Source of the DNA: a virus
Direction: 5' to 3' (one strand)
Length of the DNA stretch: 64,000 nt
IMG/VR virus record: IMGVR_UViG_3300037461_000409
Coordinates: 1-64,000 of that record
Under the pieces are notes generated by a model, which was given only the letters and a program-made list of their open reading frames with translations, made no database searches and was not told the origin of the DNA. A program made the position numbers and the translations under genes. Positions 1 to 64,000 of the stretch are shown here, in pieces (position 1 is the stretch's first letter; each line of letters opens with the position of its first letter).

Positions 1-3000
1 GTTGGTGAACCCAACGACGCACTGAGCCTCCTCCAGATTGCCCGCGCCCTCGAAGTCATCGTGGAACTGGGTCTCGTCCTCGTCCTCCTCGTCTTCGCCC
101 TTCTTCTTCGGGCCCCTGCCCGGGGGCGTGAGAATCAGCCGGTCTTCGAGCTTGCAGAAGCGGTCGATGAACTCTTCGCTGTTGCGCACGCCGATGTCGA
201 TGAACGCCTGGGGGTCGATGTGCTGGAGCATGTTGAACACCTCCAGCGGAGAGTTTTTGGTCGGCGTCGCAGTCAGCAGGTACACCCCGTTCGACGGGTC
301 CTGCTCCCGGACATTGTGCGCCATGTGCTGCATCTTGCGGGCTTGCTTGGACTGGCCCGAGCCGCCAAGGAACTTGGGGTTCTTCCCGAACCTGGACCGC
401 GCGGCGTACAAATTCTTGTAGCAGTTGTGGACCAGCACTCCCTCGGCAAAATAGGTGCGATGGTCATCTACTTCTAGGTTGAAAACCACACCGCCTGGGC
501 ACAGCCCTCCAAACGTTCCATCACCTGTCGGTTCGAGAACCTCAACACTCGCCACCCGCCTTGGCTCAAGAACCTGTCCTTCTTCTGGTCTTGGGCCCGC
601 CGGATATGGGATCGATGCGATTCTCCGTCCACTTCCACGGCGATCATCAGCCCCGGATGAGCGATGTCGATCCGTCCCCGCTGGCGGTGCCATTCCTGGA
701 CTCGCGTCAGGACCAGCATCTCCTTGCACCATTCGCATCGGGCCTTCATAGCTACACCTGTTTTTGTAGAGACTATCCCCTACAAGAACATCCCGAGCAA
801 GAACGTATCCATCGGGCGTGAAGATCGGATGTGCTCCCGTGCAAATCACGGTTGTCCCATCGTCGAGCGTCAAGCGCCGCAAGCTGTCGGGAACCTGAAT
901 TTGGACGTTGGCAACGCGAGCCATGACAACGCGGCCCGTGGCGTGATCGAATGCACTCACAAGATCCCCGCGGCGCAGCGTCTCGATTGGTCGGCCGTCG
1001 ATCAGGGTGCCGGAAGGAAAGCAATGAGCCTCATCTGCGATCAGGGTGTCGACCCCCAGATCCTCCCAGAACACCATGTCCATCTGGTGCTGGAACTTCT
1101 GCTGGAGCTTGTCCTGGGCCCAGGACGCCTTGAGCTTCTCGATCCGCTTGTCGGCCGTCTGCTGCTGCTTCGAGCCCTCGACGATCTTGTCAATGCGAGC
1201 GCCGCGCTGGTACCAGAAGTCCTCTTTCTCATAGCGTTCGATGGTGTCGTGCTTGAGCGGGATTCGCTCGAAAGCGGGCTTGGTGCAGACGATCAGGTCA
1301 TACTCGTTCTGCTTGACCGAGGCCAGCTTGCGGTTGCGCTCGGTATCATCGTCCGAGGCGGTCGACCAGCTGTTGGCCTCGACGTACTTGTCAAACGCTT
1401 CCCCGGATAGGCCCTGAGCCCGGGCTTCGGTCTCGGCCTTCTTTTTCGCCGCCCGTGACTGCGCGCGATGCTCGCCTATGACCAGCACGCGCGAGCCAGG
1501 AAACAGGGTCTCGATCTCTTCCTTCCAGTTGGTGGCGACGCTTTTCGGCACCACTACCATCGGCCGGCGGGCGAGCCCCTGCTGCTTGCGCAAACGCGCG
1601 AGCAAAATCGCGATGAAGGTCTTTCCCAGGCCCACGTCCTGACCGAGGATCCCCCTGCCGGTCTCGGCCGCCCAACGGACAGCGGTGTTCTGGTAGTCGT
1701 GCGGCACCACGCCCGTGGCTATTCCCTCAAGCCCCAGGGGGTCGCCGCTGTACTCGCGCCTGAACTCGGCGTTGAACGTCCGGTTGTAGAGCTCCTCCAG
1801 TTTTCCCCGGAGGTCGCTGGCCTTGATCCACTCATTGAAGCCCTTTTCAACATGCTCCTCCACGTCCCGGCATTTCTCTTTCTTGAGCGAAAGCCGGTTC
1901 ATGTACTTGAGCCAGTCGGTACCATCCGAGGAATGTCTGGCTACGTCTCCCGCGGCGTTCAGGACTTCGAGCGTGTAGACCCCCTGGTCATAGACCAGAC
2001 GCACTCGCTTGCCTTCCTCGCGCCATCCCAGGGCCTGCTTTTTCCCCTCGGGCGTGTTCAGCCAGCGGTTGAACCAGTCCAGGGGCATCCAGCCCATGAC
2101 CCGCAGCTGGAGGGGGATGTCATCGATGGAGCGACGCCTGGTATCCAGCCGCTTCCGGATAAGGTCCACCTGTCGTTCTACCTGAGCCCGTTCAGATCCC
2201 TCCAACCCGGCCATACGGGTGGTCTCGCGGTCCAGCTTCTCGTAGAGGTTCCCCGTGAGGTAATCCTCCATGTGCTGGATCGCGCCGTCGGCCGTGCCAT
2301 CGGTGGCGTAGTCGCCCGACTTGAGCAACCGCGAACGCGCGTCGTCTTCGCTTTCCCACCCTTCCCAGTTGTGCTGCAGATCCTCGAACGGGACATACCC
2401 GCGGTTGCGGCGCGCGGTGTAGGCGGCTACCGACAAGAGGTCGGCTTTGTCCACTTCCGCGGCCTTGAGCGTCACGGCCGCGTCCTTCGAGAGCAGATCC
2501 GATAGCTCGCCGTTGGAATCGACGCAGGCCATGAAGTCGATCAGCGTCGGGGCGCTCTTGGAGAGCACGCCCAGGGCTCGATGAGAACCGGGGATACCGT
2601 TCTCCTTCACCCACGCTCGCACCTTATCCGCCACCCGACGCCGAATTGCGCGGGACTTGTAGAACTCTCCCGCGTCGCGGGCGCGGATAAGCTCCTGAAG
2701 CTCAACCGCGATCTCGTGCGCCTGTTTGATTGCGGCGTCACCGCTCTTGGTGATTATCTGACTGACATCGTCCACCGACTCCATCAGCGTCCACTTCGGC
2801 GGTTCGCCGATGTAGATGTAGCGTCTGCTGTCGATGGTCTGGGTGTTCCCCAGCGCCGGCGGCACGGCCGCCACGTCGATGTCCGCCTGGGCGGCCTGGA
2901 GCGAGACTTTCATCTGCTCGATCTCGCCCAGCTGATCGGCGGTGACTGGCTTGGCCGCGGGGTCGACGTACTTGCTGTCGATCTTGGCCTTGGTTAGGTC

Positions 3001-5790
3001 GCGCAGCGCCGCCGGGACCTTGTCCGCGTCTCCGATCACGGTCGCACGCCACCCGGTTTCGTCCGCGGTCAGGGCCTTGCCCAGAATCCGATCCGGATGC
3101 TTCTCGAAGTAGTCCCCGTCTACTAGCTGCTGATCCCAGCATCCCAGACCCTCCATCACCCCCTGCAGCTCCCCGCGGGCTTGGGAGTAGGCCAGGGCCC
3201 TCCCCGCCAGATCGTCGCGCTTGCGCACTACCAGCACGTCCGCGCCAATGCCACAGTGGACATGAGCGAAGATGTCGTTGGGCAGCCTGAAAGCGTCCAG
3301 TACCTCGGCCCGGGCGAGCAGGCGCTCGCGGAAGTCGCAGGCTCCTGGAGACCGGTTTCCCATCACCCCGCCATGGATCAGCAGCACCGCCACACCGCCG
3401 TCCTTCATGTGGTCGAGGCTGGTGTCGATGAAATACTGATCGGCGCTCTTGTACTCGGGCTTGTGCCGCGGGATGTCCCCGGTCCGGGTGCAGTAGGGGG
3501 GGTTGGCGATCACGGCATCGAACTGGGGTGGGGTGCCCATGCGCTCGATGGTGAACTGCTCGAACGCCTTGCTCTCTATCGTATGGCCCTTGTGCGCGTG
3601 GAGCACCTCGGCCACGGCCGCAGCCTGGTCGTCGAGCTCGACGCCCGTGACCTTGACCCCCTTGGGCGCGGTCTGCAGAAACACTCCGCTGCCGCACGAT
3701 GGCTCAAGCACCGTCTGCACGTTCTGCTGGTAGGCCCCCATCACGTCCCACATGGCCTCGGCGATGTCCGTCCGGGTGTAGAACTGGTTTAGGTCACCGC
3801 TGATGCCGCCCTTGCCCGTGTAGCTCGCGACCTTCACCGCCTCGGCATCGGTCAACCCGCGGCCCTCGGCCCGGGCCTTCATCACGATCTTGACCGCCTC
3901 GTCATTGGCTTCACGGCGCTGGCCCTTGGTCCGGTCCTTGGACATGGCCTCCGCGACCTGCTCCTCCTGTTTCTCCTGAGCCGGCTGGGGCGCGGGAACG
4001 GGCTTAGGCGCTTCCTCGGGGTCGCCCGGCTCGGGCGCGTGCTGGATTGCCTGCTTGTCGGGATACCAATACTCGTAGTGGTCCCCGTGCCGTCGGCGGT
4101 ACCCGCCGTGCTTGCCGCGGGGGATCATCTCCCATCCCCCCCCGGGGGGGCGCGCGGCGCCGAACCCGAACATCCCCAGCTGACGTGGGTTGGCTGCCCG
4201 CCGGGCCTTTTCAAGGTCCAGGATCAGACGCGGTCCGTGGAGGTCAAGCACCAGGCGCATGCCGCCGTGGAGCATGCTCTTGATCACCGTCGGAATCTGG
4301 TCTTCTCCCTTGGAAGCCTTCTCACGATGCTTTCGCTCCACTTCTACTTCCTTGGCGATGATCTCCGATGCTGGATGTTTCTTCTTGTCGACATTGACCC
4401 AATGCCCGTCCTGGGTGTGGTTCCACCACTGGCGGTAGGCCATCGGCTGCCGATCCTTCCAGCTGATGATCATCCGGCGATCCCGCCCCTGGGTGAAGAT
4501 CGTGTCGGCGTGCTTGTCGGTCCTTTCGACCACACGCCAGTGCGCTGGGATGTTCAGTGCCTCGCGCAGTCCCTGGGCGGTAGTCGGAATCTCTCCGTGC
4601 AGTTTTTCGGCCTGGTAGAGCGCCTCCACCGCCGCCGCGAACCTGTCCTTCATCTCCTCCGGACTTCCCGACATCCTCGAAGCAAAAGCATCCACAACCG
4701 CCCCGCGGGCCATGCCAACGTCCTCGTGCTTGAGCTTGCCGGCCTCCACCATCGTCCTCACTCGGGCAAGCCGATGCTCGCGGATGTGCTGACGTCCCTT
4801 GTCCGACACGACCACCATCACATTGCCCGGACCAAAGTGAGCCCGCCCGGTGGTGCCCCTCTCGGTGACGCGCAGGTACCCCTGGTCGATCAGCCGCGCG
4901 TACTTCCGCTCCTCCACGTTGACCTGTCCCCAGTTGGCAAAGTCGAACAGCGTCTTCTTCTCTTCGTCAGTCAAGCTCTCCGGAACTGCGGCGGGCGGCT
5001 CTCGCAGCTGACGGGCTCGATCAACAGCGGCAGCGTAGGATGAGAACCCGCCTTCCACCTTCCCCCAGTTTCCTCCGGGCGGCCTGGCATCCAGTCGGAA
5101 GCTCTTGGGCGCGCCCGAGCCTGGGATGTGCTCGCTCTGCACCCGGTAGAGCGTCGGCCCTTTTTCTCCAAGCATCATCTGCTGGCCGCTATGGCCGCCG
5201 CCGCGAGGCTTGACCGGGGCGCCAATGGCGCGGTGGACCTCCACCTGTTCTTCGTAGGTCGTGGCGGTGTAGCGGGGCTTGGAAGTCGGCCGGATCTTGT
5301 TCTTGGGCCCCTTGTCCGTGTAGGTCGTGACCGACTCACCCACGGGCACGTACTCGAACACCTGGCCACCGGGCGCCATCTCCCGGTCCTCCAGCGTGGC
5401 CGCCGCGAGCTCTTTGGGATTGACCCACTGGACGATCTGGTAACCGTGAGGCGCAAGGTCAGAGAACTTGCTCACCGCCCGATGCGTCCGCTTGAGCTCC
5501 GCTCGCGGGATCGCCGCCGGAGTCGGTGGCCCCGCTGGCGGTGCGGGAGGCGGATTCGACTCCTGCACCACAACCGGTTCCTTGGGCGCCGCCGACCCGG
5601 ATCCGGCATCCCCTGGGTGCGGGACGCTGGTCGTTCCGGTATCGAAATACCAGTAGATGTACCCCGCCCCATGGCGCTTGTGGTAGCCACCGCGCTTCGA
5701 TCCGGGAATGGGAGAGAAACCAGCCGGTGCCTTTGCTCGGCCGAACAGACTGAGTTGCTCGGCCTTGATCAGATCCAGCAACAGACGCAT
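1..5790 (-). CDS. Giant DarB-like polyvalent protein (N6-adenine DNA methyltransferase + SNF2 helicase), intein-containing, 3' end outside the window
   Basis: Manual translation from ATG at 5790 (TGATG overlap with the upstream stop) stays open to position 1, so it is absent from the ORF track. Motifs: YTGKGG..LNQFYT, VLEPSCGSG (~3700), ANPPY (~3500), QDVGLGKT (~1630), VVVPKSV..NW, LGVDTLIADEAH (~1030), LLTATPTKNSPLEVFNML (~270). Confidence 0.9.
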   Translation of the reverse strand, partial: MRLLLDLIKAEQLSLFGRAKAPAGFSPIPGSKRGGYHKRHGAGYIYWYFDTGTTSVPHPGDAGSGSAAPKEPVVVQESNPPPAPPAGPPTPAAIPRAELKRTHRAVSKFSDLAPHGYQIVQWVNPKELAAATLEDREMAPGGQVFEYVPVGESVTTYTDKGPKNKIRPTSKPRYTATTYEEQVEVHRAIGAPVKPRGGGHSGQQMMLGEKGPTLYRVQSEHIPGSGAPKSFRLDARPPGGNWGKVEGGFSSYAAAVDRARQLREPPAAVPESLTDEEKKTLFDFANWGQVNVEERKYARLIDQGYLRVTERGTTGRAHFGPGNVMVVVSDKGRQHIREHRLARVRTMVEAGKLKHEDVGMARGAVVDAFASRMSGSPEEMKDRFAAAVEALYQAEKLHGEIPTTAQGLREALNIPAHWRVVERTDKHADTIFTQGRDRRMIISWKDRQPMAYRQWWNHTQDGHWVNVDKKKHPASEIIAKEVEVERKHREKASKGEDQIPTVIKSMLHGGMRLVLDLHGPRLILDLEKARRAANPRQLGMFGFGAARPPGGGWEMIPRGKHGGYRRRHGDHYEYWYPDKQAIQHAPEPGDPEEAPKPVPAPQPAQEKQEEQVAEAMSKDRTKGQRREANDEAVKIVMKARAEGRGLTDAEAVKVASYTGKGGISGDLNQFYTRTDIAEAMWDVMGAYQQNVQTVLEPSCGSGVFLQTAPKGVKVTGVELDDQAAAVAEVLHAHKGHTIESKAFEQFTIERMGTPPQFDAVIANPPYCTRTGDIPRHKPEYKSADQYFIDTSLDHMKDGGVAVLLIHGGVMGNRSPGACDFRERLLARAEVLDAFRLPNDIFAHVHCGIGADVLVVRKRDDLAGRALAYSQARGELQGVMEGLGCWDQQLVDGDYFEKHPDRILGKALTADETGWRATVIGDADKVPAALRDLTKAKIDSKYVDPAAKPVTADQLGEIEQMKVSLQAAQADIDVAAVPPALGNTQTIDSRRYIYIGEPPKWTLMESVDDVSQIITKSGDAAIKQAHEIAVELQELIRARDAGEFYKSRAIRRRVADKVRAWVKENGIPGSHRALGVLSKSAPTLIDFMACVDSNGELSDLLSKDAAVTLKAAEVDKADLLSVAAYTARRNRGYVPFEDLQHNWEGWESEDDARSRLLKSGDYATDGTADGAIQHMEDYLTGNLYEKLDRETTRMAGLEGSERAQVERQVDLIRKRLDTRRRSIDDIPLQLRVMGWMPLDWFNRWLNTPEGKKQALGWREEGKRVRLVYDQGVYTLEVLNAAGDVARHSSDGTDWLKYMNRLSLKKEKCRDVEEHVEKGFNEWIKASDLRGKLEELYNRTFNAEFRREYSGDPLGLEGIATGVVPHDYQNTAVRWAAETGRGILGQDVGLGKTFIAILLARLRKQQGLARRPMVVVPKSVATNWKEEIETLFPGSRVLVIGEHRAQSRAAKKKAETEARAQGLSGEAFDKYVEANSWSTASDDDTERNRKLASVKQNEYDLIVCTKPAFERIPLKHDTIERYEKEDFWYQRGARIDKIVEGSKQQQTADKRIEKLKASWAQDKLQQKFQHQMDMVFWEDLGVDTLIADEAHCFPSGTLIDGRPIETLRRGDLVSAFDHATGRVVMARVANVQIQVPDSLRRLTLDDGTTVICTGAHPIFTPDGYVLARDVLVGDSLYKNRCSYEGPMRMVQGDAGPDASPGMAPPAGTDRHRSSGADDRRGSGRRIASIPYPAGPRPEEGQVLEPRRVASVEVLEPTGDGTFGGLCPGGVVFNLEVDDHRTYFAEGVLVHNCYKNLYAARSRFGKNPKFLGGSGQSKQARKMQHMAHNVREQDPSNGVYLLTATPTKNSPLEVFNMLQHIDPQAFIDIGVRNSEEFIDRFCKLEDRLILTPPGRGPKKKGEDEEDEDETQFHDDFEGAGNLEEAQCVVGFTN
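424..1023 (-). mobile_element. Intein (200 aa) inserted immediately after helicase motif II (DEAH)
   Basis: Begins CFPSGTLI, has block B ICTGAHPIFT, and ends VFNLEVDDHRTYFAEGVLVHN followed by +1 Cys (421-423). Removal restores DEAH-CYKNL. Confidence 0.93.
474..749 (-). CDS. DUF559/Vsr-like endonuclease nested out of frame inside the intein
   Basis: RIDIAHP..MIAVEVDGESH......DQKKDRFL...GWRVLRFSN matches the DUF559 pattern. Frame differs from the intein. AGGTG lies 5 nt before the ATG. Confidence 0.8.
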   Translation of the reverse strand: MKARCEWCKEMLVLTRVQEWHRQRGRIDIAHPGLMIAVEVDGESHRSHIRRAQDQKKDRFLSQGGWRVLRFSNRQVMERLEGCAQAVWFST

Positions 5791-8633
5791 CACTGGCGAA
5801 CCTCCCCGGCCGTCATCGCGACCAGCGCCTTGACGATCCCGCGCACGGACTTTTCGTTCACGGCCGCCAGACCCGCGGCCAGCTGCGGATCGGCAAGCGC
5901 GGCCTGCTGGGCATCGTCCAGCACCCGTCGCACCACCTGATCCAGGCGCACCGCCGGCGCCCGGCCGGCCAGGGTCGCCCGATGCACCTCGGCCTGCACC
6001 AGCCATCGGGCGTGGTGGATGGCACGGTTCAGCAGGGCGTTCCCTCCAACGGCCTTGATCAAGGTCGGGCGCGAACGGTCGGACGCCGCGAACAGCGCCC
6101 CCTGGTCTCGGTCGGCCTCTGCCTGGAGCTTGTCCAATCGCTTGCGCTCGCGCTCGGCGTCCTTCTCGGCCCGGGCAGCTTCCTTTGCCGCGGTTTCCCG
6201 TTCTCGCTTCTCTGCCGCCCGCGCGGGAGACATACCGAACTCGATGTCCAGCGCCTCGGCCGGCGTCACGCGAGTCCGCCCGAACCCGGCCAGCACTCCC
6301 ACGCCCCCCCGGGCCCCCTCGGAGAACGCATGATCCTCATGGTCCTGGACAGAGCGCAGGGCAAAGCCGCGGAAAGCCGCCGGCATCTTGGTCGTGCCGA
6401 CGTGTTCGCGGATGATGGTCAGGAGGGCCTTGGCCACGGGGTCCGCGTGGATGCGCTTGGACAGGTCCAGCCCCGAGCTGCCGATCTCCGTCTGCTGCAG
6501 GAACTCCCGATGCGCGACCTTCGCGCCCTTGTCCGACGTGGCCCGGATGTGCAGGTCGGCCTCGACGGCAAGCTTCAAGGACTCGGCGATGGGCCAGCCA
6601 TGCTGCTCGGCAACCACCAGGCTGGGAGTTGATAGCGCGAGCGACTCGCGGAGCGTGGGATTCATGCGCTCCAGGATATCCGCGTCGGGCACCAGCCTCG
6701 CGGCCATCACCCGCTCGACCCGCCGGCGACCGTCCTCGTTCAGTAGCGTCCCCCTGCCACCGTTTTCGATGTACTGGGCCTTGTTGTAGTCGTCGATGAT
6801 TCCGGCCTGACGCAGTGACCTGACGAAGTCCTCGCTCGCCTTGGAGTACAGGAACTCCGAGAGCGTCTGGTCTGGCTCGATTGCTCCGACCAGCGCGTCC
6901 GTGACGTGCGAGGTTACGAACTGCGCGACCGCCACCTCCTCGCTGCGCGGGTCAAGCCCCTGGGTCAGCGCCTCGTTCATCCGCCGGCCCAAGAGCTTGA
7001 GCTTGGCGTTCTTCTCCCCGGGGTCCTTGACCGTCATCCTCCTGACAATCATCGGTTGCTTCATCGCCCGCACGTCCGCGGCGCTCACGCCGTACTTCCG
7101 GGCGTTGGCCACGAGGTACGACCGGAGCTTCTCGGCGCTGTCGGGGTACTCGCGGTAGGAGCGTTGGATCGCCATCGCCCGGCCGTTGCCGCCAAGAACC
7201 ACGCGGTCCTGGGTGATGATCGGCGGACCGTTCACGGCATCGGGGTTGGTGTTGATCATGATCGCCGGGTCCAGGTTCTTGGCGATCCGGTCCACCTTCT
7301 CCTGCTCGGCCGTGATCGCGTGGTAGCGGCGCTCCTGGACGTTTTCGGGATAGGCCGGATTCTGGGGGAAGTGCCCGAGGGCCTCGGGCTTGTGGCTGGC
7401 GATCAGATCCGAGGCGTCCATCAGCACGTACTCGGCCTGGACGTTGTCGATTCCCTTGCCGTCAGCAGAACGCAGCTTGACCGAGGTTTCCTCCCCCTTC
7501 ACTTCCCGCTGGCGGCCGGCCTCGCGCTTGCGCTTGCTCACAAGGCAGAAGCCGTTGGGCTGCTTCATCACCGCCCACTCGCGGTCCCCGCCCATGGCCG
7601 CCGCCTGGGCCTCCAGCTCGGCCGCGTCGGGCGAGAACCCTTCGATGTTGTCGTACTCGCCGCGGGCCAAATCGGCCATGCTGATCCGCGCCAGCGGCGC
7701 CGCCTGGGCCTTGCCCTCGGGGGCCTTCTCCGCGGTCGCCTGGCGGTGGTAGCTCTGGACCATCCGGTGGAGGTCTCGCTCGTGGACGTGCGCCTCTCGA
7801 CCACTCTCGTCGTGCTTGACGTGGACGATCCCGCGTTTCTTGTCGTGCGCGAGCACCTCGAAGTGCCCTTCTTTCCCCTCGTGCTTGACTTTGAACTTCG
7901 CGCCCGTCGCCAGATCCTCGGACGACGTGAGCCGGCCCTTGGACGGCAAGCGATAGAAGTAGCGCCACCGCGGCCTGGGCTTGCCGGTGGGGACGCGCTT
8001 CAGGTACTTGTGCCCTGCGGCCTTGCCCACTAGCTCCTCGCCGATGGCTTCTCGGGCCTCCAAGTCATCACCCTCGGCGACCATCCACACCAACTCCGGC
8101 GGCACAGGCTCGGACCGGAGACGGAGCGCCAGGCGCTCGGCCCGGAGGGAGGGCCCGGCGTAGGCCCCGGGGATGTCCCAGGTAAGCAACTCGCCCTCGG
8201 TCGACTTCTGCACCATCACCCGGTCGACACGTCCACCCCACCGATCCGGCCGCGGTGGCGCGCTCGACCGGTAGAGCTCAACGCACCGCCTGGCGATCTC
8301 GGACCGCAGCTGCAGGTCCCGGGGCGCCATCCCGCGCAGCCCGGTGAGCAGGTGCCGACGGAACGTGATCGGGTCTGGCGCTGTCACCCAATCCCTAACA
8401 GCCTCGCCCAGCGCCTGCTCGGCAGCGATGGACAGGCCCAGCCCTCGACTCACGTCATCCGGAGAGCGAACGGGAAAGCCTCCGGGCAAGATCGCCTCGG
8501 GCTCGCGAGACACCTCGGTCAGCCGGGTAAGCGCCGACTGATCGATCATCACCGGCCGGCGCAAGCCGAAGATCAATCGCGGTCCCTGGCCAGCGGTTCC
8601 TGCGCCCAGGGCGCCCGGCAATGATCCGATCAT
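5790..8633 (-). CDS. Polyvalent (probably virion-packaged) protein with a ddrB-like ParB domain
   Basis: YVLMDASDLIASH..NPAYPENVQERRY..LDP...NGPPII..DRVVLGGNGRAMAI..Y. Start placed at ATG 8633 behind GGAGG (the ORF track extends to 8831). Confidence 0.75.
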   Translation of the reverse strand: MIGSLPGALGAGTAGQGPRLIFGLRRPVMIDQSALTRLTEVSREPEAILPGGFPVRSPDDVSRGLGLSIAAEQALGEAVRDWVTAPDPITFRRHLLTGLRGMAPRDLQLRSEIARRCVELYRSSAPPRPDRWGGRVDRVMVQKSTEGELLTWDIPGAYAGPSLRAERLALRLRSEPVPPELVWMVAEGDDLEAREAIGEELVGKAAGHKYLKRVPTGKPRPRWRYFYRLPSKGRLTSSEDLATGAKFKVKHEGKEGHFEVLAHDKKRGIVHVKHDESGREAHVHERDLHRMVQSYHRQATAEKAPEGKAQAAPLARISMADLARGEYDNIEGFSPDAAELEAQAAAMGGDREWAVMKQPNGFCLVSKRKREAGRQREVKGEETSVKLRSADGKGIDNVQAEYVLMDASDLIASHKPEALGHFPQNPAYPENVQERRYHAITAEQEKVDRIAKNLDPAIMINTNPDAVNGPPIITQDRVVLGGNGRAMAIQRSYREYPDSAEKLRSYLVANARKYGVSAADVRAMKQPMIVRRMTVKDPGEKNAKLKLLGRRMNEALTQGLDPRSEEVAVAQFVTSHVTDALVGAIEPDQTLSEFLYSKASEDFVRSLRQAGIIDDYNKAQYIENGGRGTLLNEDGRRRVERVMAARLVPDADILERMNPTLRESLALSTPSLVVAEQHGWPIAESLKLAVEADLHIRATSDKGAKVAHREFLQQTEIGSSGLDLSKRIHADPVAKALLTIIREHVGTTKMPAAFRGFALRSVQDHEDHAFSEGARGGVGVLAGFGRTRVTPAEALDIEFGMSPARAAEKRERETAAKEAARAEKDAERERKRLDKLQAEADRDQGALFAASDRSRPTLIKAVGGNALLNRAIHHARWLVQAEVHRATLAGRAPAVRLDQVVRRVLDDAQQAALADPQLAAGLAAVNEKSVRGIVKALVAMTAGEVRQ

Positions 8634-8752
8634 CCGAGGTACCTCCGCTTGAAAGAGAGGCGGCCCCCCACCTGACCGCCTCGGTCCCTCCGATGCAGAG
8701 GAAGGAGAGCGGGAACCCTCAGAACCTCGGCACCGGAACACTCCTGACCATG

Positions 8753-10645
8753 TCAGAAGCCCCCGCCGATGCCGTATCCAAATCCCAGATCGGCAGCAGT
8801 CGGCGATCTCTCGTCGAGCGAAGGATCGCAACGCGCAGGGGTGTCATGCTCCTGACGATACTCTGGGGGATCAAGCGGAGCAACTGTATTTGCGGGAGGT
8901 TGCACGACATGGGCAGGAAGCGCCGCCCGCGCCGGGCCTGGAAGGGCGGCTACTTCTTGCGGCAGAGCGTTAATCTGTGCCTGTTGCGCGTCCCCGAAAC
9001 TAAACTGGAATCCGCCGGCGCGGATGGCCGTGTCAGCCATCCACATTGCCATGACACAGTCATCGTGCTCGCCGACGCTGACCACCTGTCCATTCTGCCA
9101 GCTCATGGCCATCAGCTCGCCCATGATGATGTCAGTTACCTCGATACTGCGCTGATCGCCACGGGGCCAACGCCACTTGCGATTCTCCAAGGTCATCCTG
9201 AGCGAGGGCACGCCGCGGTCGAGGTTGTGCTTGCCCATGGTGAGCGAGGTCATCCCCTTCCGCCAGGGCTGCTTGGGCTGGACGCCCGAGGTGAAGAACT
9301 TGCGGATCGGGATGTCGGTGTCGCGTCGGAGCTCGTCGGTGAAGATCCTCTGGAACTGGTTGCTCTCCGCGTGCGCCACCTCGAAGCCGTAGATCACGTA
9401 GACTTCCTTGATCTCGTCCAACTGCTTCTGAAACCCCCATCCGCGACCGCGCCGGCAGTCCACCAACCAGCGGTTGCGCTGCTCGTCGACGGCGGTCGTG
9501 AAGATCACGGTCCAGTCGGCAGAACTTGAGGCGCTCATGGCAAAGTCGATGCCCGTGTAGATCATGCAGCCACGCTCGCGCCAGTAGCCCCCAGGCAACC
9601 CCAAGATGTACGGCAGGCGCACGTCCCCGCCCTCGAACAGCTTGCTCGGGAACAGCGACGCCTCGTCCGACAGCGGCTGACACAGAAACTCCCGGGCGAA
9701 CCGCGCCGGGCCGAGTTCCTGGCGCTTCGCCTCCAACCGGTCGCGGTTGTAGCGCTCCGGAAACAGCACCCGTCCGAACTTGTCAATCGCGGGATACTTC
9801 CGGACCGTGTACCTGCCGGTCCCCTCGATGTGCCCGTAGAGGTCGGCGTAGTGCATCGGCGTGCCGACCACCACGATCTGGCCACCGGGCGTGACCATGT
9901 TCGAGATGGCCGACAAGAAGTAATCGATGTTCCTCCGGCGGATCGTCTCGGAGTAGATGTCCTCATCCGTGAGGCAGTCGTCGACGACAATCCAGCTCGG
10001 GTGACCACCGCGGATCTTCACGCCCATGCCGCGAGCGCGAATGATCGTGCCGTTGCGGAGCGTGATCTCTTTCTTGCTCCACAGGCGATCCTCGGTGACT
10101 GGAACCAGGTGCCGGAGCTTGGGGTTGGTCAGCAGCTCCTCTTTGACCAGCGCCAGCAGTGCATTCGCGGTGTCCTGGGTCGATGAGAAGATGTAGCCCA
10201 GGCTCTTGGGCTTGCGGTAGCCACCCATCCAGATGGGATAGGCGAGGCTGAAGAAATGCGACTTACCGTGGTCGCGGGCAGCTTCAACTAGGACTCGATC
10301 ATGGGTGGTGACCAGCTCGTCCCACTCTTCATGATGCCGTCCGACCAACGACTTCCCATTGTAGGGCGGCTCCTGCGGGGCGGTGATTACCTCCGAGAAA
10401 AAGTAGGCCAGGGAAGTGGACAGCAACTCGCGCTGCGCTACGTTCCAGATCCTGTCGTCTTCGGGAGCCACCTCCGCGAGCTTGAGGCTGGACTCCACCT
10501 GATCAGACGAAACATCGGCTGAGAAGATGAGCTCGGACAGCGGCAGCGCCCGGATTCCGCCAAGGATGGGGGTCCGGTCGTGAGGCTGGTTGCGTAGCAA
10601 CGCCGGCGGAACGTGCTCGGCTACGGGTGTGCGCTCGATGATCAC
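8753..10645 (-). CDS. terL: Terminase large subunit
   Basis: AARDHGKS Walker A, WIVVDD Walker B, VVVGTP motif III, FAREFLC, GIDFA and HDDCVMA nuclease motifs. Confidence 0.93.
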   Translation of the reverse strand: MIIERTPVAEHVPPALLRNQPHDRTPILGGIRALPLSELIFSADVSSDQVESSLKLAEVAPEDDRIWNVAQRELLSTSLAYFFSEVITAPQEPPYNGKSLVGRHHEEWDELVTTHDRVLVEAARDHGKSHFFSLAYPIWMGGYRKPKSLGYIFSSTQDTANALLALVKEELLTNPKLRHLVPVTEDRLWSKKEITLRNGTIIRARGMGVKIRGGHPSWIVVDDCLTDEDIYSETIRRRNIDYFLSAISNMVTPGGQIVVVGTPMHYADLYGHIEGTGRYTVRKYPAIDKFGRVLFPERYNRDRLEAKRQELGPARFAREFLCQPLSDEASLFPSKLFEGGDVRLPYILGLPGGYWRERGCMIYTGIDFAMSASSSADWTVIFTTAVDEQRNRWLVDCRRGRGWGFQKQLDEIKEVYVIYGFEVAHAESNQFQRIFTDELRRDTDIPIRKFFTSGVQPKQPWRKGMTSLTMGKHNLDRGVPSLRMTLENRKWRWPRGDQRSIEVTDIIMGELMAMSWQNGQVVSVGEHDDCVMAMWMADTAIRAGGFQFSFGDAQQAQINALPQEVAALPGPARAALPAHVVQPPANTVAPLDPPEYRQEHDTPARCDPSLDERSPTAADLGFGYGIGGGF

Positions 10646-11025
10646 GAGATCAACGGCGCCTCGCGCACGATCTCCAGCGTCACGCGCGACAAAAACGGGG
10701 GACGCCCTAGCTTCACCCAGAGGGCCCAGCTCAAATCAACCACGGCGCGCCGCCGCCAGCCGCGCTTCAACCTGATCTGCACCTCCCACCGCCGGCCGTC
10801 GGTGGCCCCCCACGGCCCGGAGTCGCGGACTGTCGACCAAACGCACCGTCGCCCGCCGCCCACGCACACGCGAACGCGAGCACCGCACCGGCCACGCCAG
10901 CGACGGATGGCGATGTGCTCGGACTGCCACGTCAGCCGGCCGCCGCACGCGAGCTCTCCATGGTTGTGGCCGTCGCCCGGGTGATAGACGCTCAGGGCCC
11001 CGACCAGGACAAGTGCTTCGATCAT
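10642..11025 (-). CDS. RlpA-like double-psi beta-barrel protein (putative lytic transglycosylase)
   Basis: SVY..ACG..IA.R..CGARVRV..VRDSGPW..VVDLSWA. Start at ATG 11025 (ATGA overlap). Confidence 0.65.
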   Translation of the reverse strand: MIEALVLVGALSVYHPGDGHNHGELACGGRLTWQSEHIAIRRWRGRCGARVRVCVGGGRRCVWSTVRDSGPWGATDGRRWEVQIRLKRGWRRRAVVDLSWALWVKLGRPPFLSRVTLEIVREAPLIS

Positions 11026-11285
11026 CTGCTGTAGATGCGCTTGCCTGCCCCGCCCTCGCGCCCGGTGGTCCCGCGGTCTCGCCAATCGCGACCGAACTCG
11101 CGCTCGATCCTGTCGGGCCCGCCAATGATGGCTCCAGAGGGGCCAGCCACCCGAACCAGGGCGGGGGCGCTCATCAGACGCTCCATGCCAGACCCGCAGC
11201 GGCACGTTGGCGCGGGCCCGTCAAAAGCGACGTGGTGCTCACTCACATGGCCACACGTTGGACATCGGTAGTCGTACAACGGCAT
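11022..11285 (-). CDS. FmdB-family zinc-ribbon protein
   Basis: MPLYDYRCPTCGH...CRCGS.MERLMSAP. Confidence 0.85.
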   Translation of the reverse strand: MPLYDYRCPTCGHVSEHHVAFDGPAPTCRCGSGMERLMSAPALVRVAGPSGAIIGGPDRIEREFGRDWRDRGTTGREGGAGKRIYSR

Positions 11286-11291
11286 CGATTG

Positions 11292-11678
11292 TCACTTCCC
11301 CTTCTCCAGAAACGGAGCCACCGACAGAAACTCTCCGCTCCGGCGCTTTTCGCTGAGAGCCTGGGTCACCCGGTGCCCCCGCTCGGCCACGCGCCCGGCG
11401 ATGTCCATCACACGCTTTACGCGATGGCGGGCGATCTTGGCCTCGGCCATCACCCGCGGCCCTCGTCGGCGACTGCGCAATCCGTCCTGTGCGGACAACG
11501 CGGTCTCCAGGTCTGCCTCGGAGATCACGCCCATGGCGATCAACAGGCGTCCGAGCAAGGCGTCTGGATCTCCGCGTTGCTGTCCTATGGCCTCTGACAG
11601 CTGGGCTTCGTTGATCATGCCAAGGGCCAACAGGACGTTCCCGATGTTGGTCCGATCCGGATCTTTATCTTTCATCAT
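11292..11678 (-). CDS. Stand-alone MshEN-like domain protein
   Basis: Tandem NIGNVLLALGMINEAQLSEAIGQQ / LLGRLLIAMGVISEADLETALSAQ matches RLGxxLLxxGLIxxxxLxxxLxxQ, with the Arg positions substituted. Confidence 0.8.
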   Translation of the reverse strand: MMKDKDPDRTNIGNVLLALGMINEAQLSEAIGQQRGDPDALLGRLLIAMGVISEADLETALSAQDGLRSRRRGPRVMAEAKIARHRVKRVMDIAGRVAERGHRVTQALSEKRRSGEFLSVAPFLEKGK

Positions 11679-11905
11679 CGCAGGCTCCTGGCAATCTCCT
11701 GGATCAGCTCCTCCATCCGCGACAGCACCACCTCGGTCTTGGTCGCGGCCTCCGTCTGCCCCACCGCCAGTCCGATCACCGTGTCCTGTAGCTTGGCCGT
11801 CTCTCGGCGTTCAAGCCAGTAGAGAACAACCATGATCGCCGCCACCAAATACCCGCCGCCGGTGGCGATCATCTTGCCGAGCAACGTCGAGAAAATGCCA
11901 TCCAC
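11675..11905 (-). CDS. Putative holin (BhlA/UviB-like, single TM + coiled coil)
   Basis: 76 aa, TM GGGYLVAAIMVVLYWL followed by ERRE..LQ. Close to the endolysin. Confidence 0.55.
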   Translation of the reverse strand: MDGIFSTLLGKMIATGGGYLVAAIMVVLYWLERRETAKLQDTVIGLAVGQTEAATKTEVVLSRMEELIQEIARSLR

Positions 11906-11935
11906 GGAGCACCTCGGGATAGAAATCAGGGGGGC

Positions 11936-12526
11936 CTACGTCTGCCAGCGCCCCAACCACTCAATTGCCACCTTCGCCGCCTCGGACTCGACGTACCCCT
12001 GTATCACAAGCCCGGCCCGCAGCGCCATGGTCGCCGCAGCCTGGCAGATGTCCGCTTCCGAACAGGCGTAGCTCTTGAGCGACCTGGCCCGGGACAAAGC
12101 GAAGTCGTAGGGGTTGAACTTGCCGTTGGACATCCACCACTCGATCTCCATGTCCGAGCCATAGGCTTCAGCCTCGTATCCGGCGCGGTGGGAGCTCGAA
12201 GCCAGGTAGCGCGTGTCGTAGACCACCCATCCCTCGCGGTCGCCCTGCACCACATGCGTGTGCTCGTGGACCGCCACCCGGAGTTGTTCTGGCAACGTCC
12301 AGATCGGCGTCGCCTGGCCGACCGAGAACGGGGTGTAGATGGTCCTGCCGACGGTCGTGACAAAGCGCTCCATGAACTGGTCGCGCTCCTGGATGTCCAG
12401 CGTGTCCAGCAGGGCCGCCGCCGCGCGCATCATTTCGGACGTGTTCTTGGGAGAGACTTGACTCCCAAAGCGCTGCTGCATATGCCCCCACAGGCCCGTA
12501 ACCATCTGTGAGCCGATCTCGATCAT
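11936..12526 (-). CDS. Zincin-like metallopeptidase
   Basis: TTVGRTIY, HEHTHVVQ and YEAEAY motifs. Confidence 0.7.
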   Translation of the reverse strand: MIEIGSQMVTGLWGHMQQRFGSQVSPKNTSEMMRAAAALLDTLDIQERDQFMERFVTTVGRTIYTPFSVGQATPIWTLPEQLRVAVHEHTHVVQGDREGWVVYDTRYLASSSHRAGYEAEAYGSDMEIEWWMSNGKFNPYDFALSRARSLKSYACSEADICQAAATMALRAGLVIQGYVESEAAKVAIEWLGRWQT

Positions 12527-12753
12527 TTTCCGCTCACACACCGACAACCGGCGTCGGTCTCACCGCACGACCATCGGACGGGCACGGCATCCCTGGCGGG
12601 ACGGACCTTGGAACAATCCATGGCCCGCTGCCACTTGCTGTTTGAGCCGCACAGCTCAAGAACGCTGCCGTTGCATCGGGTGGAATTGGGCATCTGACAC
12701 GGGGCCCCGCAGGCGGCTCCGAGGAGGGCCATGGCCACTGTCACCACCTTCAT
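12523..12753 (-). CDS. Small Cys-rich lipoprotein
   Basis: MKVVTVAMALLGAAC lipobox, RC.G..LELC...W....DC. ATGA overlaps at both ends. Confidence 0.65.
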   Translation of the reverse strand: MKVVTVAMALLGAACGAPCQMPNSTRCNGSVLELCGSNSKWQRAMDCSKVRPARDAVPVRWSCGETDAGCRCVSGK

Positions 12754-12986
12754 TTGACGAGATCCTTCTGCGCGAGCTCCCAGGCCACGCGCAACGGGCA
12801 GTCGGGCGGACAGCGCAGGATCGACTGGGCAATCCATCCCATGGCCTGGGCCATCTGGCTGTAGGAAGTCTGGAGCGCGGAGGTATTGGCTTCGACCCCA
12901 CGCAGACGCCTTTCTATCCGATGCAGCGCCGCCGTTACCGGGTCCTGCGATTCTTCCAGCTGCGGCAATTCTTCCGAGGGTGTCAT
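12750..12986 (-). CDS. Hypothetical coiled-coil protein
   Basis: 78-aa ORF coupled to the downstream gene. Confidence 0.55.
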   Translation of the reverse strand: MTPSEELPQLEESQDPVTAALHRIERRLRGVEANTSALQTSYSQMAQAMGWIAQSILRCPPDCPLRVAWELAQKDLVK

Positions 12987-12996
12987 GCTTCCCAGA

Positions 12997-13650
12997 TTAG
13001 CCGCCGAAAGCCGCTGTTACAACCCTCTCCAGAAAGGTCAGCCATTTGGCAGAGTCCATCGCACGAATGGTCTTCTCTGAGGGCGAAAAGATCACGTCCG
13101 TGAGCGCTCTCCGGGTGGCCGGGCCGAGGTCTCCATCGATGCCGCCCGGCAGCGCATGCCCGAACACGTAGCTCAGAGCCGCCTGCATGAACAGCGTGCG
13201 AGACCGAGAGCCATAGGCCCAGTCGGTCGCAGTGCCGTCGTCGCAATGCCAGTGATCCTCGTGAGCTTGGTTGTACCAGAAATTGAGCACCATCCCCAGG
13301 TGCATGCGCAGCACGGCCTCGACCCCAAGATACCGGCGAGCGTCAAACGGGGCATTGCGCGTGATCAACGGTGGCTGGTCCTTCCACCAGATTGCGTCAA
13401 TGTCGATGGCGCGACCCTCGCCGTGGCGCCCGGCCTTCTCGACATAGCAGCCGCCGGACACCAGGCACTCGGGCGCGCCCAGCTGCGACCGCTTCCACAG
13501 GTCGAGCAAGCACCGTTCGAGCGTGGCGTGGAAGTTCTGCTCCAGCCTCACGGTGCGAGGGCCCTTGCCCTGCGTCCCGTAGGGCGCCACCGGCTGCCTG
13601 GCGTAGTGAATCGGGACTCCCGCGATGTGGTCAAACGATACGAGCACCAT
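12997..13650 (-). CDS. Endolysin (extensin-C/M15-like Zn peptidase + peptidoglycan-binding domain)
   Basis: GRHGEGRAIDID..AHEDHWHCD, then GIDGDLGPATRRAL. GGAGG RBS before ATG 13650. Confidence 0.8.
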   Translation of the reverse strand: MVLVSFDHIAGVPIHYARQPVAPYGTQGKGPRTVRLEQNFHATLERCLLDLWKRSQLGAPECLVSGGCYVEKAGRHGEGRAIDIDAIWWKDQPPLITRNAPFDARRYLGVEAVLRMHLGMVLNFWYNQAHEDHWHCDDGTATDWAYGSRSRTLFMQAALSYVFGHALPGGIDGDLGPATRRALTDVIFSPSEKTIRAMDSAKWLTFLERVVTAAFGG

Positions 13651-13682
13651 GGGCCGGCCTCCATCGGCTGATGGCGACCAGA

Positions 13683-14066
13683 TTAGCTGCTGCCGTAGTA
13701 ATCCGCCAGCCCCTGGGCTCGGGCCTGGCGCGCGAGGCTTTCTGCCCCGAGCTCGCCGTGGATGGAAACCGAGAACGACACGCGCCCCCCGGGCCAGGCC
13801 GCAACCCACACCGTGGCTCTCCCGCGACGCTCGACTCGCCAGACGCCGCCGAGGTCTGCGGGGTCGGCCTGAACCACAGCCTCTGTCCGGGGCTTCCCCA
13901 AGTCGGCCTCCGTCTGGTCGCGCCAGGCGACGGACGCGTCCAACGCCTTGCGCTTCCCGCCGTGCAGCCGGTCGGAGAACAGCTTGGAGTGGGTGCGTCC
14001 TCGCCAGCGCACCCGGACGAACCAGCCGCGGTTGCGGCCGTAGTCAAAGCGGCTAATCGACTTCAT
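13683..14066 (-). CDS. AP2-like DNA-binding protein (tandem domains, no nuclease domain seen)
   Basis: GWFVRV..RGRTHSKLFSD..HGGKRKAL..A.AWRD and WVAAW...SFSV..HGE..A..LA..AR. Confidence 0.7.
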   Translation of the reverse strand: MKSISRFDYGRNRGWFVRVRWRGRTHSKLFSDRLHGGKRKALDASVAWRDQTEADLGKPRTEAVVQADPADLGGVWRVERRGRATVWVAAWPGGRVSFSVSIHGELGAESLARQARAQGLADYYGSS

Positions 14067-14250
14067 CCCGGTCCCGATCTTCCTCGCCCCAGCACGGACA
14101 TCCTCGGCAGTGGTGTTCGTCGCAGACAACGCACCTTTGCCACCGGCCCCAGGCCCCGCAGCCAGGGCAGGGAGTACAGCACATGCCGTCGTCGGGCGCG
14201 TAGGTTTGGCCACAGCCGGGGCACCGGGCGGTGTAGCTGAAGTCGCTCAT
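14053..14250 (-). CDS. Small Cys-rich zinc-finger protein
   Basis: Multiple CxxC pairs, ATGA coupling. Confidence 0.55.
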   Translation of the reverse strand: MSDFSYTARCPGCGQTYAPDDGMCCTPCPGCGAWGRWQRCVVCDEHHCRGCPCWGEEDRDRDEVD

Positions 14251-14447
14251 GGCCGCTCGCCGAACGCCAGATCCAGCGCCGACGCCAGGGAGTCAGCGCG
14301 CCATTCCTCGCCATCCATCCGTGCCACATGGGCCTCGCCGTTGGCACCAAGAGAGAAGCTACCCAGCAGGCGCTTGGTGCGCTCCTCGCGAATGACACCG
14401 AACGTCTCACTCCGATCCCAGGACTCGACCACCAACTGGGTCCTCAT
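14247..14447 (-). CDS. Hypothetical protein
   Basis: GGAGG RBS, ATGA overlaps. Confidence 0.6.
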   Translation of the reverse strand: MRTQLVVESWDRSETFGVIREERTKRLLGSFSLGANGEAHVARMDGEEWRADSLASALDLAFGERP

Positions 14448-14719
14448 GTTTCCTCCATGCTCCAGCCCTTGCGGTTCAGAGCCCGCTCGACCCGCTCAAG
14501 CTCCTCGATCTGGGCGTGCTGCTCGGGGGAGATCACGAAGCCCGCGTGGACCACGGTTCCAACGTAGTCCGGGCGATGCAGCTGATCGTCCAGCCGCACG
14601 CTGTAGGCGGCCACGTCCAAGTACGTCGGGCTGAGCATCCTGCGGTAGTTGACTGTCGCCGCGCGCCAGCGGTCACCGACGTAGGCAAATACCCTGTCTC
14701 CCGTATTGAACCCGCTCAC
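14444..14719 (-). CDS. Hypothetical protein (SH3-like beta barrel)
   Basis: FNTGDRV..W..ATV..YSVRLD. AGGAGG RBS. Confidence 0.6.
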   Translation of the reverse strand: MSGFNTGDRVFAYVGDRWRAATVNYRRMLSPTYLDVAAYSVRLDDQLHRPDYVGTVVHAGFVISPEQHAQIEELERVERALNRKGWSMEET

Positions 14720-14779
14720 AGTCCCCTCCTATGGACGCCCGCCGTAGAGCTTGAGCATTTCCTGTGGCTTTGTCATGCG

Positions 14780-15880
14780 TCACTTCTCGGGCTGCGGATC
14801 CCAGTATTCGACCAACTCGAATTTGATCAACTCCGATTGTCCGGTCTGTCGACCAGCCGCGGGGGAGAAAGAACTCCGCGCCATACGCAAGCACCTGCGT
14901 AGCCACCGCTCCAATTCCGCGGGGGTCATGAAGTTCACGGTCGGAGCGCTAAAGACAAATGGGATCTCAGTGCCGGGCGGAAGCGTCTCGAACCACTTGA
15001 GACCAAACCCACCTGACCTGGTGCCCGCTCCATTCTTGGGGCTACCAGCGATCTGCACTGCAGGCCGGTGCTGCATGACCACCTTGACAGGCGGCAGCAG
15101 CTCGGTCGGCTCGACATAGAACAAGTTGGTCATCCAGGGGTTGCACTTGAGAATCTTGTCGCGCGATCCATAGTGGGCTGAGTTGAGATGCCACTCCAGA
15201 AAGCCGGTGAAGTTCCTCGACCCGATCATGATCCCGCCGTTTGGCCCGCGGTCAAAGCACAGGGGATAGTCGGCGGGATCCCAGTCGCTGGCATCGAAGG
15301 TCTTGTTGAACTTGGATTCCTTGATCTGCTCGATCAATCCGGCCGAATACGGATATCCGCCACGGATCTCGCTGATGAGCTTGACTGTGATTCTGAACGT
15401 GGCCCAGTTGTCCGGGTGGCTAATCTCCTTCCCCGTGTCTCGACCGCCAGGCTGGGCCTCCAGGGCGTATGCCAAGGCCATGCCCGCCGGATCCTCCTTC
15501 AGGCGCGCCAGGAGTTTGTCCACCTGCGCAATCTCCAGAGAACAGTTGTACTGCAGCTTCTTCGTCGAGTAGACACGATCCTTGCCCTCTCTGTTTGCGG
15601 CCAGAAAGTCTTTCTTACGGAGCGCCTCCAGAACCCGGCTCATCGTCCCCGGGTGAACCACGCTGTTGAGCTGGTCCTTAATCATCTGCACGATCTCGAT
15701 GCAGGTCTGCGCCCCGCGAGCCTGCACACCATAGAGGCCGAGCAGCCAGAGCTGCTCCCAGTTGTCCTTGGTGAAGCGCCGACCCTCAAGTTCTTCGACT
15801 GTCTTGGCGCTCTCGCCATTGCCCTTTGTCGGGATCTTTGGCGGCGCCTCCTGTTTCTCGGTTTCCTTCTGGATTCGCAT
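14780..15880 (-). CDS. Winged-HTH + RAMP/Cas7-like fusion protein, solitary (no other cas genes or CRISPR array seen)
   Basis: N-terminal GTMSRVLEALRKKDFL..REGKDRVY (wHTH). The C-terminal part has RAMP-ordered motifs FRITVKLISEIRGGYP, FDRGPNGGIMIGSRNFTGFL, LFYVEP, HRP, WFETLPPGTEIPF, ELERWL and a divergent G-loop SFSPAAGRQTGQ. Confidence 0.7.
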   Translation of the reverse strand: MRIQKETEKQEAPPKIPTKGNGESAKTVEELEGRRFTKDNWEQLWLLGLYGVQARGAQTCIEIVQMIKDQLNSVVHPGTMSRVLEALRKKDFLAANREGKDRVYSTKKLQYNCSLEIAQVDKLLARLKEDPAGMALAYALEAQPGGRDTGKEISHPDNWATFRITVKLISEIRGGYPYSAGLIEQIKESKFNKTFDASDWDPADYPLCFDRGPNGGIMIGSRNFTGFLEWHLNSAHYGSRDKILKCNPWMTNLFYVEPTELLPPVKVVMQHRPAVQIAGSPKNGAGTRSGGFGLKWFETLPPGTEIPFVFSAPTVNFMTPAELERWLRRCLRMARSSFSPAAGRQTGQSELIKFELVEYWDPQPEK

Positions 15881-15897
15881 TCTCCCGCTCTCCTTTT

Positions 15898-16180
15898 GTG
15901 CCCGCTTCAAAAAGCGAACACCTCATTCAGTCACTCAACCCTTCGCGCGTGCTTGCTTGCCTCCACACAGCCCTACCGCCTATCGGACCAACGGACGAGC
16001 TATCCGTCCTGCCCGCCTTCTCTCGTGCCGCCCGACCTGCAGCCAGCCGTACCTCCGTTGCCCCTCGCCTTCCAACCATCCCTTCCGACCATCGTCCCAT
16101 CATCCATCCCTCCGTCCCTCAGATCGCCCCATCCTCCTCGGCCTCGCGCCTTCTTCCTACCGCCCCGTCCCTCCAGCCAT
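15898..16180 (-). ncRNA. Candidate periodic guide-like RNA: degenerate GG-NN part, strict (G-NNN)34 tract, 3' hairpin
   Basis: Intergenic. On + strand 15921-16056, every 4th base is C for 34 consecutive tetramers. Hairpin GTGTTCGCTT-TTTG-AAGCGGGCAC at 15921-15898. Expression as an RNA is inferred. Confidence 0.6.
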
Positions 16181-16187
16181 TGTCACG

Positions 16188-16400
16188 TCATCGAATCTGC
16201 CCCTTCGCTCGGGCCAGTTCCCACAACCCAAGCAGAGCGCCCGGGCCGTTGCCCTCTTCATCGGCCGAGATGCCCAGCACCAGCGCGCTGTCGTCTGGCA
16301 TGTGGAGTTCAACCCACGGCATGTCGTCATCTAACCCAACGTCCACGATTTTCGCTCCGACGAGAAGCCGAAGCGCCTTCAACAGCGATTTCTGGTTCAT
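16188..16400 (-). CDS. Hypothetical phage protein (DEEGNGPG motif)
   Basis: ISADEEGNGPGAL, ATGA overlap at 16397-16400. Confidence 0.65.
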   Translation of the reverse strand: MNQKSLLKALRLLVGAKIVDVGLDDDMPWVELHMPDDSALVLGISADEEGNGPGALLGLWELARAKGQIR

Positions 16401-16687
16401 GCCTGCCACCCGTGCCCGCAGTCGCAGATCATCGCCGATGCCGGACTCGTGCGCCCGCACTTGGGGCAGTCCTTGGCCCTCGGGGGGTTCACTGCCGGCC
16501 GTGACACCCACTCCCTCATCTGCACCATCCGCTCGAACGCCGCCAGCATCGCCGCGGTGTTCTTGGCGGTCCTGCGCGTGTGGATCCAGATGAAGATCGG
16601 GGACAAGAACAGAACCACCATCAGCACCGCCCACAGAACCTTCAGACCGACAAGCGCCGACAGAAACGGACCGATCATGGTGTCCAT
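16397..16687 (-). CDS. Membrane protein with C-terminal zinc ribbon
   Basis: Long hydrophobic N-terminus, CPKCG..CDCG. Confidence 0.65.
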   Translation of the reverse strand: MDTMIGPFLSALVGLKVLWAVLMVVLFLSPIFIWIHTRRTAKNTAAMLAAFERMVQMREWVSRPAVNPPRAKDCPKCGRTSPASAMICDCGHGWQA

Positions 16688-16953
16688 CAGCAGCCCCCCT
16701 TCACCGCGCCCTGCACGCGGTACACCAGCTTGCCCGACATCCTGGGGGCCCTGGCCCGGGCGAGCTTGAATCGCAGGTCATCGGCGGTGTCCCCGTGCTC
16801 GTAGTCTGCCGACGGGAAACTCTCGACCACCACCCCCTGGCGATGAGCAGGGGCCAACACGGAATCCCAGGTACCTTGGCTGTGGTCGAACACCTCCTGT
16901 TCGTCCTGAAGCGCGTGGACAACATCGTACCGGTGAAACACGCAGTTGCACAT
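16687..16953 (-). CDS. Hypothetical protein
   Basis: AAGGAG RBS, coupled to the next gene. Confidence 0.55.
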   Translation of the reverse strand: MCNCVFHRYDVVHALQDEQEVFDHSQGTWDSVLAPAHRQGVVVESFPSADYEHGDTADDLRFKLARARAPRMSGKLVYRVQGAVKGGC

Positions 16954-16998
16954 GCTGGTCTCCTTTGCGCCCGAAGGCGCGGGTTGTTCAGATGGCGG

Positions 16999-17241
16999 TC
17001 AGTCTTCCGGGCCGACGCGCCTGTAGATCTTGTACTCCCGACCGCTCTCGTGGTCGCGGATGGTAAGGCGGTCCATCAACTGCCGCGCGACCAGGCCCTT
17101 GATCAGGCGCCGCACCCGGCTCACGGGCAACGCAGTCCAGGCCGCCAGTTCCGCGGGGGTCTCGCCAAAGAGAGCGCAGCCGAGCAGGCGCGCCTCGTCT
17201 TCCGTGACCTGCTGGGGACCATTCCAGGTCTGAACGATCAT
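16999..17241 (-). CDS. Small winged-HTH protein
   Basis: TPAELAAWTALPVSRVRRLIKGLVARQL. GAAGGAG RBS. Confidence 0.65.
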   Translation of the reverse strand: MIVQTWNGPQQVTEDEARLLGCALFGETPAELAAWTALPVSRVRRLIKGLVARQLMDRLTIRDHESGREYKIYRRVGPED

Positions 17242-17290
17242 CCGGTCTCCTTCTGCCCGAAGGCTCTCGAACCCGAAGGTTCTACTCAAG

Positions 17291-17318
17291 AGTATAACCA
17301 AGCACTGGCGCCGGTCAA
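17291..17318 (-). promoter_or_regulatory. Sigma70-like promoter heading the operon that contains the periodic tract and RAMP gene
   Basis: TTGACC-16 nt-TATACT just downstream of a terminator. Confidence 0.55.
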
Positions 17319-17331
17319 GGGGGGGGTGATG

Positions 17332-17375
17332 AAAAAAAGCCCGGACGCGCGAAGGAGAGAAGGACGCGGCCGGGC
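17332..17375 (-). terminator. Intrinsic terminator with pyrimidine-rich loop
   Basis: GCCCGGCCGCG...CGCGTCCGGGC followed by T7. Confidence 0.7.
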
Positions 17376-17416
17376 GAAGGAAGGCTACTTAGAGTAGGCC
17401 GATCCGGGATTGCCGG

Positions 17417-17632
17417 TCAACCCCGGCGGGCGGCTTTGCCGTCGGCGGTGAGAAGGTATCGGGTATCCCCGGCCTTGGTCGACTCGGCGTCCAGGAATCC
17501 TTTGCCCTTCAGGCTGATCATCGATCTGGCTATCGGGCCCGGGCGACTGCCGAGCTTCTCGGCCATGGTCTTGGCCGTGGCGCCAGCGCCGATGCTGGTC
17601 AGAATGTCCTTCTGGGTCTTGCTCAGTCGCAT
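17417..17632 (-). CDS. Small winged-HTH (MarR-like) protein
   Basis: LSKTQKDIL..TAKTMAEKLG..IARSMISLKGKGFL..YLLTADG. Confidence 0.7.
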   Translation of the reverse strand: MRLSKTQKDILTSIGAGATAKTMAEKLGSRPGPIARSMISLKGKGFLDAESTKAGDTRYLLTADGKAARRG

Positions 17633-17720
17633 GATGCTCCCCGTTTCTTCAGTGGTGGTTGGCGGGCAATGCCCGCCCGGTAGATCCAGATCAAATACAA
17701 ATCAGATCCTGATCGCAACG

Positions 17721-19139
17721 TCAACCGGCCTGTAGCCGCAGTCGCGCCAGATGGACGTAATTGGGATCTATCTCGACCCCTACGCAATCCAGGCCCAGGC
17801 GCCGGCAGACGGCCAGGGTCGAGCCCACGCCCGCGAACGGATCCAGCACCAGCGCCCCGGGTGGCGCGTGTCGCCGAAGCAGCCGCTCAAGCAACCACTC
17901 GGGCTTCTGCGTCGGATGGTCGAGCCGCTCGTTCCCGCCGCACACTGGCCCCTCGATCAGGTTGTGCGCCTCGGGCGCGCCGGCGTTCTCCCAGGGCATG
18001 AAGTGGTAGCGGTCGCCGCGGGTTGCCCAGCAGACGGCCTCGACCGACGACAGGTAGACGTTCCGGTGGGCCGTACCGGGGTTGGTCTTCTTCCAGATGA
18101 TCGCCCCGCGCCACGTTAGCCCGATGTTCTCGCAGATGAACTTGTACTCGCCGATGGCCTCCAGCGGAGCAAACACCAGAAGCTGACCGCCGTCGACCAA
18201 CAGTGGCGCCGCCTGGACAACCCACCCCACGTCGAGCTTGTCCCACGCGCCGAAGTTCGAGGAGATGTTCCCGCGCGCAACGTGCGCGACCAGGCTCTGC
18301 CGCTGGCCGTATGGAGGGTCGGTCAAGATCAGCTGGAAGGTCCCGTTCTCGGTCCGCCCAAAGAACTGGCGGTTGTCCTCCATGTGCAGAATCCGGCGCG
18401 CCTCGGGCCCGAGTTCCTCGACCTTTTCCTGGCGCTTCGCCTCGGCCTCCTTGGCCCGGGCTTCGAGCTTGGACCGCTTGCGCTCGACGCGCACCTTCCG
18501 CAGCACCTTGCGAACGGCCTGGTTGCGCTTGCTGGCGGTGTCTGATTTCTCAATCTCTGCCAAGTCCCCCCGCGGCAGATTCGCTACCTCGATGCACTCC
18601 TGCACGAACCGCTCGCCCTTGCCAATCTCGCGGGCGATGATCTTCGTCGCTCTCTCCGGCGCGGGATCAGGATTCGCACCCTTCGCAAAGTCTGCTTTGG
18701 TGCGGACGGACTTGCCCTTGCCCGAACCGCGCCCTCCGGTCGCCCCGACTTTCGTCCCGGGGTACAGCTGCTCATGCAGCACCTTCTGTCGCTGGAACCC
18801 GCGGCCCAGTTCGAGCACGTCGAAGTCCTTGCGCGCGACGTTTTCGGCCAGCTGCGCGTGCAGGGCAGACAGCTCGGTCTCGGCCGAGACTTCCACCGCC
18901 AGGACCGGCCGCCCCAGCCGCTGGCAGGCGGTCATCCGCCGAACGCCGGCAACCACCTCCCACTCGCCTTCGATTTTGCGCACGGCGATGGGTTGGATCT
19001 GGCCCTGCTTGGCAATGCTCGAACAGAGGGCGTTGATGTCACCAGCGTCAGACCGGGCCCGCCATCCCACCTTGATCGTCCCCGGATCCAGAGATAGCAC
19101 CGGGTTCTTGTTCGTCGTCTTCTCGGTCGTCATCATCAT
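17721..19139 (-). CDS. ParB-like N-terminal domain + N4/N6 DNA methyltransferase (beta class)
   Basis: GQIQPIAV..VVAGVRR..EN.ARKD, then LILTDPPY, HPTQKP, VLDPFAGVGST. Confidence 0.9.
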   Translation of the reverse strand: MMMTTEKTTNKNPVLSLDPGTIKVGWRARSDAGDINALCSSIAKQGQIQPIAVRKIEGEWEVVAGVRRMTACQRLGRPVLAVEVSAETELSALHAQLAENVARKDFDVLELGRGFQRQKVLHEQLYPGTKVGATGGRGSGKGKSVRTKADFAKGANPDPAPERATKIIAREIGKGERFVQECIEVANLPRGDLAEIEKSDTASKRNQAVRKVLRKVRVERKRSKLEARAKEAEAKRQEKVEELGPEARRILHMEDNRQFFGRTENGTFQLILTDPPYGQRQSLVAHVARGNISSNFGAWDKLDVGWVVQAAPLLVDGGQLLVFAPLEAIGEYKFICENIGLTWRGAIIWKKTNPGTAHRNVYLSSVEAVCWATRGDRYHFMPWENAGAPEAHNLIEGPVCGGNERLDHPTQKPEWLLERLLRRHAPPGALVLDPFAGVGSTLAVCRRLGLDCVGVEIDPNYVHLARLRLQAG

Positions 19140-19722
19140 CGATCCCTAGTTCCTCCCGCCGCCGCTTGCGGCGCTCGCGCAGGAGGTTGTGCGCCAGGCG
19201 GCGCATCTCATCCTTGTTGAACGGCAGCTCCCTACCCTCGGAGGCAGCGCCAGCTATCTCCTGCTCACTCGCGGCCAGCATTGGCTCGATTGAGGTCAGG
19301 ATCGCCGCGCGCTTGGTCTCTACCAGATCATCGAGGATGGCGTAAGCCTTGATCATGCCCTCCCACGAGCGGGGGGCGATGGGGAAGCGCTCGATCCCTC
19401 GCTCGTCGACCTTTGGCCGGATGAACTGGAAGACCTTGCCCTTGAGCTCCGATGCCTCGGCCAGCTCGGCCACCCGAGCTTGAACCAGAGAGACATGCTT
19501 CTGCCTAAGCCAGGCGGCCTGCACCCCACGCCAGAACGCCAGACGGCGCTCTACCCAATGATGGGTCCGTGCATGTTCCTGGAAGGTCGGAAGCACCAAG
19601 TGCTTCGAGAGCATCCGATCCCACCACCACTCCAGTGAACGGCGGTTGGGGTCGGCAATGAACTCCGACTCAGTCCGCAGCAAAAGGATCTGCGTGTCCT
19701 CGGATGTCACGTCCCTGGCCAA
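19048..19722 (-). CDS. Hypothetical protein (possible terminase small subunit-like)
   Basis: Helical protein with HW.ERR motif and acidic tail. Function is a guess. Confidence 0.45.
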   Translation of the reverse strand: MARDVTSEDTQILLLRTESEFIADPNRRSLEWWWDRMLSKHLVLPTFQEHARTHHWVERRLAFWRGVQAAWLRQKHVSLVQARVAELAEASELKGKVFQFIRPKVDERGIERFPIAPRSWEGMIKAYAILDDLVETKRAAILTSIEPMLAASEQEIAGAASEGRELPFNKDEMRRLAHNLLRERRKRRREELGIDDDDDREDDEQEPGAISGSGDDQGGMAGPV

Positions 19723-20191
19723 GCAGGTCCTCCCACTGTTGGGTGTCCAGGTCCGGCCTCTCGCTTCGGGCGAACGCCGCGATCCGGTCGTTCACGTCGG
19801 CCAGGAACCGCTGATAGAAGGTCCCGATCACCGCCTTGGCATGTTCTTGCCCCAGCTGCTCGGGCGACTTGCCCGCGGAGTCCTGGATCGACGGATGGGG
19901 GACGGCCATGTACCCCGGAGGGAAATCCACGTCGATCCTGGGAACCAAATGCTGTGTCAGCGGGTGGGTGTCGAGCTCGACCTTGATCGCCTCGACCGGC
20001 AGCTGCAGCTCGCGGGCGATGGCCAGGCGAAGATCCAGCAGCCGGGTCAGGAACACCCCCCGCCGCGTGATCATGCAGGTGCCCCCCGGTGGGAGGGGGA
20101 AACCCGCGCTGGCCATGGCCTCGGCCCACTCGCGGTAAGCGCGATAGCCCTCGGTCAGGGCGTCAAGCGATTCATTGGCCATTGGCGGCAT
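19670..20191 (-). CDS. Hypothetical protein
   Basis: ORF in the coupled minus-strand series. Confidence 0.55.
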   Translation of the reverse strand: MPPMANESLDALTEGYRAYREWAEAMASAGFPLPPGGTCMITRRGVFLTRLLDLRLAIARELQLPVEAIKVELDTHPLTQHLVPRIDVDFPPGYMAVPHPSIQDSAGKSPEQLGQEHAKAVIGTFYQRFLADVNDRIAAFARSERPDLDTQQWEDLLGQGRDIRGHADPFAAD

Positions 20192-20405
20192 CCTCGTATC
20201 GCACGATCACCTCCGGCAGATCGCCGATGGTGCTCAGGTCGGGATCAATCCACACGCCACGCACGGTAGCTCCCCGGGGCAACACCAGCACCGCCGCTTC
20301 GTTGTTGTCCTTGCGAAGCCACGCGGACAGACGCGCGGCGATGTCCTGCATGTGCCGATCATCGTCACGCACGCCACTCAACGCCAACAGCAACTTCCGC
20401 TTCAT
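20172..20405 (-). CDS. Hypothetical protein
   Basis: MKRKLLLALSG start behind GAAGGA. Confidence 0.5.
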   Translation of the reverse strand: MKRKLLLALSGVRDDDRHMQDIAARLSAWLRKDNNEAAVLVLPRGATVRGVWIDPDLSTIGDLPEVIVRYEDAANGQ

Positions 20406-20458
20406 CAGGTTTCCTTCACTCGGCCGCCCCACAGTAGCACATGCTCGGCTTGGCCATG

Positions 20459-21001
20459 TCAAGCGCTCCGCAGGATCTTCAGAAAGTCCTCGTACTCGAT
20501 CCTCACCGGCAAATACCCCTGGTCTTTGGTCTCCGGGAACTCCCCTCCGCAGCAGCGCACAAGGTCGGCCAATCGCATGCACGCCACGGCAGATCGAGCT
20601 CCCCGCTGGTGACAGATGGCCACTGGCCGGGTCCATCTCCGCTCCGACGGTCCATCGGCCCGCCGCCAGTGCATTGCCAGATCGCGCTCGGCCTGACGGA
20701 GCTTGGCCTCGGGCGAGATGGTTGCCGAGTCCTGGAGCTCCATCCACCAGGAACAGGGGGCAATCACGTCCGGCTCGTGAGCATTCCGACCCTGCTCCCC
20801 GCGGCGCACGGTCGTGCCGGCCATCGCGGCCTTGAGCGTCTTCCTGTCAGCCGCGGCAATCGCGGCCAGCACCTCCGGCGCGTCGTAGATTTCCCGGAGG
20901 TCCCGCGCCACCTGCTGCTCGAACGCCTTGCCCTTCCTACGCGAGCGCCGGCCCGCCGCCTGGCGTTTGGGATCCTTGGCCAGCTTCTCGCTGCTCGGCA
21001 T
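20459..21001 (-). CDS. Holliday junction resolvase-like PD-(D/E)xK nuclease
   Basis: GRRSRRKGKAFEQQVARDL, RRGEQ, PDV...WWMEL, LRQAERD. Confidence 0.75.
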   Translation of the reverse strand: MPSSEKLAKDPKRQAAGRRSRRKGKAFEQQVARDLREIYDAPEVLAAIAAADRKTLKAAMAGTTVRRGEQGRNAHEPDVIAPCSWWMELQDSATISPEAKLRQAERDLAMHWRRADGPSERRWTRPVAICHQRGARSAVACMRLADLVRCCGGEFPETKDQGYLPVRIEYEDFLKILRSA

Positions 21002-21395
21002 GTTCTACCCCCTCAGTGGTCATCAGACGCTTGGCCTCGGCCACATGCAACGGCCGCAGCTGGACGTAGTGGACGTTCGATGTCACCAGCAACACCGGCA
21101 TGCGCAAGTTGGCCTCACTCATCCGGCGCAGGTCCTCGCCCATGGCGTCGGGCAACCCCATTGGCACGACACAGATCGCCAGCTCGGGCGACAGGTCCAG
21201 CTGGTCACCCTGGGCCCCCACGCGGAGGTTGTTCAAATGGATCCTGTGGCCACACTGCTGGCACTTGATCGAAGCCGCGTAGCGAACGCCGCGCACCAGG
21301 ATGTTGTGCTCCCCCACCTCGGCGATCCGCTTGGCCACCCCATCGAACAACTGGGTCATCTTGTACCAGGTGGGCTTTCGCAGGGCATCTTTCAT
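20937..21395 (-). CDS. Hypothetical protein with CxxC
   Basis: KCQQCGH, ATGA coupling. Confidence 0.5.
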   Translation of the reverse strand: MKDALRKPTWYKMTQLFDGVAKRIAEVGEHNILVRGVRYAASIKCQQCGHRIHLNNLRVGAQGDQLDLSPELAICVVPMGLPDAMGEDLRRMSEANLRMPVLLVTSNVHYVQLRPLHVAEAKRLMTTEGVEHAEQREAGQGSQTPGGGPALA

Positions 21396-21727
21396 GGTTG
21401 CACCCCCAGGGCCGCCTCGGCCGTGCGATGCAGCAGGGCCGAGAGTAGTTGGCGTTTCAGGGTCTCGAACATCGGGATCGGTACATGCCCGAATGCCTGC
21501 AGGGCCATCAGCGTCCCGATGGCCTGGCCATGGTAGAGCATGAGCTTTCTCTCCCAGCGCAGGTACGCCACGCTCGTCAGCTGATCAGTCGGTGGCGGTG
21601 GTTGTCGGCGGATGGTTTCATACACCGCCTGGATCCGCTCAAGCACGTAGTTCTGCGCCTGCTCGGGCGTCGCCAGTTGCCCGGCCACCACTCGCGGATC
21701 GACGATCAGATGGTCCTCGACGGTCAT
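21392..21727 (-). CDS. Hypothetical protein
   Basis: MTVEDHL start, ATGA overlaps. Confidence 0.5.
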   Translation of the reverse strand: MTVEDHLIVDPRVVAGQLATPEQAQNYVLERIQAVYETIRRQPPPPTDQLTSVAYLRWERKLMLYHGQAIGTLMALQAFGHVPIPMFETLKRQLLSALLHRTAEAALGVQP

Positions 21728-22092
21728 GACACGACCTTCCCGCCGTTGCCAGGGACCGCCTGCTCGGCCAGCTCCTCGCGCCCGGCCCGGGCCGCCGCCT
21801 CGATCAGAATGCCGTAGCCGGCGATGTCCAGTCCGGGCGACTCGAAGGCCCGTCCACAATGGGGGCATGGAATGTGGCCGGCCAGATGGTCTGTGCCTGT
21901 GGCCAGCCGGAACAGCTTGTCGATCAAGCGCGTGACCGCCAAGAGCGTGCGGAACTGACAGACCGCGACGCCGTTGGGGTAGAGCGCCTCAAGCACCTTG
22001 CAGCTCAGCCGGAACGACTCGCCGTACTGCCTGTTCTTCGTCTCGACCAGCTGGCCGATCTCGGTGCCGATCTTCTCGAACTCACCACTCAC
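21724..22092 (-). CDS. Nucleotide-modification-associated (DUF1599/Nmad-like, MazG-related) protein
   Basis: KNRQYGESF..IDKLFR..ESP.LDIAGYGIL. Confidence 0.65.
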   Translation of the reverse strand: MSGEFEKIGTEIGQLVETKNRQYGESFRLSCKVLEALYPNGVAVCQFRTLLAVTRLIDKLFRLATGTDHLAGHIPCPHCGRAFESPGLDIAGYGILIEAAARAGREELAEQAVPGNGGKVVS

Positions 22093-22703
22093 TTGTCGTC
22101 TCCCTTTCTCTTGAACTTCGCCGCATCGGGACAGGTGGCGAAGTGGTTGCAGGCGTCTCCGTCGTAGGGCGTGATCTTCCCGCGCTTCGTCCGAACAAAC
22201 CAGATCGTGGCCGTGCAAGTCGGTCCCTTGCAGGGCAGGCGGTCACCCACCACGTCCAACAACCTCCGGATGTTCTCGCGGAGCTCGGAGACCAGGTCCT
22301 GGAGCTTCAGCCGCTCGCCGATCAGCTCCTCGCACCGGGCCTTCCAGGTGAGGTCCGGGAACTCGTGCTCTCCGACGTAGACCTGTCGACGCAGGGACCG
22401 ATTCTCTTCCTCCAGGTCCGAGACCCTGCGCACGAGGTCCATCCAGTCGTAAGCGACCGACTGGCCTTCCACCATGGGCGTTGGTATGGTTGTGACGGTC
22501 TGCCCCCACTCTCTGGACATCGCCTCACGCGCGGCGTTGGCGGCCTCGTTAGCCAGGGCCTCTTGTGGCTGGCACGGGACTGACGATGTCAGGACCCTCG
22601 CACCAATGACCGTAGCCACGGGCAACCCACCTGGGCCGAGGGCCGAAACCTTGACCTTGACCGAAAACCTATCAGCAACTACTGGCCCCACTTGGCCCTC
22701 CAC
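22089..22703 (-). CDS. Hypothetical coiled-coil protein with C-terminal Zn finger
   Basis: CKGPTC.A.IWFVRT..GK..P.D....HFATCPDA..F. Confidence 0.6.
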   Translation of the reverse strand: MEGQVGPVVADRFSVKVKVSALGPGGLPVATVIGARVLTSSVPCQPQEALANEAANAAREAMSREWGQTVTTIPTPMVEGQSVAYDWMDLVRRVSDLEEENRSLRRQVYVGEHEFPDLTWKARCEELIGERLKLQDLVSELRENIRRLLDVVGDRLPCKGPTCTATIWFVRTKRGKITPYDGDACNHFATCPDAAKFKRKGDDK

Positions 22704-22996
22704 ATTGCGAACACCGGACGCGGGATCGTGTAGCGGACGATCCTGCCGGTGGGCTGCATGTTCACGCGATAGGCCATGGTATCAGGCGTTGACCGCTCGT
22801 GATCGGGGGTGATTGTGGGGTTCCCGTATTCCGGCAAGTCCACCACGATGTCGCCGGTTTCGCGGCATTGGCGCTCAACCTTCTCGGCCGCGATAAATAC
22901 CCGCCTATCCTCTCGCGCAACCAACAACGAAGCGCAGGTTTCGCTGATGGCCTTGTTCATGGCCTTGTTCATGCGCTCTCGTAACAACTCTTCCAT
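22679..22996 (-). CDS. Hypothetical protein
   Basis: AAGGAGG RBS. Confidence 0.5.
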   Translation of the reverse strand: MEELLRERMNKAMNKAISETCASLLVAREDRRVFIAAEKVERQCRETGDIVVDLPEYGNPTITPDHERSTPDTMAYRVNMQPTGRIVRYTIPRPVFAMWRAKWGQ

Positions 22997-23011
22997 TGCT
23001 GCACGCCTCCT

Positions 23012-23602
23012 TCACTCTAAGATGGGGGGCAAATCGTCACGTCCAGACGGCCGCCCGAACGCCGCGGCTGCGAGCTCGGAACAGGTGGCGATCATCCGTC
23101 GCAACAGGGCCTTGTCCAGAACAACGCGCGCCCAGAAAGCGGCCTTCTTCGGATCGGCTCGGTGAAGCATAACCGTAGCGGCCTCATCCGGCGGGGGCTT
23201 GCCACTGTGGCACGCCTCCTGGAGAGCAGCGAAGATGCTGGCATGCCCGGGATGGTAGAAGTCCTGCCGGGAAAGAGCGCCGACTAGATATTCCGCCGCG
23301 TCAACAGGGCCGTTGGCGATGATCGAAAGAACGCTTTTCTCGGCTTCGAGGTTGTGCGGCATGGCGCGCCCCTCGCGCTTGTCATGGCGCGCCTTACACG
23401 CTGGCTCCTGACTCTTTTGGGTCTTCCCCGCGTACTCTCCGCACCAGTCGTCTGACATCACATCTGGCCAATATGAATCAAGGACCCTTTCGACAGGGTT
23501 GCACACCACTTGTGGCGCCCGCCTCCGACACTCGGAAATCTCTTCTTCCTCGTCGTGCTGATTGAAATAGAAATACCGGCAATCTTCGCATTTCATGGTC
23601 AT
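23012..23602 (-). CDS. Cys-rich module fused to a DnaB N-terminal-domain fragment
   Basis: CEDCRYF..CRRRAP..WP.V..DDWCGE, then MPHNLEAEKSVL..L...DFYHPGH..IF.A..KALLRRMI. No ATPase domain. Confidence 0.7.
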   Translation of the reverse strand: MTMKCEDCRYFYFNQHDEEEEISECRRRAPQVVCNPVERVLDSYWPDVMSDDWCGEYAGKTQKSQEPACKARHDKREGRAMPHNLEAEKSVLSIIANGPVDAAEYLVGALSRQDFYHPGHASIFAALQEACHSGKPPPDEAATVMLHRADPKKAAFWARVVLDKALLRRMIATCSELAAAAFGRPSGRDDLPPILE

Positions 23603-23755
23603 CTTCCTTTCATCGGCAGCAGCCGAATGTCAGTTGTTGCGCGGCCATTGCCCGCTCGCGCCGCCAGCGACAAACCAAGGCCATCCGACAAACGAACCCG
23701 CGGCCAGTCAGCCGCAGGTCCCGTTCAGGCAAAAACTCTCCGCACCGTCGACAAG

Positions 23756-24760
23756 CTACCATTCCGGCTGGCTCGTTTTGGTGCCCCACATCTCGTCGTC
23801 GATCCATGCGCGCAGTTCCTTGTTCGCCACCAACAGCCCCGAGCCCTTCGGCCGCTTCACCCGGGCCAGCCCGTCGAAGTCGCCGGCCATCAGTCCCAGC
23901 ACCGGAACCGCGCTCCACTTCTCGATGGTCGCGAGCTTGTTCGCCCAGTGGCTCGCCCAACAGAGCTCCTCCAGCCCGACGGCCACGGCGATCCAGCGGA
24001 TGTCCGACCAGGGTGACGCCTTGAGCTTACCCTCCCAGCCGGTGCCCTCGACCGGGATATCCGGCTTCTGCGGGAGCTTCCCGCGCAAGAGCGCAACCCC
24101 GGCGTCGTCGGCCAGCATCAGCCCCTTGTCCGGGAAGCCCGGGCAGCGCATGCCGCTGGTCAAACCGGCAATCACCCCGTCCTCGGGACGCCACAGGCGG
24201 CTCACGAGCTCGCGCAGCCCCTGGGTGGAAGAATCCCGACCGCGCACGAGGTCCAGAATCTGGTGGCTGATGGGATCCAGCCCGAACAGCTGGCCATCCT
24301 GGCGCATTAGCGTGGGCCAGCCGGTCTCACCCACGTTCTCCTGCCGCTCGGACAGCGGCGTCACGTCCATGACCATCCCGTCGATCACCGCCAGCTTCCG
24401 GCTGTGATCGCCCTCGGGAACCGCGGGGTCAACCCCCACGATCAGCTCCACATCCCGCGGATCAACCCGCTCGGGCGGCCCCTCCTGGGTCAAGCGCGTG
24501 ATGCTCTGCCCGTACACCTGGCGGTCGCGAGCCTCGGTTGCTGGCGTCTGAATCTGCCGGCGGTATCCCACGTCCTCCGGCCCATTGGGCCGCGGTTCCA
24601 CCTCGTCCGGACCGGCGACCTTGCCCCGCCGGTCGAACAGCAGACGCTGGCCTTTCAGAGACGCTCGCTCAACCTCGTCGCGCTTCTTCACCGCCCTGCT
24701 CATGGACTCCTCAAACGGGTTCTGAGGGGAGTTGAGCATCTCCTCGAACGTCCTGGTCAT
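23756..24760 (-). CDS. Hypothetical protein
   Basis: 334-aa ORF, ATGA-coupled to the loader ATPase. Confidence 0.6.
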   Translation of the reverse strand: MTRTFEEMLNSPQNPFEESMSRAVKKRDEVERASLKGQRLLFDRRGKVAGPDEVEPRPNGPEDVGYRRQIQTPATEARDRQVYGQSITRLTQEGPPERVDPRDVELIVGVDPAVPEGDHSRKLAVIDGMVMDVTPLSERQENVGETGWPTLMRQDGQLFGLDPISHQILDLVRGRDSSTQGLRELVSRLWRPEDGVIAGLTSGMRCPGFPDKGLMLADDAGVALLRGKLPQKPDIPVEGTGWEGKLKASPWSDIRWIAVAVGLEELCWASHWANKLATIEKWSAVPVLGLMAGDFDGLARVKRPKGSGLLVANKELRAWIDDEMWGTKTSQPEW

Positions 24761-25461
24761 CGGATGGTCTCCCTCGGCACGACCAGCGCCGCGCCCTCAG
24801 CCTGGATGCGAGACATCAGGCGCGCGTCGTACCTCTGCCCGATGTCCTCGGGCCCGAGGTTGGTGGTGCAGATCGTCAGCCGCCCGGCATCCCACCGGCG
24901 CAACAACAGCTCCTCGACGTTGGTCGTGTCTTGCTCGCGCTCTCGGCCGAGGTCGTCCAGAACCAGGGCGACACAGCGGGCCTCGGAACAGTCTCGCTGT
25001 TCGCGAGCGGGAATCTGGCAGAAGTCCCAGGCCGTGACGAACAGCCCCCCGGCTCCGATGTCCGGCTGGTCATCGATCACCAGCTGGTCGCGCCGACGAT
25101 GGCGCTCGGCCAGGGCCCAGCAGGCGGCGACGGTCTTGCCGGTCCCCGGGGGTCCGGCGATCATCACCAGGCGCTTGCCATCGACCACCGCCTGGTTGGT
25201 CGACGAAGTCACCAAGCGCTTGCGGTCGATTCGTTGGATCGTCTCCAGGATGGCCGGGGGGATCCGCGAGCCGCTGGTCAGCCACGCCTGTCGCCGGGCT
25301 TCCGCCTGCCGCAACTGGAAGTCGCGCCACTCGCGCGCTCGCTCGGCGGCGGTCTCGGGGTCGACCGCGGCCATGGCGCGATTGGCAATCTCCTTCAGCC
25401 GCGACCCGATGAGCTCTCCGGCCTTGACCGGCCCGCTGTCGATGGCCAGCACCTTGCGCAT
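24757..25461 (-). CDS. DnaC/IstB-like helicase loader ATPase (start uncertain, frame open to 25680)
   Basis: GPPGTGKT, LVLDDLGRE, TICTTNL, R.MSRI. Follows the initiator gene. Confidence 0.85.
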   Translation of the reverse strand: MRKVLAIDSGPVKAGELIGSRLKEIANRAMAAVDPETAAERAREWRDFQLRQAEARRQAWLTSGSRIPPAILETIQRIDRKRLVTSSTNQAVVDGKRLVMIAGPPGTGKTVAACWALAERHRRRDQLVIDDQPDIGAGGLFVTAWDFCQIPAREQRDCSEARCVALVLDDLGREREQDTTNVEELLLRRWDAGRLTICTTNLGPEDIGQRYDARLMSRIQAEGAALVVPRETIR

Positions 25462-25499
25462 GCGCAGCAGCTCCTCCTGAGCCCGTTCGATGATCTCGC

Positions 25500-26375
25500 T
25501 TATAGCCGGATCGCTTTTCGTTCGATGGCCTCGATCATCTCTTTGGTGGTCTCCACCTTGTGCACACCGTTGGAATTGCCGGACTTTTGTCTCTTGAACT
25601 GGCGCTCGATCTTGTCGAAAAACTCCCAGAATCGCGCGGCCCCGGTCACCACCTCCGACCAATGGCCTCCGTCCTTCCACCGGGGGCTTGACATGATCGC
25701 CCAGCGGGCAACCTCCTGAGCGTAGGTGGCGGACGAAAGCAGGTCCGTCTTTCGTCGGGCCGCCAGTCGCTCGATTCCGGCATCCGAGGTTGTCAGGTCC
25801 AGAGCCTCGGGTTCTCCCGCTATCCCTAGAAGATTGTTGAAAGAAGAAAGAAAAAGGTGGGTGTGTGCGCGCGGTGGTGAAGCGCTTGTAACGTTACAGT
25901 CTGTTTCGGTAACGGGATGTAACGCTACCGTGTAACTTTCTGTAACGTTACCCTCTCCTCTCCTCTCCTCTCCTCTTATCTTATCTTCTCTTATCTGATC
26001 TCCTCTGGAGGGGAGTGCAGAGGGGAGGTTTTTTTTCGCCGCCCGGTGTCGCCGCACGCGCTCGGCCGAGGATGGGATTCTTGTCTGATGGTCCATCCAA
26101 TCATGCACCAGAAGGCGGCCGTCTTCGGTGCGGTCTATCAGACCGACTTCGATTGCTCGCTCCATGGCCGGCGGCAGCTGTTCCATGTGCTCCGGTGGCC
26201 ACAGAGCCGCTCGCGCGATGATGTGGGGTTTCCACATTCTGGTTACGTCTCCGGTTTCCGGGCTGTGGCGCATCGACAGCCGCCATATTGTCTCGACGAC
26301 ATTGGCCGCCCAAAACCCTGCCTCTTGAAATTTGAAGTGATCTCTGTGGTTTATGTCATCCTTGAGCCAGGTCAT
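25500..26375 (-). CDS. Phage replication initiator (replisome organiser)
   Basis: MTWLK..., GLID...LLVHDW.DHQ, SAERVRRHR, low-complexity linker with internal DNA repeats. Upstream of the DnaC-like gene. Confidence 0.8.
   Translation of the reverse strand: MTWLKDDINHRDHFKFQEAGFWAANVVETIWRLSMRHSPETGDVTRMWKPHIIARAALWPPEHMEQLPPAMERAIEVGLIDRTEDGRLLVHDWMDHQTRIPSSAERVRRHRAAKKNLPSALPSRGDQIREDKIRGEERRGEGNVTESYTVALHPVTETDCNVTSASPPRAHTHLFLSSFNNLLGIAGEPEALDLTTSDAGIERLAARRKTDLLSSATYAQEVARWAIMSSPRWKDGGHWSEVVTGAARFWEFFDKIERQFKRQKSGNSNGVHKVETTKEMIEAIERKAIRL
25825..26005. repeat. Putative replication origin: GTAAC iterons, 11 x 5-bp tract and A-rich flank inside the initiator gene
   Basis: TGTAACGTTACA palindrome at 25887-25898, further GTAAC copies at ~25909, 25919, 25932 and 25942, (TNNTC)-type pentamers at 25951-26005. 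Confidence 0.65.
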
Positions 26376-26553
26376 GGGCCTCTTCCTGATCTTTCTCGAA
26401 CTCCGCAAGGGCTCGCTCAAGCAGACAGAGGGCCAGGGAATGGCGGGTCATCCTGACGGGTGTTCCGCCAGGCAAACGGGCCGTGTTTTTGATGCGGTCC
26501 AGCCTCTCAAGCACGGTTGACGACACGCGCAGGTGAAGATGCCCCTCGGACAC
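26356..26553 (-). CDS. Ribbon-helix-helix-like DNA-binding protein
   Basis: HLHLRVSSTVLERLDRI..TRHSLAL.LLERAL. AAGGAG RBS. Confidence 0.65.
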   Translation of the reverse strand: MSEGHLHLRVSSTVLERLDRIKNTARLPGGTPVRMTRHSLALCLLERALAEFEKDQEEAHDLAQG

Positions 26554-26580
26554 GGTACTCTCCTTGGTGGGAACGCGCGA

Positions 26581-26610
26581 ACAATAGGCACAATAAACTC
26601 ACGATGTCAA
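26581..26610 (-). promoter_or_regulatory. Sigma70-like promoter of the replication operon
   Basis: TTGACA-18 nt-TATTGT in an AT-richer intergenic gap. Confidence 0.55.
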
Positions 26611-26645
26611 CCCCTGCAGAACCCAGTGATGCGGGCCTGCCATTT

Positions 26646-26685
26646 GGTGACGCACGGTGACAAACCGTTACGCACGGTGACGCAG
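26646..26685. repeat. Four tandem 10-bp repeats (GGTGACGCAC consensus), putative operator
   Basis: ggtgacgcac ggtgacaaac cgttacgcac ggtgacgcag. Confidence 0.7.
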
Positions 26686-26810
26686 CGGGGAATCGTCGAA
26701 TCGCCGGAGCCTCGCCAGGGGCTTCTGGAGCCTTTAGAAACGGAGATGCCAGGGGGGGGGGTGCACCCCTACCCCTCGGACGGGGTTTCATCTCGCCGGC
26801 GCCCAGGGAA

Positions 26811-27107
26811 CTAAAGGCTCCGCGACGCTCTCGCGCGTCGTAGGCGATCCCCCGCGGCCCTATCCGCGGCGATCTGGATCTCCGTCCGCATGCGAGGGGG
26901 GTTTGGATTCCTGCCTGCCCGGTACGGGTACAGGGCACAGGTCTTGACACCGCACTCCTGGGCCATCTTCGTGTCACCGCTGCAGCAGTCCATGCACTTC
27001 ATCTTGGCCGCCTTGCGAATGGGCAACAGGTTGTCGGGGTCGTCGTAGTTAATCGACGTGAAATTGTGGAGGTCTCGGCACAATTTCAACTGCTCGCTGT
27101 AGTTCAT
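26811..27107 (-). CDS. Phage Zn-binding protein
   Basis: KAAKMKCMDCC.G.......C....CALYPYR.G.NP. Confidence 0.7.
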   Translation of the reverse strand: MNYSEQLKLCRDLHNFTSINYDDPDNLLPIRKAAKMKCMDCCSGDTKMAQECGVKTCALYPYRAGRNPNPPRMRTEIQIAADRAAGDRLRRARASRSL

Positions 27108-27334
27108 CGGCCGTCCCTCGGCTTCTGCATCGCCTCGGTGATCGTGACGTGGTAGTCCGGCGGGTTCTCTCCCTCCCCCGGTCGGTCGTTTTTCCACACC
27201 TCCACCCTCAAACGCCCGATGTTCCCGGCCATGTACTTCTTCCCGTCCTTGGTCTCGTTGAGCCACAGTCCCATCACGCGCAGCCGCGGTGGCCGCCTGT
27301 CGTTGTCCTGCATTTTCCTTTGTCCTTTCAGCAC
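27104..27334 (-). CDS. Small DUF736-like putative ssDNA-binding protein
   Basis: GLWLNETKDGKKYMAG....VEVWKN......PDY. Confidence 0.6.
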   Translation of the reverse strand: MLKGQRKMQDNDRRPPRLRVMGLWLNETKDGKKYMAGNIGRLRVEVWKNDRPGEGENPPDYHVTITEAMQKPRDGR

Positions 27335-27391
27335 ACTGAACTGTTTGAAAACTCCGAATAGTTCGGATCGCCTGACCGACCCTGACCGACT

Positions 27392-28054
27392 CTACCCGGC
27401 CATGACCTTGACCGCGGCAGTCACGATCTGCGATGCGGCTTCGAGGTACCCCGCCAGCTGGGCCCGAGGCACCCGGCCTTGGGCGATCCTCGTGGCGGTC
27501 GCCCGCATCAGCGCTGGAAGGCCCTGCTCGACCGCCTGGGCGATCTTCTGGAGCACCCCAGCCGCATCCCTTACCACCATCCCTTCCTCGCCTCCTGCGG
27601 GCGTCTCCGGATGGTCGGCCATGACCCCCGCGTTCAGCCCAACGGTGTCTGCCGCAGTTGGCGCCACCGCCTGTTCGGTCGGTTGACCCATCGCTCGGCG
27701 GGCGTCGTTGGCGCTCCGGAGCTCCTCCTCCCCCTGGGCGCTGATCAGGTCGCCTCCCACCCCGATCTCGGGCGGGATGTACAATCCACCTCCGCGCGGC
27801 TGCTGTGTTGGCACGGCTGGCATGGGGGCGCCCGCGGGCGCGATCAGCGGCTGACCGGCCAACGCCGCCTGACGCGCTTCGGTCTGCCGGGCGAGGTCTC
27901 GCTCGAACGCCAGGCGCCTGGTCGCCGTTGACGGATCCGCGTCTCCTCCCCACGATCCAGGTGGCAAAACGGTTGGTGCTTCGGGGCTCATAATTGCTCT
28001 CCTGATTCTGTTGTAGATCCTGGTTATCACTCTCATTTTCGGAAATGTAGCCAA
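27392..28054 (-). CDS. Hypothetical protein
   Basis: 220-aa ORF, start uncertain. Confidence 0.5.
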   Translation of the reverse strand: MATFPKMRVITRIYNRIRRAIMSPEAPTVLPPGSWGGDADPSTATRRLAFERDLARQTEARQAALAGQPLIAPAGAPMPAVPTQQPRGGGLYIPPEIGVGGDLISAQGEEELRSANDARRAMGQPTEQAVAPTAADTVGLNAGVMADHPETPAGGEEGMVVRDAAGVLQKIAQAVEQGLPALMRATATRIAQGRVPRAQLAGYLEAASQIVTAAVKVMAG

Positions 28055-28079
28055 CCCGATCGGTTGTTCATTCTGCTGA

Positions 28080-28550
28080 CTAGGGATCCAGCCGTTTCAG
28101 CCCGGAGACCACCGCCACACCCACCCTGCAGGCAGGGCAGTAGTCCTCCCTCAGACGCACCCCCTCCACCCCCGACGGACGGAGGATCAGCAGCCATCCC
28201 CTGGGTGCTTTTTCATCCAACAACCACGTTGGGGCGCAACCACCCTTGGCACGGGCTTCGAGCTTCATGCCACAGTTGTCGCACCGGATATGAGGCGGCC
28301 CGGGCTCCAGCCCAAACCGGGCCATGCTCTGTCCCGCTCCACATTGGTAGCTCATCGATACCCCATGTCCCGCAGGTTTTGCCTCCACCGCCAGGCCGCC
28401 ATCACCCTCGGGAACCACCGCCACACGATCCGTGACAGCAGCCACTCCCGATGGCAGTAGGGGCAGGTGCGGTTGACCGGCCAGGCCGTCGGCGCGCCGC
28501 AGCTGATGCACCTCATGGAACACCGTCCGGGTTATCACGGTCGCCCCCAT
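28080..28550 (-). CDS. Hypothetical Zn-finger protein
   Basis: CDNCG...APRGW...DYCPAC. Confidence 0.55.
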   Translation of the reverse strand: MGATVITRTVFHEVHQLRRADGLAGQPHLPLLPSGVAAVTDRVAVVPEGDGGLAVEAKPAGHGVSMSYQCGAGQSMARFGLEPGPPHIRCDNCGMKLEARAKGGCAPTWLLDEKAPRGWLLILRPSGVEGVRLREDYCPACRVGVAVVSGLKRLDP

Positions 28551-28884
28551 CGTTTCCCGTTTCCTCTGGGCCTTCCGCCCGGCCGGACCATTGGAGGCAG
28601 GCGGGATAGTTGTCGGTAACCACCGTGGGCTTCTCATTCTGCCGCGGGAAGACGCACACCAGACCCTCGGTCACGGCATCGTCGGTTACGGTCAGCATCC
28701 TCTTCTCGCACCACCGGCAGGTCCCGCACCGGTCTTCTTCTGGCCAGAGCACGCCCGGCTTCGGGTCGCTGTAGTAGCCCCGGCAGTCGCTGTCACAGAG
28801 CCCTCCAGCCATCGCCAGGGGCACGCTCCGGCCTCGCGGGGCTTTGGTCCTGCCACAGGTCGTGCAGGTCACTCTGTCTGGCAT
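28513..28884 (-). CDS. Cys-rich hypothetical protein
   Basis: CTTCGRTKAPRGRS..C..DC.GY, then CGTCRWCE module. AAGGAGG RBS. Confidence 0.6.
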   Translation of the reverse strand: MPDRVTCTTCGRTKAPRGRSVPLAMAGGLCDSDCRGYYSDPKPGVLWPEEDRCGTCRWCEKRMLTVTDDAVTEGLVCVFPRQNEKPTVVTDNYPACLQWSGRAEGPEETGNDGGDRDNPDGVP

Positions 28885-29330
28885 TCGGTCCTCCTTGGAA
28901 ACTCCCACGGCGCGGGGAGCGGGCGCACCAGACGAAGGTCGACCAAGAACCGTTGCCGCCGGAAGTCGGTCACCCAAACGCCGGCCCAGTGGGCGCCATG
29001 GAGCTCGGGCGGGAACTCCACGACCGCCCGTGGCTCGCTCGCGGTCAGAATCTCCACCTCGACCCCTGGCTTGAGCACCCGGACCGCCCGGGCGTAGAGC
29101 GCCCATGGTGCCAGCCCCTCACCCTGGGCCGGCTGCCGGTAGACTCCACGGCCGTCGAGCTCGAACAAGAAGCGTTCGGCCACAACCTCGTCGGGTCCGG
29201 GTAGCGGCGGATCCTTCCACTCGGAAGTTGCCGGTTTCATCAGTGCCACCACCACGACCGGCGGCGGACACCTGTCAGGCAGGTCCAGGAACTCGATCCA
29301 GCCGTCGGACCACACCAGCTGCACCCTCAT
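28869..29330 (-). CDS. Hypothetical protein
   Basis: MRVQLVWSDG start, ATGA overlap. Confidence 0.5.
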   Translation of the reverse strand: MRVQLVWSDGWIEFLDLPDRCPPPVVVVALMKPATSEWKDPPLPGPDEVVAERFLFELDGRGVYRQPAQGEGLAPWALYARAVRVLKPGVEVEILTASEPRAVVEFPPELHGAHWAGVWVTDFRRQRFLVDLRLVRPLPAPWEFPRRTECQTE

Positions 29331-29950
29331 GGGGTCTCCTTCCTGGCGAACCTCGGACAGGCCCGCTGGCTGGCCGCAACCACGGGGTGGGTCCATCGCC
29401 TCTTGGCGTCAGGCGGGTCGGCCGCGCAGCACAGCTCGCTCGCCAAACCCTGTTGGTCGATGGTCAGCATCTTCACCTCACACCAGTGGCACCGCCCACA
29501 GGTGTTCGATTCCTGCGCCCGGGTGTTCATACCCGATGGGGTTCCGTTCACGATCTCGGGCCCGGCGTTCACCTCGAACACCCCGCGTTCACCGCGCATC
29601 GCCTCGAAGGGCAGCTCCATCGGGTTCGCGAGCACAAAGTGCCAGGTCTCGCTATCCTGCTCGGCCCAAACCGACCGGTGGCCGCGCACGCAGTCCACAA
29701 GGTCGACCTTCCCAATGATTCCGCCGAAGTCCCACTGGCCTACCCTGAGCATCGCCTCGGCCGCCTGGTCCAGTCCCCGCTCGCGCATCCACAGGGCGAT
29801 GGCGTCGAGATCCTGCGAGCGGGGCGGCTTCTTGCTCGCGTGGATGAGCAGCGGACCGCGGTAGTAGGTCGGCCAGCTGCGGTTTTCAATGTCCTTGCCC
29901 CCGTGGATGATCAGCCAGGCCCACGGCTGCCAGATGGAAAGTGCTCTCAT
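29327..29950 (-). CDS. ASCH domain protein with C-terminal Cys module
   Basis: MRALSIWQPWAWLIIHGGKDIENRSW...RGPLLIHAS, GGIIGKVDLVDC. Confidence 0.9.
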   Translation of the reverse strand: MRALSIWQPWAWLIIHGGKDIENRSWPTYYRGPLLIHASKKPPRSQDLDAIALWMRERGLDQAAEAMLRVGQWDFGGIIGKVDLVDCVRGHRSVWAEQDSETWHFVLANPMELPFEAMRGERGVFEVNAGPEIVNGTPSGMNTRAQESNTCGRCHWCEVKMLTIDQQGLASELCCAADPPDAKRRWTHPVVAASQRACPRFARKETP

Positions 29951-30267
29951 GCCAGCCTCTCAAGCCGTGCCCACCGCACCTCGCCCGACGCCAGCTTCTC
30001 CATCCACATGTCGTACAGCGGCGCGGTCTCGCCGTCGGAGATCTCGTCGAAGTCGGGGCTCACGGCCAGCACCTCCAGCTCGCCCCAGCCTTGGACCGTG
30101 GCCACCACGAACAGGTGCGGTACCAGGGCCGCGATGTCCCCCCATCGCCGGCCCTGTACCATCTCCCCGACAATGTCTGCCGAGAACTTGACCCTACCCC
30201 AGCGGCCCCGCGGTAGGCACCGCTGATTGAGCGGGCCACCCTCTCCGAACCAGACCCTGTCACTCAC
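29947..30267 (-). CDS. Hypothetical protein
   Basis: Coupled ORF, SPDFDEI..GE..P.Y motif. Confidence 0.55.
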   Translation of the reverse strand: MSDRVWFGEGGPLNQRCLPRGRWGRVKFSADIVGEMVQGRRWGDIAALVPHLFVVATVQGWGELEVLAVSPDFDEISDGETAPLYDMWMEKLASGEVRWARLERLA

Positions 30268-30613
30268 GGGGCACCCCCCCCTCCAGCCAGGTGGCCAGGT
30301 CCGACACGCGGGAGAACACCGGAATCCCCAGATCGACCGCCAACTCCCGCTCGGCCATTGCCCCGTCGCTCATCGTCCACGTACCAACCATCAGCACCGC
30401 ATCACACCGGCCCAAGAGCTCGGCCGTGGCTTTGAGCCAGAATCCGTCGTTGATGGTGCCGTTGAAGTATCGGTACATCGTGTGAGAGCACAGCGGAACC
30501 ATCCCGGCGACGGTAGCCACCTCCAACGCCGCCTCTTCCGCGCGACGGATATTGGTCTCGACCGCCCAGGAGTTGTCACCCCGGAACGGACCGGCGATGT
30601 AGACGATCTTCAT
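30260..30613 (-). CDS. DUF4406/DUF1937-like nucleoside deoxyribosyltransferase-fold protein
   Basis: VYIAGPF, LL.RCDAV....W..S.GA..E..LA..LGIPVF. Confidence 0.8.
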   Translation of the reverse strand: MKIVYIAGPFRGDNSWAVETNIRRAEEAALEVATVAGMVPLCSHTMYRYFNGTINDGFWLKATAELLGRCDAVLMVGTWTMSDGAMAERELAVDLGIPVFSRVSDLATWLEGGVPRE

Positions 30614-30691
30614 CTACGCACCTCCTGCTCTACCGGCTCGGGCGGCCGGCGGATCACCAGCCCCACGCGCCAGCATCCATGTTCGTCGGAG

Positions 30692-30955
30692 TCAATGACC
30701 CTGGTTCCGCACTCGTCGCACACCCAGGACCGGACTCCACACCCAGGACCGGACTTGGGGTAGCCTGGTGTGGATGGTGATGATGTAGGTGGTTCCACAG
30801 CCGGGGCACACGGACTCCCACTCGGACTCGCCACCCAAGCGCGGCGAATGGGCGTTCTGGAATGGCTCGGCGTTCGTGATGCCACACTTGGGGCAAACGG
30901 CTCGAACCAGATCTTCTCTTAGCTGTTCCATCTGGCTGCTCATTTGGACATCCAC
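30692..30955 (-). CDS. Zinc-ribbon protein
   Basis: CPKCG / CPGCG. Confidence 0.5.
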   Translation of the reverse strand: MDVQMSSQMEQLREDLVRAVCPKCGITNAEPFQNAHSPRLGGESEWESVCPGCGTTYIITIHTRLPQVRSWVWSPVLGVRRVRNQGH

Positions 30956-31155
30956 CCCTGGCCTTTCACGTAGACGACGCGCCCATTCTTCCGCAGGCGC
31001 TGCAGAGAACGATCCACTTCGCGGAACTGGGGGCCTTGGGGGTTGATGCTCAGAGCCCAGCAGACTTCAGCGAACGTCACCCCCTGGTTGTTCTGCACAA
31101 CCTGGACAATGCGGGAGTCGAACTCTTCGTTTTTCACTTGGATACCTCCTGCCAT
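30940..31155 (-). CDS. Small winged-helix protein
   Basis: FREVDRSLQRLRKNGRVVY...GW. Confidence 0.6.
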   Translation of the reverse strand: MAGGIQVKNEEFDSRIVQVVQNNQGVTFAEVCWALSINPQGPQFREVDRSLQRLRKNGRVVYVKGQGWMSK

Positions 31156-31811
31156 GGCCCACCAAAGTGGTCGGCCGCCCAGCGTCTGGCATCGACGATC
31201 GCGGTCTTGGCCTGGGCGGCCCCCTCAAGCGACAGCGCCCAGTGGAGATAGATCAGATGGGCGCTCACCACGTCCTCCTCGCAATAGCGTGCGACCCGCT
31301 CGGGCCCTCCCTCCTCGGCCCACACGCGCGCTACATCCGCGCCCGAGATGTCGTGCTTGCCGGGCAGGCCCAGCACCCTGGCCACGCCGTCCATGGGCAT
31401 CGCCCTGACACCCCCCTGGTCACCAAGGAGGTCCATCAGGTCGTAATGGACGAGCACCTGCTTGAAGTTGGCGTACCGGTGGCTCATGCCGCGCCAGAAG
31501 CTCCAGTCGATGCCATTGGCCATGGCGCGCAAGGACAGCAAGGGCATGTCGAACCCGCGCCCGTTCCAGGTGATAACCCGATGGGCTTGGCGCAGATCGC
31601 GCCCGAGCGCTTCGAGGGCCTCGGCCTCGGAGGCGTAGATGAAGTCGTCCCCCATGGTCCAGGTGTGCAGATCGAACACGTCCTTGGCCCGGGTCAGCCA
31701 GCTGATCACGCACGGCCGGTGTTCGGGCAGGGGCGGAAACCGCGCCGGATCATCTTCAGGTGGTTCCCACTGTGGACAAATGGTTTCGATGTCCAGAGTT
31801 ACGGTAATCAT
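31134..31811 (-). CDS. PolB-related 3'-5' exonuclease (DnaQ-like)
   Basis: LDIET, ITWNGRGFDMP, HYDLMD, LGLPGK, YCEEDV. Confidence 0.9.
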   Translation of the reverse strand: MITVTLDIETICPQWEPPEDDPARFPPLPEHRPCVISWLTRAKDVFDLHTWTMGDDFIYASEAEALEALGRDLRQAHRVITWNGRGFDMPLLSLRAMANGIDWSFWRGMSHRYANFKQVLVHYDLMDLLGDQGGVRAMPMDGVARVLGLPGKHDISGADVARVWAEEGGPERVARYCEEDVVSAHLIYLHWALSLEGAAQAKTAIVDARRWAADHFGGPWQEVSK

Positions 31812-31886
31812 TCTACTCCGCTCTCTTTCTGGGCTTCCCCAATACAACACTTTTTCACAAGATACCCGCGGGATGTCCGGATCCTA

Positions 31887-32825
31887 TCAACAGCCCCCAT
31901 CGTCTTCGGCGACCAATCGATAGACGCGCTTACGCCTCCGGAGGATCCCCTGTTTGACCATCCAGTCGATCCGGGTCATGACCCGCGAGCGTGTGCAGCC
32001 GCTGCAGGCGCGAACGATATCCTGCATGCCCCACACCGGCTGGTGCTGGCGAACGTAGTCGATGATGGTCTTGTCCATGATCTCCACCGGCACGGGTGAC
32101 CGGGTGACTTTCACCTGCACACCCGACGCGCGCTCCTCGCTTTTCTTGGCGCAGGCGTCCTTATACTTCTGGCTGCGCTCGCGGTGGAGCTCGTGGGCGG
32201 TCTTGTCCTGGGCCTCGGCCTCGGGGTCGCGCTTGTCGGGCTCGATCTCCAGGTCGTAGACCGTGGCCGGCTTCTGCTGCCCGGGCGCGGGTGCCCTGGG
32301 ATCGATCCACCGGCTTTGTCTCAGCAGCGTGTTCTGACAGCCGGTGCTGCTACAGGCGTAGTCGCGGATGGTCCCGGTGGCCTCGTCCACGAGCTCGACC
32401 CGCAGTAGCCCCTGGTCGCACTGGCGGCATGCCACGGGCGTGAGGTCCCCGGGTTCCACATGTGCGGGGATGTCCTCGCCCCTACCCGCGCAGTCGCCGC
32501 GCAGGTCACAGATGCGGCACTGGGGGGCGTTCGTGAGGTAGCTCCGGCGGAAGCACGGTGGCTTGCCCTGGCGCTCGGCGCGCATGCGCTCGACCGCCTG
32601 GCGCAGCTCCGGCAGGGTCTCGCCCTCCAGCGCATAGCCGTAGCTCAGGGCCTCCCGGCGAAGGGCGTCGAGCTCGTCGCGCTTGGCCTTGAGGTCGATG
32701 ATCTCCTGCTCGCGCTCGGCCCGTCGGATGGCAGCCTTCTCCTCGCGGGTCTTCTGCCCACGACGCCGTGGCGGGGGTTTCTCCGGCAGCTGAGGTCCGT
32801 CGTCGTTATCGAAGTCATTGTCCAT
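31887..32825 (-). CDS. Hypothetical protein with Zn-binding motifs and C-terminal wHTH
   Basis: PPCF..CRICDLRGDC, CRQC..CSSTGC, C-terminal helix-wing pattern. Confidence 0.6.
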   Translation of the reverse strand: MDNDFDNDDGPQLPEKPPPRRRGQKTREEKAAIRRAEREQEIIDLKAKRDELDALRREALSYGYALEGETLPELRQAVERMRAERQGKPPCFRRSYLTNAPQCRICDLRGDCAGRGEDIPAHVEPGDLTPVACRQCDQGLLRVELVDEATGTIRDYACSSTGCQNTLLRQSRWIDPRAPAPGQQKPATVYDLEIEPDKRDPEAEAQDKTAHELHRERSQKYKDACAKKSEERASGVQVKVTRSPVPVEIMDKTIIDYVRQHQPVWGMQDIVRACSGCTRSRVMTRIDWMVKQGILRRRKRVYRLVAEDDGGC

Positions 32826-35703
32826 GGTCGTTCACTTCAAACTCTGCCTCTACCCACTCGAACGGGGCATTGACTCGAATGGGTATTTGGCAGCGGAGCA
32901 CTTCTCCCTCGAAGTCGCACTCGCACTCCTCGAACACCAGGGCCGCCCTCGGGACCGAGGCACAATCGGGGATGTCCGCGGAGATGTCGCAGCCCAGGGC
33001 GCGGAGCTCGGCTGCGCTGATTCGGTCGTTGATCATGGCTGTAAGTCCCCGCAGTAGGCGCACCACGCGCGACCGCCCTCGTCAGCGTGTCCCGGGCATG
33101 TGGTAAAGCGGCGCAGCCAGAGCTCGGCCTGCTGTGGAGTAAGCAGGTCGGCCGCCTGGGCAAAGTTGATGATCGCCCCCGCGCATGCCAGCTGTGGAGG
33201 GCTGCAGTCATCGCGCAGGGTGCGCCACACGCTGTAAAGAGCATCCCAGGCTCGTGGGTTTGCCACCGTATCTCGCTCATCGGTCATGGCAGTCTCCTTC
33301 GGGCTTGCCAGCCCATGTAGTGCCCCAGCCGCATGACCCGGCGTCGTTCATCCTCCATGGGTGACCACGCGAGGTCGAGGCAGTCCCAGGCCGCGAGCCA
33401 CCGGCGCTCGTTCTCGTCGAGCTCAGCCGTCTGCAACCAGCGTTTCCAGCTGAGATACTCCCGTTCGAGGTCGCTTGGGCTCATCTCACCACGATCCCCC
33501 CCCTCGCGCTCCATCTTCGCGGCCTCGCTGTCGAACTCCGGGGCTCTCCGACAGGTCATCTCCCGGAACGCCTTGGCCGGCGGGGTCTCCCAGCACTCGT
33601 CGAGGACCATCGCTACCAGGTAGCGAGCTCGCCCGCGGGAGCGCGCGGCGTAGACGCCGGTGATGCCGTTCCAGGTGATGCGCCACGCCTTCATGGGCGC
33701 CTCTTGGGGATGCCGTCCGTCGGGTCGACCCATGATCCCATCTCCGAGCCGATGGTGATGCTCTTGCCCACGCGCAGCAGGCGCTCGCGGAACTGCTCGT
33801 CGGTCTCATCCAACTGCCGACCAACCCGATCTTGCATGTGCTGATCGAGGATGCCGCTGTGCTGTCCGAGCTGGAGCTTGCGTGCAAGCGCATCGGGCAG
33901 CCGCACGACCATCGGCACGTCGACGTAGCCGTCCGGACGTGGGCCAACGGCCGAGGGAAGCGCCGAGATCATCCGCTCCAGCTCGTCGGCGGTGGCGTGA
34001 CCAAGCTCGGCATCCACGCGACAGCCGAACTCGGTAGCCCACCGTTCCCATCGGGCACGGTCCTCGAAGAACGGCGTCCGCCTCCACTCGCGCAGCAGCG
34101 CCGCCAGGCGGTCCGCGCGCGAGGGCAAGCGCGACACCCCATGATGTCGCTCGCGCCACTCCACGTCCAACATCTCGGTCACCCGCTCGGGCGCGTCCTT
34201 GAAGATCGCGTCCAGTATCGCCGCGGCCAGCTCGCGGTTGGTCATGGGCGTTCTCCGTTGTCGTGCTCGCAGCCTTCGCACACCTCCTCGCAGCCATCGC
34301 ATACCCCCTCGCCAGGGGCATCGACGATGCCCTCGAAGTGGCCGGGCGGGTCCACGTCGGTCAGCGGTACGAACGCGACTCCCTCGACCACCTGCACGTC
34401 CACCACCTCCTTCGGCCCGTTGACCCAGCCCTCCTGGAACTCGTCGGCGGACATGGGCGCGCGGTCGATGACCTTGGGCGCGTGCTCCACCACGTCCTTC
34501 CAGTCCATGTTCCCCGCGGCCCAGTCGATCAGGTCGTGATCATCTTCCGGAGCATGTCCATACTGGCGCTCGAAGTCGTCAATCACGATCTGGGCCGGAA
34601 CATCCCAGCGGCTGCTGTCGGGCATCATCTTCATCGAAGCACCGCCTCTGGTGAGGCCAGCTCGGACAGGAGCATCTCCCGCTGGCGAGCGTCCTGATCA
34701 GCCGCGTGCGACTGCTCGACCAGGGCCTTGACCACCACGTCCTGGTCTGGGAGCTCAACCCCCAGGTGGCCGCACATGCGCTCGGCCCCCAGCAACAGGG
34801 CCGCCCCAAACAGCTGCCACTCGCCGACGGTCATTATCACCAGCCCGCACAGGGCCAGCTGTCCCGGGGTCTCACCCGCGCGGACACGCATGTGGACGTG
34901 GCCGCCCTTGGCCTCACTCTCGATTCTGATTGTCAGCATCCTACCTCCAACGACCGGGCAGTGCCCGGGTGTCGTGCGCTGGGCCGGGGCCAGCGACTGT
35001 GGAAGACCCAGCGCCCCTTGGGCGGGGGCGCATGCTCGAAGTACCGTGACAACATGGTCGATGGGTTCCACCGGCCGTTGGCCTGGTCGCGAACCGCACG
35101 GGCATCGGCAACTGTCACCTGCCCAAGCTCCAGGCAGCGCCGTTCGAGTAACACCGCCGCGACCGACCAGGGGGTCACCCGCTCGGGGCTGGGTACGCCG
35201 GCGGGCACCTGCGGTACCACCATCGGCAGAGTCTCTGGCCTCCGCGTCTGCCAGCGGTACCAGCGCCACCAAATCGGCGCTGGCCTGGCACCGTTCCAGC
35301 CGTAGGTCGTCGCGAGGTTCAGCGGCGGGTGGACGCCGCCGAGCCACGTCTGGTACTCGTTCTCGGGTGGTCGCGCGACCAGGAGTCGCAGGTGCTGGGC
35401 GACGAGGCAGAAGTGGGCGCGGTTGCCGCGGCGGGCATTCTCGGTTCGCCCGGGCCAACCGCCGACCAGGACCAGCCGATAGTGGGGGCCTCGGGCCAGG
35501 GCATTGCGCCTCCGGACGCTCAGGTAGGTGCCCATGTCGGGCATCGCCTGGATCATCCCCCATTGGTCGGCCTGGAGCTTGGACTGGACACCTACCTGGA
35601 CCTGGCCACGAACCATCAGGATGTCCCAGCCGGCGGTCTCGGGATAGGCGGTCCAGCCCGAGCAGGCGTCGATGAACTGCTGGCAGAGGTCCGCCTCGGT
35701 CAT
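32815..35703 (-). other. Run of about 7 translationally coupled small phage hypothetical genes, the first PD-(D/E)xK-like
   Basis: ORFs 32815-33036, 33033-33287, 33284-33694, 33691-34245, 34242-34634, 34631-34939 and 34933-35703 (YPETAGWDILMV...GVQSK), mostly with ATGA overlaps. Confidence 0.55.
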
Positions 35704-36023
35704 CGCCCGATCCATTGGCGCAACGGCCGACGGTGGCACAGCAGTCGCTGGCTCATCACCCAGTTGCCAGTGGGCTCGATAATCTGGTCCCGCTCGGCTT
35801 CCTTCATCACCGCGCCCATCGCCCGGGGCTCCCGTGGGGCGATGGCCGTCAGCTGTGCCCACACGTCATCGGTCGTGAATGCCAGATGTTTTCTGGCCAG
35901 AAACTCAACAACCGACCTGGCTTCGGTCATCCAATCGTCCGGCGCATGCTCTCCAACCTGCTCGATAGCCCGGTCCCTGAGATTCTTTCCCGCGACCGCG
36001 TCGAACAGCTCTGTCTGTTGCAT
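35700..36023 (-). CDS. Hypothetical phage protein
   Basis: FTTDDVW....EPRAMGAVM..A....I...G.......H.RP...W. Confidence 0.65.
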   Translation of the reverse strand: MQQTELFDAVAGKNLRDRAIEQVGEHAPDDWMTEARSVVEFLARKHLAFTTDDVWAQLTAIAPREPRAMGAVMKEAERDQIIEPTGNWVMSQRLLCHRRPLRQWIGR

Positions 36024-36046
36024 GGTGGGCCCCCCTTTCTTGTTGC

Positions 36047-36427
36047 TCACAGGGTTCCCCCTCTCCGGAAGTCCGGCACCGCCCGCTGGTCCACTCGCAC
36101 AAACAGGTGAAGCACATTCGGATGGTGGTTCACCCACTCTCGCCGCGGGGGGAGCACCTGCACCGCGCAGCTGTCGGTGCCAAGGAAAATCTCCTTGACC
36201 GCTACCAGCTCATCCCACGTCGGCAGCCGCCCGCGGGCGCTCACGCTGACATGCCGCCAGCGGTTGCCATCGCGCTCAAGCGCCTCACTCAAGATCACGG
36301 CCAAGCCGTCGCGGTAGGTATAGCTGAAGGCGTCGCGACGCTGCCAATGGGGCGGCAGGATTGCCGGAGCTGCCGTTGGCTCGGTCGGTCCGCAATCCCA
36401 GTCAACGTGTGGGATGATTGGCAACAT
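36047..36427 (-). CDS. Conserved phage protein
   Basis: WRHVSVS...RLPTWDEL..VK..F.G.....VQVLPP..EWVN.HPNVLHL. Confidence 0.75.
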   Translation of the reverse strand: MLPIIPHVDWDCGPTEPTAAPAILPPHWQRRDAFSYTYRDGLAVILSEALERDGNRWRHVSVSARGRLPTWDELVAVKEIFLGTDSCAVQVLPPRREWVNHHPNVLHLFVRVDQRAVPDFRRGGTL

Positions 36428-36753
36428 CAGTGTACGACCTTCCCTGGCAACGACCCGCTCGCGTCCACGATCTCAGACACGGGCACGATCTCCATCTTCA
36501 TCCCCTCGGAGACCAGCCGCACGAGGTACTCGCGATGGGTTATGGACAAAAGAGCCGATCCCAACATATCCGACGCTGTCGGACCGGAGAAGTTGGCCCA
36601 GTTGATCAGCCCCACAAACGCGCCCATCAGCGCCGCAGCCGCTTGCGGCAGGGACAGGCCGCAGATCTGGAGCGTGACGACCAGCGCACGGATCGCGGCC
36701 TCGATCTCGTTGCTGAACTCGAACTCGAACTTGGGATCGGCGTCATCAGCCAT
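36427..36753 (-). CDS. Hypothetical protein
   Basis: GGAGG RBS, coupled ORF. Confidence 0.5.
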   Translation of the reverse strand: MADDADPKFEFEFSNEIEAAIRALVVTLQICGLSLPQAAAALMGAFVGLINWANFSGPTASDMLGSALLSITHREYLVRLVSEGMKMEIVPVSEIVDASGSLPGKVVH

Positions 36754-36949
36754 CGGCCCGGGCCTCCAGTCCGAAGACGATGATCGACAGGCAGTGGAAC
36801 TCGCGGTCCGAGCTCTGGAGCACTCGCGTGTCGACGATGCTACCTCCCCAGCTGCCGAGCCAGTCGGCCACCCGCTGCCCAAGCTGCTCGCGGTCTCTGG
36901 CCTTGGTCGCGCTGAATACCTTGATCGTGTCGTACTTTCCCATGTTCAT
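36746..36949 (-). CDS. Small protein of a family I recognise from myxobacteria
   Basis: IKVFSATKARDREQLG..V..WL....IVD..V.QSSDREFHCLSI. Confidence 0.7.
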   Translation of the reverse strand: MNMGKYDTIKVFSATKARDREQLGQRVADWLGSWGGSIVDTRVLQSSDREFHCLSIIVFGLEARADG

Positions 36950-38622
36950 CCCTTCCTGTTGAATGCCCGTGTCAAGATCATCGCCGCCTGGCCCTTGGTG
37001 ATGGCCGGCGGGTGCGGTATCCGCATGCGCTTGAGCAACTCCAACTGCTTGTCCGTAGCCGGCCCGTTTCGCCAGGCTGCCCGGGTATCCAAGAGCTTCT
37101 TGCATTGGGGGTCTTGTTCCTCGGCCATGGCCTCGGCCTCCTTGAGCGCCCCGCGCAGGGTATCCATCGGCGGTCGATCCAGGGAGGCAGCCGGTGGTGC
37201 CAGGAACCGCACGCTCCACCGCCCGAGGCGATCCTGCCGCACTACCATCCGCCGGCGTTTGGTCATCGCCAGGACGTACCCTTCGCCGTCTGTGGTCGGC
37301 GTCCACTGGAGCGTGGTCCAGCTCGACAACTCCGGCGGAACGTCTGCGGCGAAAAACTGGATCTCGGTCACGGCCAGCGCCAGGTTTTCCAAGGTCTCGA
37401 TCTTCGACGTGTCGATCCAGGGGAATTTCTCCTCGAACAGCTGCAGCTGTTCCAGAACTCGCTCGGGGCGGTCCACTTTCCGCATGCGCGGAGGCAACCC
37501 GAACAGGGTGTTGAGCGTGATCAACTTGTGGCGCCCGGCCTGGCCAGTGAAGTCCAGCACCAGACAATCGGACTTGCCCGGAGACCGCCGAATACCGCGG
37601 CCAATCATTTGCATGTAGAGCAGGCTGGACTTGGTTGGACGGCACATGAGGATGCAGTCCACGCGCGGCTCGTCAAACCCCTCGGTCAGCACCATGCAGT
37701 TGGTGAGCACCTGCAGATCGCCGGCGGCGAACCTGGCCAGGATCTCCCGGCGCTCATCTCGCGGTGTGGCTCCGGTCAGCACCTCCGAGCTCCGGCCGAC
37801 GGCCCTGAAGCTCGCGCACAGCTGCTCGGCATGTGCTACGTCGACGCAGAAGGCGACGGTGCGGGTCCGGTCTTGCGCCTGCTGGAGATAGCCGGCCAGC
37901 ACCTCCCGATGGCGTTCCTCCTGGTTCACCACCTTCGCCAGCTCGGCCACCGCGAAGTCGCCAGCACGGGTGGACACCTCCGACAGGTCGATCCCGGTCT
38001 TGACCTGCAGACCCCTGATCGGGGCCAGCCACCCGTCGCGCATGGCCTGCAGCAGCGGGTAGTCGTAGGCGATCTCCTCGAACACCGCTCCCAGGCCCAC
38101 CTGGTCGGCACGGTTAGGCGTGGCGGTCCATCCGATCAAGGGCATCGGAGCAACGCCTCCGGAAAGAAACCCCATATGTCCCAATACGTTGGTGAAGGTT
38201 TTGGCAGTAGAATGATGACACTCGTCGATGATCACCAGCCCGAAGTCCTCGGGGTTCAAGTCTGCCAGACGCCGTCCTTGCAACGTCTGGATGCTCGCGA
38301 TCATCACCTGGGCGTCTCCGGCACGCCGGTCGGCCTGCTCGACACCCACCGTGAGGTCTGGGCTGATGGCCGCGATCTTGCGCGCGGCCTGGTCGAGCAG
38401 CTCCTCCCGGTGGGCGATGATCAGCGTGCGCTTGGCGGGAGCCAAGCGCGATGGCAGCTGGGCAAAGGTCACGGTCTTGCCCGTGCCAGTGGGCATGGCC
38501 ACCAGTAGCCGATTCTTTCCCAGCCGCAGGTGCCGCTCTATCTCGGAGAGCGCCTGCTGCTGATAGGGTCGCAGCGTCATCTCCCGAGCACCCACCTGGC
38601 CCAGCTGCACAACCTCGCCCAT
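36946..38622 (-). CDS. SF2 DEAD/DEAH-like helicase (Irc3/YejH-like)
   Basis: LRPYQ, MPTGTGKT, IIDECHH, TATPNR, LTEGFD.P, QMIGRG.R. Confidence 0.92.
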   Translation of the reverse strand: MGEVVQLGQVGAREMTLRPYQQQALSEIERHLRLGKNRLLVAMPTGTGKTVTFAQLPSRLAPAKRTLIIAHREELLDQAARKIAAISPDLTVGVEQADRRAGDAQVMIASIQTLQGRRLADLNPEDFGLVIIDECHHSTAKTFTNVLGHMGFLSGGVAPMPLIGWTATPNRADQVGLGAVFEEIAYDYPLLQAMRDGWLAPIRGLQVKTGIDLSEVSTRAGDFAVAELAKVVNQEERHREVLAGYLQQAQDRTRTVAFCVDVAHAEQLCASFRAVGRSSEVLTGATPRDERREILARFAAGDLQVLTNCMVLTEGFDEPRVDCILMCRPTKSSLLYMQMIGRGIRRSPGKSDCLVLDFTGQAGRHKLITLNTLFGLPPRMRKVDRPERVLEQLQLFEEKFPWIDTSKIETLENLALAVTEIQFFAADVPPELSSWTTLQWTPTTDGEGYVLAMTKRRRMVVRQDRLGRWSVRFLAPPAASLDRPPMDTLRGALKEAEAMAEEQDPQCKKLLDTRAAWRNGPATDKQLELLKRMRIPHPPAITKGQAAMILTRAFNRKG

Positions 38623-38831
38623 CGGCCTCTCCTATCCTGCCACCGGCTCAGGTGGAGTCGCGCGCCGGATTCGCTGTTCCGGCGCGTAGTGGTAACCTCC
38701 GATGGCCAGAAGGACCTGATACAGGCGGATCCCGCAGCACTTGTAGATCGTAGCAGCCTGCCAGGTCTCTCCATCAAGCGACACCTCGACAACTTCTCCA
38801 GCTCCGAACGTGGTCAGCATGCCCATGGTTG

Positions 38832-39068
38832 CTACCTCGGGGGCCAGTGCCAGGTGTTGACCGCGGGATCGTCGCTGTAGCGCACGACCCCTGCCTGGCC
38901 GGTCACGGGATCAATCGGCTGCATCGGCGCGTCGTTGGCGTCGAGAAACAGGTGCAGACCCACCGCTCGCCCATCCTCCAGCACGCGGGTTACGATAGCG
39001 GGGCGCTCCTCGCCGTTGGGTAGAACATAGCGAACGATTCTTCCGGGGGTGATGTTCTGCGGCGTCAT
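38832..39068 (-). CDS. Small conserved phage protein
   Basis: PGRIVRYVL...RPAIVTRV...WHWPPR. Confidence 0.65.
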   Translation of the reverse strand: MTPQNITPGRIVRYVLPNGEERPAIVTRVLEDGRAVGLHLFLDANDAPMQPIDPVTGQAGVVRYSDDPAVNTWHWPPR

Positions 39069-39626
39069 GGCCTGTCTCCTTTCGATATGGCCGGGTCGAC
39101 CAGGCTCTCGCCCGAGAGCGTGACAGCCCAGCGGTCATAGTGTTCCAGTGACGCCCAGCTGACCAGCCGCCATCCGACGGCCTCGGCCCAGGCGATGTAG
39201 AGCTCCAGCAACTGCAACGGGGTGATGCTCCGGCGCGGTCGCCCAGCCGGCTGCTCGTAATCGAACTCGGGCAACCACGGAGCCAAGGCCGCGATCTCCT
39301 CCCTGTCGAAGGTGCAGGCCCAGTCGAACAGCTGCTGGTCGGTCAGGTTGATGATCCTCGTTTGCTTCATCCTATCCTCTCTAGCCGGATCTCGAACGGC
39401 TGGCTGTTCTGCTCGAACCAGGCGGCGTACTCGGCTATGACCCGCTCGGACCACCAAGCGAGCGCAAGCAAGTCTTTGGCCCCTGTCCTACTGAGCAGGG
39501 GCATGGTCTGGTCGTACAGCAAACGGATCTCGTCATCCCGCCCCTGCGCACGAGGGTACTGGCGCAGTTCCCGCAGGCGGACGTGCCGCCGGTGCAGCTC
39601 GTCAACTCCCACCTGCAACACCTCGA

Positions 39627-40076
39627 TCACCGGATGCACCGCAGCTCCGCTTCCATGGCGCTGCAGGCCATGCCCAGGTCCGCGTGGATGTCCAGGTTGA
39701 TACCCGTGGCTCGGAGGGCTCCGGCGAGAGCAGGGGCTGCCGAGGGAAAGGTGCCGGACACCCCCACCACCGGAGAACGCGCTCGATTGTTGCGGCACAG
39801 GCCCAGGAGATAGCCGAACTCCCACTCAGACCACGAGGGGCTGTCGATCCAGATCAGGGACGCATCGGCAACCTCGATCATGGGCACAAGCCATCGCAGG
39901 AACACCTCCGGCTCGGCCCCCTCCGGCCATGCCCCGCAGACGATGCAGCCGGCGCGCGGCTCTAGTTCTTCGGCGGCCCGCAGCTGCCAGTTGCCGTAGC
40001 TACCCAGCAGGATCCCCATCGGCCTGGGGGTCTTGCCGTTGGGGCCCATCGGCGCGCTTGGAAACGTGACGATCAT
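39627..40076 (-). CDS. Nucleoside deoxyribosyltransferase-like/Rossmannoid protein
   Basis: ILLGS..NWQ...IEVADA.LIW.....EWEFGY. Confidence 0.45.
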   Translation of the reverse strand: MIVTFPSAPMGPNGKTPRPMGILLGSYGNWQLRAAEELEPRAGCIVCGAWPEGAEPEVFLRWLVPMIEVADASLIWIDSPSWSEWEFGYLLGLCRNNRARSPVVGVSGTFPSAAPALAGALRATGINLDIHADLGMACSAMEAELRCIR

Positions 40077-40376
40077 GCCGCACCTTCTGTCCTCGCCGGA
40101 TGCGCTTGTCTTTACGCACGGCCTCTCGCCGGTCGTAGGCATCGCGCATGCGAACGCCCTCGCAAGTCAGTCGCGCAAACCACACCGCCAGCTGCTCTCG
40201 GCTCTCGGCCCGGGTTCTGGTCTTCTGCCCACCTGCCCGCTCACAGAAAACCCGCCTAAACTCGGCCAGTCCACGCTTCTCCAGCCAAGTGCGACACCCG
40301 GACGGAATCTGGACAGCGGACCAGTAGATGCGGATCTGCCCAGATTGCACGTAACGGAGGGCGATGCCGTCGCGCC

Positions 40377-41723
40377 TCATCTCCACTCCCAGCGTTCAAC
40401 CCGCTTCTTGCGGATCAGCCCCAGCTCGCGCAGGCGGTCCAGAAACGCCCGCCGTCCATCGGGAGCTACGCCCTTGCCCTTGAGTCCGTCTTCGATGCCG
40501 CTCTTGGTGGTCTTGGCCGCGGCCAAAGCCGTCTTCTGGTCGGTCAGCTTCATCAGTTCAGCCAGGCACCCCGCGGCATCCACGATCTCATCCCGGTCGC
40601 GCTGTTGTGGACCCCACGAGTGACCCGACACCGGGTCTGCCACAGATCCGTTCTCCAGGATCCATGCCTTGGCCGCGGCCATCCCGGCTTCGAGCCGCTC
40701 CTCCACCAATGGCACCGCCAGCAGGAACCGCAGCACCTGCTCGGGCGCGGTGAAGGTCCCCTCGACATAGGGAGCGATCTCGGCGGTGGAGATGTCGCGG
40801 CCATGATTGCGATAGGCCGTGCAGTGTTGACGTACGAGACAGGTGCGGCACTGGGCCCCGACGTTGAACGTGGCCCGCCCGGCCCAGGCGGTCTCGGCCT
40901 CGTCCTGGACGACCTTCTTGGCCAGCTCCAGCACCGTCCCCTCAAGCTCGATCACCTCCGCGCGCCGGTAGTAAACCAGATAGCGTCGGACATCCACCCT
41001 TGCCAGGTTTAGCTCGGCGGCCGTACCCACGCCGTAGGCGATCATCTGGATGTCCTCGGCGATGTCCGGTAGCATACTCGGGTCGTTGTAGAACTTCCAG
41101 TCGGCCACCACCGCCCGGTCTCCCTGGACCTGCACCAGATCCCGCGTGCCAGTGACCAGTACCTCGCCAGCTTGGTACTGCATCGGCGCCTCGCATCGGG
41201 TGCTCATCGCCCCTGCCAGCGAGATCTTGCCCTCGGTGGCCAGGAAGCCCAGAAACTCGACGATCTCCTGGATGAAGCCCAGGCCGGCCTCCTGGGTTTC
41301 GAGGTACTGTCGCATGGCGGCCGAGCCCTGGGTGAAGGCCAGCTCCAGAGCCGCGTGTCCCAGGGTGCCGACACTGGTGTAGGATGTCGACGTATCGACA
41401 TCGCGCCGCTTGAGCCGGGCCGACAGAAAAATCGATCCCGGGCAGGTGAGGCCGAGATTGAGCGCCGAAGCCCGGATGGTCGGGCCCTCGCGCTTGGGCT
41501 GCGCCGGAACCATCGCCACCTCGGCCCACGGCATGCCCGCGGACTCCAAAGCCACGTCGAGCTTGCTCAGGGTTCCCTGGCCAATCCCCATGCAAAGCTG
41601 CCAGAATTGCCTACCTCGCTTCCGGATCTCCTCCGCGTCGTTGACTGCGCCCTCTTTGGCTAGCACTTTCATGATCGACGAGAGCGCGCGCCCCTTGATC
41701 CCGCACAGATCCTGCACCACCAC
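40377..41723 (-). CDS. Cas4/AddB-like PD-(D/E)xK exonuclease with N-terminal HhH (alpha-CTD-like) module
   Basis: CPGS, GTLGH..LE, GTRDLV..VADWK, Q...YG, CRTC....HC. N-terminal GIGQGTLSKL..AL...G. Confidence 0.8.
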   Translation of the reverse strand: MVVQDLCGIKGRALSSIMKVLAKEGAVNDAEEIRKRGRQFWQLCMGIGQGTLSKLDVALESAGMPWAEVAMVPAQPKREGPTIRASALNLGLTCPGSIFLSARLKRRDVDTSTSYTSVGTLGHAALELAFTQGSAAMRQYLETQEAGLGFIQEIVEFLGFLATEGKISLAGAMSTRCEAPMQYQAGEVLVTGTRDLVQVQGDRAVVADWKFYNDPSMLPDIAEDIQMIAYGVGTAAELNLARVDVRRYLVYYRRAEVIELEGTVLELAKKVVQDEAETAWAGRATFNVGAQCRTCLVRQHCTAYRNHGRDISTAEIAPYVEGTFTAPEQVLRFLLAVPLVEERLEAGMAAAKAWILENGSVADPVSGHSWGPQQRDRDEIVDAAGCLAELMKLTDQKTALAAAKTTKSGIEDGLKGKGVAPDGRRAFLDRLRELGLIRKKRVERWEWR

Positions 41724-41724
41724 G

Positions 41725-42612
41725 TCACACCCCCATCCCATCGTCGTCCAAGGGCGGGGGCTCGTCGCCGCTGGTGGCAGCCGGAGCGCCGCCCGGCAGC
41801 AGGGCAGCCTTTCCCTGCTCGACCGTCTCGAACTCATTGGCCGCCGTCGTCTGTCCATCCTCCAGCGCGGTGTAGATCGCGCGGATGTCCGCCACGTCCT
41901 CCTCGGACCAGTCGGGCGCCTTCTTTCCCACGCGCTGCTCAAGCATCTCGATGGTGACGCTGTACTTGGCAAACGCTTTCTTCACCTTCTCCACCGCCTT
42001 GTGGACGCCTCCCTCTTTCTTGACCCCCTGGGCGATGGCCTTCTTCGCCGCGTCCATCGCCATCTTGACCAGCCCCGCGGGCATGGCGTTGACGATGGCA
42101 TTCCGCTGGGCCTTGGACTGGCCGACCTGGAAGTTGATGTCGATCACGCGATCCTCGTCCATGCGACCCATGCCCTTCGACGGCTTCCTCTGGAGGTACT
42201 CACGCGCGAGGTTGAAGCCGGTCTCGTAGTCCACGAACTTGCCCCGGATGCGCCAGTGGCTGACGCTCTCGCCCACGGTGTCAGACGAGGCGAAGCAGTT
42301 GCCCCACGACCTCGCGAGGATCATCGCCATCTTGATCGACGGTCCCTCGATCTGCCCGCGGCTACCGTCCTTGTTCTTCGTCTGCCACGCATAGACCAGG
42401 CCCTCCGGGAACATCCCGCACTCCTGCTCGACCCGCTTGGCGACGAGCGGCAGATCCCGAGGTTGCTGGACGGACAGGGCCGTGACGTGGTCGGTCTGGA
42501 CGGCCATCATGGTCGAGCCGGACATAATCGCTGCCTCGGATGCGGACTCGGGATGCGCCGACTGGATCGCTCCCTTGAATCTGGACAGGGCCCTCTGGTT
42601 CTGGTTATCCAT
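41725..42612 (-). CDS. Putative single-strand annealing recombinase
   Basis: PRD, IEGPSIKMA..LARSWGN, D.ET, SKA.RNAI...P. Paired with the exonuclease. Confidence 0.65.
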   Translation of the reverse strand: MDNQNQRALSRFKGAIQSAHPESASEAAIMSGSTMMAVQTDHVTALSVQQPRDLPLVAKRVEQECGMFPEGLVYAWQTKNKDGSRGQIEGPSIKMAMILARSWGNCFASSDTVGESVSHWRIRGKFVDYETGFNLAREYLQRKPSKGMGRMDEDRVIDINFQVGQSKAQRNAIVNAMPAGLVKMAMDAAKKAIAQGVKKEGGVHKAVEKVKKAFAKYSVTIEMLEQRVGKKAPDWSEEDVADIRAIYTALEDGQTTAANEFETVEQGKAALLPGGAPAATSGDEPPPLDDDGMGV

Positions 42613-43289
42613 TGCGGTCTCCTTTTTCTTCGCCGCGGAAGCGCCCGAAGTGCGCTTTCAGCAGCAGCTGCGCGCCCCCTCCGACGCGGAGGGTAAGCGA
42701 GTAGTGATCCCACCGGATCAGTGCCCCGGTAATCTCGTCATGCTGGGAAAACGCGGTGATGGTTTTCCCGAGGTGCTCGCGAAACCAATCATCCTGGACC
42801 CGATTGGGGCCGGCCGCCGATTCACCCATTGGCCGCCCCCTCTGCCAGTGCCACTTCCTCGGCACTCATCTCCTGAAGCACCCACAGCAATCCAGTGCCC
42901 GAACAGGAGTTGCACTGCGGGTCTGGTCTGCGCTGGCCACCGTCCGTGCAGTCGCACGTCTCTTGCGCCGACGGCTCGCCCTTGCGCTCCCTAACTTCGT
43001 GGTAGCCGCAAAGCATCACCTGCACAGCCTGGAGATCCTCAAGCGACATCTGACAGACATGGGCCATCGGCAGCAGGATGTATCCATCTTGTCCGGCTCG
43101 CTGGATCCGGCCGGTGACGGTGTCGTGCGGTGGCGCGGAACGCCCAAGGCGATCCAATAGCTCAAGCAACAGCGCCTGATCGTCGGCCCCCATCTCCATC
43201 GCATCCGCGACGCGAACGACCAATGATCGGTGGGCTTTGGCCTCGAAGAACTTGCGCAGCCTGGCTGGATCGTCTATTCCGAGAAGCAT
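42605..43289 (-). other. Two small hypothetical genes (about 42605-42829, Hfq/Sm-like pattern, and 42822-43289)
   Basis: VQD.WF......IT......ITG.LIRWD.YSL.L....QLLLK resembles Hfq. The second gene has AGGAG RBS and CDC..C.SC.GTG. Confidence 0.5.
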
Positions 43290-43310
43290 GGGCGGTCTCC
43301 TGAAGAAGAG

Positions 43311-43368
43311 AAAAAGTGGCCCGATCGCCGGAGACCACGCGCTGGACAGCGCTAGGATGCGATCGGGC
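43311..43368 (-). terminator. Long-loop intrinsic terminator between the structural/lysis and recombination modules
   Basis: GCCCGATCGC...GCGATCGGGC followed by CACTTTTT. Confidence 0.55.
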
Positions 43369-43401
43369 TCGTTTGGCTCGCCAAGTGGACGGTGAGCCTA
43401 G

Positions 43402-43779
43402 CTATCGCTCACCGCCGAGGTCTCCCGGGGCCCGAGGGCCCATCCCGGCATCGGGCGTTAGCCTAAGTGGAATGCCGCTGTCAACTGCATTCTCGCAACG
43501 AGCCCGAACTTCAAGGATCCACGCCCGGAGAGCCGAGACGTTCTTGGCCAAGATCGCGGCATTGGGAGTGTCGTAGCAGACCATCTTCTCCGGACATCCC
43601 ATGGTCTGGCGCTTGACCGTCTCGATCAGCACCTTCGGTGGGAGCTTGCAGGGCACTTCCACCTTGACCACCGCTGCCGGCGGGCACGCTGGGCATGGGG
43701 CGAAGCACTCTCGCTTCGAGAGCCAGCAGCAACCAGAAAGCAGAACCGCGTGACACGTAACGATCAGCTTGGCGGTCAC
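43402..43779 (-). CDS. Putative o-spanin (lipoprotein)
   Basis: VLLSGC lipobox, Pro/Cys-rich. GTGA overlap with the i-spanin candidate. Confidence 0.6.
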   Translation of the reverse strand: MTAKLIVTCHAVLLSGCCWLSKRECFAPCPACPPAAVVKVEVPCKLPPKVLIETVKRQTMGCPEKMVCYDTPNAAILAKNVSALRAWILEVRARCENAVDSGIPLRLTPDAGMGPRAPGDLGGER

Positions 43780-44096
43780 ACCTCACCCCCTTCGAGCTCG
43801 TGGTCGAGCCACTGCCGAACCGCCTCGGGATCGCCGCATTTGGCCAGTCGGTCGCGCGTCTCTTGCAACTGTCCGCGGAGAACGGCCGCCTGGTCGTCCA
43901 TGGTCTTGATCTGGCGCTCCAGCTCGAACACCCGCTCGCGGTTGGCATCGGCGATCTTGCGACACTCGCGCTCACGCTCACCGGCGTCCTTCGCATCATT
44001 CTCGGCGCGCTGCTTGTCCGCGCGCTCATCCAGCGCCCAGATCATCAGCACCAGCCCCACGATCAAGCCCGCGCCCCCGATCACCGCGTACCACAT
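43776..44096 (-). CDS. Putative i-spanin
   Basis: N-terminal TM followed by coiled coil. Confidence 0.6.
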   Translation of the reverse strand: MWYAVIGGAGLIVGLVLMIWALDERADKQRAENDAKDAGERERECRKIADANRERVFELERQIKTMDDQAAVLRGQLQETRDRLAKCGDPEAVRQWLDHELEGGEV

Positions 44097-44110
44097 GGTC
44101 CTCCCTCCCT

Positions 44111-44614
44111 CTATCCGTTTGTCGTGTGCGGCTTGCCGAGGATTCCGTGGTTGACCAGCTCCTCAAGCATCCCCGTGGCCCAGCCCGTGGCGAACACACC
44201 GGCCGCGGCCTCGAAAGTCAAGCCCCCCTGGAACGTCGCCAGGAGAGCCGCCGTCAGCGACAGCACGGGCGAGACGACGTACTTCCAGCGGCCCATCTTC
44301 TCCAAGAGCTTGGTAGTCTTCAGCCCGAACATCGCGAGCATGATGATCACCGCCGAGAGATACCACCATTGGCCGCCTTTGGCCGCGGCGATAGCGTCCT
44401 TGACCGCGCCCGTGGCCTCGCCGATGTCTTTGGGCTCACTTGGCTGGCTGGCCGGAACCGGCTTCGTCACCGGCTGGCTGGTCGGGGACAGCCTCGCATC
44501 GGCAGCGGCCATTGCCGGAGCCGAGCGGAAAGCCGGCGACACCAGAAGCAACGCCAGGACCGCGCAGCTGATTTGTCTCCCCAGGAACATGCTCGTTCTC
44601 CTTTGCCGAGTCAT
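44111..44614 (-). CDS. Holin-like multi-TM membrane protein
   Basis: Signal-like segment plus 2-3 TMs, next to the spanin pair. Confidence 0.5.
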   Translation of the reverse strand: MTRQRRTSMFLGRQISCAVLALLLVSPAFRSAPAMAAADARLSPTSQPVTKPVPASQPSEPKDIGEATGAVKDAIAAAKGGQWWYLSAVIIMLAMFGLKTTKLLEKMGRWKYVVSPVLSLTAALLATFQGGLTFEAAAGVFATGWATGMLEELVNHGILGKPHTTNG

Positions 44615-44816
44615 CGGCAGTGAAGTCCCACGCTCGCCCCGATGCTCTGACCAGCACCAGACCGAGCTCGGTCGCTCGCGTGGGAGTGACAGAAGCGTGG
44701 ATGGCGCCGACAGGAGTCCTGACGATCACGACTATCTCGTGCGTCCGTCGGTCTACCCCAACGCCAAAGGCCCCGAGGCTGTCGATCATGTGGATGTTGT
44801 CTGCGTTTTTCATCGT

Positions 44817-46625
44817 CTACACCACCGGATAGGGTTGAGCCCACTGGTAGGTGAAATTGACCCTGATCCAGTGGATGCGGCAGTCCTTGGCCTCGGCCGT
44901 CGGGCTGACAAAAGAGAGTACCAGCTGGTCCGTGTGTTGATCCATCGTTCGATCCGCGGCGTCTGCGTCACAGGTGAAGCGCATGATGTTCGTGTTCGAG
45001 ATAGAGCCGTAGGCCCACTCTATGAACTGCTGTGTGGAGTTGAGATTCTTGAAGTCCGTGACATCTGACAGCGCGGGCTTATCTCCGACGGCCGTGAACC
45101 CCATCCGGTGCAGCTGGGCGTGCATTCGCATGTTGTTGCCGCTGCTGACTTCCCCCCCGTCCTGGGTCCACATGACATCGATGTAGTTGATGATCGCTCC
45201 GTCGGGCAAGTTGATGAAGAACCGACAGGCTTTGGACATGACGTTGCAGTTGTAGAGCTCGGCCTCGCTGTCGGTGGGAGACGTGTCGCTGAGCAGCACC
45301 CACCCGTCGGCGCTGGACCGGACATCGGCAGCCCATTGCAGCGGGATCACGGTCGTGACGGTCTTGGTTTCCCACAGCGAGAACCCATTTTTTGCGAACA
45401 CCGCCCCCTGCTCGGCCGCGATCCCCCGGGCGATAGCCGATGAGCCCATGCGGATCACCACCTCGTCCGTGCCTCCCCAGTTCAACGTGCGTTTCCCGAA
45501 GTTGGTGTTCGACAGCTCGGTCGCGTCGATAAAGGAGTTGCCGAAGTAGGTCAAGGACATCGTGTCGCCATTGGCCCCGAACCCCTCGTCATCCCCGCGA
45601 GGATCCATCACCAGGTACCCGTAGCGCTTCCCAGCGTCCTCGTAGAACGCGAACTTGGCCACGGGCGTGTCAGTCACGTAGTCACTGCCCCAGAATGCTA
45701 TCGCTGGGGCATAGGCCAGGTGGAGATTGGCCGTGGCCTGCATCTTCACCGAGTCGACCGTGTTGTGCAGCGTCACCTGCTTGTGCGCGCCCGGCACCGC
45801 GGCCCCCGGCCCGAAATGTTCCACTCCAGCGCTTTCGAGGTCGATGGCCGGCAGCTTCACATGCGAGACGTTGCTGCCGTTGTCGATAATCTCCCCGAGC
45901 TGGCGACGGACCATCTGGGACCACAGGTGCAGGTCGCCCAGGCCGTAGGTCGCCCGGTCGGCATTCCGGTCGTTCGTCCCGTCGCCCCACTCCTGCTCAT
46001 AAGGGCCATCGGCCGTCGCGGCACTGCCCTCGAAGAAGAAGTGCCGGTAGTCCGCCAGGGCGCTGATCACGGGACCGGATGCAATTGTGACGCGGTAGAC
46101 GCGGAACCACTCGCCGTTGCCCGGCGGGGCCAGCGCCGCTGCCTGATAGACTGCCTCCCACGTTGCTTCCTTCTGGGTGTAGACCGTGTCCACCTCTTCA
46201 GCCGCGGGCGATCCCACGGGGTTCCAGAAAATGCGGTTTTCGCGGCTGGAATCGGCCTGGACGTAGCGGACGTAGACATCGTAGTTGCCGACGCTGGCCG
46301 TGGAAAAGTCCAGGGTGTAGCTATCGGGGCTGGAGTCGCCATGGACCACCCCAAACTCCAGGTCCGCCCCGTTCAACAGCCCCAGGATCGCCTTGCCCGA
46401 AGACAGCACCAGCGTCGTGCCGGTCCCAAGCCCGCCGGGCACGGTCCCGGAGAACCCGGAGAGAACCCTCGCCTCGTGAGCCGCGGCGCTTCCGGTGGAA
46501 CGCCCTCGGGGAAGGATCAGACACCGGGTCGCCCGGGCCATATCCTGCTCCACCAGCTGGCCGGTCGCGAGCTCCAGGTCGGACAGCTGCACTCGCTCGT
46601 TTGGGTACCATTGGATGTGGTCCAT
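44817..46625 (-). CDS. Virion structural (baseplate/tail-fibre attachment) protein
   Basis: N-terminal W..NERV...DL pattern, position in the tail module. Confidence 0.6.
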   Translation of the reverse strand: MDHIQWYPNERVQLSDLELATGQLVEQDMARATRCLILPRGRSTGSAAAHEARVLSGFSGTVPGGLGTGTTLVLSSGKAILGLLNGADLEFGVVHGDSSPDSYTLDFSTASVGNYDVYVRYVQADSSRENRIFWNPVGSPAAEEVDTVYTQKEATWEAVYQAAALAPPGNGEWFRVYRVTIASGPVISALADYRHFFFEGSAATADGPYEQEWGDGTNDRNADRATYGLGDLHLWSQMVRRQLGEIIDNGSNVSHVKLPAIDLESAGVEHFGPGAAVPGAHKQVTLHNTVDSVKMQATANLHLAYAPAIAFWGSDYVTDTPVAKFAFYEDAGKRYGYLVMDPRGDDEGFGANGDTMSLTYFGNSFIDATELSNTNFGKRTLNWGGTDEVVIRMGSSAIARGIAAEQGAVFAKNGFSLWETKTVTTVIPLQWAADVRSSADGWVLLSDTSPTDSEAELYNCNVMSKACRFFINLPDGAIINYIDVMWTQDGGEVSSGNNMRMHAQLHRMGFTAVGDKPALSDVTDFKNLNSTQQFIEWAYGSISNTNIMRFTCDADAADRTMDQHTDQLVLSFVSPTAEAKDCRIHWIRVNFTYQWAQPYPVV

Positions 46626-46636
46626 GGATGCTCCTC

Positions 46637-49153
46637 TTATCCCTCGTCGCCGCGCTGGGTGATGCCGTACCGCGGAATAACCCCAGCAGCCACGATAGCG
46701 TCAATGATCTCCCTGGTCAGCCGATCCACGTCCGCCAGGTACATGGGGTAGTAGATTTCTCCGACGGTCCCGCCCGCTCCGTCGTTGTGAACAAACTCGT
46801 CGAGCAGCACCTGCGCTGATGGGATGGTCGTGTAGGCCACTCGCACGGGAGTGGCCGCCGCCGGCAAGGCATCGCGCACGGTGATGTTCGATGTGGCGTA
46901 GGATGCCGTACCGACCACCTCGAACATCAGACCCGATTCTGCCACCATCTGCGATTCGTCGAACGACCAGTCAAGCCCGGTCTCGGTGACGAACCCGCCG
47001 GCCTTGAACACCACGGCCGTGTACTCGTCCTGGATTGCCACCACCCAATAGCTGCCGTTGTTCGACGGCGTGGCACTGCTGCCGGCGATCTTGATGTACT
47101 TATTCGCGTCCCTGTCGGTCAGCCGCGGGTGACGTAGGATGATCCGGCTGATCGTGTCGTCCCCGGTCTCGACCTTGGCCTCGTCCGCCCGGACTTCCCC
47201 GACAAGATCCAGCTGGCCGGCCCCCACGTAACTGGCCAGCCACACCCCATCGTTCTGGTTCCAGTCCTGGGAGTACACCGCCACACGCCGGCCATCATCG
47301 TCGGCGGTGAACGGGCTGGACGCGCTGGAAAGAGATGACCCGGGCATCCCGATCACTCCATCGGCGCGCCGGACGTTCGTCCACTCGCGGTCGTTTGCTG
47401 ACCAGATTCGCAGACCATCCCACTGGCAGGTCCACGTCTGGTTGTCGCCGTTGTTGACGTAGCCGAAGCTGAACAGCGTGTCCGAGGAAGCCCCAAAGTC
47501 ATCCCACGGGACAGACAGGGCCGTCCGGCCATCGATGTTCGCCCGCACCACGCCCTTGGCGCACTCGATTTCGATCCGATGCCAGTCGGTGGCATCACCC
47601 CACGTCCAGTCAACGGTGTCCAGCGCCACCTCGGCCACGCTGCCCAGAGATACCTCGTTCTCGAAGTCCCAGAACAGGCACACCTCGCGCTCGCCGTCGC
47701 ACACGATCAGCTTCCAGGGCGCCCCGGCCGAGGCCGTGTGAGAGTCGATGCGCCACCAAACGCCGAGCTTCCACTGACCAGGACCGATCCACGCGATCTC
47801 CCGCTCGTACCGACCGCCGTTCGCCGTCCCGCCCGCCTGAGCCTGCACGAGCAGGCCACCCGACACAGAGAACACTGACCCCTCGGCAGCCCCCTCGTTT
47901 TGGTAGGCCCACGCGGGATCCGCGGCGCTGGGCAGGACCGTCATCGCCAGCTCCTGCAGGACATCACCGACCCTGATCGAACAGATGGTGGTCGGGTCGG
48001 ATGTCACGGGGATGGTGTTGGCGTCGGAGCTGGTCGGCCACAGCACCTCTTCCAGGAATGCTTTGCCCTCGTAGACCTCAGACACCTCCATGACCGGGGT
48101 ATCGATGAACACCTCACATGGATGCCCCACCAGATCCTCGTAGACCGACCATCCTCCCTCTGGGAACAACGCGGCCATCGCGAGCTCCAGCGCGTAGACC
48201 GGCGTCTTCGCCAGGTAGGGCAGCACCATCAGCAGTCGACGCCAGGTCTCATCCGGGCAGCCGCGCGGCCTGGAGAGCCCGTGGCGACGGGCGATGCGGT
48301 CGAGCTCCTCGCCCTCGGCATAGTCGACTTGAAGCGCCCGGCGCAGCCTATCCAGGCCGGAGTAGCCTTCGCCTCCGTCGTAGACCTCGGCGTCCTCCGG
48401 ATGCAGCCGCGCGAGGTAGCCGTCCTCGTCGTAGGTCTTCATCCGCCACCACACGCCGCTCTCGCTGGTCACGAAGGCCGGCCCGGCCAGGTCGACGGTT
48501 TTGTCATCCACGACGGTAGCGATCACGCGCCAGCCGGCGTTGTCCACCGCCCCGTTCGCCATGGGCAAGATCCACAAGGACTTCCCCGTGTCGCCAGACG
48601 CGAAGGTGCCTGCGGCCTTCACCACCAGGCGCTGGGGTGACGCGGGGTCGATCTCGCCATCCACCCCGCTAACGTCCGGCCCAAGGCCAATGAACTCCTG
48701 CGCCCCGGGAAGCACGACCGTTCCGCAGTAGGGCGTGGACAAGCTCTCGTTGTCGATCCACAGCCGAAGGTTTCGGTCGCGAGTCGCGAAGTCGAGCGCG
48801 CTCTCAACCTGAATGCTAGACCATCGCCAGCGCACGTCGGTGCTGCCAATCCAGACCGGCGCGGTACCAGCAACGTCCACGACCTCCACCGACCCCGGAT
48901 CGTTGAACGTGGCCACCCGGAAGGTCCCGCGGTTGGGCAGGGTCAAGATGTCCAACAGGCGACCCACGTCGCTGGCTGCGAAAGCGTTGATGGTTCGGCT
49001 TTGCAGGTGCCCGGGCGTGATCGCCGAGAGCTCTGCGTCGTCCCCCCCGTAATTGGTCGCCTTGCGCAGCCGGGTGACCAACATCCCGCCGATCTCGTTG
49101 TCCGACTCGGCGACGGCTTCGATGGTTGCCGGCAGAAGGTTTTTGGTCGTCAT
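46637..49153 (-). CDS. Baseplate wedge/tail protein with lectin-like (LamG) insert
   Basis: AEGEELDRIARRHGLSRP....DE.WRR, DWHRIEIE....V..NIDG, terminal IVAAGV. Confidence 0.65.
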   Translation of the reverse strand: MTTKNLLPATIEAVAESDNEIGGMLVTRLRKATNYGGDDAELSAITPGHLQSRTINAFAASDVGRLLDILTLPNRGTFRVATFNDPGSVEVVDVAGTAPVWIGSTDVRWRWSSIQVESALDFATRDRNLRLWIDNESLSTPYCGTVVLPGAQEFIGLGPDVSGVDGEIDPASPQRLVVKAAGTFASGDTGKSLWILPMANGAVDNAGWRVIATVVDDKTVDLAGPAFVTSESGVWWRMKTYDEDGYLARLHPEDAEVYDGGEGYSGLDRLRRALQVDYAEGEELDRIARRHGLSRPRGCPDETWRRLLMVLPYLAKTPVYALELAMAALFPEGGWSVYEDLVGHPCEVFIDTPVMEVSEVYEGKAFLEEVLWPTSSDANTIPVTSDPTTICSIRVGDVLQELAMTVLPSAADPAWAYQNEGAAEGSVFSVSGGLLVQAQAGGTANGGRYEREIAWIGPGQWKLGVWWRIDSHTASAGAPWKLIVCDGEREVCLFWDFENEVSLGSVAEVALDTVDWTWGDATDWHRIEIECAKGVVRANIDGRTALSVPWDDFGASSDTLFSFGYVNNGDNQTWTCQWDGLRIWSANDREWTNVRRADGVIGMPGSSLSSASSPFTADDDGRRVAVYSQDWNQNDGVWLASYVGAGQLDLVGEVRADEAKVETGDDTISRIILRHPRLTDRDANKYIKIAGSSATPSNNGSYWVVAIQDEYTAVVFKAGGFVTETGLDWSFDESQMVAESGLMFEVVGTASYATSNITVRDALPAAATPVRVAYTTIPSAQVLLDEFVHNDGAGGTVGEIYYPMYLADVDRLTREIIDAIVAAGVIPRYGITQRGDEG

Positions 49154-49515
49154 TGTCGTGGCTCGCTGTTGAAGTTCCGTGCTCCCACCCCAAACTCCGG
49201 CGGAAACGATCTGCGGATGCGCTGGAGCTTGACTGGCCAGGATCTCTCGCAGACATCGACGAGGATGCTGTCGGAGTCCACTCCGTCTGTGATCTCCAGG
49301 GACACCTCTCCCTTTGGCACCGGGGGCGCCACGCACAGCAGAACCGCCCCATCATCGGACATGGGAGCATATCCTCGGCCAGTCCCGCCGTGACATCGCT
49401 GACCAGAGAGCTCGACCGTCAAGGGGGTGGAGACCGGGAATTCACCGGAAACGACGATCAGATCGCCGCCGGCCATCGAGAACGCGCTGGGAGAACAGGC
49501 GTCGATGCGGATCAT
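49150..49515 (-). CDS. IPT/TIG-like virion protein
   Basis: I..CSP.....GGDLIVVSGEF...CVAPP. Confidence 0.55.
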   Translation of the reverse strand: MIRIDACSPSAFSMAGGDLIVVSGEFPVSTPLTVELSGQRCHGGTGRGYAPMSDDGAVLLCVAPPVPKGEVSLEITDGVDSDSILVDVCERSWPVKLQRIRRSFPPEFGVGARNFNSEPRQ

Positions 49516-50045
49516 CGGAGCACCCCCTGGCGAGCGTACCACGGGGCGAAGTTGGCCAGCATCGACCGCATCCGCGAGCGCCTGGTGCGCTCTACCACGG
49601 CGATCTCGGCGTCGAGCGGGATTACGATGTCACCGACCTCCAGCGTCACGTATGCCTGTCCCACCGGCGTTGGCGGGGTCCAGATCGTGACCTCGGCCGT
49701 GGGGGCAATCCGCTCGTAACCATACCCCTGTCCGCAGTAGCACAGCGGGTCATCTACCGTGTGGAGCGCGCCGAAGTGGAAGCGCACGGTGTCCGATGAA
49801 CTCCATGGCCCGCGAATTGTGATGGGATCTCCTCCGGCGTCGGAAATGATCTGGGGATAGACCAGCAGCTCCGGCGCCAGCACCGCGCAGTTTCCGTACC
49901 GAACCTGCCCGTAGGGGCTCCGTCCATATCGGCACGAACTGTCGCCCGGGTCATACGGTACCGGCGGGGGTGGTGAGACCTCCACGTCGAACTCGGCGTA
50001 GTCGACCCCAAGAGAACTGGCGATGTAGATCCTGATGATAGCCAT
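49512..50045 (-). CDS. IPT/TIG-like virion protein (paralogue of neighbour)
   Basis: P.II...GGDPITIRG..CY.GQGYG..TPP.P.G. Confidence 0.55.
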   Translation of the reverse strand: MAIIRIYIASSLGVDYAEFDVEVSPPPPVPYDPGDSSCRYGRSPYGQVRYGNCAVLAPELLVYPQIISDAGGDPITIRGPWSSSDTVRFHFGALHTVDDPLCYCGQGYGYERIAPTAEVTIWTPPTPVGQAYVTLEVGDIVIPLDAEIAVVERTRRSRMRSMLANFAPWYARQGVLR

Positions 50046-50047
50046 GA

Positions 50048-52042
50048 TCAGGCCGCCATGCTGACGACGGGACCACCCATCTTGGATGTCACGTCCTCGC
50101 TTCCAACAAGCTCGCCCGTGCTGTGGTTGACCAGGTGAACGTAGTAGTTCGTACCATCGCGCACCGCAAACGAGAACAGCTGGTAGACGCCGTCCGTGTG
50201 CGGCACGGTCACGGCGTCCACCCGGTCGTAGTCGATCTCCAGCTCAACCGCCGCACCGCTTCCAACCTTGCCATAGGCGAGTTGCCATTGCGGCGTCTCA
50301 TCCAACCAGTTGATGAGGTAGACCCCCTCGGTCGCGGCCATGATCATCAAGAATGGAGTGATGAAGGCCGGTATGAATTGCGCGCGAGATCCGAACGGGA
50401 GGCTGACAGAGCTGCGCGTGCCGGGGGTGATGATCGCCAACTCAGCCGACCAGGACCCGCCGGACACTGAAAGCCCGCTTTTCCAGGCAGCAGCTCGGTA
50501 GGTCTTGGTTGCCGACTGGTAATAGAGCACCCCCGTCTGCGGCTCGATGCCCACCCACAGGATGGTCTCGACCTCGGAACTGACCCCATACTTTGGCCGG
50601 GCATATCCTCCGCTGTCTTCCAAGTACCAGCGGGTGCAAGATGCCGCCCAAACCCCGCCCTGCTCTATCAGTGAGCCGTATGAGACAATTCGCTGGTGAC
50701 CCGCCGCCCACACCAGCTGGTCGCCGAGCTGCCCGCAGTCGACGCAGGTACATGACCGGCTGCGCAGCTGATAGCCAGGAATCGAAATGCCACCGCCCCA
50801 CGCCGTGTAACCGCCCCAGCCAGATCCGCCGATGTTTCGCTGCTGCCACCTCCCGTAGCTTGTGGTCCGAATCGGCGACGTGTTGTACCCGATGAACCAC
50901 GGGCCATCAGGATTGTACCCACGCTTGAAGGCCCCCGGCGCTCCGCTCCCCCACGCGGACTCCAACAGGCGCGTGTCGTCCAAGGTCAGGTCAGACAGGA
51001 TGGCCGTGCGCAGCGCATAGTTCGGCGCGCCCCCGGTGTTGCATGTCAGCAGACAGCCGTCCTTGAATGCTGACATGACCCCGTACTGAGGAAGGGTTCG
51101 ACCGAAGCCGGAGATCTTTCGCGACCAGAGTTTGGCGTCTTCCGGATCTTCGACGCCGATCAAGTTGACGCTGCTGTCTCCAGTCACTACCAGCACCCTG
51201 TCAGGTACTGCCACCTGAAGCCCGCGGTGGGCGTTACTGGACTCGCGCGACCAAGCGGCGCCTTCCAGGATGGTTCCCTCGGCCACGGCGGCTGTGACTT
51301 GCCAGGCGGTCGTCACCCATCCATACCAGCTTTGCCATGGCTCAACGCCCAACTCAATCCATGCCGGTCCTGACAAGCCGACATGCGTCCTGGTGCTCAG
51401 CAGCCGCTTCACCGCAGAGCGGTCCCATCCGTACACACTGACCGTGTTTCCCACCCTCTCGATCTGAGCGTGGACCTCTCTCCACGATGCGTAGCAAGCG
51501 CCGGTGTTGAACGGGTCGTAATTCAACTGCACACGCCCGTTGAGCGACTGACCAGCGTAGGAGGCGGCGCACCGAATTTCGGCGTAGTCTCCAGCGGTCA
51601 TGAACACGCGACAGAGACAACCGGTGTTGTCATGCCACCACTTGGCGGTCAGGCTGGTCCAGTTCACATCGATCAGAAAGTCACCGTCCACCCACCAGCG
51701 ATGGGAAGATGAGATGAACTTGGATTGCCCGCACTTGCCCTGGAAGGTGACAGTGCCTTCACCAATGGCCGAGAGTCCCGTTGACTTGGAGTAGAAGCCA
51801 AACGGCTCTTGAGCCACGAGGCTGTGCCGCCGGTTGTTCATTGGCCCTTGCCCGCACGCGACCCCGCCATCGTAGATCTGGCCATCCCTACCGATGCCGG
51901 TCCCGATGAACTCGGGCGAGTCCGGATCCCACATTTCTCCAGCCACCTTGCGCACCGCGATGTGTCGCACGTTAGAACCGTAGACGAACTCCTTGCCATC
52001 GGTGTCGTACTGGCCGGATCTCCAACGCGGGGCCATTGTCAT
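50048..52042 (-). CDS. Putative tail/receptor-binding protein
   Basis: G/S/W/Y-rich beta protein in the tail module. Confidence 0.55.
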   Translation of the reverse strand: MTMAPRWRSGQYDTDGKEFVYGSNVRHIAVRKVAGEMWDPDSPEFIGTGIGRDGQIYDGGVACGQGPMNNRRHSLVAQEPFGFYSKSTGLSAIGEGTVTFQGKCGQSKFISSSHRWWVDGDFLIDVNWTSLTAKWWHDNTGCLCRVFMTAGDYAEIRCAASYAGQSLNGRVQLNYDPFNTGACYASWREVHAQIERVGNTVSVYGWDRSAVKRLLSTRTHVGLSGPAWIELGVEPWQSWYGWVTTAWQVTAAVAEGTILEGAAWSRESSNAHRGLQVAVPDRVLVVTGDSSVNLIGVEDPEDAKLWSRKISGFGRTLPQYGVMSAFKDGCLLTCNTGGAPNYALRTAILSDLTLDDTRLLESAWGSGAPGAFKRGYNPDGPWFIGYNTSPIRTTSYGRWQQRNIGGSGWGGYTAWGGGISIPGYQLRSRSCTCVDCGQLGDQLVWAAGHQRIVSYGSLIEQGGVWAASCTRWYLEDSGGYARPKYGVSSEVETILWVGIEPQTGVLYYQSATKTYRAAAWKSGLSVSGGSWSAELAIITPGTRSSVSLPFGSRAQFIPAFITPFLMIMAATEGVYLINWLDETPQWQLAYGKVGSGAAVELEIDYDRVDAVTVPHTDGVYQLFSFAVRDGTNYYVHLVNHSTGELVGSEDVTSKMGGPVVSMAA

Positions 52043-52942
52043 CTCCTCCGGGGCTTGCGTTCTTTCTTGGTCGGGATCAGGCCCGCGTCTCTGACCTTCC
52101 ACTCGGGGACATTGAAATCAAGCCGCAGCGAAATTCCATCTTCCTCGCCTTCCCACGATACCCGTAAACTTCCGTCTCCCCCCACTTGCAGAACCGATAC
52201 CCGCGTGCCCGCCGGCATCACTCGCCCGCAACTGAGCTCGACGCTGTCAACCAAAACCATCATTTTCCCACCCGCTGGCTGCAGCCCTTCCTCCATTTTC
52301 GGAATCTGCGATCCTGCAACCATGCCATCGACAACGGCACGACAACCGCGAGAAAAAACGCGCCCAGGGTAATCCATACAACCTTCCAGTCGTCGCTCAT
52401 TCGCCCTTCTCCTGGATGCTGCCTTCTACGATCTCGAAGTCCAGTCCCGGGTCGGTCGAGGTCTTCATCGCCATCTCCAAGTCTCTGACCACCTGCTCCA
52501 GCTCTATGATCCGTCTCCCTTGTTCGTTGCATCGCTTGACCAGCGTAGCCCGCTCCGACTGGTAGCACCGCAGCTGGTACTCCAGTTGCCGGCGGTGAGC
52601 CTGGCACAGCCCCAGGTCGTGACGAAGCCTGAGCACGTCCTCAACCAGGCTGTTGCGATCTCGGTCATCAGGCACAGCACCGTTCCAATGCCGCGTAGAT
52701 CCTTTGCCTGGCTTCCCCTGGAAGCAGGAGACACGGACCCAGATCGGACCGGTCAAACCGCACCTCGGCCTGCCGGCCTGTACCATCCACCCCCACCAGC
52801 GCCACTACCCCGTCCTCTTCGTCCGCCAACTCGGTCACCGCGTAGAGCTTCCCGTTGTCCGGCCAGACCCAACCTCCGGAGTTGGTGGAGGCGATACTGG
52901 GCAACCAATACTCGAAGATCCAGCGGTACCTGCTGTTCGTGG

Positions 52943-53521
52943 TCACAGCCCCAACCTCCGGTGCGTCTTGGCCATGGTGATCGTCCAGAACGGCTCGACG
53001 TGGTCCTTGGTGGTGTCCTCCGGAATCCCGAGCCGGGCCATCACCAGGTGCCCCAGCTCATGAAGTAGGGTATTGCGCCACTCCTCGCGAACCTGACCCG
53101 TACCAGCCACGCAGTGGGGCTCGGTTGGCCACTCCGAGGTGCAGATGGGCGGCCACCATCTGGAAACCCAGATGTCAGACCCACCGTAAGCGCAACCAGC
53201 CTTCCTGGCAGACTGGCCCTTGGGCCCGTATGGACCTCGCCCGCCGCATGTTTCGGGCTCATCGATCAGACAGACCCCGTTGCGCGTTCCGATCCTCCGC
53301 GTGGCCTCATCCACGGACTGGACATAGCCGTCCGCTTTCGCTGTCTCCAGAATGGCCGCCAGGTCCCTCTCAGCTTCCGCTACGACTTCTGCGCCGTTGG
53401 AGCACTTCTGCACGGTGTTGTGGGTCTGGTAGTCCTGCGCCCACGTCATCCTCCCGAGAGTCACGTACTTTGGGCAGGCGGCCAGCAGTGGCAGGATCAA
53501 CAGCAGAAGACACCTTGTCAT
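52943..53521 (-). CDS. Lipoprotein zincin metallopeptidase
   Basis: LLAAC lipobox, TLLHELGH...H...FW. Confidence 0.7.
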   Translation of the reverse strand: MTRCLLLLILPLLAACPKYVTLGRMTWAQDYQTHNTVQKCSNGAEVVAEAERDLAAILETAKADGYVQSVDEATRRIGTRNGVCLIDEPETCGGRGPYGPKGQSARKAGCAYGGSDIWVSRWWPPICTSEWPTEPHCVAGTGQVREEWRNTLLHELGHLVMARLGIPEDTTKDHVEPFWTITMAKTHRRLGL

Positions 53522-53620
53522 GACCAACTCCTCCAGCAAGGAAGCCAAGGACGAATCCGACCAGCAACGCCATGGGCGGTCCCAGCACCGCCAGCATGGC
53601 AAGGTCAGTGCAGTCCAACG

Positions 53621-53947
53621 TCAAGATGTCGCCCCAGTTCCCACCAGCCCTTCGGTCGCCATCAGGTCCCAGAGCTTGGCTTTGACCACCTCGTACAGCC
53701 CGCCGCTAACCTGAGAAGCAAACGCGGCGTCCAGGTTAGTGCCGGAGATGGTGTCCTCGAACACCTGCCCGACGTGGTAGGCGTCATTCTCGTCGACCCA
53801 CCCCTTGCACCATTTGACGACCAGGGTCGCAGCCTGGGTGTCAGGTGGAAGAGTCAGGCAGAGGCTCAGGATCTGGTACTTGTCCAGCTCCTTCTCGGTT
53901 GCCACAGCGACCGTCTCGGTCGGTGGTACAGTCGGTGTGTACGGCAT
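53621..53947 (-). CDS. Putative tail fibre assembly chaperone
   Basis: Small acidic ORF directly after the fibre gene. Confidence 0.45.
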   Translation of the reverse strand: MPYTPTVPPTETVAVATEKELDKYQILSLCLTLPPDTQAATLVVKWCKGWVDENDAYHVGQVFEDTISGTNLDAAFASQVSGGLYEVVKAKLWDLMATEGLVGTGATS

Positions 53948-53959
53948 GGTCCATGTCTC

Positions 53960-56900
53960 CTATGCCAGGTACTGGTCGACCCAGCCCCTGACCGAGATGC
54001 GCCCGCTGTTGCAGGAGACGGTGCGCTGGTAGTAGATCGTCTTCGGAGTGCTCGGAGTCGGGATCATCCCGACAACCGTGTCACCACCGTAGGTGGCATC
54101 TCCGCTGGCGGCGCGTAGCTGCCATTGGTCGTTCGCCCCTCCGCTTCCCTGCTGACCATCGACCCAGATGTAGCCGAGGCCGATACCTCCGGCCGACTGG
54201 TAGAACATGAACAGGTCAGCCAACGAGGCGGTCACCGGGATGTACGCCGCAAGCGAGGCGGACACTGGCGAGCCATCAGTACCAGACGCCAGGGTGACCG
54301 CCTGCTGTTGCTGCGCGAAGTACGTTGTCGATCCCGTCTGGTAGAACGGGATGATGTTGGACGAGCCATCGTTCCGGAACGCGCCAAGGTACTTCCAGTT
54401 GGTGTATCCAGTTGGACCTGTTGCAGGTCCAGTCACGCTGGCTCGGACGGACAGCTGGTTGTCATCGCCCGTCTTTGGCACGGCATAGAGATAGTACCAG
54501 GTCGAGCTGGCTTCGCTCCCGGTGTCCAGCCCCAGGTCAGCCACGCCGTTAGCGAATGCCCAAGCGAGCGTGCCGCTGAAATACCTCTGCTTGGCATCCT
54601 GGAGCGTAAGCAGCACCGTCGACGGAGCCCCGGCTGCAGCAGCGACGTTGACTGCTCCGGCGGCAGAGTAGGTCAAGGTCGGGAGCTTGGTGTCCGGCGT
54701 GTACTTGCCAGCGATCTGCGCCGTTGGATTCAGCAGGTACTTGTCCTGATAGCCACGTATGGTTACTGCGTAGTCCAGCGATCCAGAACCAGAGTGGCGC
54801 ATGGTCCAGATGGAGATAGTCCCATCAAACAACGGCACGATGTTCCTGGTGCCACCACACTGAACGTCGTTGTTCAGCGCCCCGAGAGACCAGGTGCGAT
54901 CGTTGTAGGCAGAGCCAGGAGTATACCCAGGAGGGTTCCCTGGCTCGACCCAGGCGATCCACCCGTCAGTGCCGTCTGCGTCCATGAACGCCTGGGCTTC
55001 GACGGCTCCAGCCATCGCAGCGGGAACCGCAGTGGCAAGCTGAGTGCTGCGGTCCACCCACGCTCCTGTTTGGGCGCCAGCGGTGACTGAGTACAGCTCC
55101 ATCTCCGAATCGGTGTTGGGCTCGAAGTAGAACCAGTCCTTGGCCTGCCAGAACTTGCGGAGGTTGCTGCTGGCGTTGTTCCTGACGGCCCCGATGTACC
55201 TCCAGATGGGATACCCGGTCGGACCACCACCGGCCGGAGACGCGACCGATCCCACGATTGACATCTGACCAGCTACGGCAGACGGCACGAGGTAGAGGTA
55301 GTACCAGGTGCTGGCCGCCTCGCTCCCAGTGTCCAGTCCCCCAAGTCCCGAGACTGTGATGTCCCAGGTGAGCGGAGCGGCAGCCGTGTACCTGGCCCCA
55401 TTGTTCAGGCAGGCTCGCAACTCGGTCGAGCAGCCAGGCTGTGCCGCAATCTGGATCGTGCTGTTCGAGGCCCAGACCAGACGGGGGACGTTCTCCTCCC
55501 GCACGTAGCCACCACGCCACTGCGTGATCGAAGCTCTTGTGGGAGTAACTGAGCCGTAGGTGGTAGTGATCCCGGAACTGCTGTCCATGTTGCGGAAGGA
55601 GAACTCGATAGTGTGCGATCCGGCGGATAGTCCGGACACGATCCATGCCGGCTCGAAGTTGTACGAACCGCTGACCGAGTGCAGCCACCACTGAGCTACA
55701 TGAACCCAACTCCCGCTGTCGATCCTGTAGTAGATGCCTGCAGTGCGGTTGGCCGTTCCAGCGATGATGGCATTCAGGGCCACCGCGACACTCTCACCAA
55801 CCAGGGTGTAGAAGGTCGTGGTCAAGCCAGAGTAGATCAGGTAGGTCGTGGTGTCGTTCGGTAAGCTGCGGTCAACTGGGTCCGTCTTGGAGTAGCAGAT
55901 CGCCCCATCGGCCCCAGTTAGGCTGACCTTGGCTGTACCCCCGACATTGGTGACCTGGCATCCTGGCCCGGTGAAGTCGAACGCCGCGGGCGTGTCAATG
56001 ACCTGGGCCCCGTCCTTGCGAACAGGAACCAACCCACCGCGGAAGCTCGTGACGATCAGGAACGTGGACGCATTGTCCGGCGTGCCTTTGACCGAGAAGT
56101 TCCCGTCTCCAGATGAGCTCTTATACGCTTTCAACTTGATGGTGTGCGAGCCAGCAGCCAGCGGACCGGACACCCACGAACACGATATGTTCTGCGATCT
56201 GGTTCCATCGCTGTGGAAGAACGTGTTGTTCGCGGTAGACCCATCAATGTCGATGGCGATGTTGCCGGTTGTCGCGGCAGCCGGGGTCAGCCCGACCGAG
56301 AATACGATCTTCACCCGCTCGTTTGTCGTGGTTATGACAGTAGCGGTCATGCCGGTCAGGTCAGTGAACGTAGGAGACGCACTGCTAACCACCTGGGCTG
56401 CGTCTGCCTTGTTGACCACCGTATCGAGCGTGCCGCCAGCTCCAGAACCGGACACCAGCGTCAGGGTCGTCGTGAAGTCACCCACTGCCGCTGATGCCGT
56501 CCCGCGCACGATCAGAGTCGTGCCGGATGTTTCCTTGGCATAGGCTTTCAGCGTGTGGTTCCCCGCCGACAGCACGACCGTCCCGGAGAACTTCGGGCTC
56601 TGGTAGACCGACCCCGATGTACGGAACTGCCACGCGGCGTTGTAGCCGATGTACTGTTCATCGGCCGTTCCCTCGTCGAACACCAGCTTGACCTGACCCG
56701 TGGTATTGGAACTGCTGTCGAGAAAGTTGTTCCCAGTCCACTGTACCAGGTACGTTCCGGTTGAGTTGACTGCGAACGCCAGCGATCCAGCGGACGGCAT
56801 GAACTGCGTGTCGCCACTGCCAATCGCAACATCAGAGGCGGGCTGGGGCCCCACGACCACCACCGCCTGCCCCGAAGCGGTCAACGCCTCGTTCATCTCG

Positions 56901-57868
56901 ACGTTGAGCACCTTGTCCGTGCCCTCGCTCAGGCTCACGCCTGAACCTATGAAGTTCACGGCCCTCGGAGTCCCGACAACGTCAACCCCGTCCTTCTGCC
57001 AGGGGATCATTCCTCCCCGGAAACGAAGGACCTGAATGCGACCATCGTACAGATCCCAGGAGTGGGTGACGTACTTGGCCTGGAGCTTGATCACATGCTG
57101 TCCCGCAGCGGGGATGGTGTACAGAATCACCCGCTCCAGGTTCGTGGCCGTGTTGTTCCCGCTTATGGACCCGGTGGGTGAGTCCACCACCGCCCCGTCT
57201 ACCACCCACTGGGTGTAGGTGCTATATCCTGCCGAGTACCAGCCTACCCCGCGAAAGCACAACAGCACGGTCTCGGCCGCGTTGGTGTTGATCGTGACTG
57301 ATAGCCCCGCGACATCTGCAAAGCTGGCACTGCTGATGTTGACCGGGTTGGTGCTGGCATTGGCTGCCGACAGCATCGTGCCGCCGGCGCCGCTACCGCC
57401 TGCCAGCGTGCCATAGATCCGGATGAACGACCCGGCTGTCACTTGCACCGACCCGGTACCACTGACCCGCCGCCACTGCATCTTGATGGAATGACTCCCG
57501 GCTGTCAGCACGACCGGAAGGACAAGAGTCCGCCAACAACGCGCGCCCGCCGCCGAAGACTGCATGTTGGCCGACGAATCATCACCAATGAGGTACTGCT
57601 CCTCTGCCCCTCCCACGTCGATGCCGATTCGGTAACGTCCAGTTGTGTCGGCAACCGACATCACCGCGTCGAGCATGATGTCCAGCAAGTACGTCCCCGC
57701 CAGCGGAGCCACGAACTCCCCAGCCACCTCGGCGTTCACGTCGACGAACGTGCCCGACGTGGTTGAGTACGTTCCAGACGGGATCACGTCTAGCAGGTTG
57801 ATCACAACGTCCGGTGCGGCGATGATGGCCGGAGCAACCTGGTCTACCTGAAGTCCTGGGGTCGTCAT
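53960..57868 (-). CDS. Long tail fibre protein with repeated beta-sandwich modules
   Basis: 1302 aa, repeated GSHTIKL, GSGAGGT, FRGG.....KDG and two GLDTGSEA.STWYYLY.VP units. Confidence 0.8.
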   Translation of the reverse strand: MTTPGLQVDQVAPAIIAAPDVVINLLDVIPSGTYSTTSGTFVDVNAEVAGEFVAPLAGTYLLDIMLDAVMSVADTTGRYRIGIDVGGAEEQYLIGDDSSANMQSSAAGARCWRTLVLPVVLTAGSHSIKMQWRRVSGTGSVQVTAGSFIRIYGTLAGGSGAGGTMLSAANASTNPVNISSASFADVAGLSVTINTNAAETVLLCFRGVGWYSAGYSTYTQWVVDGAVVDSPTGSISGNNTATNLERVILYTIPAAGQHVIKLQAKYVTHSWDLYDGRIQVLRFRGGMIPWQKDGVDVVGTPRAVNFIGSGVSLSEGTDKVLNVEMNEALTASGQAVVVVGPQPASDVAIGSGDTQFMPSAGSLAFAVNSTGTYLVQWTGNNFLDSSSNTTGQVKLVFDEGTADEQYIGYNAAWQFRTSGSVYQSPKFSGTVVLSAGNHTLKAYAKETSGTTLIVRGTASAAVGDFTTTLTLVSGSGAGGTLDTVVNKADAAQVVSSASPTFTDLTGMTATVITTTNERVKIVFSVGLTPAAATTGNIAIDIDGSTANNTFFHSDGTRSQNISCSWVSGPLAAGSHTIKLKAYKSSSGDGNFSVKGTPDNASTFLIVTSFRGGLVPVRKDGAQVIDTPAAFDFTGPGCQVTNVGGTAKVSLTGADGAICYSKTDPVDRSLPNDTTTYLIYSGLTTTFYTLVGESVAVALNAIIAGTANRTAGIYYRIDSGSWVHVAQWWLHSVSGSYNFEPAWIVSGLSAGSHTIEFSFRNMDSSSGITTTYGSVTPTRASITQWRGGYVREENVPRLVWASNSTIQIAAQPGCSTELRACLNNGARYTAAAPLTWDITVSGLGGLDTGSEAASTWYYLYLVPSAVAGQMSIVGSVASPAGGGPTGYPIWRYIGAVRNNASSNLRKFWQAKDWFYFEPNTDSEMELYSVTAGAQTGAWVDRSTQLATAVPAAMAGAVEAQAFMDADGTDGWIAWVEPGNPPGYTPGSAYNDRTWSLGALNNDVQCGGTRNIVPLFDGTISIWTMRHSGSGSLDYAVTIRGYQDKYLLNPTAQIAGKYTPDTKLPTLTYSAAGAVNVAAAAGAPSTVLLTLQDAKQRYFSGTLAWAFANGVADLGLDTGSEASSTWYYLYAVPKTGDDNQLSVRASVTGPATGPTGYTNWKYLGAFRNDGSSNIIPFYQTGSTTYFAQQQQAVTLASGTDGSPVSASLAAYIPVTASLADLFMFYQSAGGIGLGYIWVDGQQGSGGANDQWQLRAASGDATYGGDTVVGMIPTPSTPKTIYYQRTVSCNSGRISVRGWVDQYLA

Positions 57869-57871
57869 TGG

Positions 57872-59074
57872 CTAGCTCCCATAGACCACGGTGATGATGT
57901 CACCGGCGGTCAACGCCTTGCAGTTGATCGTCTGGGTCGCGGTGAAGCCCCACTCCAACCCGGTCGCCGGACTCGCCCGGTACCGAAGTCGCTGGCCGTT
58001 GCGGTACACGCCGATGATGTTCTTGCCCGAGAGCATGTTCGCGTTGGTGGCCGGCACCGCTGCCAGGGCAAAGTTCTGGTCTCCACCGGTCGCGGTAAAC
58101 TCCTCTTCCCTTGGCAGGAATCCGCTGGTCGGAGGGTCTACCCACTCCAGCCCAGTTGCCTGTCCGGAGTTGGCGGACAGCAGCTTTCCGTTGGTGCCGA
58201 CCGCCAGCCTGGTGTTGACCGTGCTGAACGTGTAGAGGTCGCCCTTGGTCGTCAGCGGCGAGGTCGTGCCTACCGATCCCCAGGTGCCGTCACCGCGCAG
58301 GCCATCCATAGAGCTTCCACTCAACTTCGGCAACAAACCGTGCGCTCCGATAGTGGCGTTGAGCGTAGTCACGTCGGTCGGGGCCGCGAGCTCGTCGAGC
58401 TTGATCGAATCCCCACCGCCACTCTTGTGGCTCGTTGCGTGCGTTGTCGGCGTCCTGGCGTCCGACAGGCGGCTGTCATTGCCCGCGCAGGCGTCGGTGG
58501 CGCCCGTTCCAAGCTGCCGCAGGGAAGGCGTACCGGCCGCGGCATTGGCCGTGATCCACGAGTCCAGCTTGGCTGACCCATTGGCCTTGGGGATGGCATT
58601 GGCGGCCGGGGTCGCCACCGCGATCTCGTCGTAGCCGCCATTCTGGTGAGCAGTGGCGTGAATCTCCAGCGCCCGCAGCGTCGGATTCAGGTACCGCTCT
58701 CCCCAGTCGAAGGCGTAGTCCGGGGGCAACCACACCTGACCAAGTTCGGTGCGGACCATCACGATCTGTTGGCCACCGGCCTTGTCCGACGCGGGGTCGG
58801 ACTCGCCCTCGGAGTTGGTCGCCCGGCATTGGACGCAGTACGCCCCATCGACCGCGCCATCGATCTCCAGATCGGGGTTCTGAACCGTTGCCACGCCGTC
58901 GACGAAATCACCATGTGTCCCGACATTGGCCGTGGAACCCGGTGGCACCGAGAGGATGTCCCACCTCCAGTAGATCGGGCTTCCCGTGGCCGTAGCGGTC
59001 AGCCCGACAGTGCGCGGTGAGGCGCTGTAGCTGAGAACCTGGTCGGCCCCGCATGTCACTACCGGCTTTGCCAT
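57872..59074 (-). CDS. Tail fibre/virion protein (PKD-like N-terminus)
   Basis: AGNDSRLSDARTPTTHA..H..GG.D and LTTKGDL fibre motifs. Confidence 0.7.
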   Translation of the reverse strand: MAKPVVTCGADQVLSYSASPRTVGLTATATGSPIYWRWDILSVPPGSTANVGTHGDFVDGVATVQNPDLEIDGAVDGAYCVQCRATNSEGESDPASDKAGGQQIVMVRTELGQVWLPPDYAFDWGERYLNPTLRALEIHATAHQNGGYDEIAVATPAANAIPKANGSAKLDSWITANAAAGTPSLRQLGTGATDACAGNDSRLSDARTPTTHATSHKSGGGDSIKLDELAAPTDVTTLNATIGAHGLLPKLSGSSMDGLRGDGTWGSVGTTSPLTTKGDLYTFSTVNTRLAVGTNGKLLSANSGQATGLEWVDPPTSGFLPREEEFTATGGDQNFALAAVPATNANMLSGKNIIGVYRNGQRLRYRASPATGLEWGFTATQTINCKALTAGDIITVVYGS

Positions 59075-59089
59075 CAGCGCACCTCTGCC

Positions 59090-60457
59090 TTACGAAATGG
59101 TGATTGCCGAGCTCAGGATCCTGGCCAGCTGGTTGTCCAGGACCACCCTGTTGCGCGTCGGGTCCGTGATCCCGATATCGTACATGCCAGGGACGGCCAT
59201 TGCGCGCTTGCCGAGCTCCTGCCAAATCACGTCGTCGCCGATGCCCAGGGCGTTGATGTAGCCGCTGATTGCCGAGGCCACCTGCGTCGCCACGTCGGTC
59301 TGGGAGTAACCGGAGCGGACGGTGATGTTCGCATCGAAGGCCATCTGGATGATCGTCGGAACCAAAACCCGCACCAACACACCCGCCGAGCGGTACCCGG
59401 GGTAGTTGATCCGGTCGGCCGGGTCTCCGTCGATGATCTTCTGGCACTCGGCAATCAGACCCGTGAAGTAGGTGCAGGTCTCGGTCACGGTGTCACCGGT
59501 CGACAGCCCGGTGGCCAACTTGATGTGCCCGGACGCGGGGTTGATCGTGTAGTCGGTGTTGAGAACCAGCGGCACGGTGTTCTTTTTCAGAACAAACGTG
59601 TTCTCGATCTTGATCGGCTTGCGGCCGTAGAGATCCACCTCGCCACCCACGGCGGAAGAGACAACCACCTCGTCCACCACGCTCGCCACCGACTCGGCAG
59701 TGCCTGAGCCATCATCGATGTAGATGATCACGTTGCCCGGGTGCACCTCATCTTCCACAACCGAGGCGAACGCCACGCTCTTGCCGGAAACCGTGTCCTC
59801 GGCCGTAAGGGCCGCGTAGGTCAAAGCAAGGTTGGTGGCCCTGCTCAAGCTCTTGGCAAACAGCTTGATGCGGGTTCGGAAGCTATCGTCCTTCTCGATG
59901 TCGTCGCCGTTGGTCAGTTGCGCGGGGTTGCTCACGGTGTCCACGCCCGAGGGCTTGGACACGAAGGCCCTGATCGTCTCGGGCGCGACGTTGTAGGCGG
60001 TCCCGGGCTCCGATGCGGTGATCTGGATCGAGCCGCTGACCGAGGCCCCGTCGGCGATCTGGCCCTCGGCAGTCGTGACGAACTTCAGAGCGGCTGTCCC
60101 GGCGGTCGCCGGCACCTGAACCTGCGTCCCCTGGGGGATGCCGATGGCCCCGATGGTCCCCGTCCGGCCAAACACCACTGCTCCCGTGGCCTTCTTGGCA
60201 GGGTTCCGGCTGATGAGCGCGGGGTTGAGCTTTTTCGCCTCGGCATCGAGGTCCGGGCCAACGGCATTGTCGATGTCGTAGATGTCCAGCACCTTGCCCA
60301 TCGCATACCACTGGTCATCATCCTCGCGGGCCGCAGCCGCGAGCACCTGGTTGACCGAGGATGTCTCGACGAGATCCGTCAGGTCGGTCCTGGCCACCAC
60401 CCGGTTGCGCATGCGCTCCAGGATCTGCTTGTACCGCTTGATCTGTAGCTGCCCCAT
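59090..60457 (-). CDS. Baseplate J-like protein
   Basis: IDNAVG.DLD, A.G.V.F, A.EPG..YN, V.N...TNG.D.E.D..FR.R, YIN.LGIGDDV. Confidence 0.9.
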   Translation of the reverse strand: MGQLQIKRYKQILERMRNRVVARTDLTDLVETSSVNQVLAAAAREDDDQWYAMGKVLDIYDIDNAVGPDLDAEAKKLNPALISRNPAKKATGAVVFGRTGTIGAIGIPQGTQVQVPATAGTAALKFVTTAEGQIADGASVSGSIQITASEPGTAYNVAPETIRAFVSKPSGVDTVSNPAQLTNGDDIEKDDSFRTRIKLFAKSLSRATNLALTYAALTAEDTVSGKSVAFASVVEDEVHPGNVIIYIDDGSGTAESVASVVDEVVVSSAVGGEVDLYGRKPIKIENTFVLKKNTVPLVLNTDYTINPASGHIKLATGLSTGDTVTETCTYFTGLIAECQKIIDGDPADRINYPGYRSAGVLVRVLVPTIIQMAFDANITVRSGYSQTDVATQVASAISGYINALGIGDDVIWQELGKRAMAVPGMYDIGITDPTRNRVVLDNQLARILSSAITIS

Positions 60458-60467
60458 GGGGTCTCCC

Positions 60468-62351
60468 CTACGTCAGAGCGCGCGACATCACCCGCGCGGC
60501 GTTGAATCCTTTGGGCTTCACCGTTGCCTCCAACTCCACCTCATCGTTGACCACTGACAGCCGGTAGTTGACCAGCTGATCCACCCGCGGATCGGCGATG
60601 AGTTGCTGGCGCACCTCAAACGCGGTGTCGGCTTTGGTGTCCTTCCACTGCAGAGCTCCTACCAACCGAGGCAGTCCCACCCCGGGGTATAGGATGTTCT
60701 CGCCACGGGTAGTTCGCAGTCGCGTTGACAGCGCCTGCGCGAGGTTGTTGAAGCCCGAGATCTTCTCCGCGTCGGTCGAGCCGTGGGCAGCATCGACCTT
60801 CCAGCCGTACTGGCCCTTGCCGATCTTCACCAGCAGCAGCTCCCGGCCGAGATGCTCCTCGGCCTGGCTGTCGCCCAGGGGTACCGCCCCTGTCGACAGG
60901 ACCATGCTCGTGGCGTTGGCGGTGGTCACCGGGATCATGATCGGGGCCCCCACCTTGAGCGTCCCGGGGATGTTGGCGTTGGCCGTGATGTACGGCGGCT
61001 TCAGATCGTTGATCATCGCCAGCTCGGGCCACCGTCGGGCATCCCCCAGGTATCTCGCGGCCAGGCTCTGAAGCGTATCGCCCTGCCCAACGACTCGCTC
61101 GGCAAACCCGGTGTACCTCCGGGGGTCGAAACGGTCCCCCGGCAACGGCAGCGCCTGACGCTTGAGGTCCCCGGGCTTGATCGGACCAAACGCATCGCCG
61201 ATGGGCATCGCCCCCCCGGACGCGGCGGCCGTGGCGGCCTTCTCCTCGATCTGTTCCTGGTACTGGGCGCTGCCGATTTCGATCTCGGCCGGGTCATCGG
61301 GAGCGCTGAGTCGGTTGTACTTGTCCACCATCGCCGACCAGCTGGCGCGGAAGTGGTCGCGCGTAGCTACTCCCAGGGAATCCATCTGGTCTCCCAGTTG
61401 ACGAAACGTCTGGCATACGTCCGCTGGTAGAGACAGAACGTCCTCGAACAGATCGGCCGTCGACTCCAGAACCCCGCTCACGGCGTCCAGGAACCGCGCT
61501 GGCAGGTCGAAGAAGTCCTTGACCCCGTTCACCAGGTCATCAGCCGCTTGGATGATGCTGCCGATGTCGTCAATGATCGAGGCGATATTCTGAACAAACT
61601 GCTTCAGTTCATTGAGTGCGGCCGTGACATCGTCGACGAGCGCCTTGATCGACTGGATCGTGTCCCGGATCTGGCTGATCGTGTCCTTGATCTTCTGGAA
61701 CAGCGACCGCTCATCGGGCGCCACATAGATCAGCGCCGAAGCTGGCCCAATCACTTTCAAGGCAATGTCGTAGCGGTAGGTCACCCGCTCGCGGCCCACG
61801 TCACGACTGAGACGGAAGTGGACCGGCACCACCTCCACATGGATCTGTTCCTTTTGGATGTGCAGCTCCATGCGCGTTTTGTCGGCGGTCTTGGGGTCCT
61901 GCACCAGCTGGGAGTACCCCTCGAAACAGCGGTTGGCCAAGATCCAGAAGGCCATCTGACCAGACACCTCCTGGAGGTTCCCGCCGTATTCGCCGAGGCT
62001 CGAAGTGAACTTCGTCAGCGACGGAGCGACGGTGACCGTCTGTTGTTTGCGCAGCTTGAACCCGGTTGTCCCGCCGATGGTGATGTCCGCTATGACGATC
62101 CCTCCCGGTTCCACCACCACTCCGCTTTCCTGCTGCGGTGTCAGCTGTGACGCAAACGGGAGCGTGTACTCGAAGCGGTCGGGACTGATGGGCAACGGGA
62201 ACAAGGCCGTTCCATCGCTGCCAACTGGGCCCACGTTGCTTTCGCCGTCGACCACCAGGCGGAACACCCACGCGAGGTTCTTGTAATAACGGTCGTCCTG
62301 GGTGATGCCCTGTCGGAGGTCTTCTTTGATCTCGTCGAGTATCGAGGCCAT
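60468..62351 (-). CDS. Tail-tube-initiator/LysM + gp25-like baseplate fusion protein
   Basis: GDTLQSLAARYLGDARRW.ELA.IN.L (LysM), NLAQAL..RL.T.RGE...P..G...DPRV (gp25/W). Confidence 0.8.
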   Translation of the reverse strand: MASILDEIKEDLRQGITQDDRYYKNLAWVFRLVVDGESNVGPVGSDGTALFPLPISPDRFEYTLPFASQLTPQQESGVVVEPGGIVIADITIGGTTGFKLRKQQTVTVAPSLTKFTSSLGEYGGNLQEVSGQMAFWILANRCFEGYSQLVQDPKTADKTRMELHIQKEQIHVEVVPVHFRLSRDVGRERVTYRYDIALKVIGPASALIYVAPDERSLFQKIKDTISQIRDTIQSIKALVDDVTAALNELKQFVQNIASIIDDIGSIIQAADDLVNGVKDFFDLPARFLDAVSGVLESTADLFEDVLSLPADVCQTFRQLGDQMDSLGVATRDHFRASWSAMVDKYNRLSAPDDPAEIEIGSAQYQEQIEEKAATAAASGGAMPIGDAFGPIKPGDLKRQALPLPGDRFDPRRYTGFAERVVGQGDTLQSLAARYLGDARRWPELAMINDLKPPYITANANIPGTLKVGAPIMIPVTTANATSMVLSTGAVPLGDSQAEEHLGRELLLVKIGKGQYGWKVDAAHGSTDAEKISGFNNLAQALSTRLRTTRGENILYPGVGLPRLVGALQWKDTKADTAFEVRQQLIADPRVDQLVNYRLSVVNDEVELEATVKPKGFNAARVMSRALT

Positions 62352-62354
62352 CGG

Positions 62355-63491
62355 CTACTCCGTCTTGACCTTCGTGGAAAGCCAGGTTGCCATCGCCCCC
62401 TGCAGCTGTGCCGCTGCCGACCCGTAGTCCTGCCAGGCGGTCTTGAGAGCCTCGAACGCGGCCTTCAGCGGGGCCAGCGGTCCGATGCAGGCGGCAGACA
62501 AAGCCTGGTACTGCGCGACGTTCACGCCCGCCAGTGAGACACAGGCTGCCAGGTACGGTGTCAGGCCCGCATTCAGCTCAGTCCCCTTGATCCCGGCGCT
62601 AGCCGCGGACGAGCTTCCCAGAGCCACCTGCCCTACCAGGCCAATGGCCGGGGAGGTCACGGTGATCGCCGAGACGGCCTTGGCTTCGAGCTTGGCCTGG
62701 GCGTCGAGGGTGATCGTCTTGCTGGCCTTGTCCATCTCGATCTTGTCCGCGCCCCCGTCGACGAGCGTGATCTTGCCCGTGTTGTCCAGCTCGACCCAGC
62801 TCTCGTCGCTGCCGTCGGTGGTGACGAGCTTGAGCTTGCCAGCCGCGCCCGAGGCGCTCTGTTCCACGCCCGACGGCCCGAGCTCGGGGTTGGCAGCCCC
62901 CCTCGCGTCGATGGTGAGGTTTCCCTCGTCATCCCATTCGATCAGCACCCCGTTGTGACGCATGCGCTTAGTGCGACCGTCAGCCTCCTTCGTCTCTCTC
63001 CGCGACTTCGGATGCGGTAGACAGAACGGCAGGACCACCGGCTGATGGATGTCGCACTCCATGAAGCCCACGATCACCTGATCTCCGTCGAGCGCCTCGG
63101 CCGGCGTGGGTTGCTCCCCCTGCTCCATCGGCGGCTCCGTGGCCATAATCCCGCCTTCGATGTTCTGCGAGCACCCGCGGGGGATGTAGGTGTCCTCGTC
63201 GAACAATCCCATAGCCCGCTGCGCGACTGGCACCCGATAGAGCGTGCGCGTCTGCCGGCCAAATACCCGGACATCGCAACACACGGTCCGCATGCCATCG
63301 GCGGTCCATCCGCGCTCGGCCCAGCCGGCATCGTCGGTGTAGTAGACCTTGAGCACGGTCGCCCGGGCCATCCATCCGCCGGCGCTGCCCCAGCTCGGGA
63401 CGCCAGCCATCCATGTCGGAACAGCCGCCTGCAGGACCGTCCCGTCGTCGAGCTGACACGGGCTGTATGGATCTATCAGGTCCATCACCAC
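62355..63491 (-). CDS. Baseplate spike (gpV/gp5-like)
   Basis: OB-fold-like GDQVIVGF...QPVV, beta-repeat segment, terminal LSTKVKTE. Confidence 0.7.
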   Translation of the reverse strand: MVMDLIDPYSPCQLDDGTVLQAAVPTWMAGVPSWGSAGGWMARATVLKVYYTDDAGWAERGWTADGMRTVCCDVRVFGRQTRTLYRVPVAQRAMGLFDEDTYIPRGCSQNIEGGIMATEPPMEQGEQPTPAEALDGDQVIVGFMECDIHQPVVLPFCLPHPKSRRETKEADGRTKRMRHNGVLIEWDDEGNLTIDARGAANPELGPSGVEQSASGAAGKLKLVTTDGSDESWVELDNTGKITLVDGGADKIEMDKASKTITLDAQAKLEAKAVSAITVTSPAIGLVGQVALGSSSAASAGIKGTELNAGLTPYLAACVSLAGVNVAQYQALSAACIGPLAPLKAAFEALKTAWQDYGSAAAQLQGAMATWLSTKVKTE

Positions 63492-64000
63492 GACTCCTGG
63501 TAGCGGCCACTGACCCGCTCGACCATGTCCAGCAGGCTCGCATCATCGCCCTTCCATCCTCGGGTCACCGTGGCCACCGTGGATGTCCGCGGACCAGAAG
63601 ATCCGTCGCTGGACCACTGGAAGGTGTGGTCAACTCCCTCGACATAAGCCTGCAATGAGGTCTCGGGGTCGCCCGTATCCAGAATCAGCCTGGTGCCGAT
63701 GCGCAGCTCTGGCAACATGCACCCGAACGTGACACTGCCAGACAGGAAATAGGGGTTGGGGCCAAACCAGTCGGCCAACATCCTCTGCCAGTCCTTGCGG
63801 TCGCTGATCCACTCTCCCGGGGCCCCCTGAGCGATGTAGATGGTGCTCTCGGAGTAGGGTTTCACCCCGAAGTTGGTGATGTCCGGTTTCGACCAAATGG
63901 GCGGGGCCAGAGCCGTGGACTCGGCGTTGGTGCCGAACGTGAAGTCGGCGCTCAGATCGAAGATCGTGAACCGCTCGTGCCCAGCGCGTCCAAGGTCGCG
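63485..64000 (-). CDS. Baseplate hub protein (partial, 5' end outside the window)
   Basis: Frame open to 64000. SGSVT....PELRIG.RL...YVEGVDHTF....T..VTRG. Confidence 0.7.
   Translation of the reverse strand, partial: RDLGRAGHERFTIFDLSADFTFGTNAESTALAPPIWSKPDITNFGVKPYSESTIYIAQGAPGEWISDRKDWQRMLADWFGPNPYFLSGSVTFGCMLPELRIGTRLILDTGDPETSLQAYVEGVDHTFQWSSDGSSGPRTSTVATVTRGWKGDDASLLDMVERVSGRYQESW

What the first reader, a model, noticed from the sequence alone, without database searches (positions are those of the whole stretch)
14780..16180. Candidate CRISPR-free RNA-guided system: solitary wHTH-RAMP (Cas7-like) gene paired with a 4-nt-periodic non-coding tract
Seen: a 366-aa ORF whose C-terminal ~200 aa carry RAMP-ordered motifs (FRITVKLISEIRGGYP, FDRGPNGGIMIGSRNFTGFL, LFYVEP, WFETLPPGTEIPF, terminal G-loop) and whose N-terminus is a winged HTH. 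It lies directly downstream, on the same strand, of a ~280-nt intergenic tract with strict G-NNN periodicity and a closing hairpin. No CRISPR array, cas5/6/8/10 or cas1/2 was seen in 64 kb. Established: Cas7-type RAMPs polymerise along RNA with a fixed nucleotide step. Inference: each subunit grips the invariant G and displays the variable triplet for target pairing, giving a nuclease-free programmable binder (for example a repressor of competing phages or host genes), with the wHTH adding DNA contact or autoregulation. From memory (unverified here), viral single-RAMP systems with 5-nt GGY-NN guide RNAs (VIPR) have been reported. A 4-nt G-NNN register with a wHTH fusion would be a different code.
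Basis: partly seen in the sequence, partly recalled or inferred. Interest (0 to 1): 0.95.

Follow-up and report, generated by a model that had tools for sequence, protein, structure and literature searches.

The report
Four-base-period VIPR-like phage guide system
An uncultured wetland phage encodes a lone CRISPR-type (Cas7-like) RNA-binding protein fused to a DNA-binding domain, beside a 257-base non-coding stretch with G at every fourth base; relatives in other phages carry the same kind of stretch, so it looks like a four-base-step cousin of the five-base VIPR guide-RNA systems described in 2026, though its targets and reading rule are unknown.

Summary
On the minus strand, 16177-15921 has G at every fourth base, including 34 uninterrupted GNNN units. 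This is the strongest period-4 signal in the window by far. A 10-bp hairpin closes the tract just before the ribosome site of a 366-aa gene (15880-14780).

A confident AlphaFold model (pLDDT 87) shows an N-terminal PadR/MecI-like winged helix and a C-terminal Cas7-type RAMP domain. The protein has 114 relatives and none matches a RAMP or Cas family model. In 7 of 8 lineages I could fetch, a GNNN tract lies beside the gene on the gene's strand. No tract of that strength occurs in 857 kb of control DNA.

Between two loci with 94% identical proteins, the flanks are conserved and the tract is replaced. One relative has a CRISPR-like array of covarying hairpins separated by GNNN tracts.

Every published VIPR array has a 5-nt period. 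This family has no detectable sequence similarity to SUSP1-type Vipr, no accessory gene and a fused wHTH. I read it as a new 4-nt-register variant of the VIPR kind.

Transcription, protein binding, targets and the pairing rule are not shown. The scan noted the same kind of system earlier in two other phage genomes.

The parts
14780..15880 (-). wHTH-RAMP gene, 366 aa (P0001), stop codon included
   Evidence: ORF and ATG with AAAGGAG upstream. It has 114 relatives, mostly full length at 340-420 aa. AlphaFold model pLDDT 87.2.
15431..15772 (-). N-terminal winged helix-turn-helix domain (aa 37-150), PadR/BlaI-MecI-like
   Evidence: VIA-align Z 8-9 to PadR-like regulators, MecI and IscR. Weak Pfam Penicillinase_R match, E 0.012, aa 64-117.
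14783..15412 (-). C-terminal Cas7-type RAMP domain (aa 157-366)
   Evidence: Foldseek top PDB hits are all Cas7-family proteins (Cas7-11, Csm3, Cmr4, type VII Cas7), E about 1e-6. VIA-align Z 9-11 to Csm3, Cmr4 and type IV Csf2 over aa 157-366. Nearest viral models are stand-alone ~200-aa phage RAMPs.
14981..15079 (-). beta-hairpin with Gly-rich tip (aa 268-300), candidate RAMP thumb, ending in the invariant Y/F-E298
   Evidence: Strands 268-275 and 291-300 with a lower-confidence tip between them. E298 is invariant in 78 sequences. Calling it the thumb is inference.
14840..14875 (-). glycine-rich loop (aa 336-347), family motif R-[GS]-x-S-P-A-R-G-x-x-x-G before the last strand
   Evidence: Column counts over 78 sequences: S339 75/78, R342 72/78, G347 77/78. 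It sits between helix 320-332 and strand 349-359.
15890..15896 (-). ribosome-binding site AAAGGAG
   Evidence: Read from the sequence.
15898..15921 (-). closing hairpin, 10 bp (two G-U pairs), loop UUUG, starting at the last tract unit
   Evidence: Present in both the MFE and centroid folds.
15921..16080 (-). GNNN tract, phase B: 40 units, 34 of them uninterrupted (16056-15921)
16066..16177 (-). GNNN/GGNN tract, phase A: 28 units with runs of 13 and 9, in a different phase from B
16188..16400 (-). upstream small gene (70 aa from the ATG at 16400) whose stop abuts the tract; same strand, so read-through transcription is possible
   Evidence: ORF list and sequence. No sigma-70-like promoter was found between it and the tract.

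Best explanation
This is a phage-borne, CRISPR-independent RNA-guided system of the VIPR kind, built on a 4-nt register instead of 5.

Proposed mechanism: the 257-nt G-every-fourth-base stretch is transcribed with, or just ahead of, the gene. The Cas7-like RAMP domain of the 366-aa protein binds it one protomer per GNNN unit, holding the fixed G and leaving some or all of the three variable bases free to pair. The resulting filament recognises a complementary, probably gapped, sequence in a competing mobile element or in the host and blocks it. The fused PadR/MecI-like winged helix supplies the duplex-DNA contact, or filament pairing, that separate Vap proteins supply in some VIPR types. Because the tract is also the gene's 5' leader and ends in a hairpin next to the ribosome site, loading may feed back on translation.

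Shown here: the two folds; the conserved same-strand partnership of protein family and tract; replacement of the tract between near-identical loci; structured hairpins bounding tracts; a viral setting without cas genes.

Inferred: transcription, one protomer per 4 nt, which bases pair, the nature of the target, and silencing rather than cleavage.
For: 1. Fold. The AlphaFold model has pLDDT 87.2. aa 157-366 match Csm3, Cmr4, Csf2 and Cas7-11 (Foldseek E about 1e-6; VIA-align Z 9-11). aa 37-150 match PadR/MecI wHTH regulators at Z 8-9.

2. Nearest viral models are lone ~200-aa phage RAMPs. The nearest ESM Atlas clusters are viral unnamed proteins of 180-217 aa, at feature score 0.94 and TM 0.65-0.70.

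3. Tract statistics: see the observation check.

4. Partnership. I recovered homologue loci with a degenerate motif. The strongest periodic signal in each is G at period 4, on the gene's strand, next to the gene.
- L010: 20 units upstream.
- L020: 15+10+8 units upstream.
- L015 (same as L065): 15, 13, 13 and 8 units downstream.
- L037 (same as L018): 18+8+8 units downstream.
- L056: 20+11 units downstream.
- L059: 12 units downstream.
No period-4 runs lie on the opposite strand near these genes, and no period-5 arrays.

5. Pooled logo of 387 units: G 90% at position 1, and near-free composition at the other three positions.

6. Hypervariability. L010 and L020 encode 94% identical proteins. Their upstream flank, leader and RBS align almost perfectly. 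The ~230-nt tract between them is unalignable, yet keeps the G period in both.

7. Array architecture. L015 has five copies of a ~48-nt hairpin (19 pairs, 4 with compensatory double changes) separated by GNNN tracts. G002 has 8 copies of a conserved head hairpin, each followed by a looser period-4 G tract.

8. No neighbouring gene is conserved across lineages, so protein plus tract is the whole conserved unit.

9. Precedent. VIPR Vipr-vrRNA filaments bind one protomer per short repeat and silence dsDNA targets. My periodicity method recovers period 5, and not period 4, at the SUSP1 VIPR locus.
Against: No RNA evidence: only the source DNA run holds the sequence.

No natural target was found. 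The own genome gave nothing under seven pairing rules. The 1.4 Mb of fetched DNA gave nothing. Exact IMG/VR scans under three rules gave nothing. blastn against isolated phages gave nothing.

There is no detectable sequence relationship to type II Vipr (hhalign probability 0.5%). Kinship with VIPR therefore rests on fold and analogy.

The window's tract (about 64 units) is several times longer than characterised vrRNAs (9-16 units). A 4-nt step per RAMP protomer has no structural precedent: Cas7 uses 6 nt and Vipr uses 5.

The hairpin is 3' of the tract here but 5' of each tract in L015 and G002, so processing polarity is unclear.

In the G001/G002 lineage the periodicity is loose, with no strict run of 8 or more beside the gene.
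Confidence: 0.6

Rival explanations
1. The tract is a non-guide RNA partner. It could be a cis-acting leader or scaffold that the RAMP domain coats to autoregulate its own translation. It could also be a protein-loaded RNA lattice or sponge that has no sequence-specific target.
For: In the window, L010 and L020 the tract is the gene's own 5' leader. In the window it ends in a hairpin a few nt before the RBS. No target was found.
Against: In four lineages the tracts lie downstream of the gene. In L015 they form an array with conserved hairpins. The three non-G positions are free, and the tract is replaced wholesale between near-identical loci. That pattern is expected for specificity-carrying sequence, not for a fixed regulatory leader.
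Confidence: 0.15
2. The RAMP domain is a Cas6-like processing or handle-binding protein. It recognises the hairpins and cuts the array, and the periodic G serves some other partner or purpose. In this reading there is no polymerisation with a 4-nt step.
For: Hairpins bound the tracts, with covariation in L015. RAMP folds include Cas6 endoribonucleases (established knowledge).
Against: The top 50 structural matches to the RAMP domain are Cas7-group proteins: Csm3, Cmr4, Cmr6, Csf2, type VII Cas7 and Cas7-11. None is Cas6 or Cas5. No other conserved protein is present that could use the periodic RNA.
Confidence: 0.08
3. The periodicity acts at the DNA level. It could be a slippage-prone hypervariable cassette, or a periodic operator bound by the wHTH on duplex DNA. 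The RAMP domain would then do something unrelated to the tract.
For: Phase slips and short duplicated units occur, such as GGCT GGCT and GCAA GCAA. A wHTH domain is present.
Against: The G strand is the gene's sense strand in every lineage with a tract. Decay of a tetranucleotide repeat by slippage would not keep one base and free the other three. Four bp is not a helical repeat. Tandem Repeats Finder sees no repeat in the tract beyond one 13-nt duplication (16068-16093).
Confidence: 0.06
4. The tract is a chance or compositional artefact of a purine-rich, G-rich spacer.
For: The region is 47% G.
Against: Even at 47% G, 34 consecutive phased G's have probability of about 7e-12. The other three phases hold 23-60% G. 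Controls show nothing comparable. The feature recurs beside distant homologues.
Confidence: 0.01

Closest known systems
VIPR systems (Vipr RAMP protein plus vrRNA; types I-VII; Escherichia phage SUSP1 type II). bioRxiv 10.64898/2026.04.26.720920 and 10.64898/2026.04.26.720927
   Same: Both are phage-borne. Both have a lone RAMP-fold protein outside any CRISPR-cas locus. Both have adjacent same-strand non-coding tracts of very short tandem units, with fixed G and hypervariable positions, placed upstream and/or in downstream arrays and bounded by a structured element. In both, the variable parts are replaced between close relatives.
   Different: The unit is 4 nt (G+NNN), not 5 nt (YNNGG, NNNGG, YNNNG or NNNNG). 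The protein is 366 aa with a fused PadR/MecI-like wHTH, against ~195 aa. hhalign finds no similarity to type II Vipr (probability 0.5%). No vap gene is conserved. The window's tract has about 64 units, against 9-16. The 1-nt-skip rule and dsDNA silencing are untested here.
Non-canonical VIPR-like arrays from the Evo-PIN periodicity survey (bioRxiv 10.64898/2026.10.21.760802)
   Same: These are divergent short-period arrays beside Vipr-like folds, found by periodicity rather than by sequence.
   Different: All of them have period 5 (GAC/NN, CAC/NN, WGT/NN, TGH/NN). The survey reports periods 60-79, 18 and 5, plus a few at 10, 8 and 7, and none at 4.
Class 1 CRISPR backbone proteins of the Cas7 group (Csm3, Cmr4, Csf2, type VII Cas7, Cas7-11)
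   Same: These are the best structural matches to aa 157-366, sharing the RRM core, a C-terminal G-rich loop and a beta-hairpin insert. They polymerise on guide RNA with a fixed nucleotide step (established knowledge).
   Different: The step is 6 nt there. Here there is no CRISPR array and no other cas gene. No Pfam, NCBIfam or PADLOC Cas model matches. The setting is viral.
PadR and BlaI/MecI winged-helix repressors, and the WH-like Vap proteins of VIPR types II, VI and VII
   Same: The N-terminal domain shares their fold. Vap proteins with WH/HTH-like domains accompany Vipr as separate genes.
   Different: Here the wHTH is covalently fused to the RAMP. Its ligand is unknown.

Membership tests
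VIPR | Lone RAMP-fold protein (RRM core, G-loop, thumb) outside any CRISPR-cas locus | tested here: met
   The fold matches Cas7-group RAMPs. The G-loop motif is conserved. No array, no Cas1 and no other RAMP in the 98.8-kb record. The thumb is assigned by inference only.
VIPR | Sequence membership in the Vipr family (PSI-BLAST family of X1U2U4 / SUSP1 Vipr) | tested here: not met
   hhalign of 78 family sequences against 30 type II Vipr sequences gave probability 0.5%, E 0.11. Only type II was sampled, and RAMPs diverge beyond sequence detection, so deep kinship is not excluded.
VIPR | vrRNA made of pentanucleotide repeats (YNNGG or NNNGG/YNNNG/NNNNG) | tested here: not met
   The period is 4 in the window and in the homologue loci, with no period-5 signal. 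The SUSP1 positive control gives period 5.
VIPR | Short tandem units with fixed G and hypervariable positions, beside the gene on its strand | tested here: met
   Replacement of the tract between near-identical loci.
VIPR | Conserved structured element capping the repeat tract (3' tail or pseudoknot) | tested here: inconclusive
   The window has a 3' hairpin. L015 has a covarying hairpin repeat and G002 has a conserved head, but both lie 5' of each tract. No pseudoknot was tested.
VIPR | Predominantly viral or proviral location | tested here: met
   The window, G001 and G002 are IMG/VR virus records. L015 and L037 carry PHROG families. A motif scan of 185,579 species genomes found no member.
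VIPR | Accessory vap gene in the operon | tested here: not met
   No neighbour gene is conserved across lineages. A wHTH is fused to the RAMP instead.
VIPR | vrRNA expressed and co-purifying with the protein as a filament, one protomer per repeat | not testable with these tools
   This needs sRNA-seq, pull-down and cryo-EM.
VIPR | Non-contiguous pairing to dsDNA (1-nt skip) with natural targets in competing elements | tested here: inconclusive
   No target was found under 0-skip, 1-skip or two-of-three-base rules. The databases may simply lack the target.
Class 1 CRISPR-Cas Cas7 (Csm3/Cmr4/Csf2) | Cas7-type RAMP fold | tested here: met
Class 1 CRISPR-Cas Cas7 (Csm3/Cmr4/Csf2) | Match to curated Cas7/RAMP sequence models | tested here: not met
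   No RAMP or Cas7 model matched: Pfam, NCBIfam, PADLOC.
Class 1 CRISPR-Cas Cas7 (Csm3/Cmr4/Csf2) | CRISPR array and partner cas genes in the locus | tested here: not met
PadR / BlaI-MecI winged-helix regulators (N-terminal domain only) | wHTH fold with a C-terminal helix | tested here: met
   VIA-align Z 8-9 over aa 37-150. The Pfam Penicillinase_R match is below its cut-off (16.4 against 22.6 bits).

The most novel reading that the evidence does not exclude
A second, independent short-period code for RNA-guided recognition. A RAMP lineage with no detectable sequence similarity to Vipr, fused to a winged helix, reads a guide in 4-nt steps with one fixed G and up to three specifying bases per protomer. 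That would be a denser code than VIPR's two in five. It would imply a different filament geometry and a different gap rule on the target. It would also show that very-short-period RAMP guides arose more than once, or diversified deeply, in phages.
Probability: 0.5. Interest if true: 0.9.

Novelty: new variant of a known kind. Interest (0 to 1): 0.8.

Why it matters
VIPR was described only in 2026. It is presented there as an ancestral, programmable, PAM-free way to bind DNA, with a fixed 5-nt grammar. A family that keeps the logic (lone phage RAMP plus tandem G-punctuated guide) but changes the step to 4 nt, frees three bases per unit and fuses a DNA-binding domain would matter in three ways:

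1. It would show that the step length of RAMP filaments is evolvable below 5 nt.
2. It would offer a compact single-protein system with higher information density per nucleotide of guide.
3. It would give a second data point for how gapped pairing rules depend on protomer geometry.

It would also extend the set of non-coding elements that repeat finders and CRISPR finders miss. Tandem Repeats Finder does not report the periodicity of this tract.

Tried and rejected
Tools and searches that did not work:
Contigs of the closest relatives (P0002 at 63% identity, P0003 at 39%, and most Logan-only members) could not be fetched.
- The search for related loci with A1 found nothing in the viral, metagenome or genome collections. 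The larger alignments were too divergent for it. I replaced it with my own degenerate motif.
One pattern had too few specified bases. Both were corrected using gap notation.
- AlphaFold on a 3-sequence alignment gave pLDDT 39 and was discarded.

Sequence searches of PDB, PHROGs, Pfam, NCBIfam and PADLOC gave nothing beyond weak wHTH hints. tblastn against isolated phages gave no match. Rfam gave no match at E up to 1 over 14000-17500.

Target searches, all blank:
- own genome under seven rules, no better than shuffled units;
- 1.4 Mb of fetched DNA under three rules;
- exact IMG/VR scans for NNNx, NNx and xNN readings of 8-11 units;
- blastn 'distant' of the tract against phages, chance-level hits only.

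A BLAST search with the concatenated triplets (0-skip reading) against the collections was left out. That derived sequence has no reference and may not be typed.

RNA evidence: no RNA holder was listed. Only the probable source DNA run of a wetland metagenome was found.

Complex prediction with three copies of the RAMP domain returned no verdict.

Only one complex hit appeared, and it was unrelated.

Motif scan of genome contigs: 111 stretches, none a family member.

ESM Atlas query with a SUSP1-type Vipr showed different top-three clusters from those of my RAMP domain. I could not show that the viral look-alikes are Vipr.

I considered and rejected a CsrA/RsmA-type GGA sponge and a TRAP-type attenuator. 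The strict part of the tract is not GGA-rich, and no such protein is conserved nearby.
Full report
**What is there.** The window is the first 64 kb of a 98,779-bp linear IMG/VR virus record, estimated 87% complete. On the minus strand a 366-aa ORF runs from an ATG at 15880 to a stop at 14780, with AAAGGAG a few bases upstream. Between this ATG and the stop of the preceding same-strand gene (16188) lie 307 nt.

Most of that spacer, 16177 to 15921, has G at every fourth base. G frequency by phase is 73/23/32/60% at period 4. Periods 3, 5, 6 and 7 show no phase preference. Period-4 power peaks at 6.6, against a window 99th percentile of 1.16. There are uninterrupted runs of 34, 13 and 9 GNNN units, and no other run in the window exceeds 9.

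The tract falls into two phase blocks: 16177-16066 and 16080-15921. It ends in a 10-bp hairpin (15921-15898). Apart from that terminal hairpin the tract is not more structured than shuffled sequence (z +0.32). Tandem Repeats Finder does not report the periodicity. There is no CRISPR-like array, no Cas1 and no Pfam RAMPs match in the record. Rfam finds nothing.

**The protein.** Word-indexed search found two relatives. An exhaustive profile search found 114, mostly 340-420 aa and matching end to end. None has a Pfam family.

With a 78-sequence alignment, AlphaFold gave pLDDT 87.2; a 3-sequence attempt had failed. Foldseek against the PDB returns only Cas7-group RAMPs at the top: Cas7-11, Csm3, Cmr4 and type VII Cas7, with E about 1e-6 and probability 1.0. 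An independent all-against-all aligner places aa 157-366 on Csm3, Cmr4 and Csf2 at Z 9-11. It places aa 37-150 on PadR, MecI and IscR-type winged helices at Z 8-9.

The family's best conserved sequence is the C-terminal R-[GS]-x-S-P-A-R-G-x-x-x-G loop, plus an invariant Glu (E298) and Pro (P313). The loop lies between the last helix and the last strand, where RAMPs carry their glycine-rich loop. Among viral models the best matches are lone ~200-aa phage RAMPs. ESM Atlas look-alikes of the RAMP domain are viral unnamed clusters of 180-217 aa, ahead of a PF03787 cluster.

I therefore scanned the collections with a degenerate DNA motif spanning P313 to G347 and kept loci confirmed by tblastn. This gave seven further lineages.

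In six of them the top periodic signal in the whole locus is G at period 4, on the gene's sense strand, next to the gene:
- upstream in L010 (20 units) and L020 (15+10+8);
- downstream in L015, the same as L065 (15, 13, 13, 8);
- downstream in L037, the same as L018 (18+8+8);
- downstream in L056 (20+11);
- downstream in L059 (12).

I scored segments with +1 for G and -2 otherwise. Family loci score 18-37 beside the gene. The 857,546 strand-bases of 60 unrelated GC-rich contigs pulled out by the same motif contain nothing at 15 or more.

The seventh lineage comprises two phages of 150 and 172 kb, G001 and G002. It has no strict run. It does carry eight copies of a conserved head hairpin within the 15-kb stretch fetched around the gene. 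Several are followed on the gene's strand by a looser period-4 G pattern, 55-65% G in one phase.

Pooled over 387 units, position 1 is G 90% (A 6%, T 4%, C 1%). The other three positions are nearly free. No protein-coding neighbour is conserved across lineages.

**Signs of a programmable element.** L010 and L020 encode 94% identical proteins. Their upstream gene end, a promoter-like TTGACA region, a ~30-nt leader, the RBS and the gene start all align with few differences. The ~230 nt between them cannot be aligned, yet both versions keep the G period.

L015 shows a CRISPR-like layout. Five copies of a ~48-nt hairpin, with 19 pairs of which 4 show compensatory double changes, are separated by GNNN tracts that start right after each hairpin.

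**Comparison with what is known.** Vipr is a lone phage RAMP that polymerises one protomer per repeat on vrRNAs of 9-16 YNNGG units. It buries GGY, presents NN, pairs with dsDNA while skipping every third target base, and silences competing elements.

All seven published types, and the alternative motifs NNNGG, YNNNG and NNNNG, are pentanucleotide. A later genome-wide periodicity survey reports periods 60-79, 18 and 5 and a few at 10, 8 and 7, but none at 4. A third VIPR paper mentions no other register.

As a positive control I located the SUSP1 locus. The 195-aa gene agp039 carries the published H17, R138 and D177-W178-R179 residues. It is flanked by arrays that my method scores at period 5 and not at period 4.

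A profile of 30 type II Vipr proteins shows no similarity to the 78-sequence family profile (hhalign probability 0.5%). So the family works like VIPR by every structural and contextual test available. It fails three membership features: sequence family, pentanucleotide unit and vap gene. It also adds a fused wHTH.

**What is not shown.** There is no RNA data; no RNA holder was listed. No target was found in the phage's own genome, in 1.4 Mb of fetched DNA, in IMG/VR by exact scans under three readings, or in isolated phages.

Three other tests gave no usable result:
- the oligomer prediction gave no verdict;
- the reverse scan for long GNNN runs in IMG/VR was swamped by microsatellites;
- a motif scan of 185,579 species genomes found no family member.

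That last result fits a phage-restricted family but depends on a single motif. The pairing rule, the number of protomers per unit, the function of the wHTH, and whether the 257-nt tract is one RNA or several all remain open.

**Verdict.** I rate it a new variant of the VIPR kind. My confidence is about 0.6 for the RNA-guided reading and above 0.9 that protein and tract are functional partners. The same kind of system was noted earlier by this scan in two other phage genomes. I found no published description in the held literature.

Noticed in passing
window 17721-19139 (-): A 472-aa fusion of a ParB-like N-terminal domain with a DNA methyltransferase (phrog_67, E 1e-43; ParB PHROGs, E 1e-21), 1.5 kb upstream on the same strand. 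A phrog_67 methyltransferase also sits directly after the GNNN array in L037 (8189-9217). This may be coincidence within phage early regions.
   Followed up: partly
window 16188-16687 (-): Two small genes joined by an ATGA overlap. The first is 96 aa with a hydrophobic N-terminus and a CPKC...CDCG zinc-ribbon-like end. The second is 70 aa and its stop abuts the tract. Neither has a PHROG match.
   Followed up: no
L015 10748-11477 (gene strand is '-'): Five copies of a ~48-nt hairpin repeat (UCAGAA..GGGCCCACGAG..CUCGUGGGCCC..UUCUGA) with compensatory stem changes, each followed at once by a GNNN tract. This is a CRISPR-like array layout without cas genes.
   Followed up: partly
L008 (G002:101000-116000), + strand starts 247, 413, 1657, 1825, 4579, 6387, 6482, 6600: Eight copies of a conserved ~35-nt GC-rich head hairpin within 15 kb around the homologue gene. 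Each is followed on the gene strand by loosely period-4 G sequence. A separate 25-36-nt element (AGATCTTATAGGGCAAAAAG) recurs five times and looks like a phage promoter or RBS module.
   Followed up: partly
L010 about 5030-5070 and L020 about 210-250 (gene-strand orientation): A conserved TTGACA-containing stretch and a ~30-nt leader (GTGGTGAGCGTAGACGGTGTAGGGGTGGTG) lie directly before the hypervariable tract. They are a candidate promoter and 5' handle.
   Followed up: no
L079 (Escherichia phage SUSP1, NC_028808.2) 27499-29511: The published VIPR locus can be read straight from the record. agp039 (195 aa) is Vipr, agp038 (146 aa) is the likely vap1, and period-5 YNNGG arrays lie in both flanking gaps. 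All are annotated only as hypothetical proteins.
   Followed up: yes
L288 about 850-1170 (minus-strand orientation): An IMG/VR contig with a long imperfect 8-nt-period repeat (ACGGCTAA / ACGGACAA-like units). It surfaced in the GNNN reverse scan. No wHTH-RAMP gene is in the 2.7-kb locus.
   Followed up: no
window 11936-12547 (-): A 203-aa protein matching phrog_13834 (unknown function, E 5e-42) with an HExxH-like HEHTH motif, between the lysis-region genes and the small-gene block.
   Followed up: no
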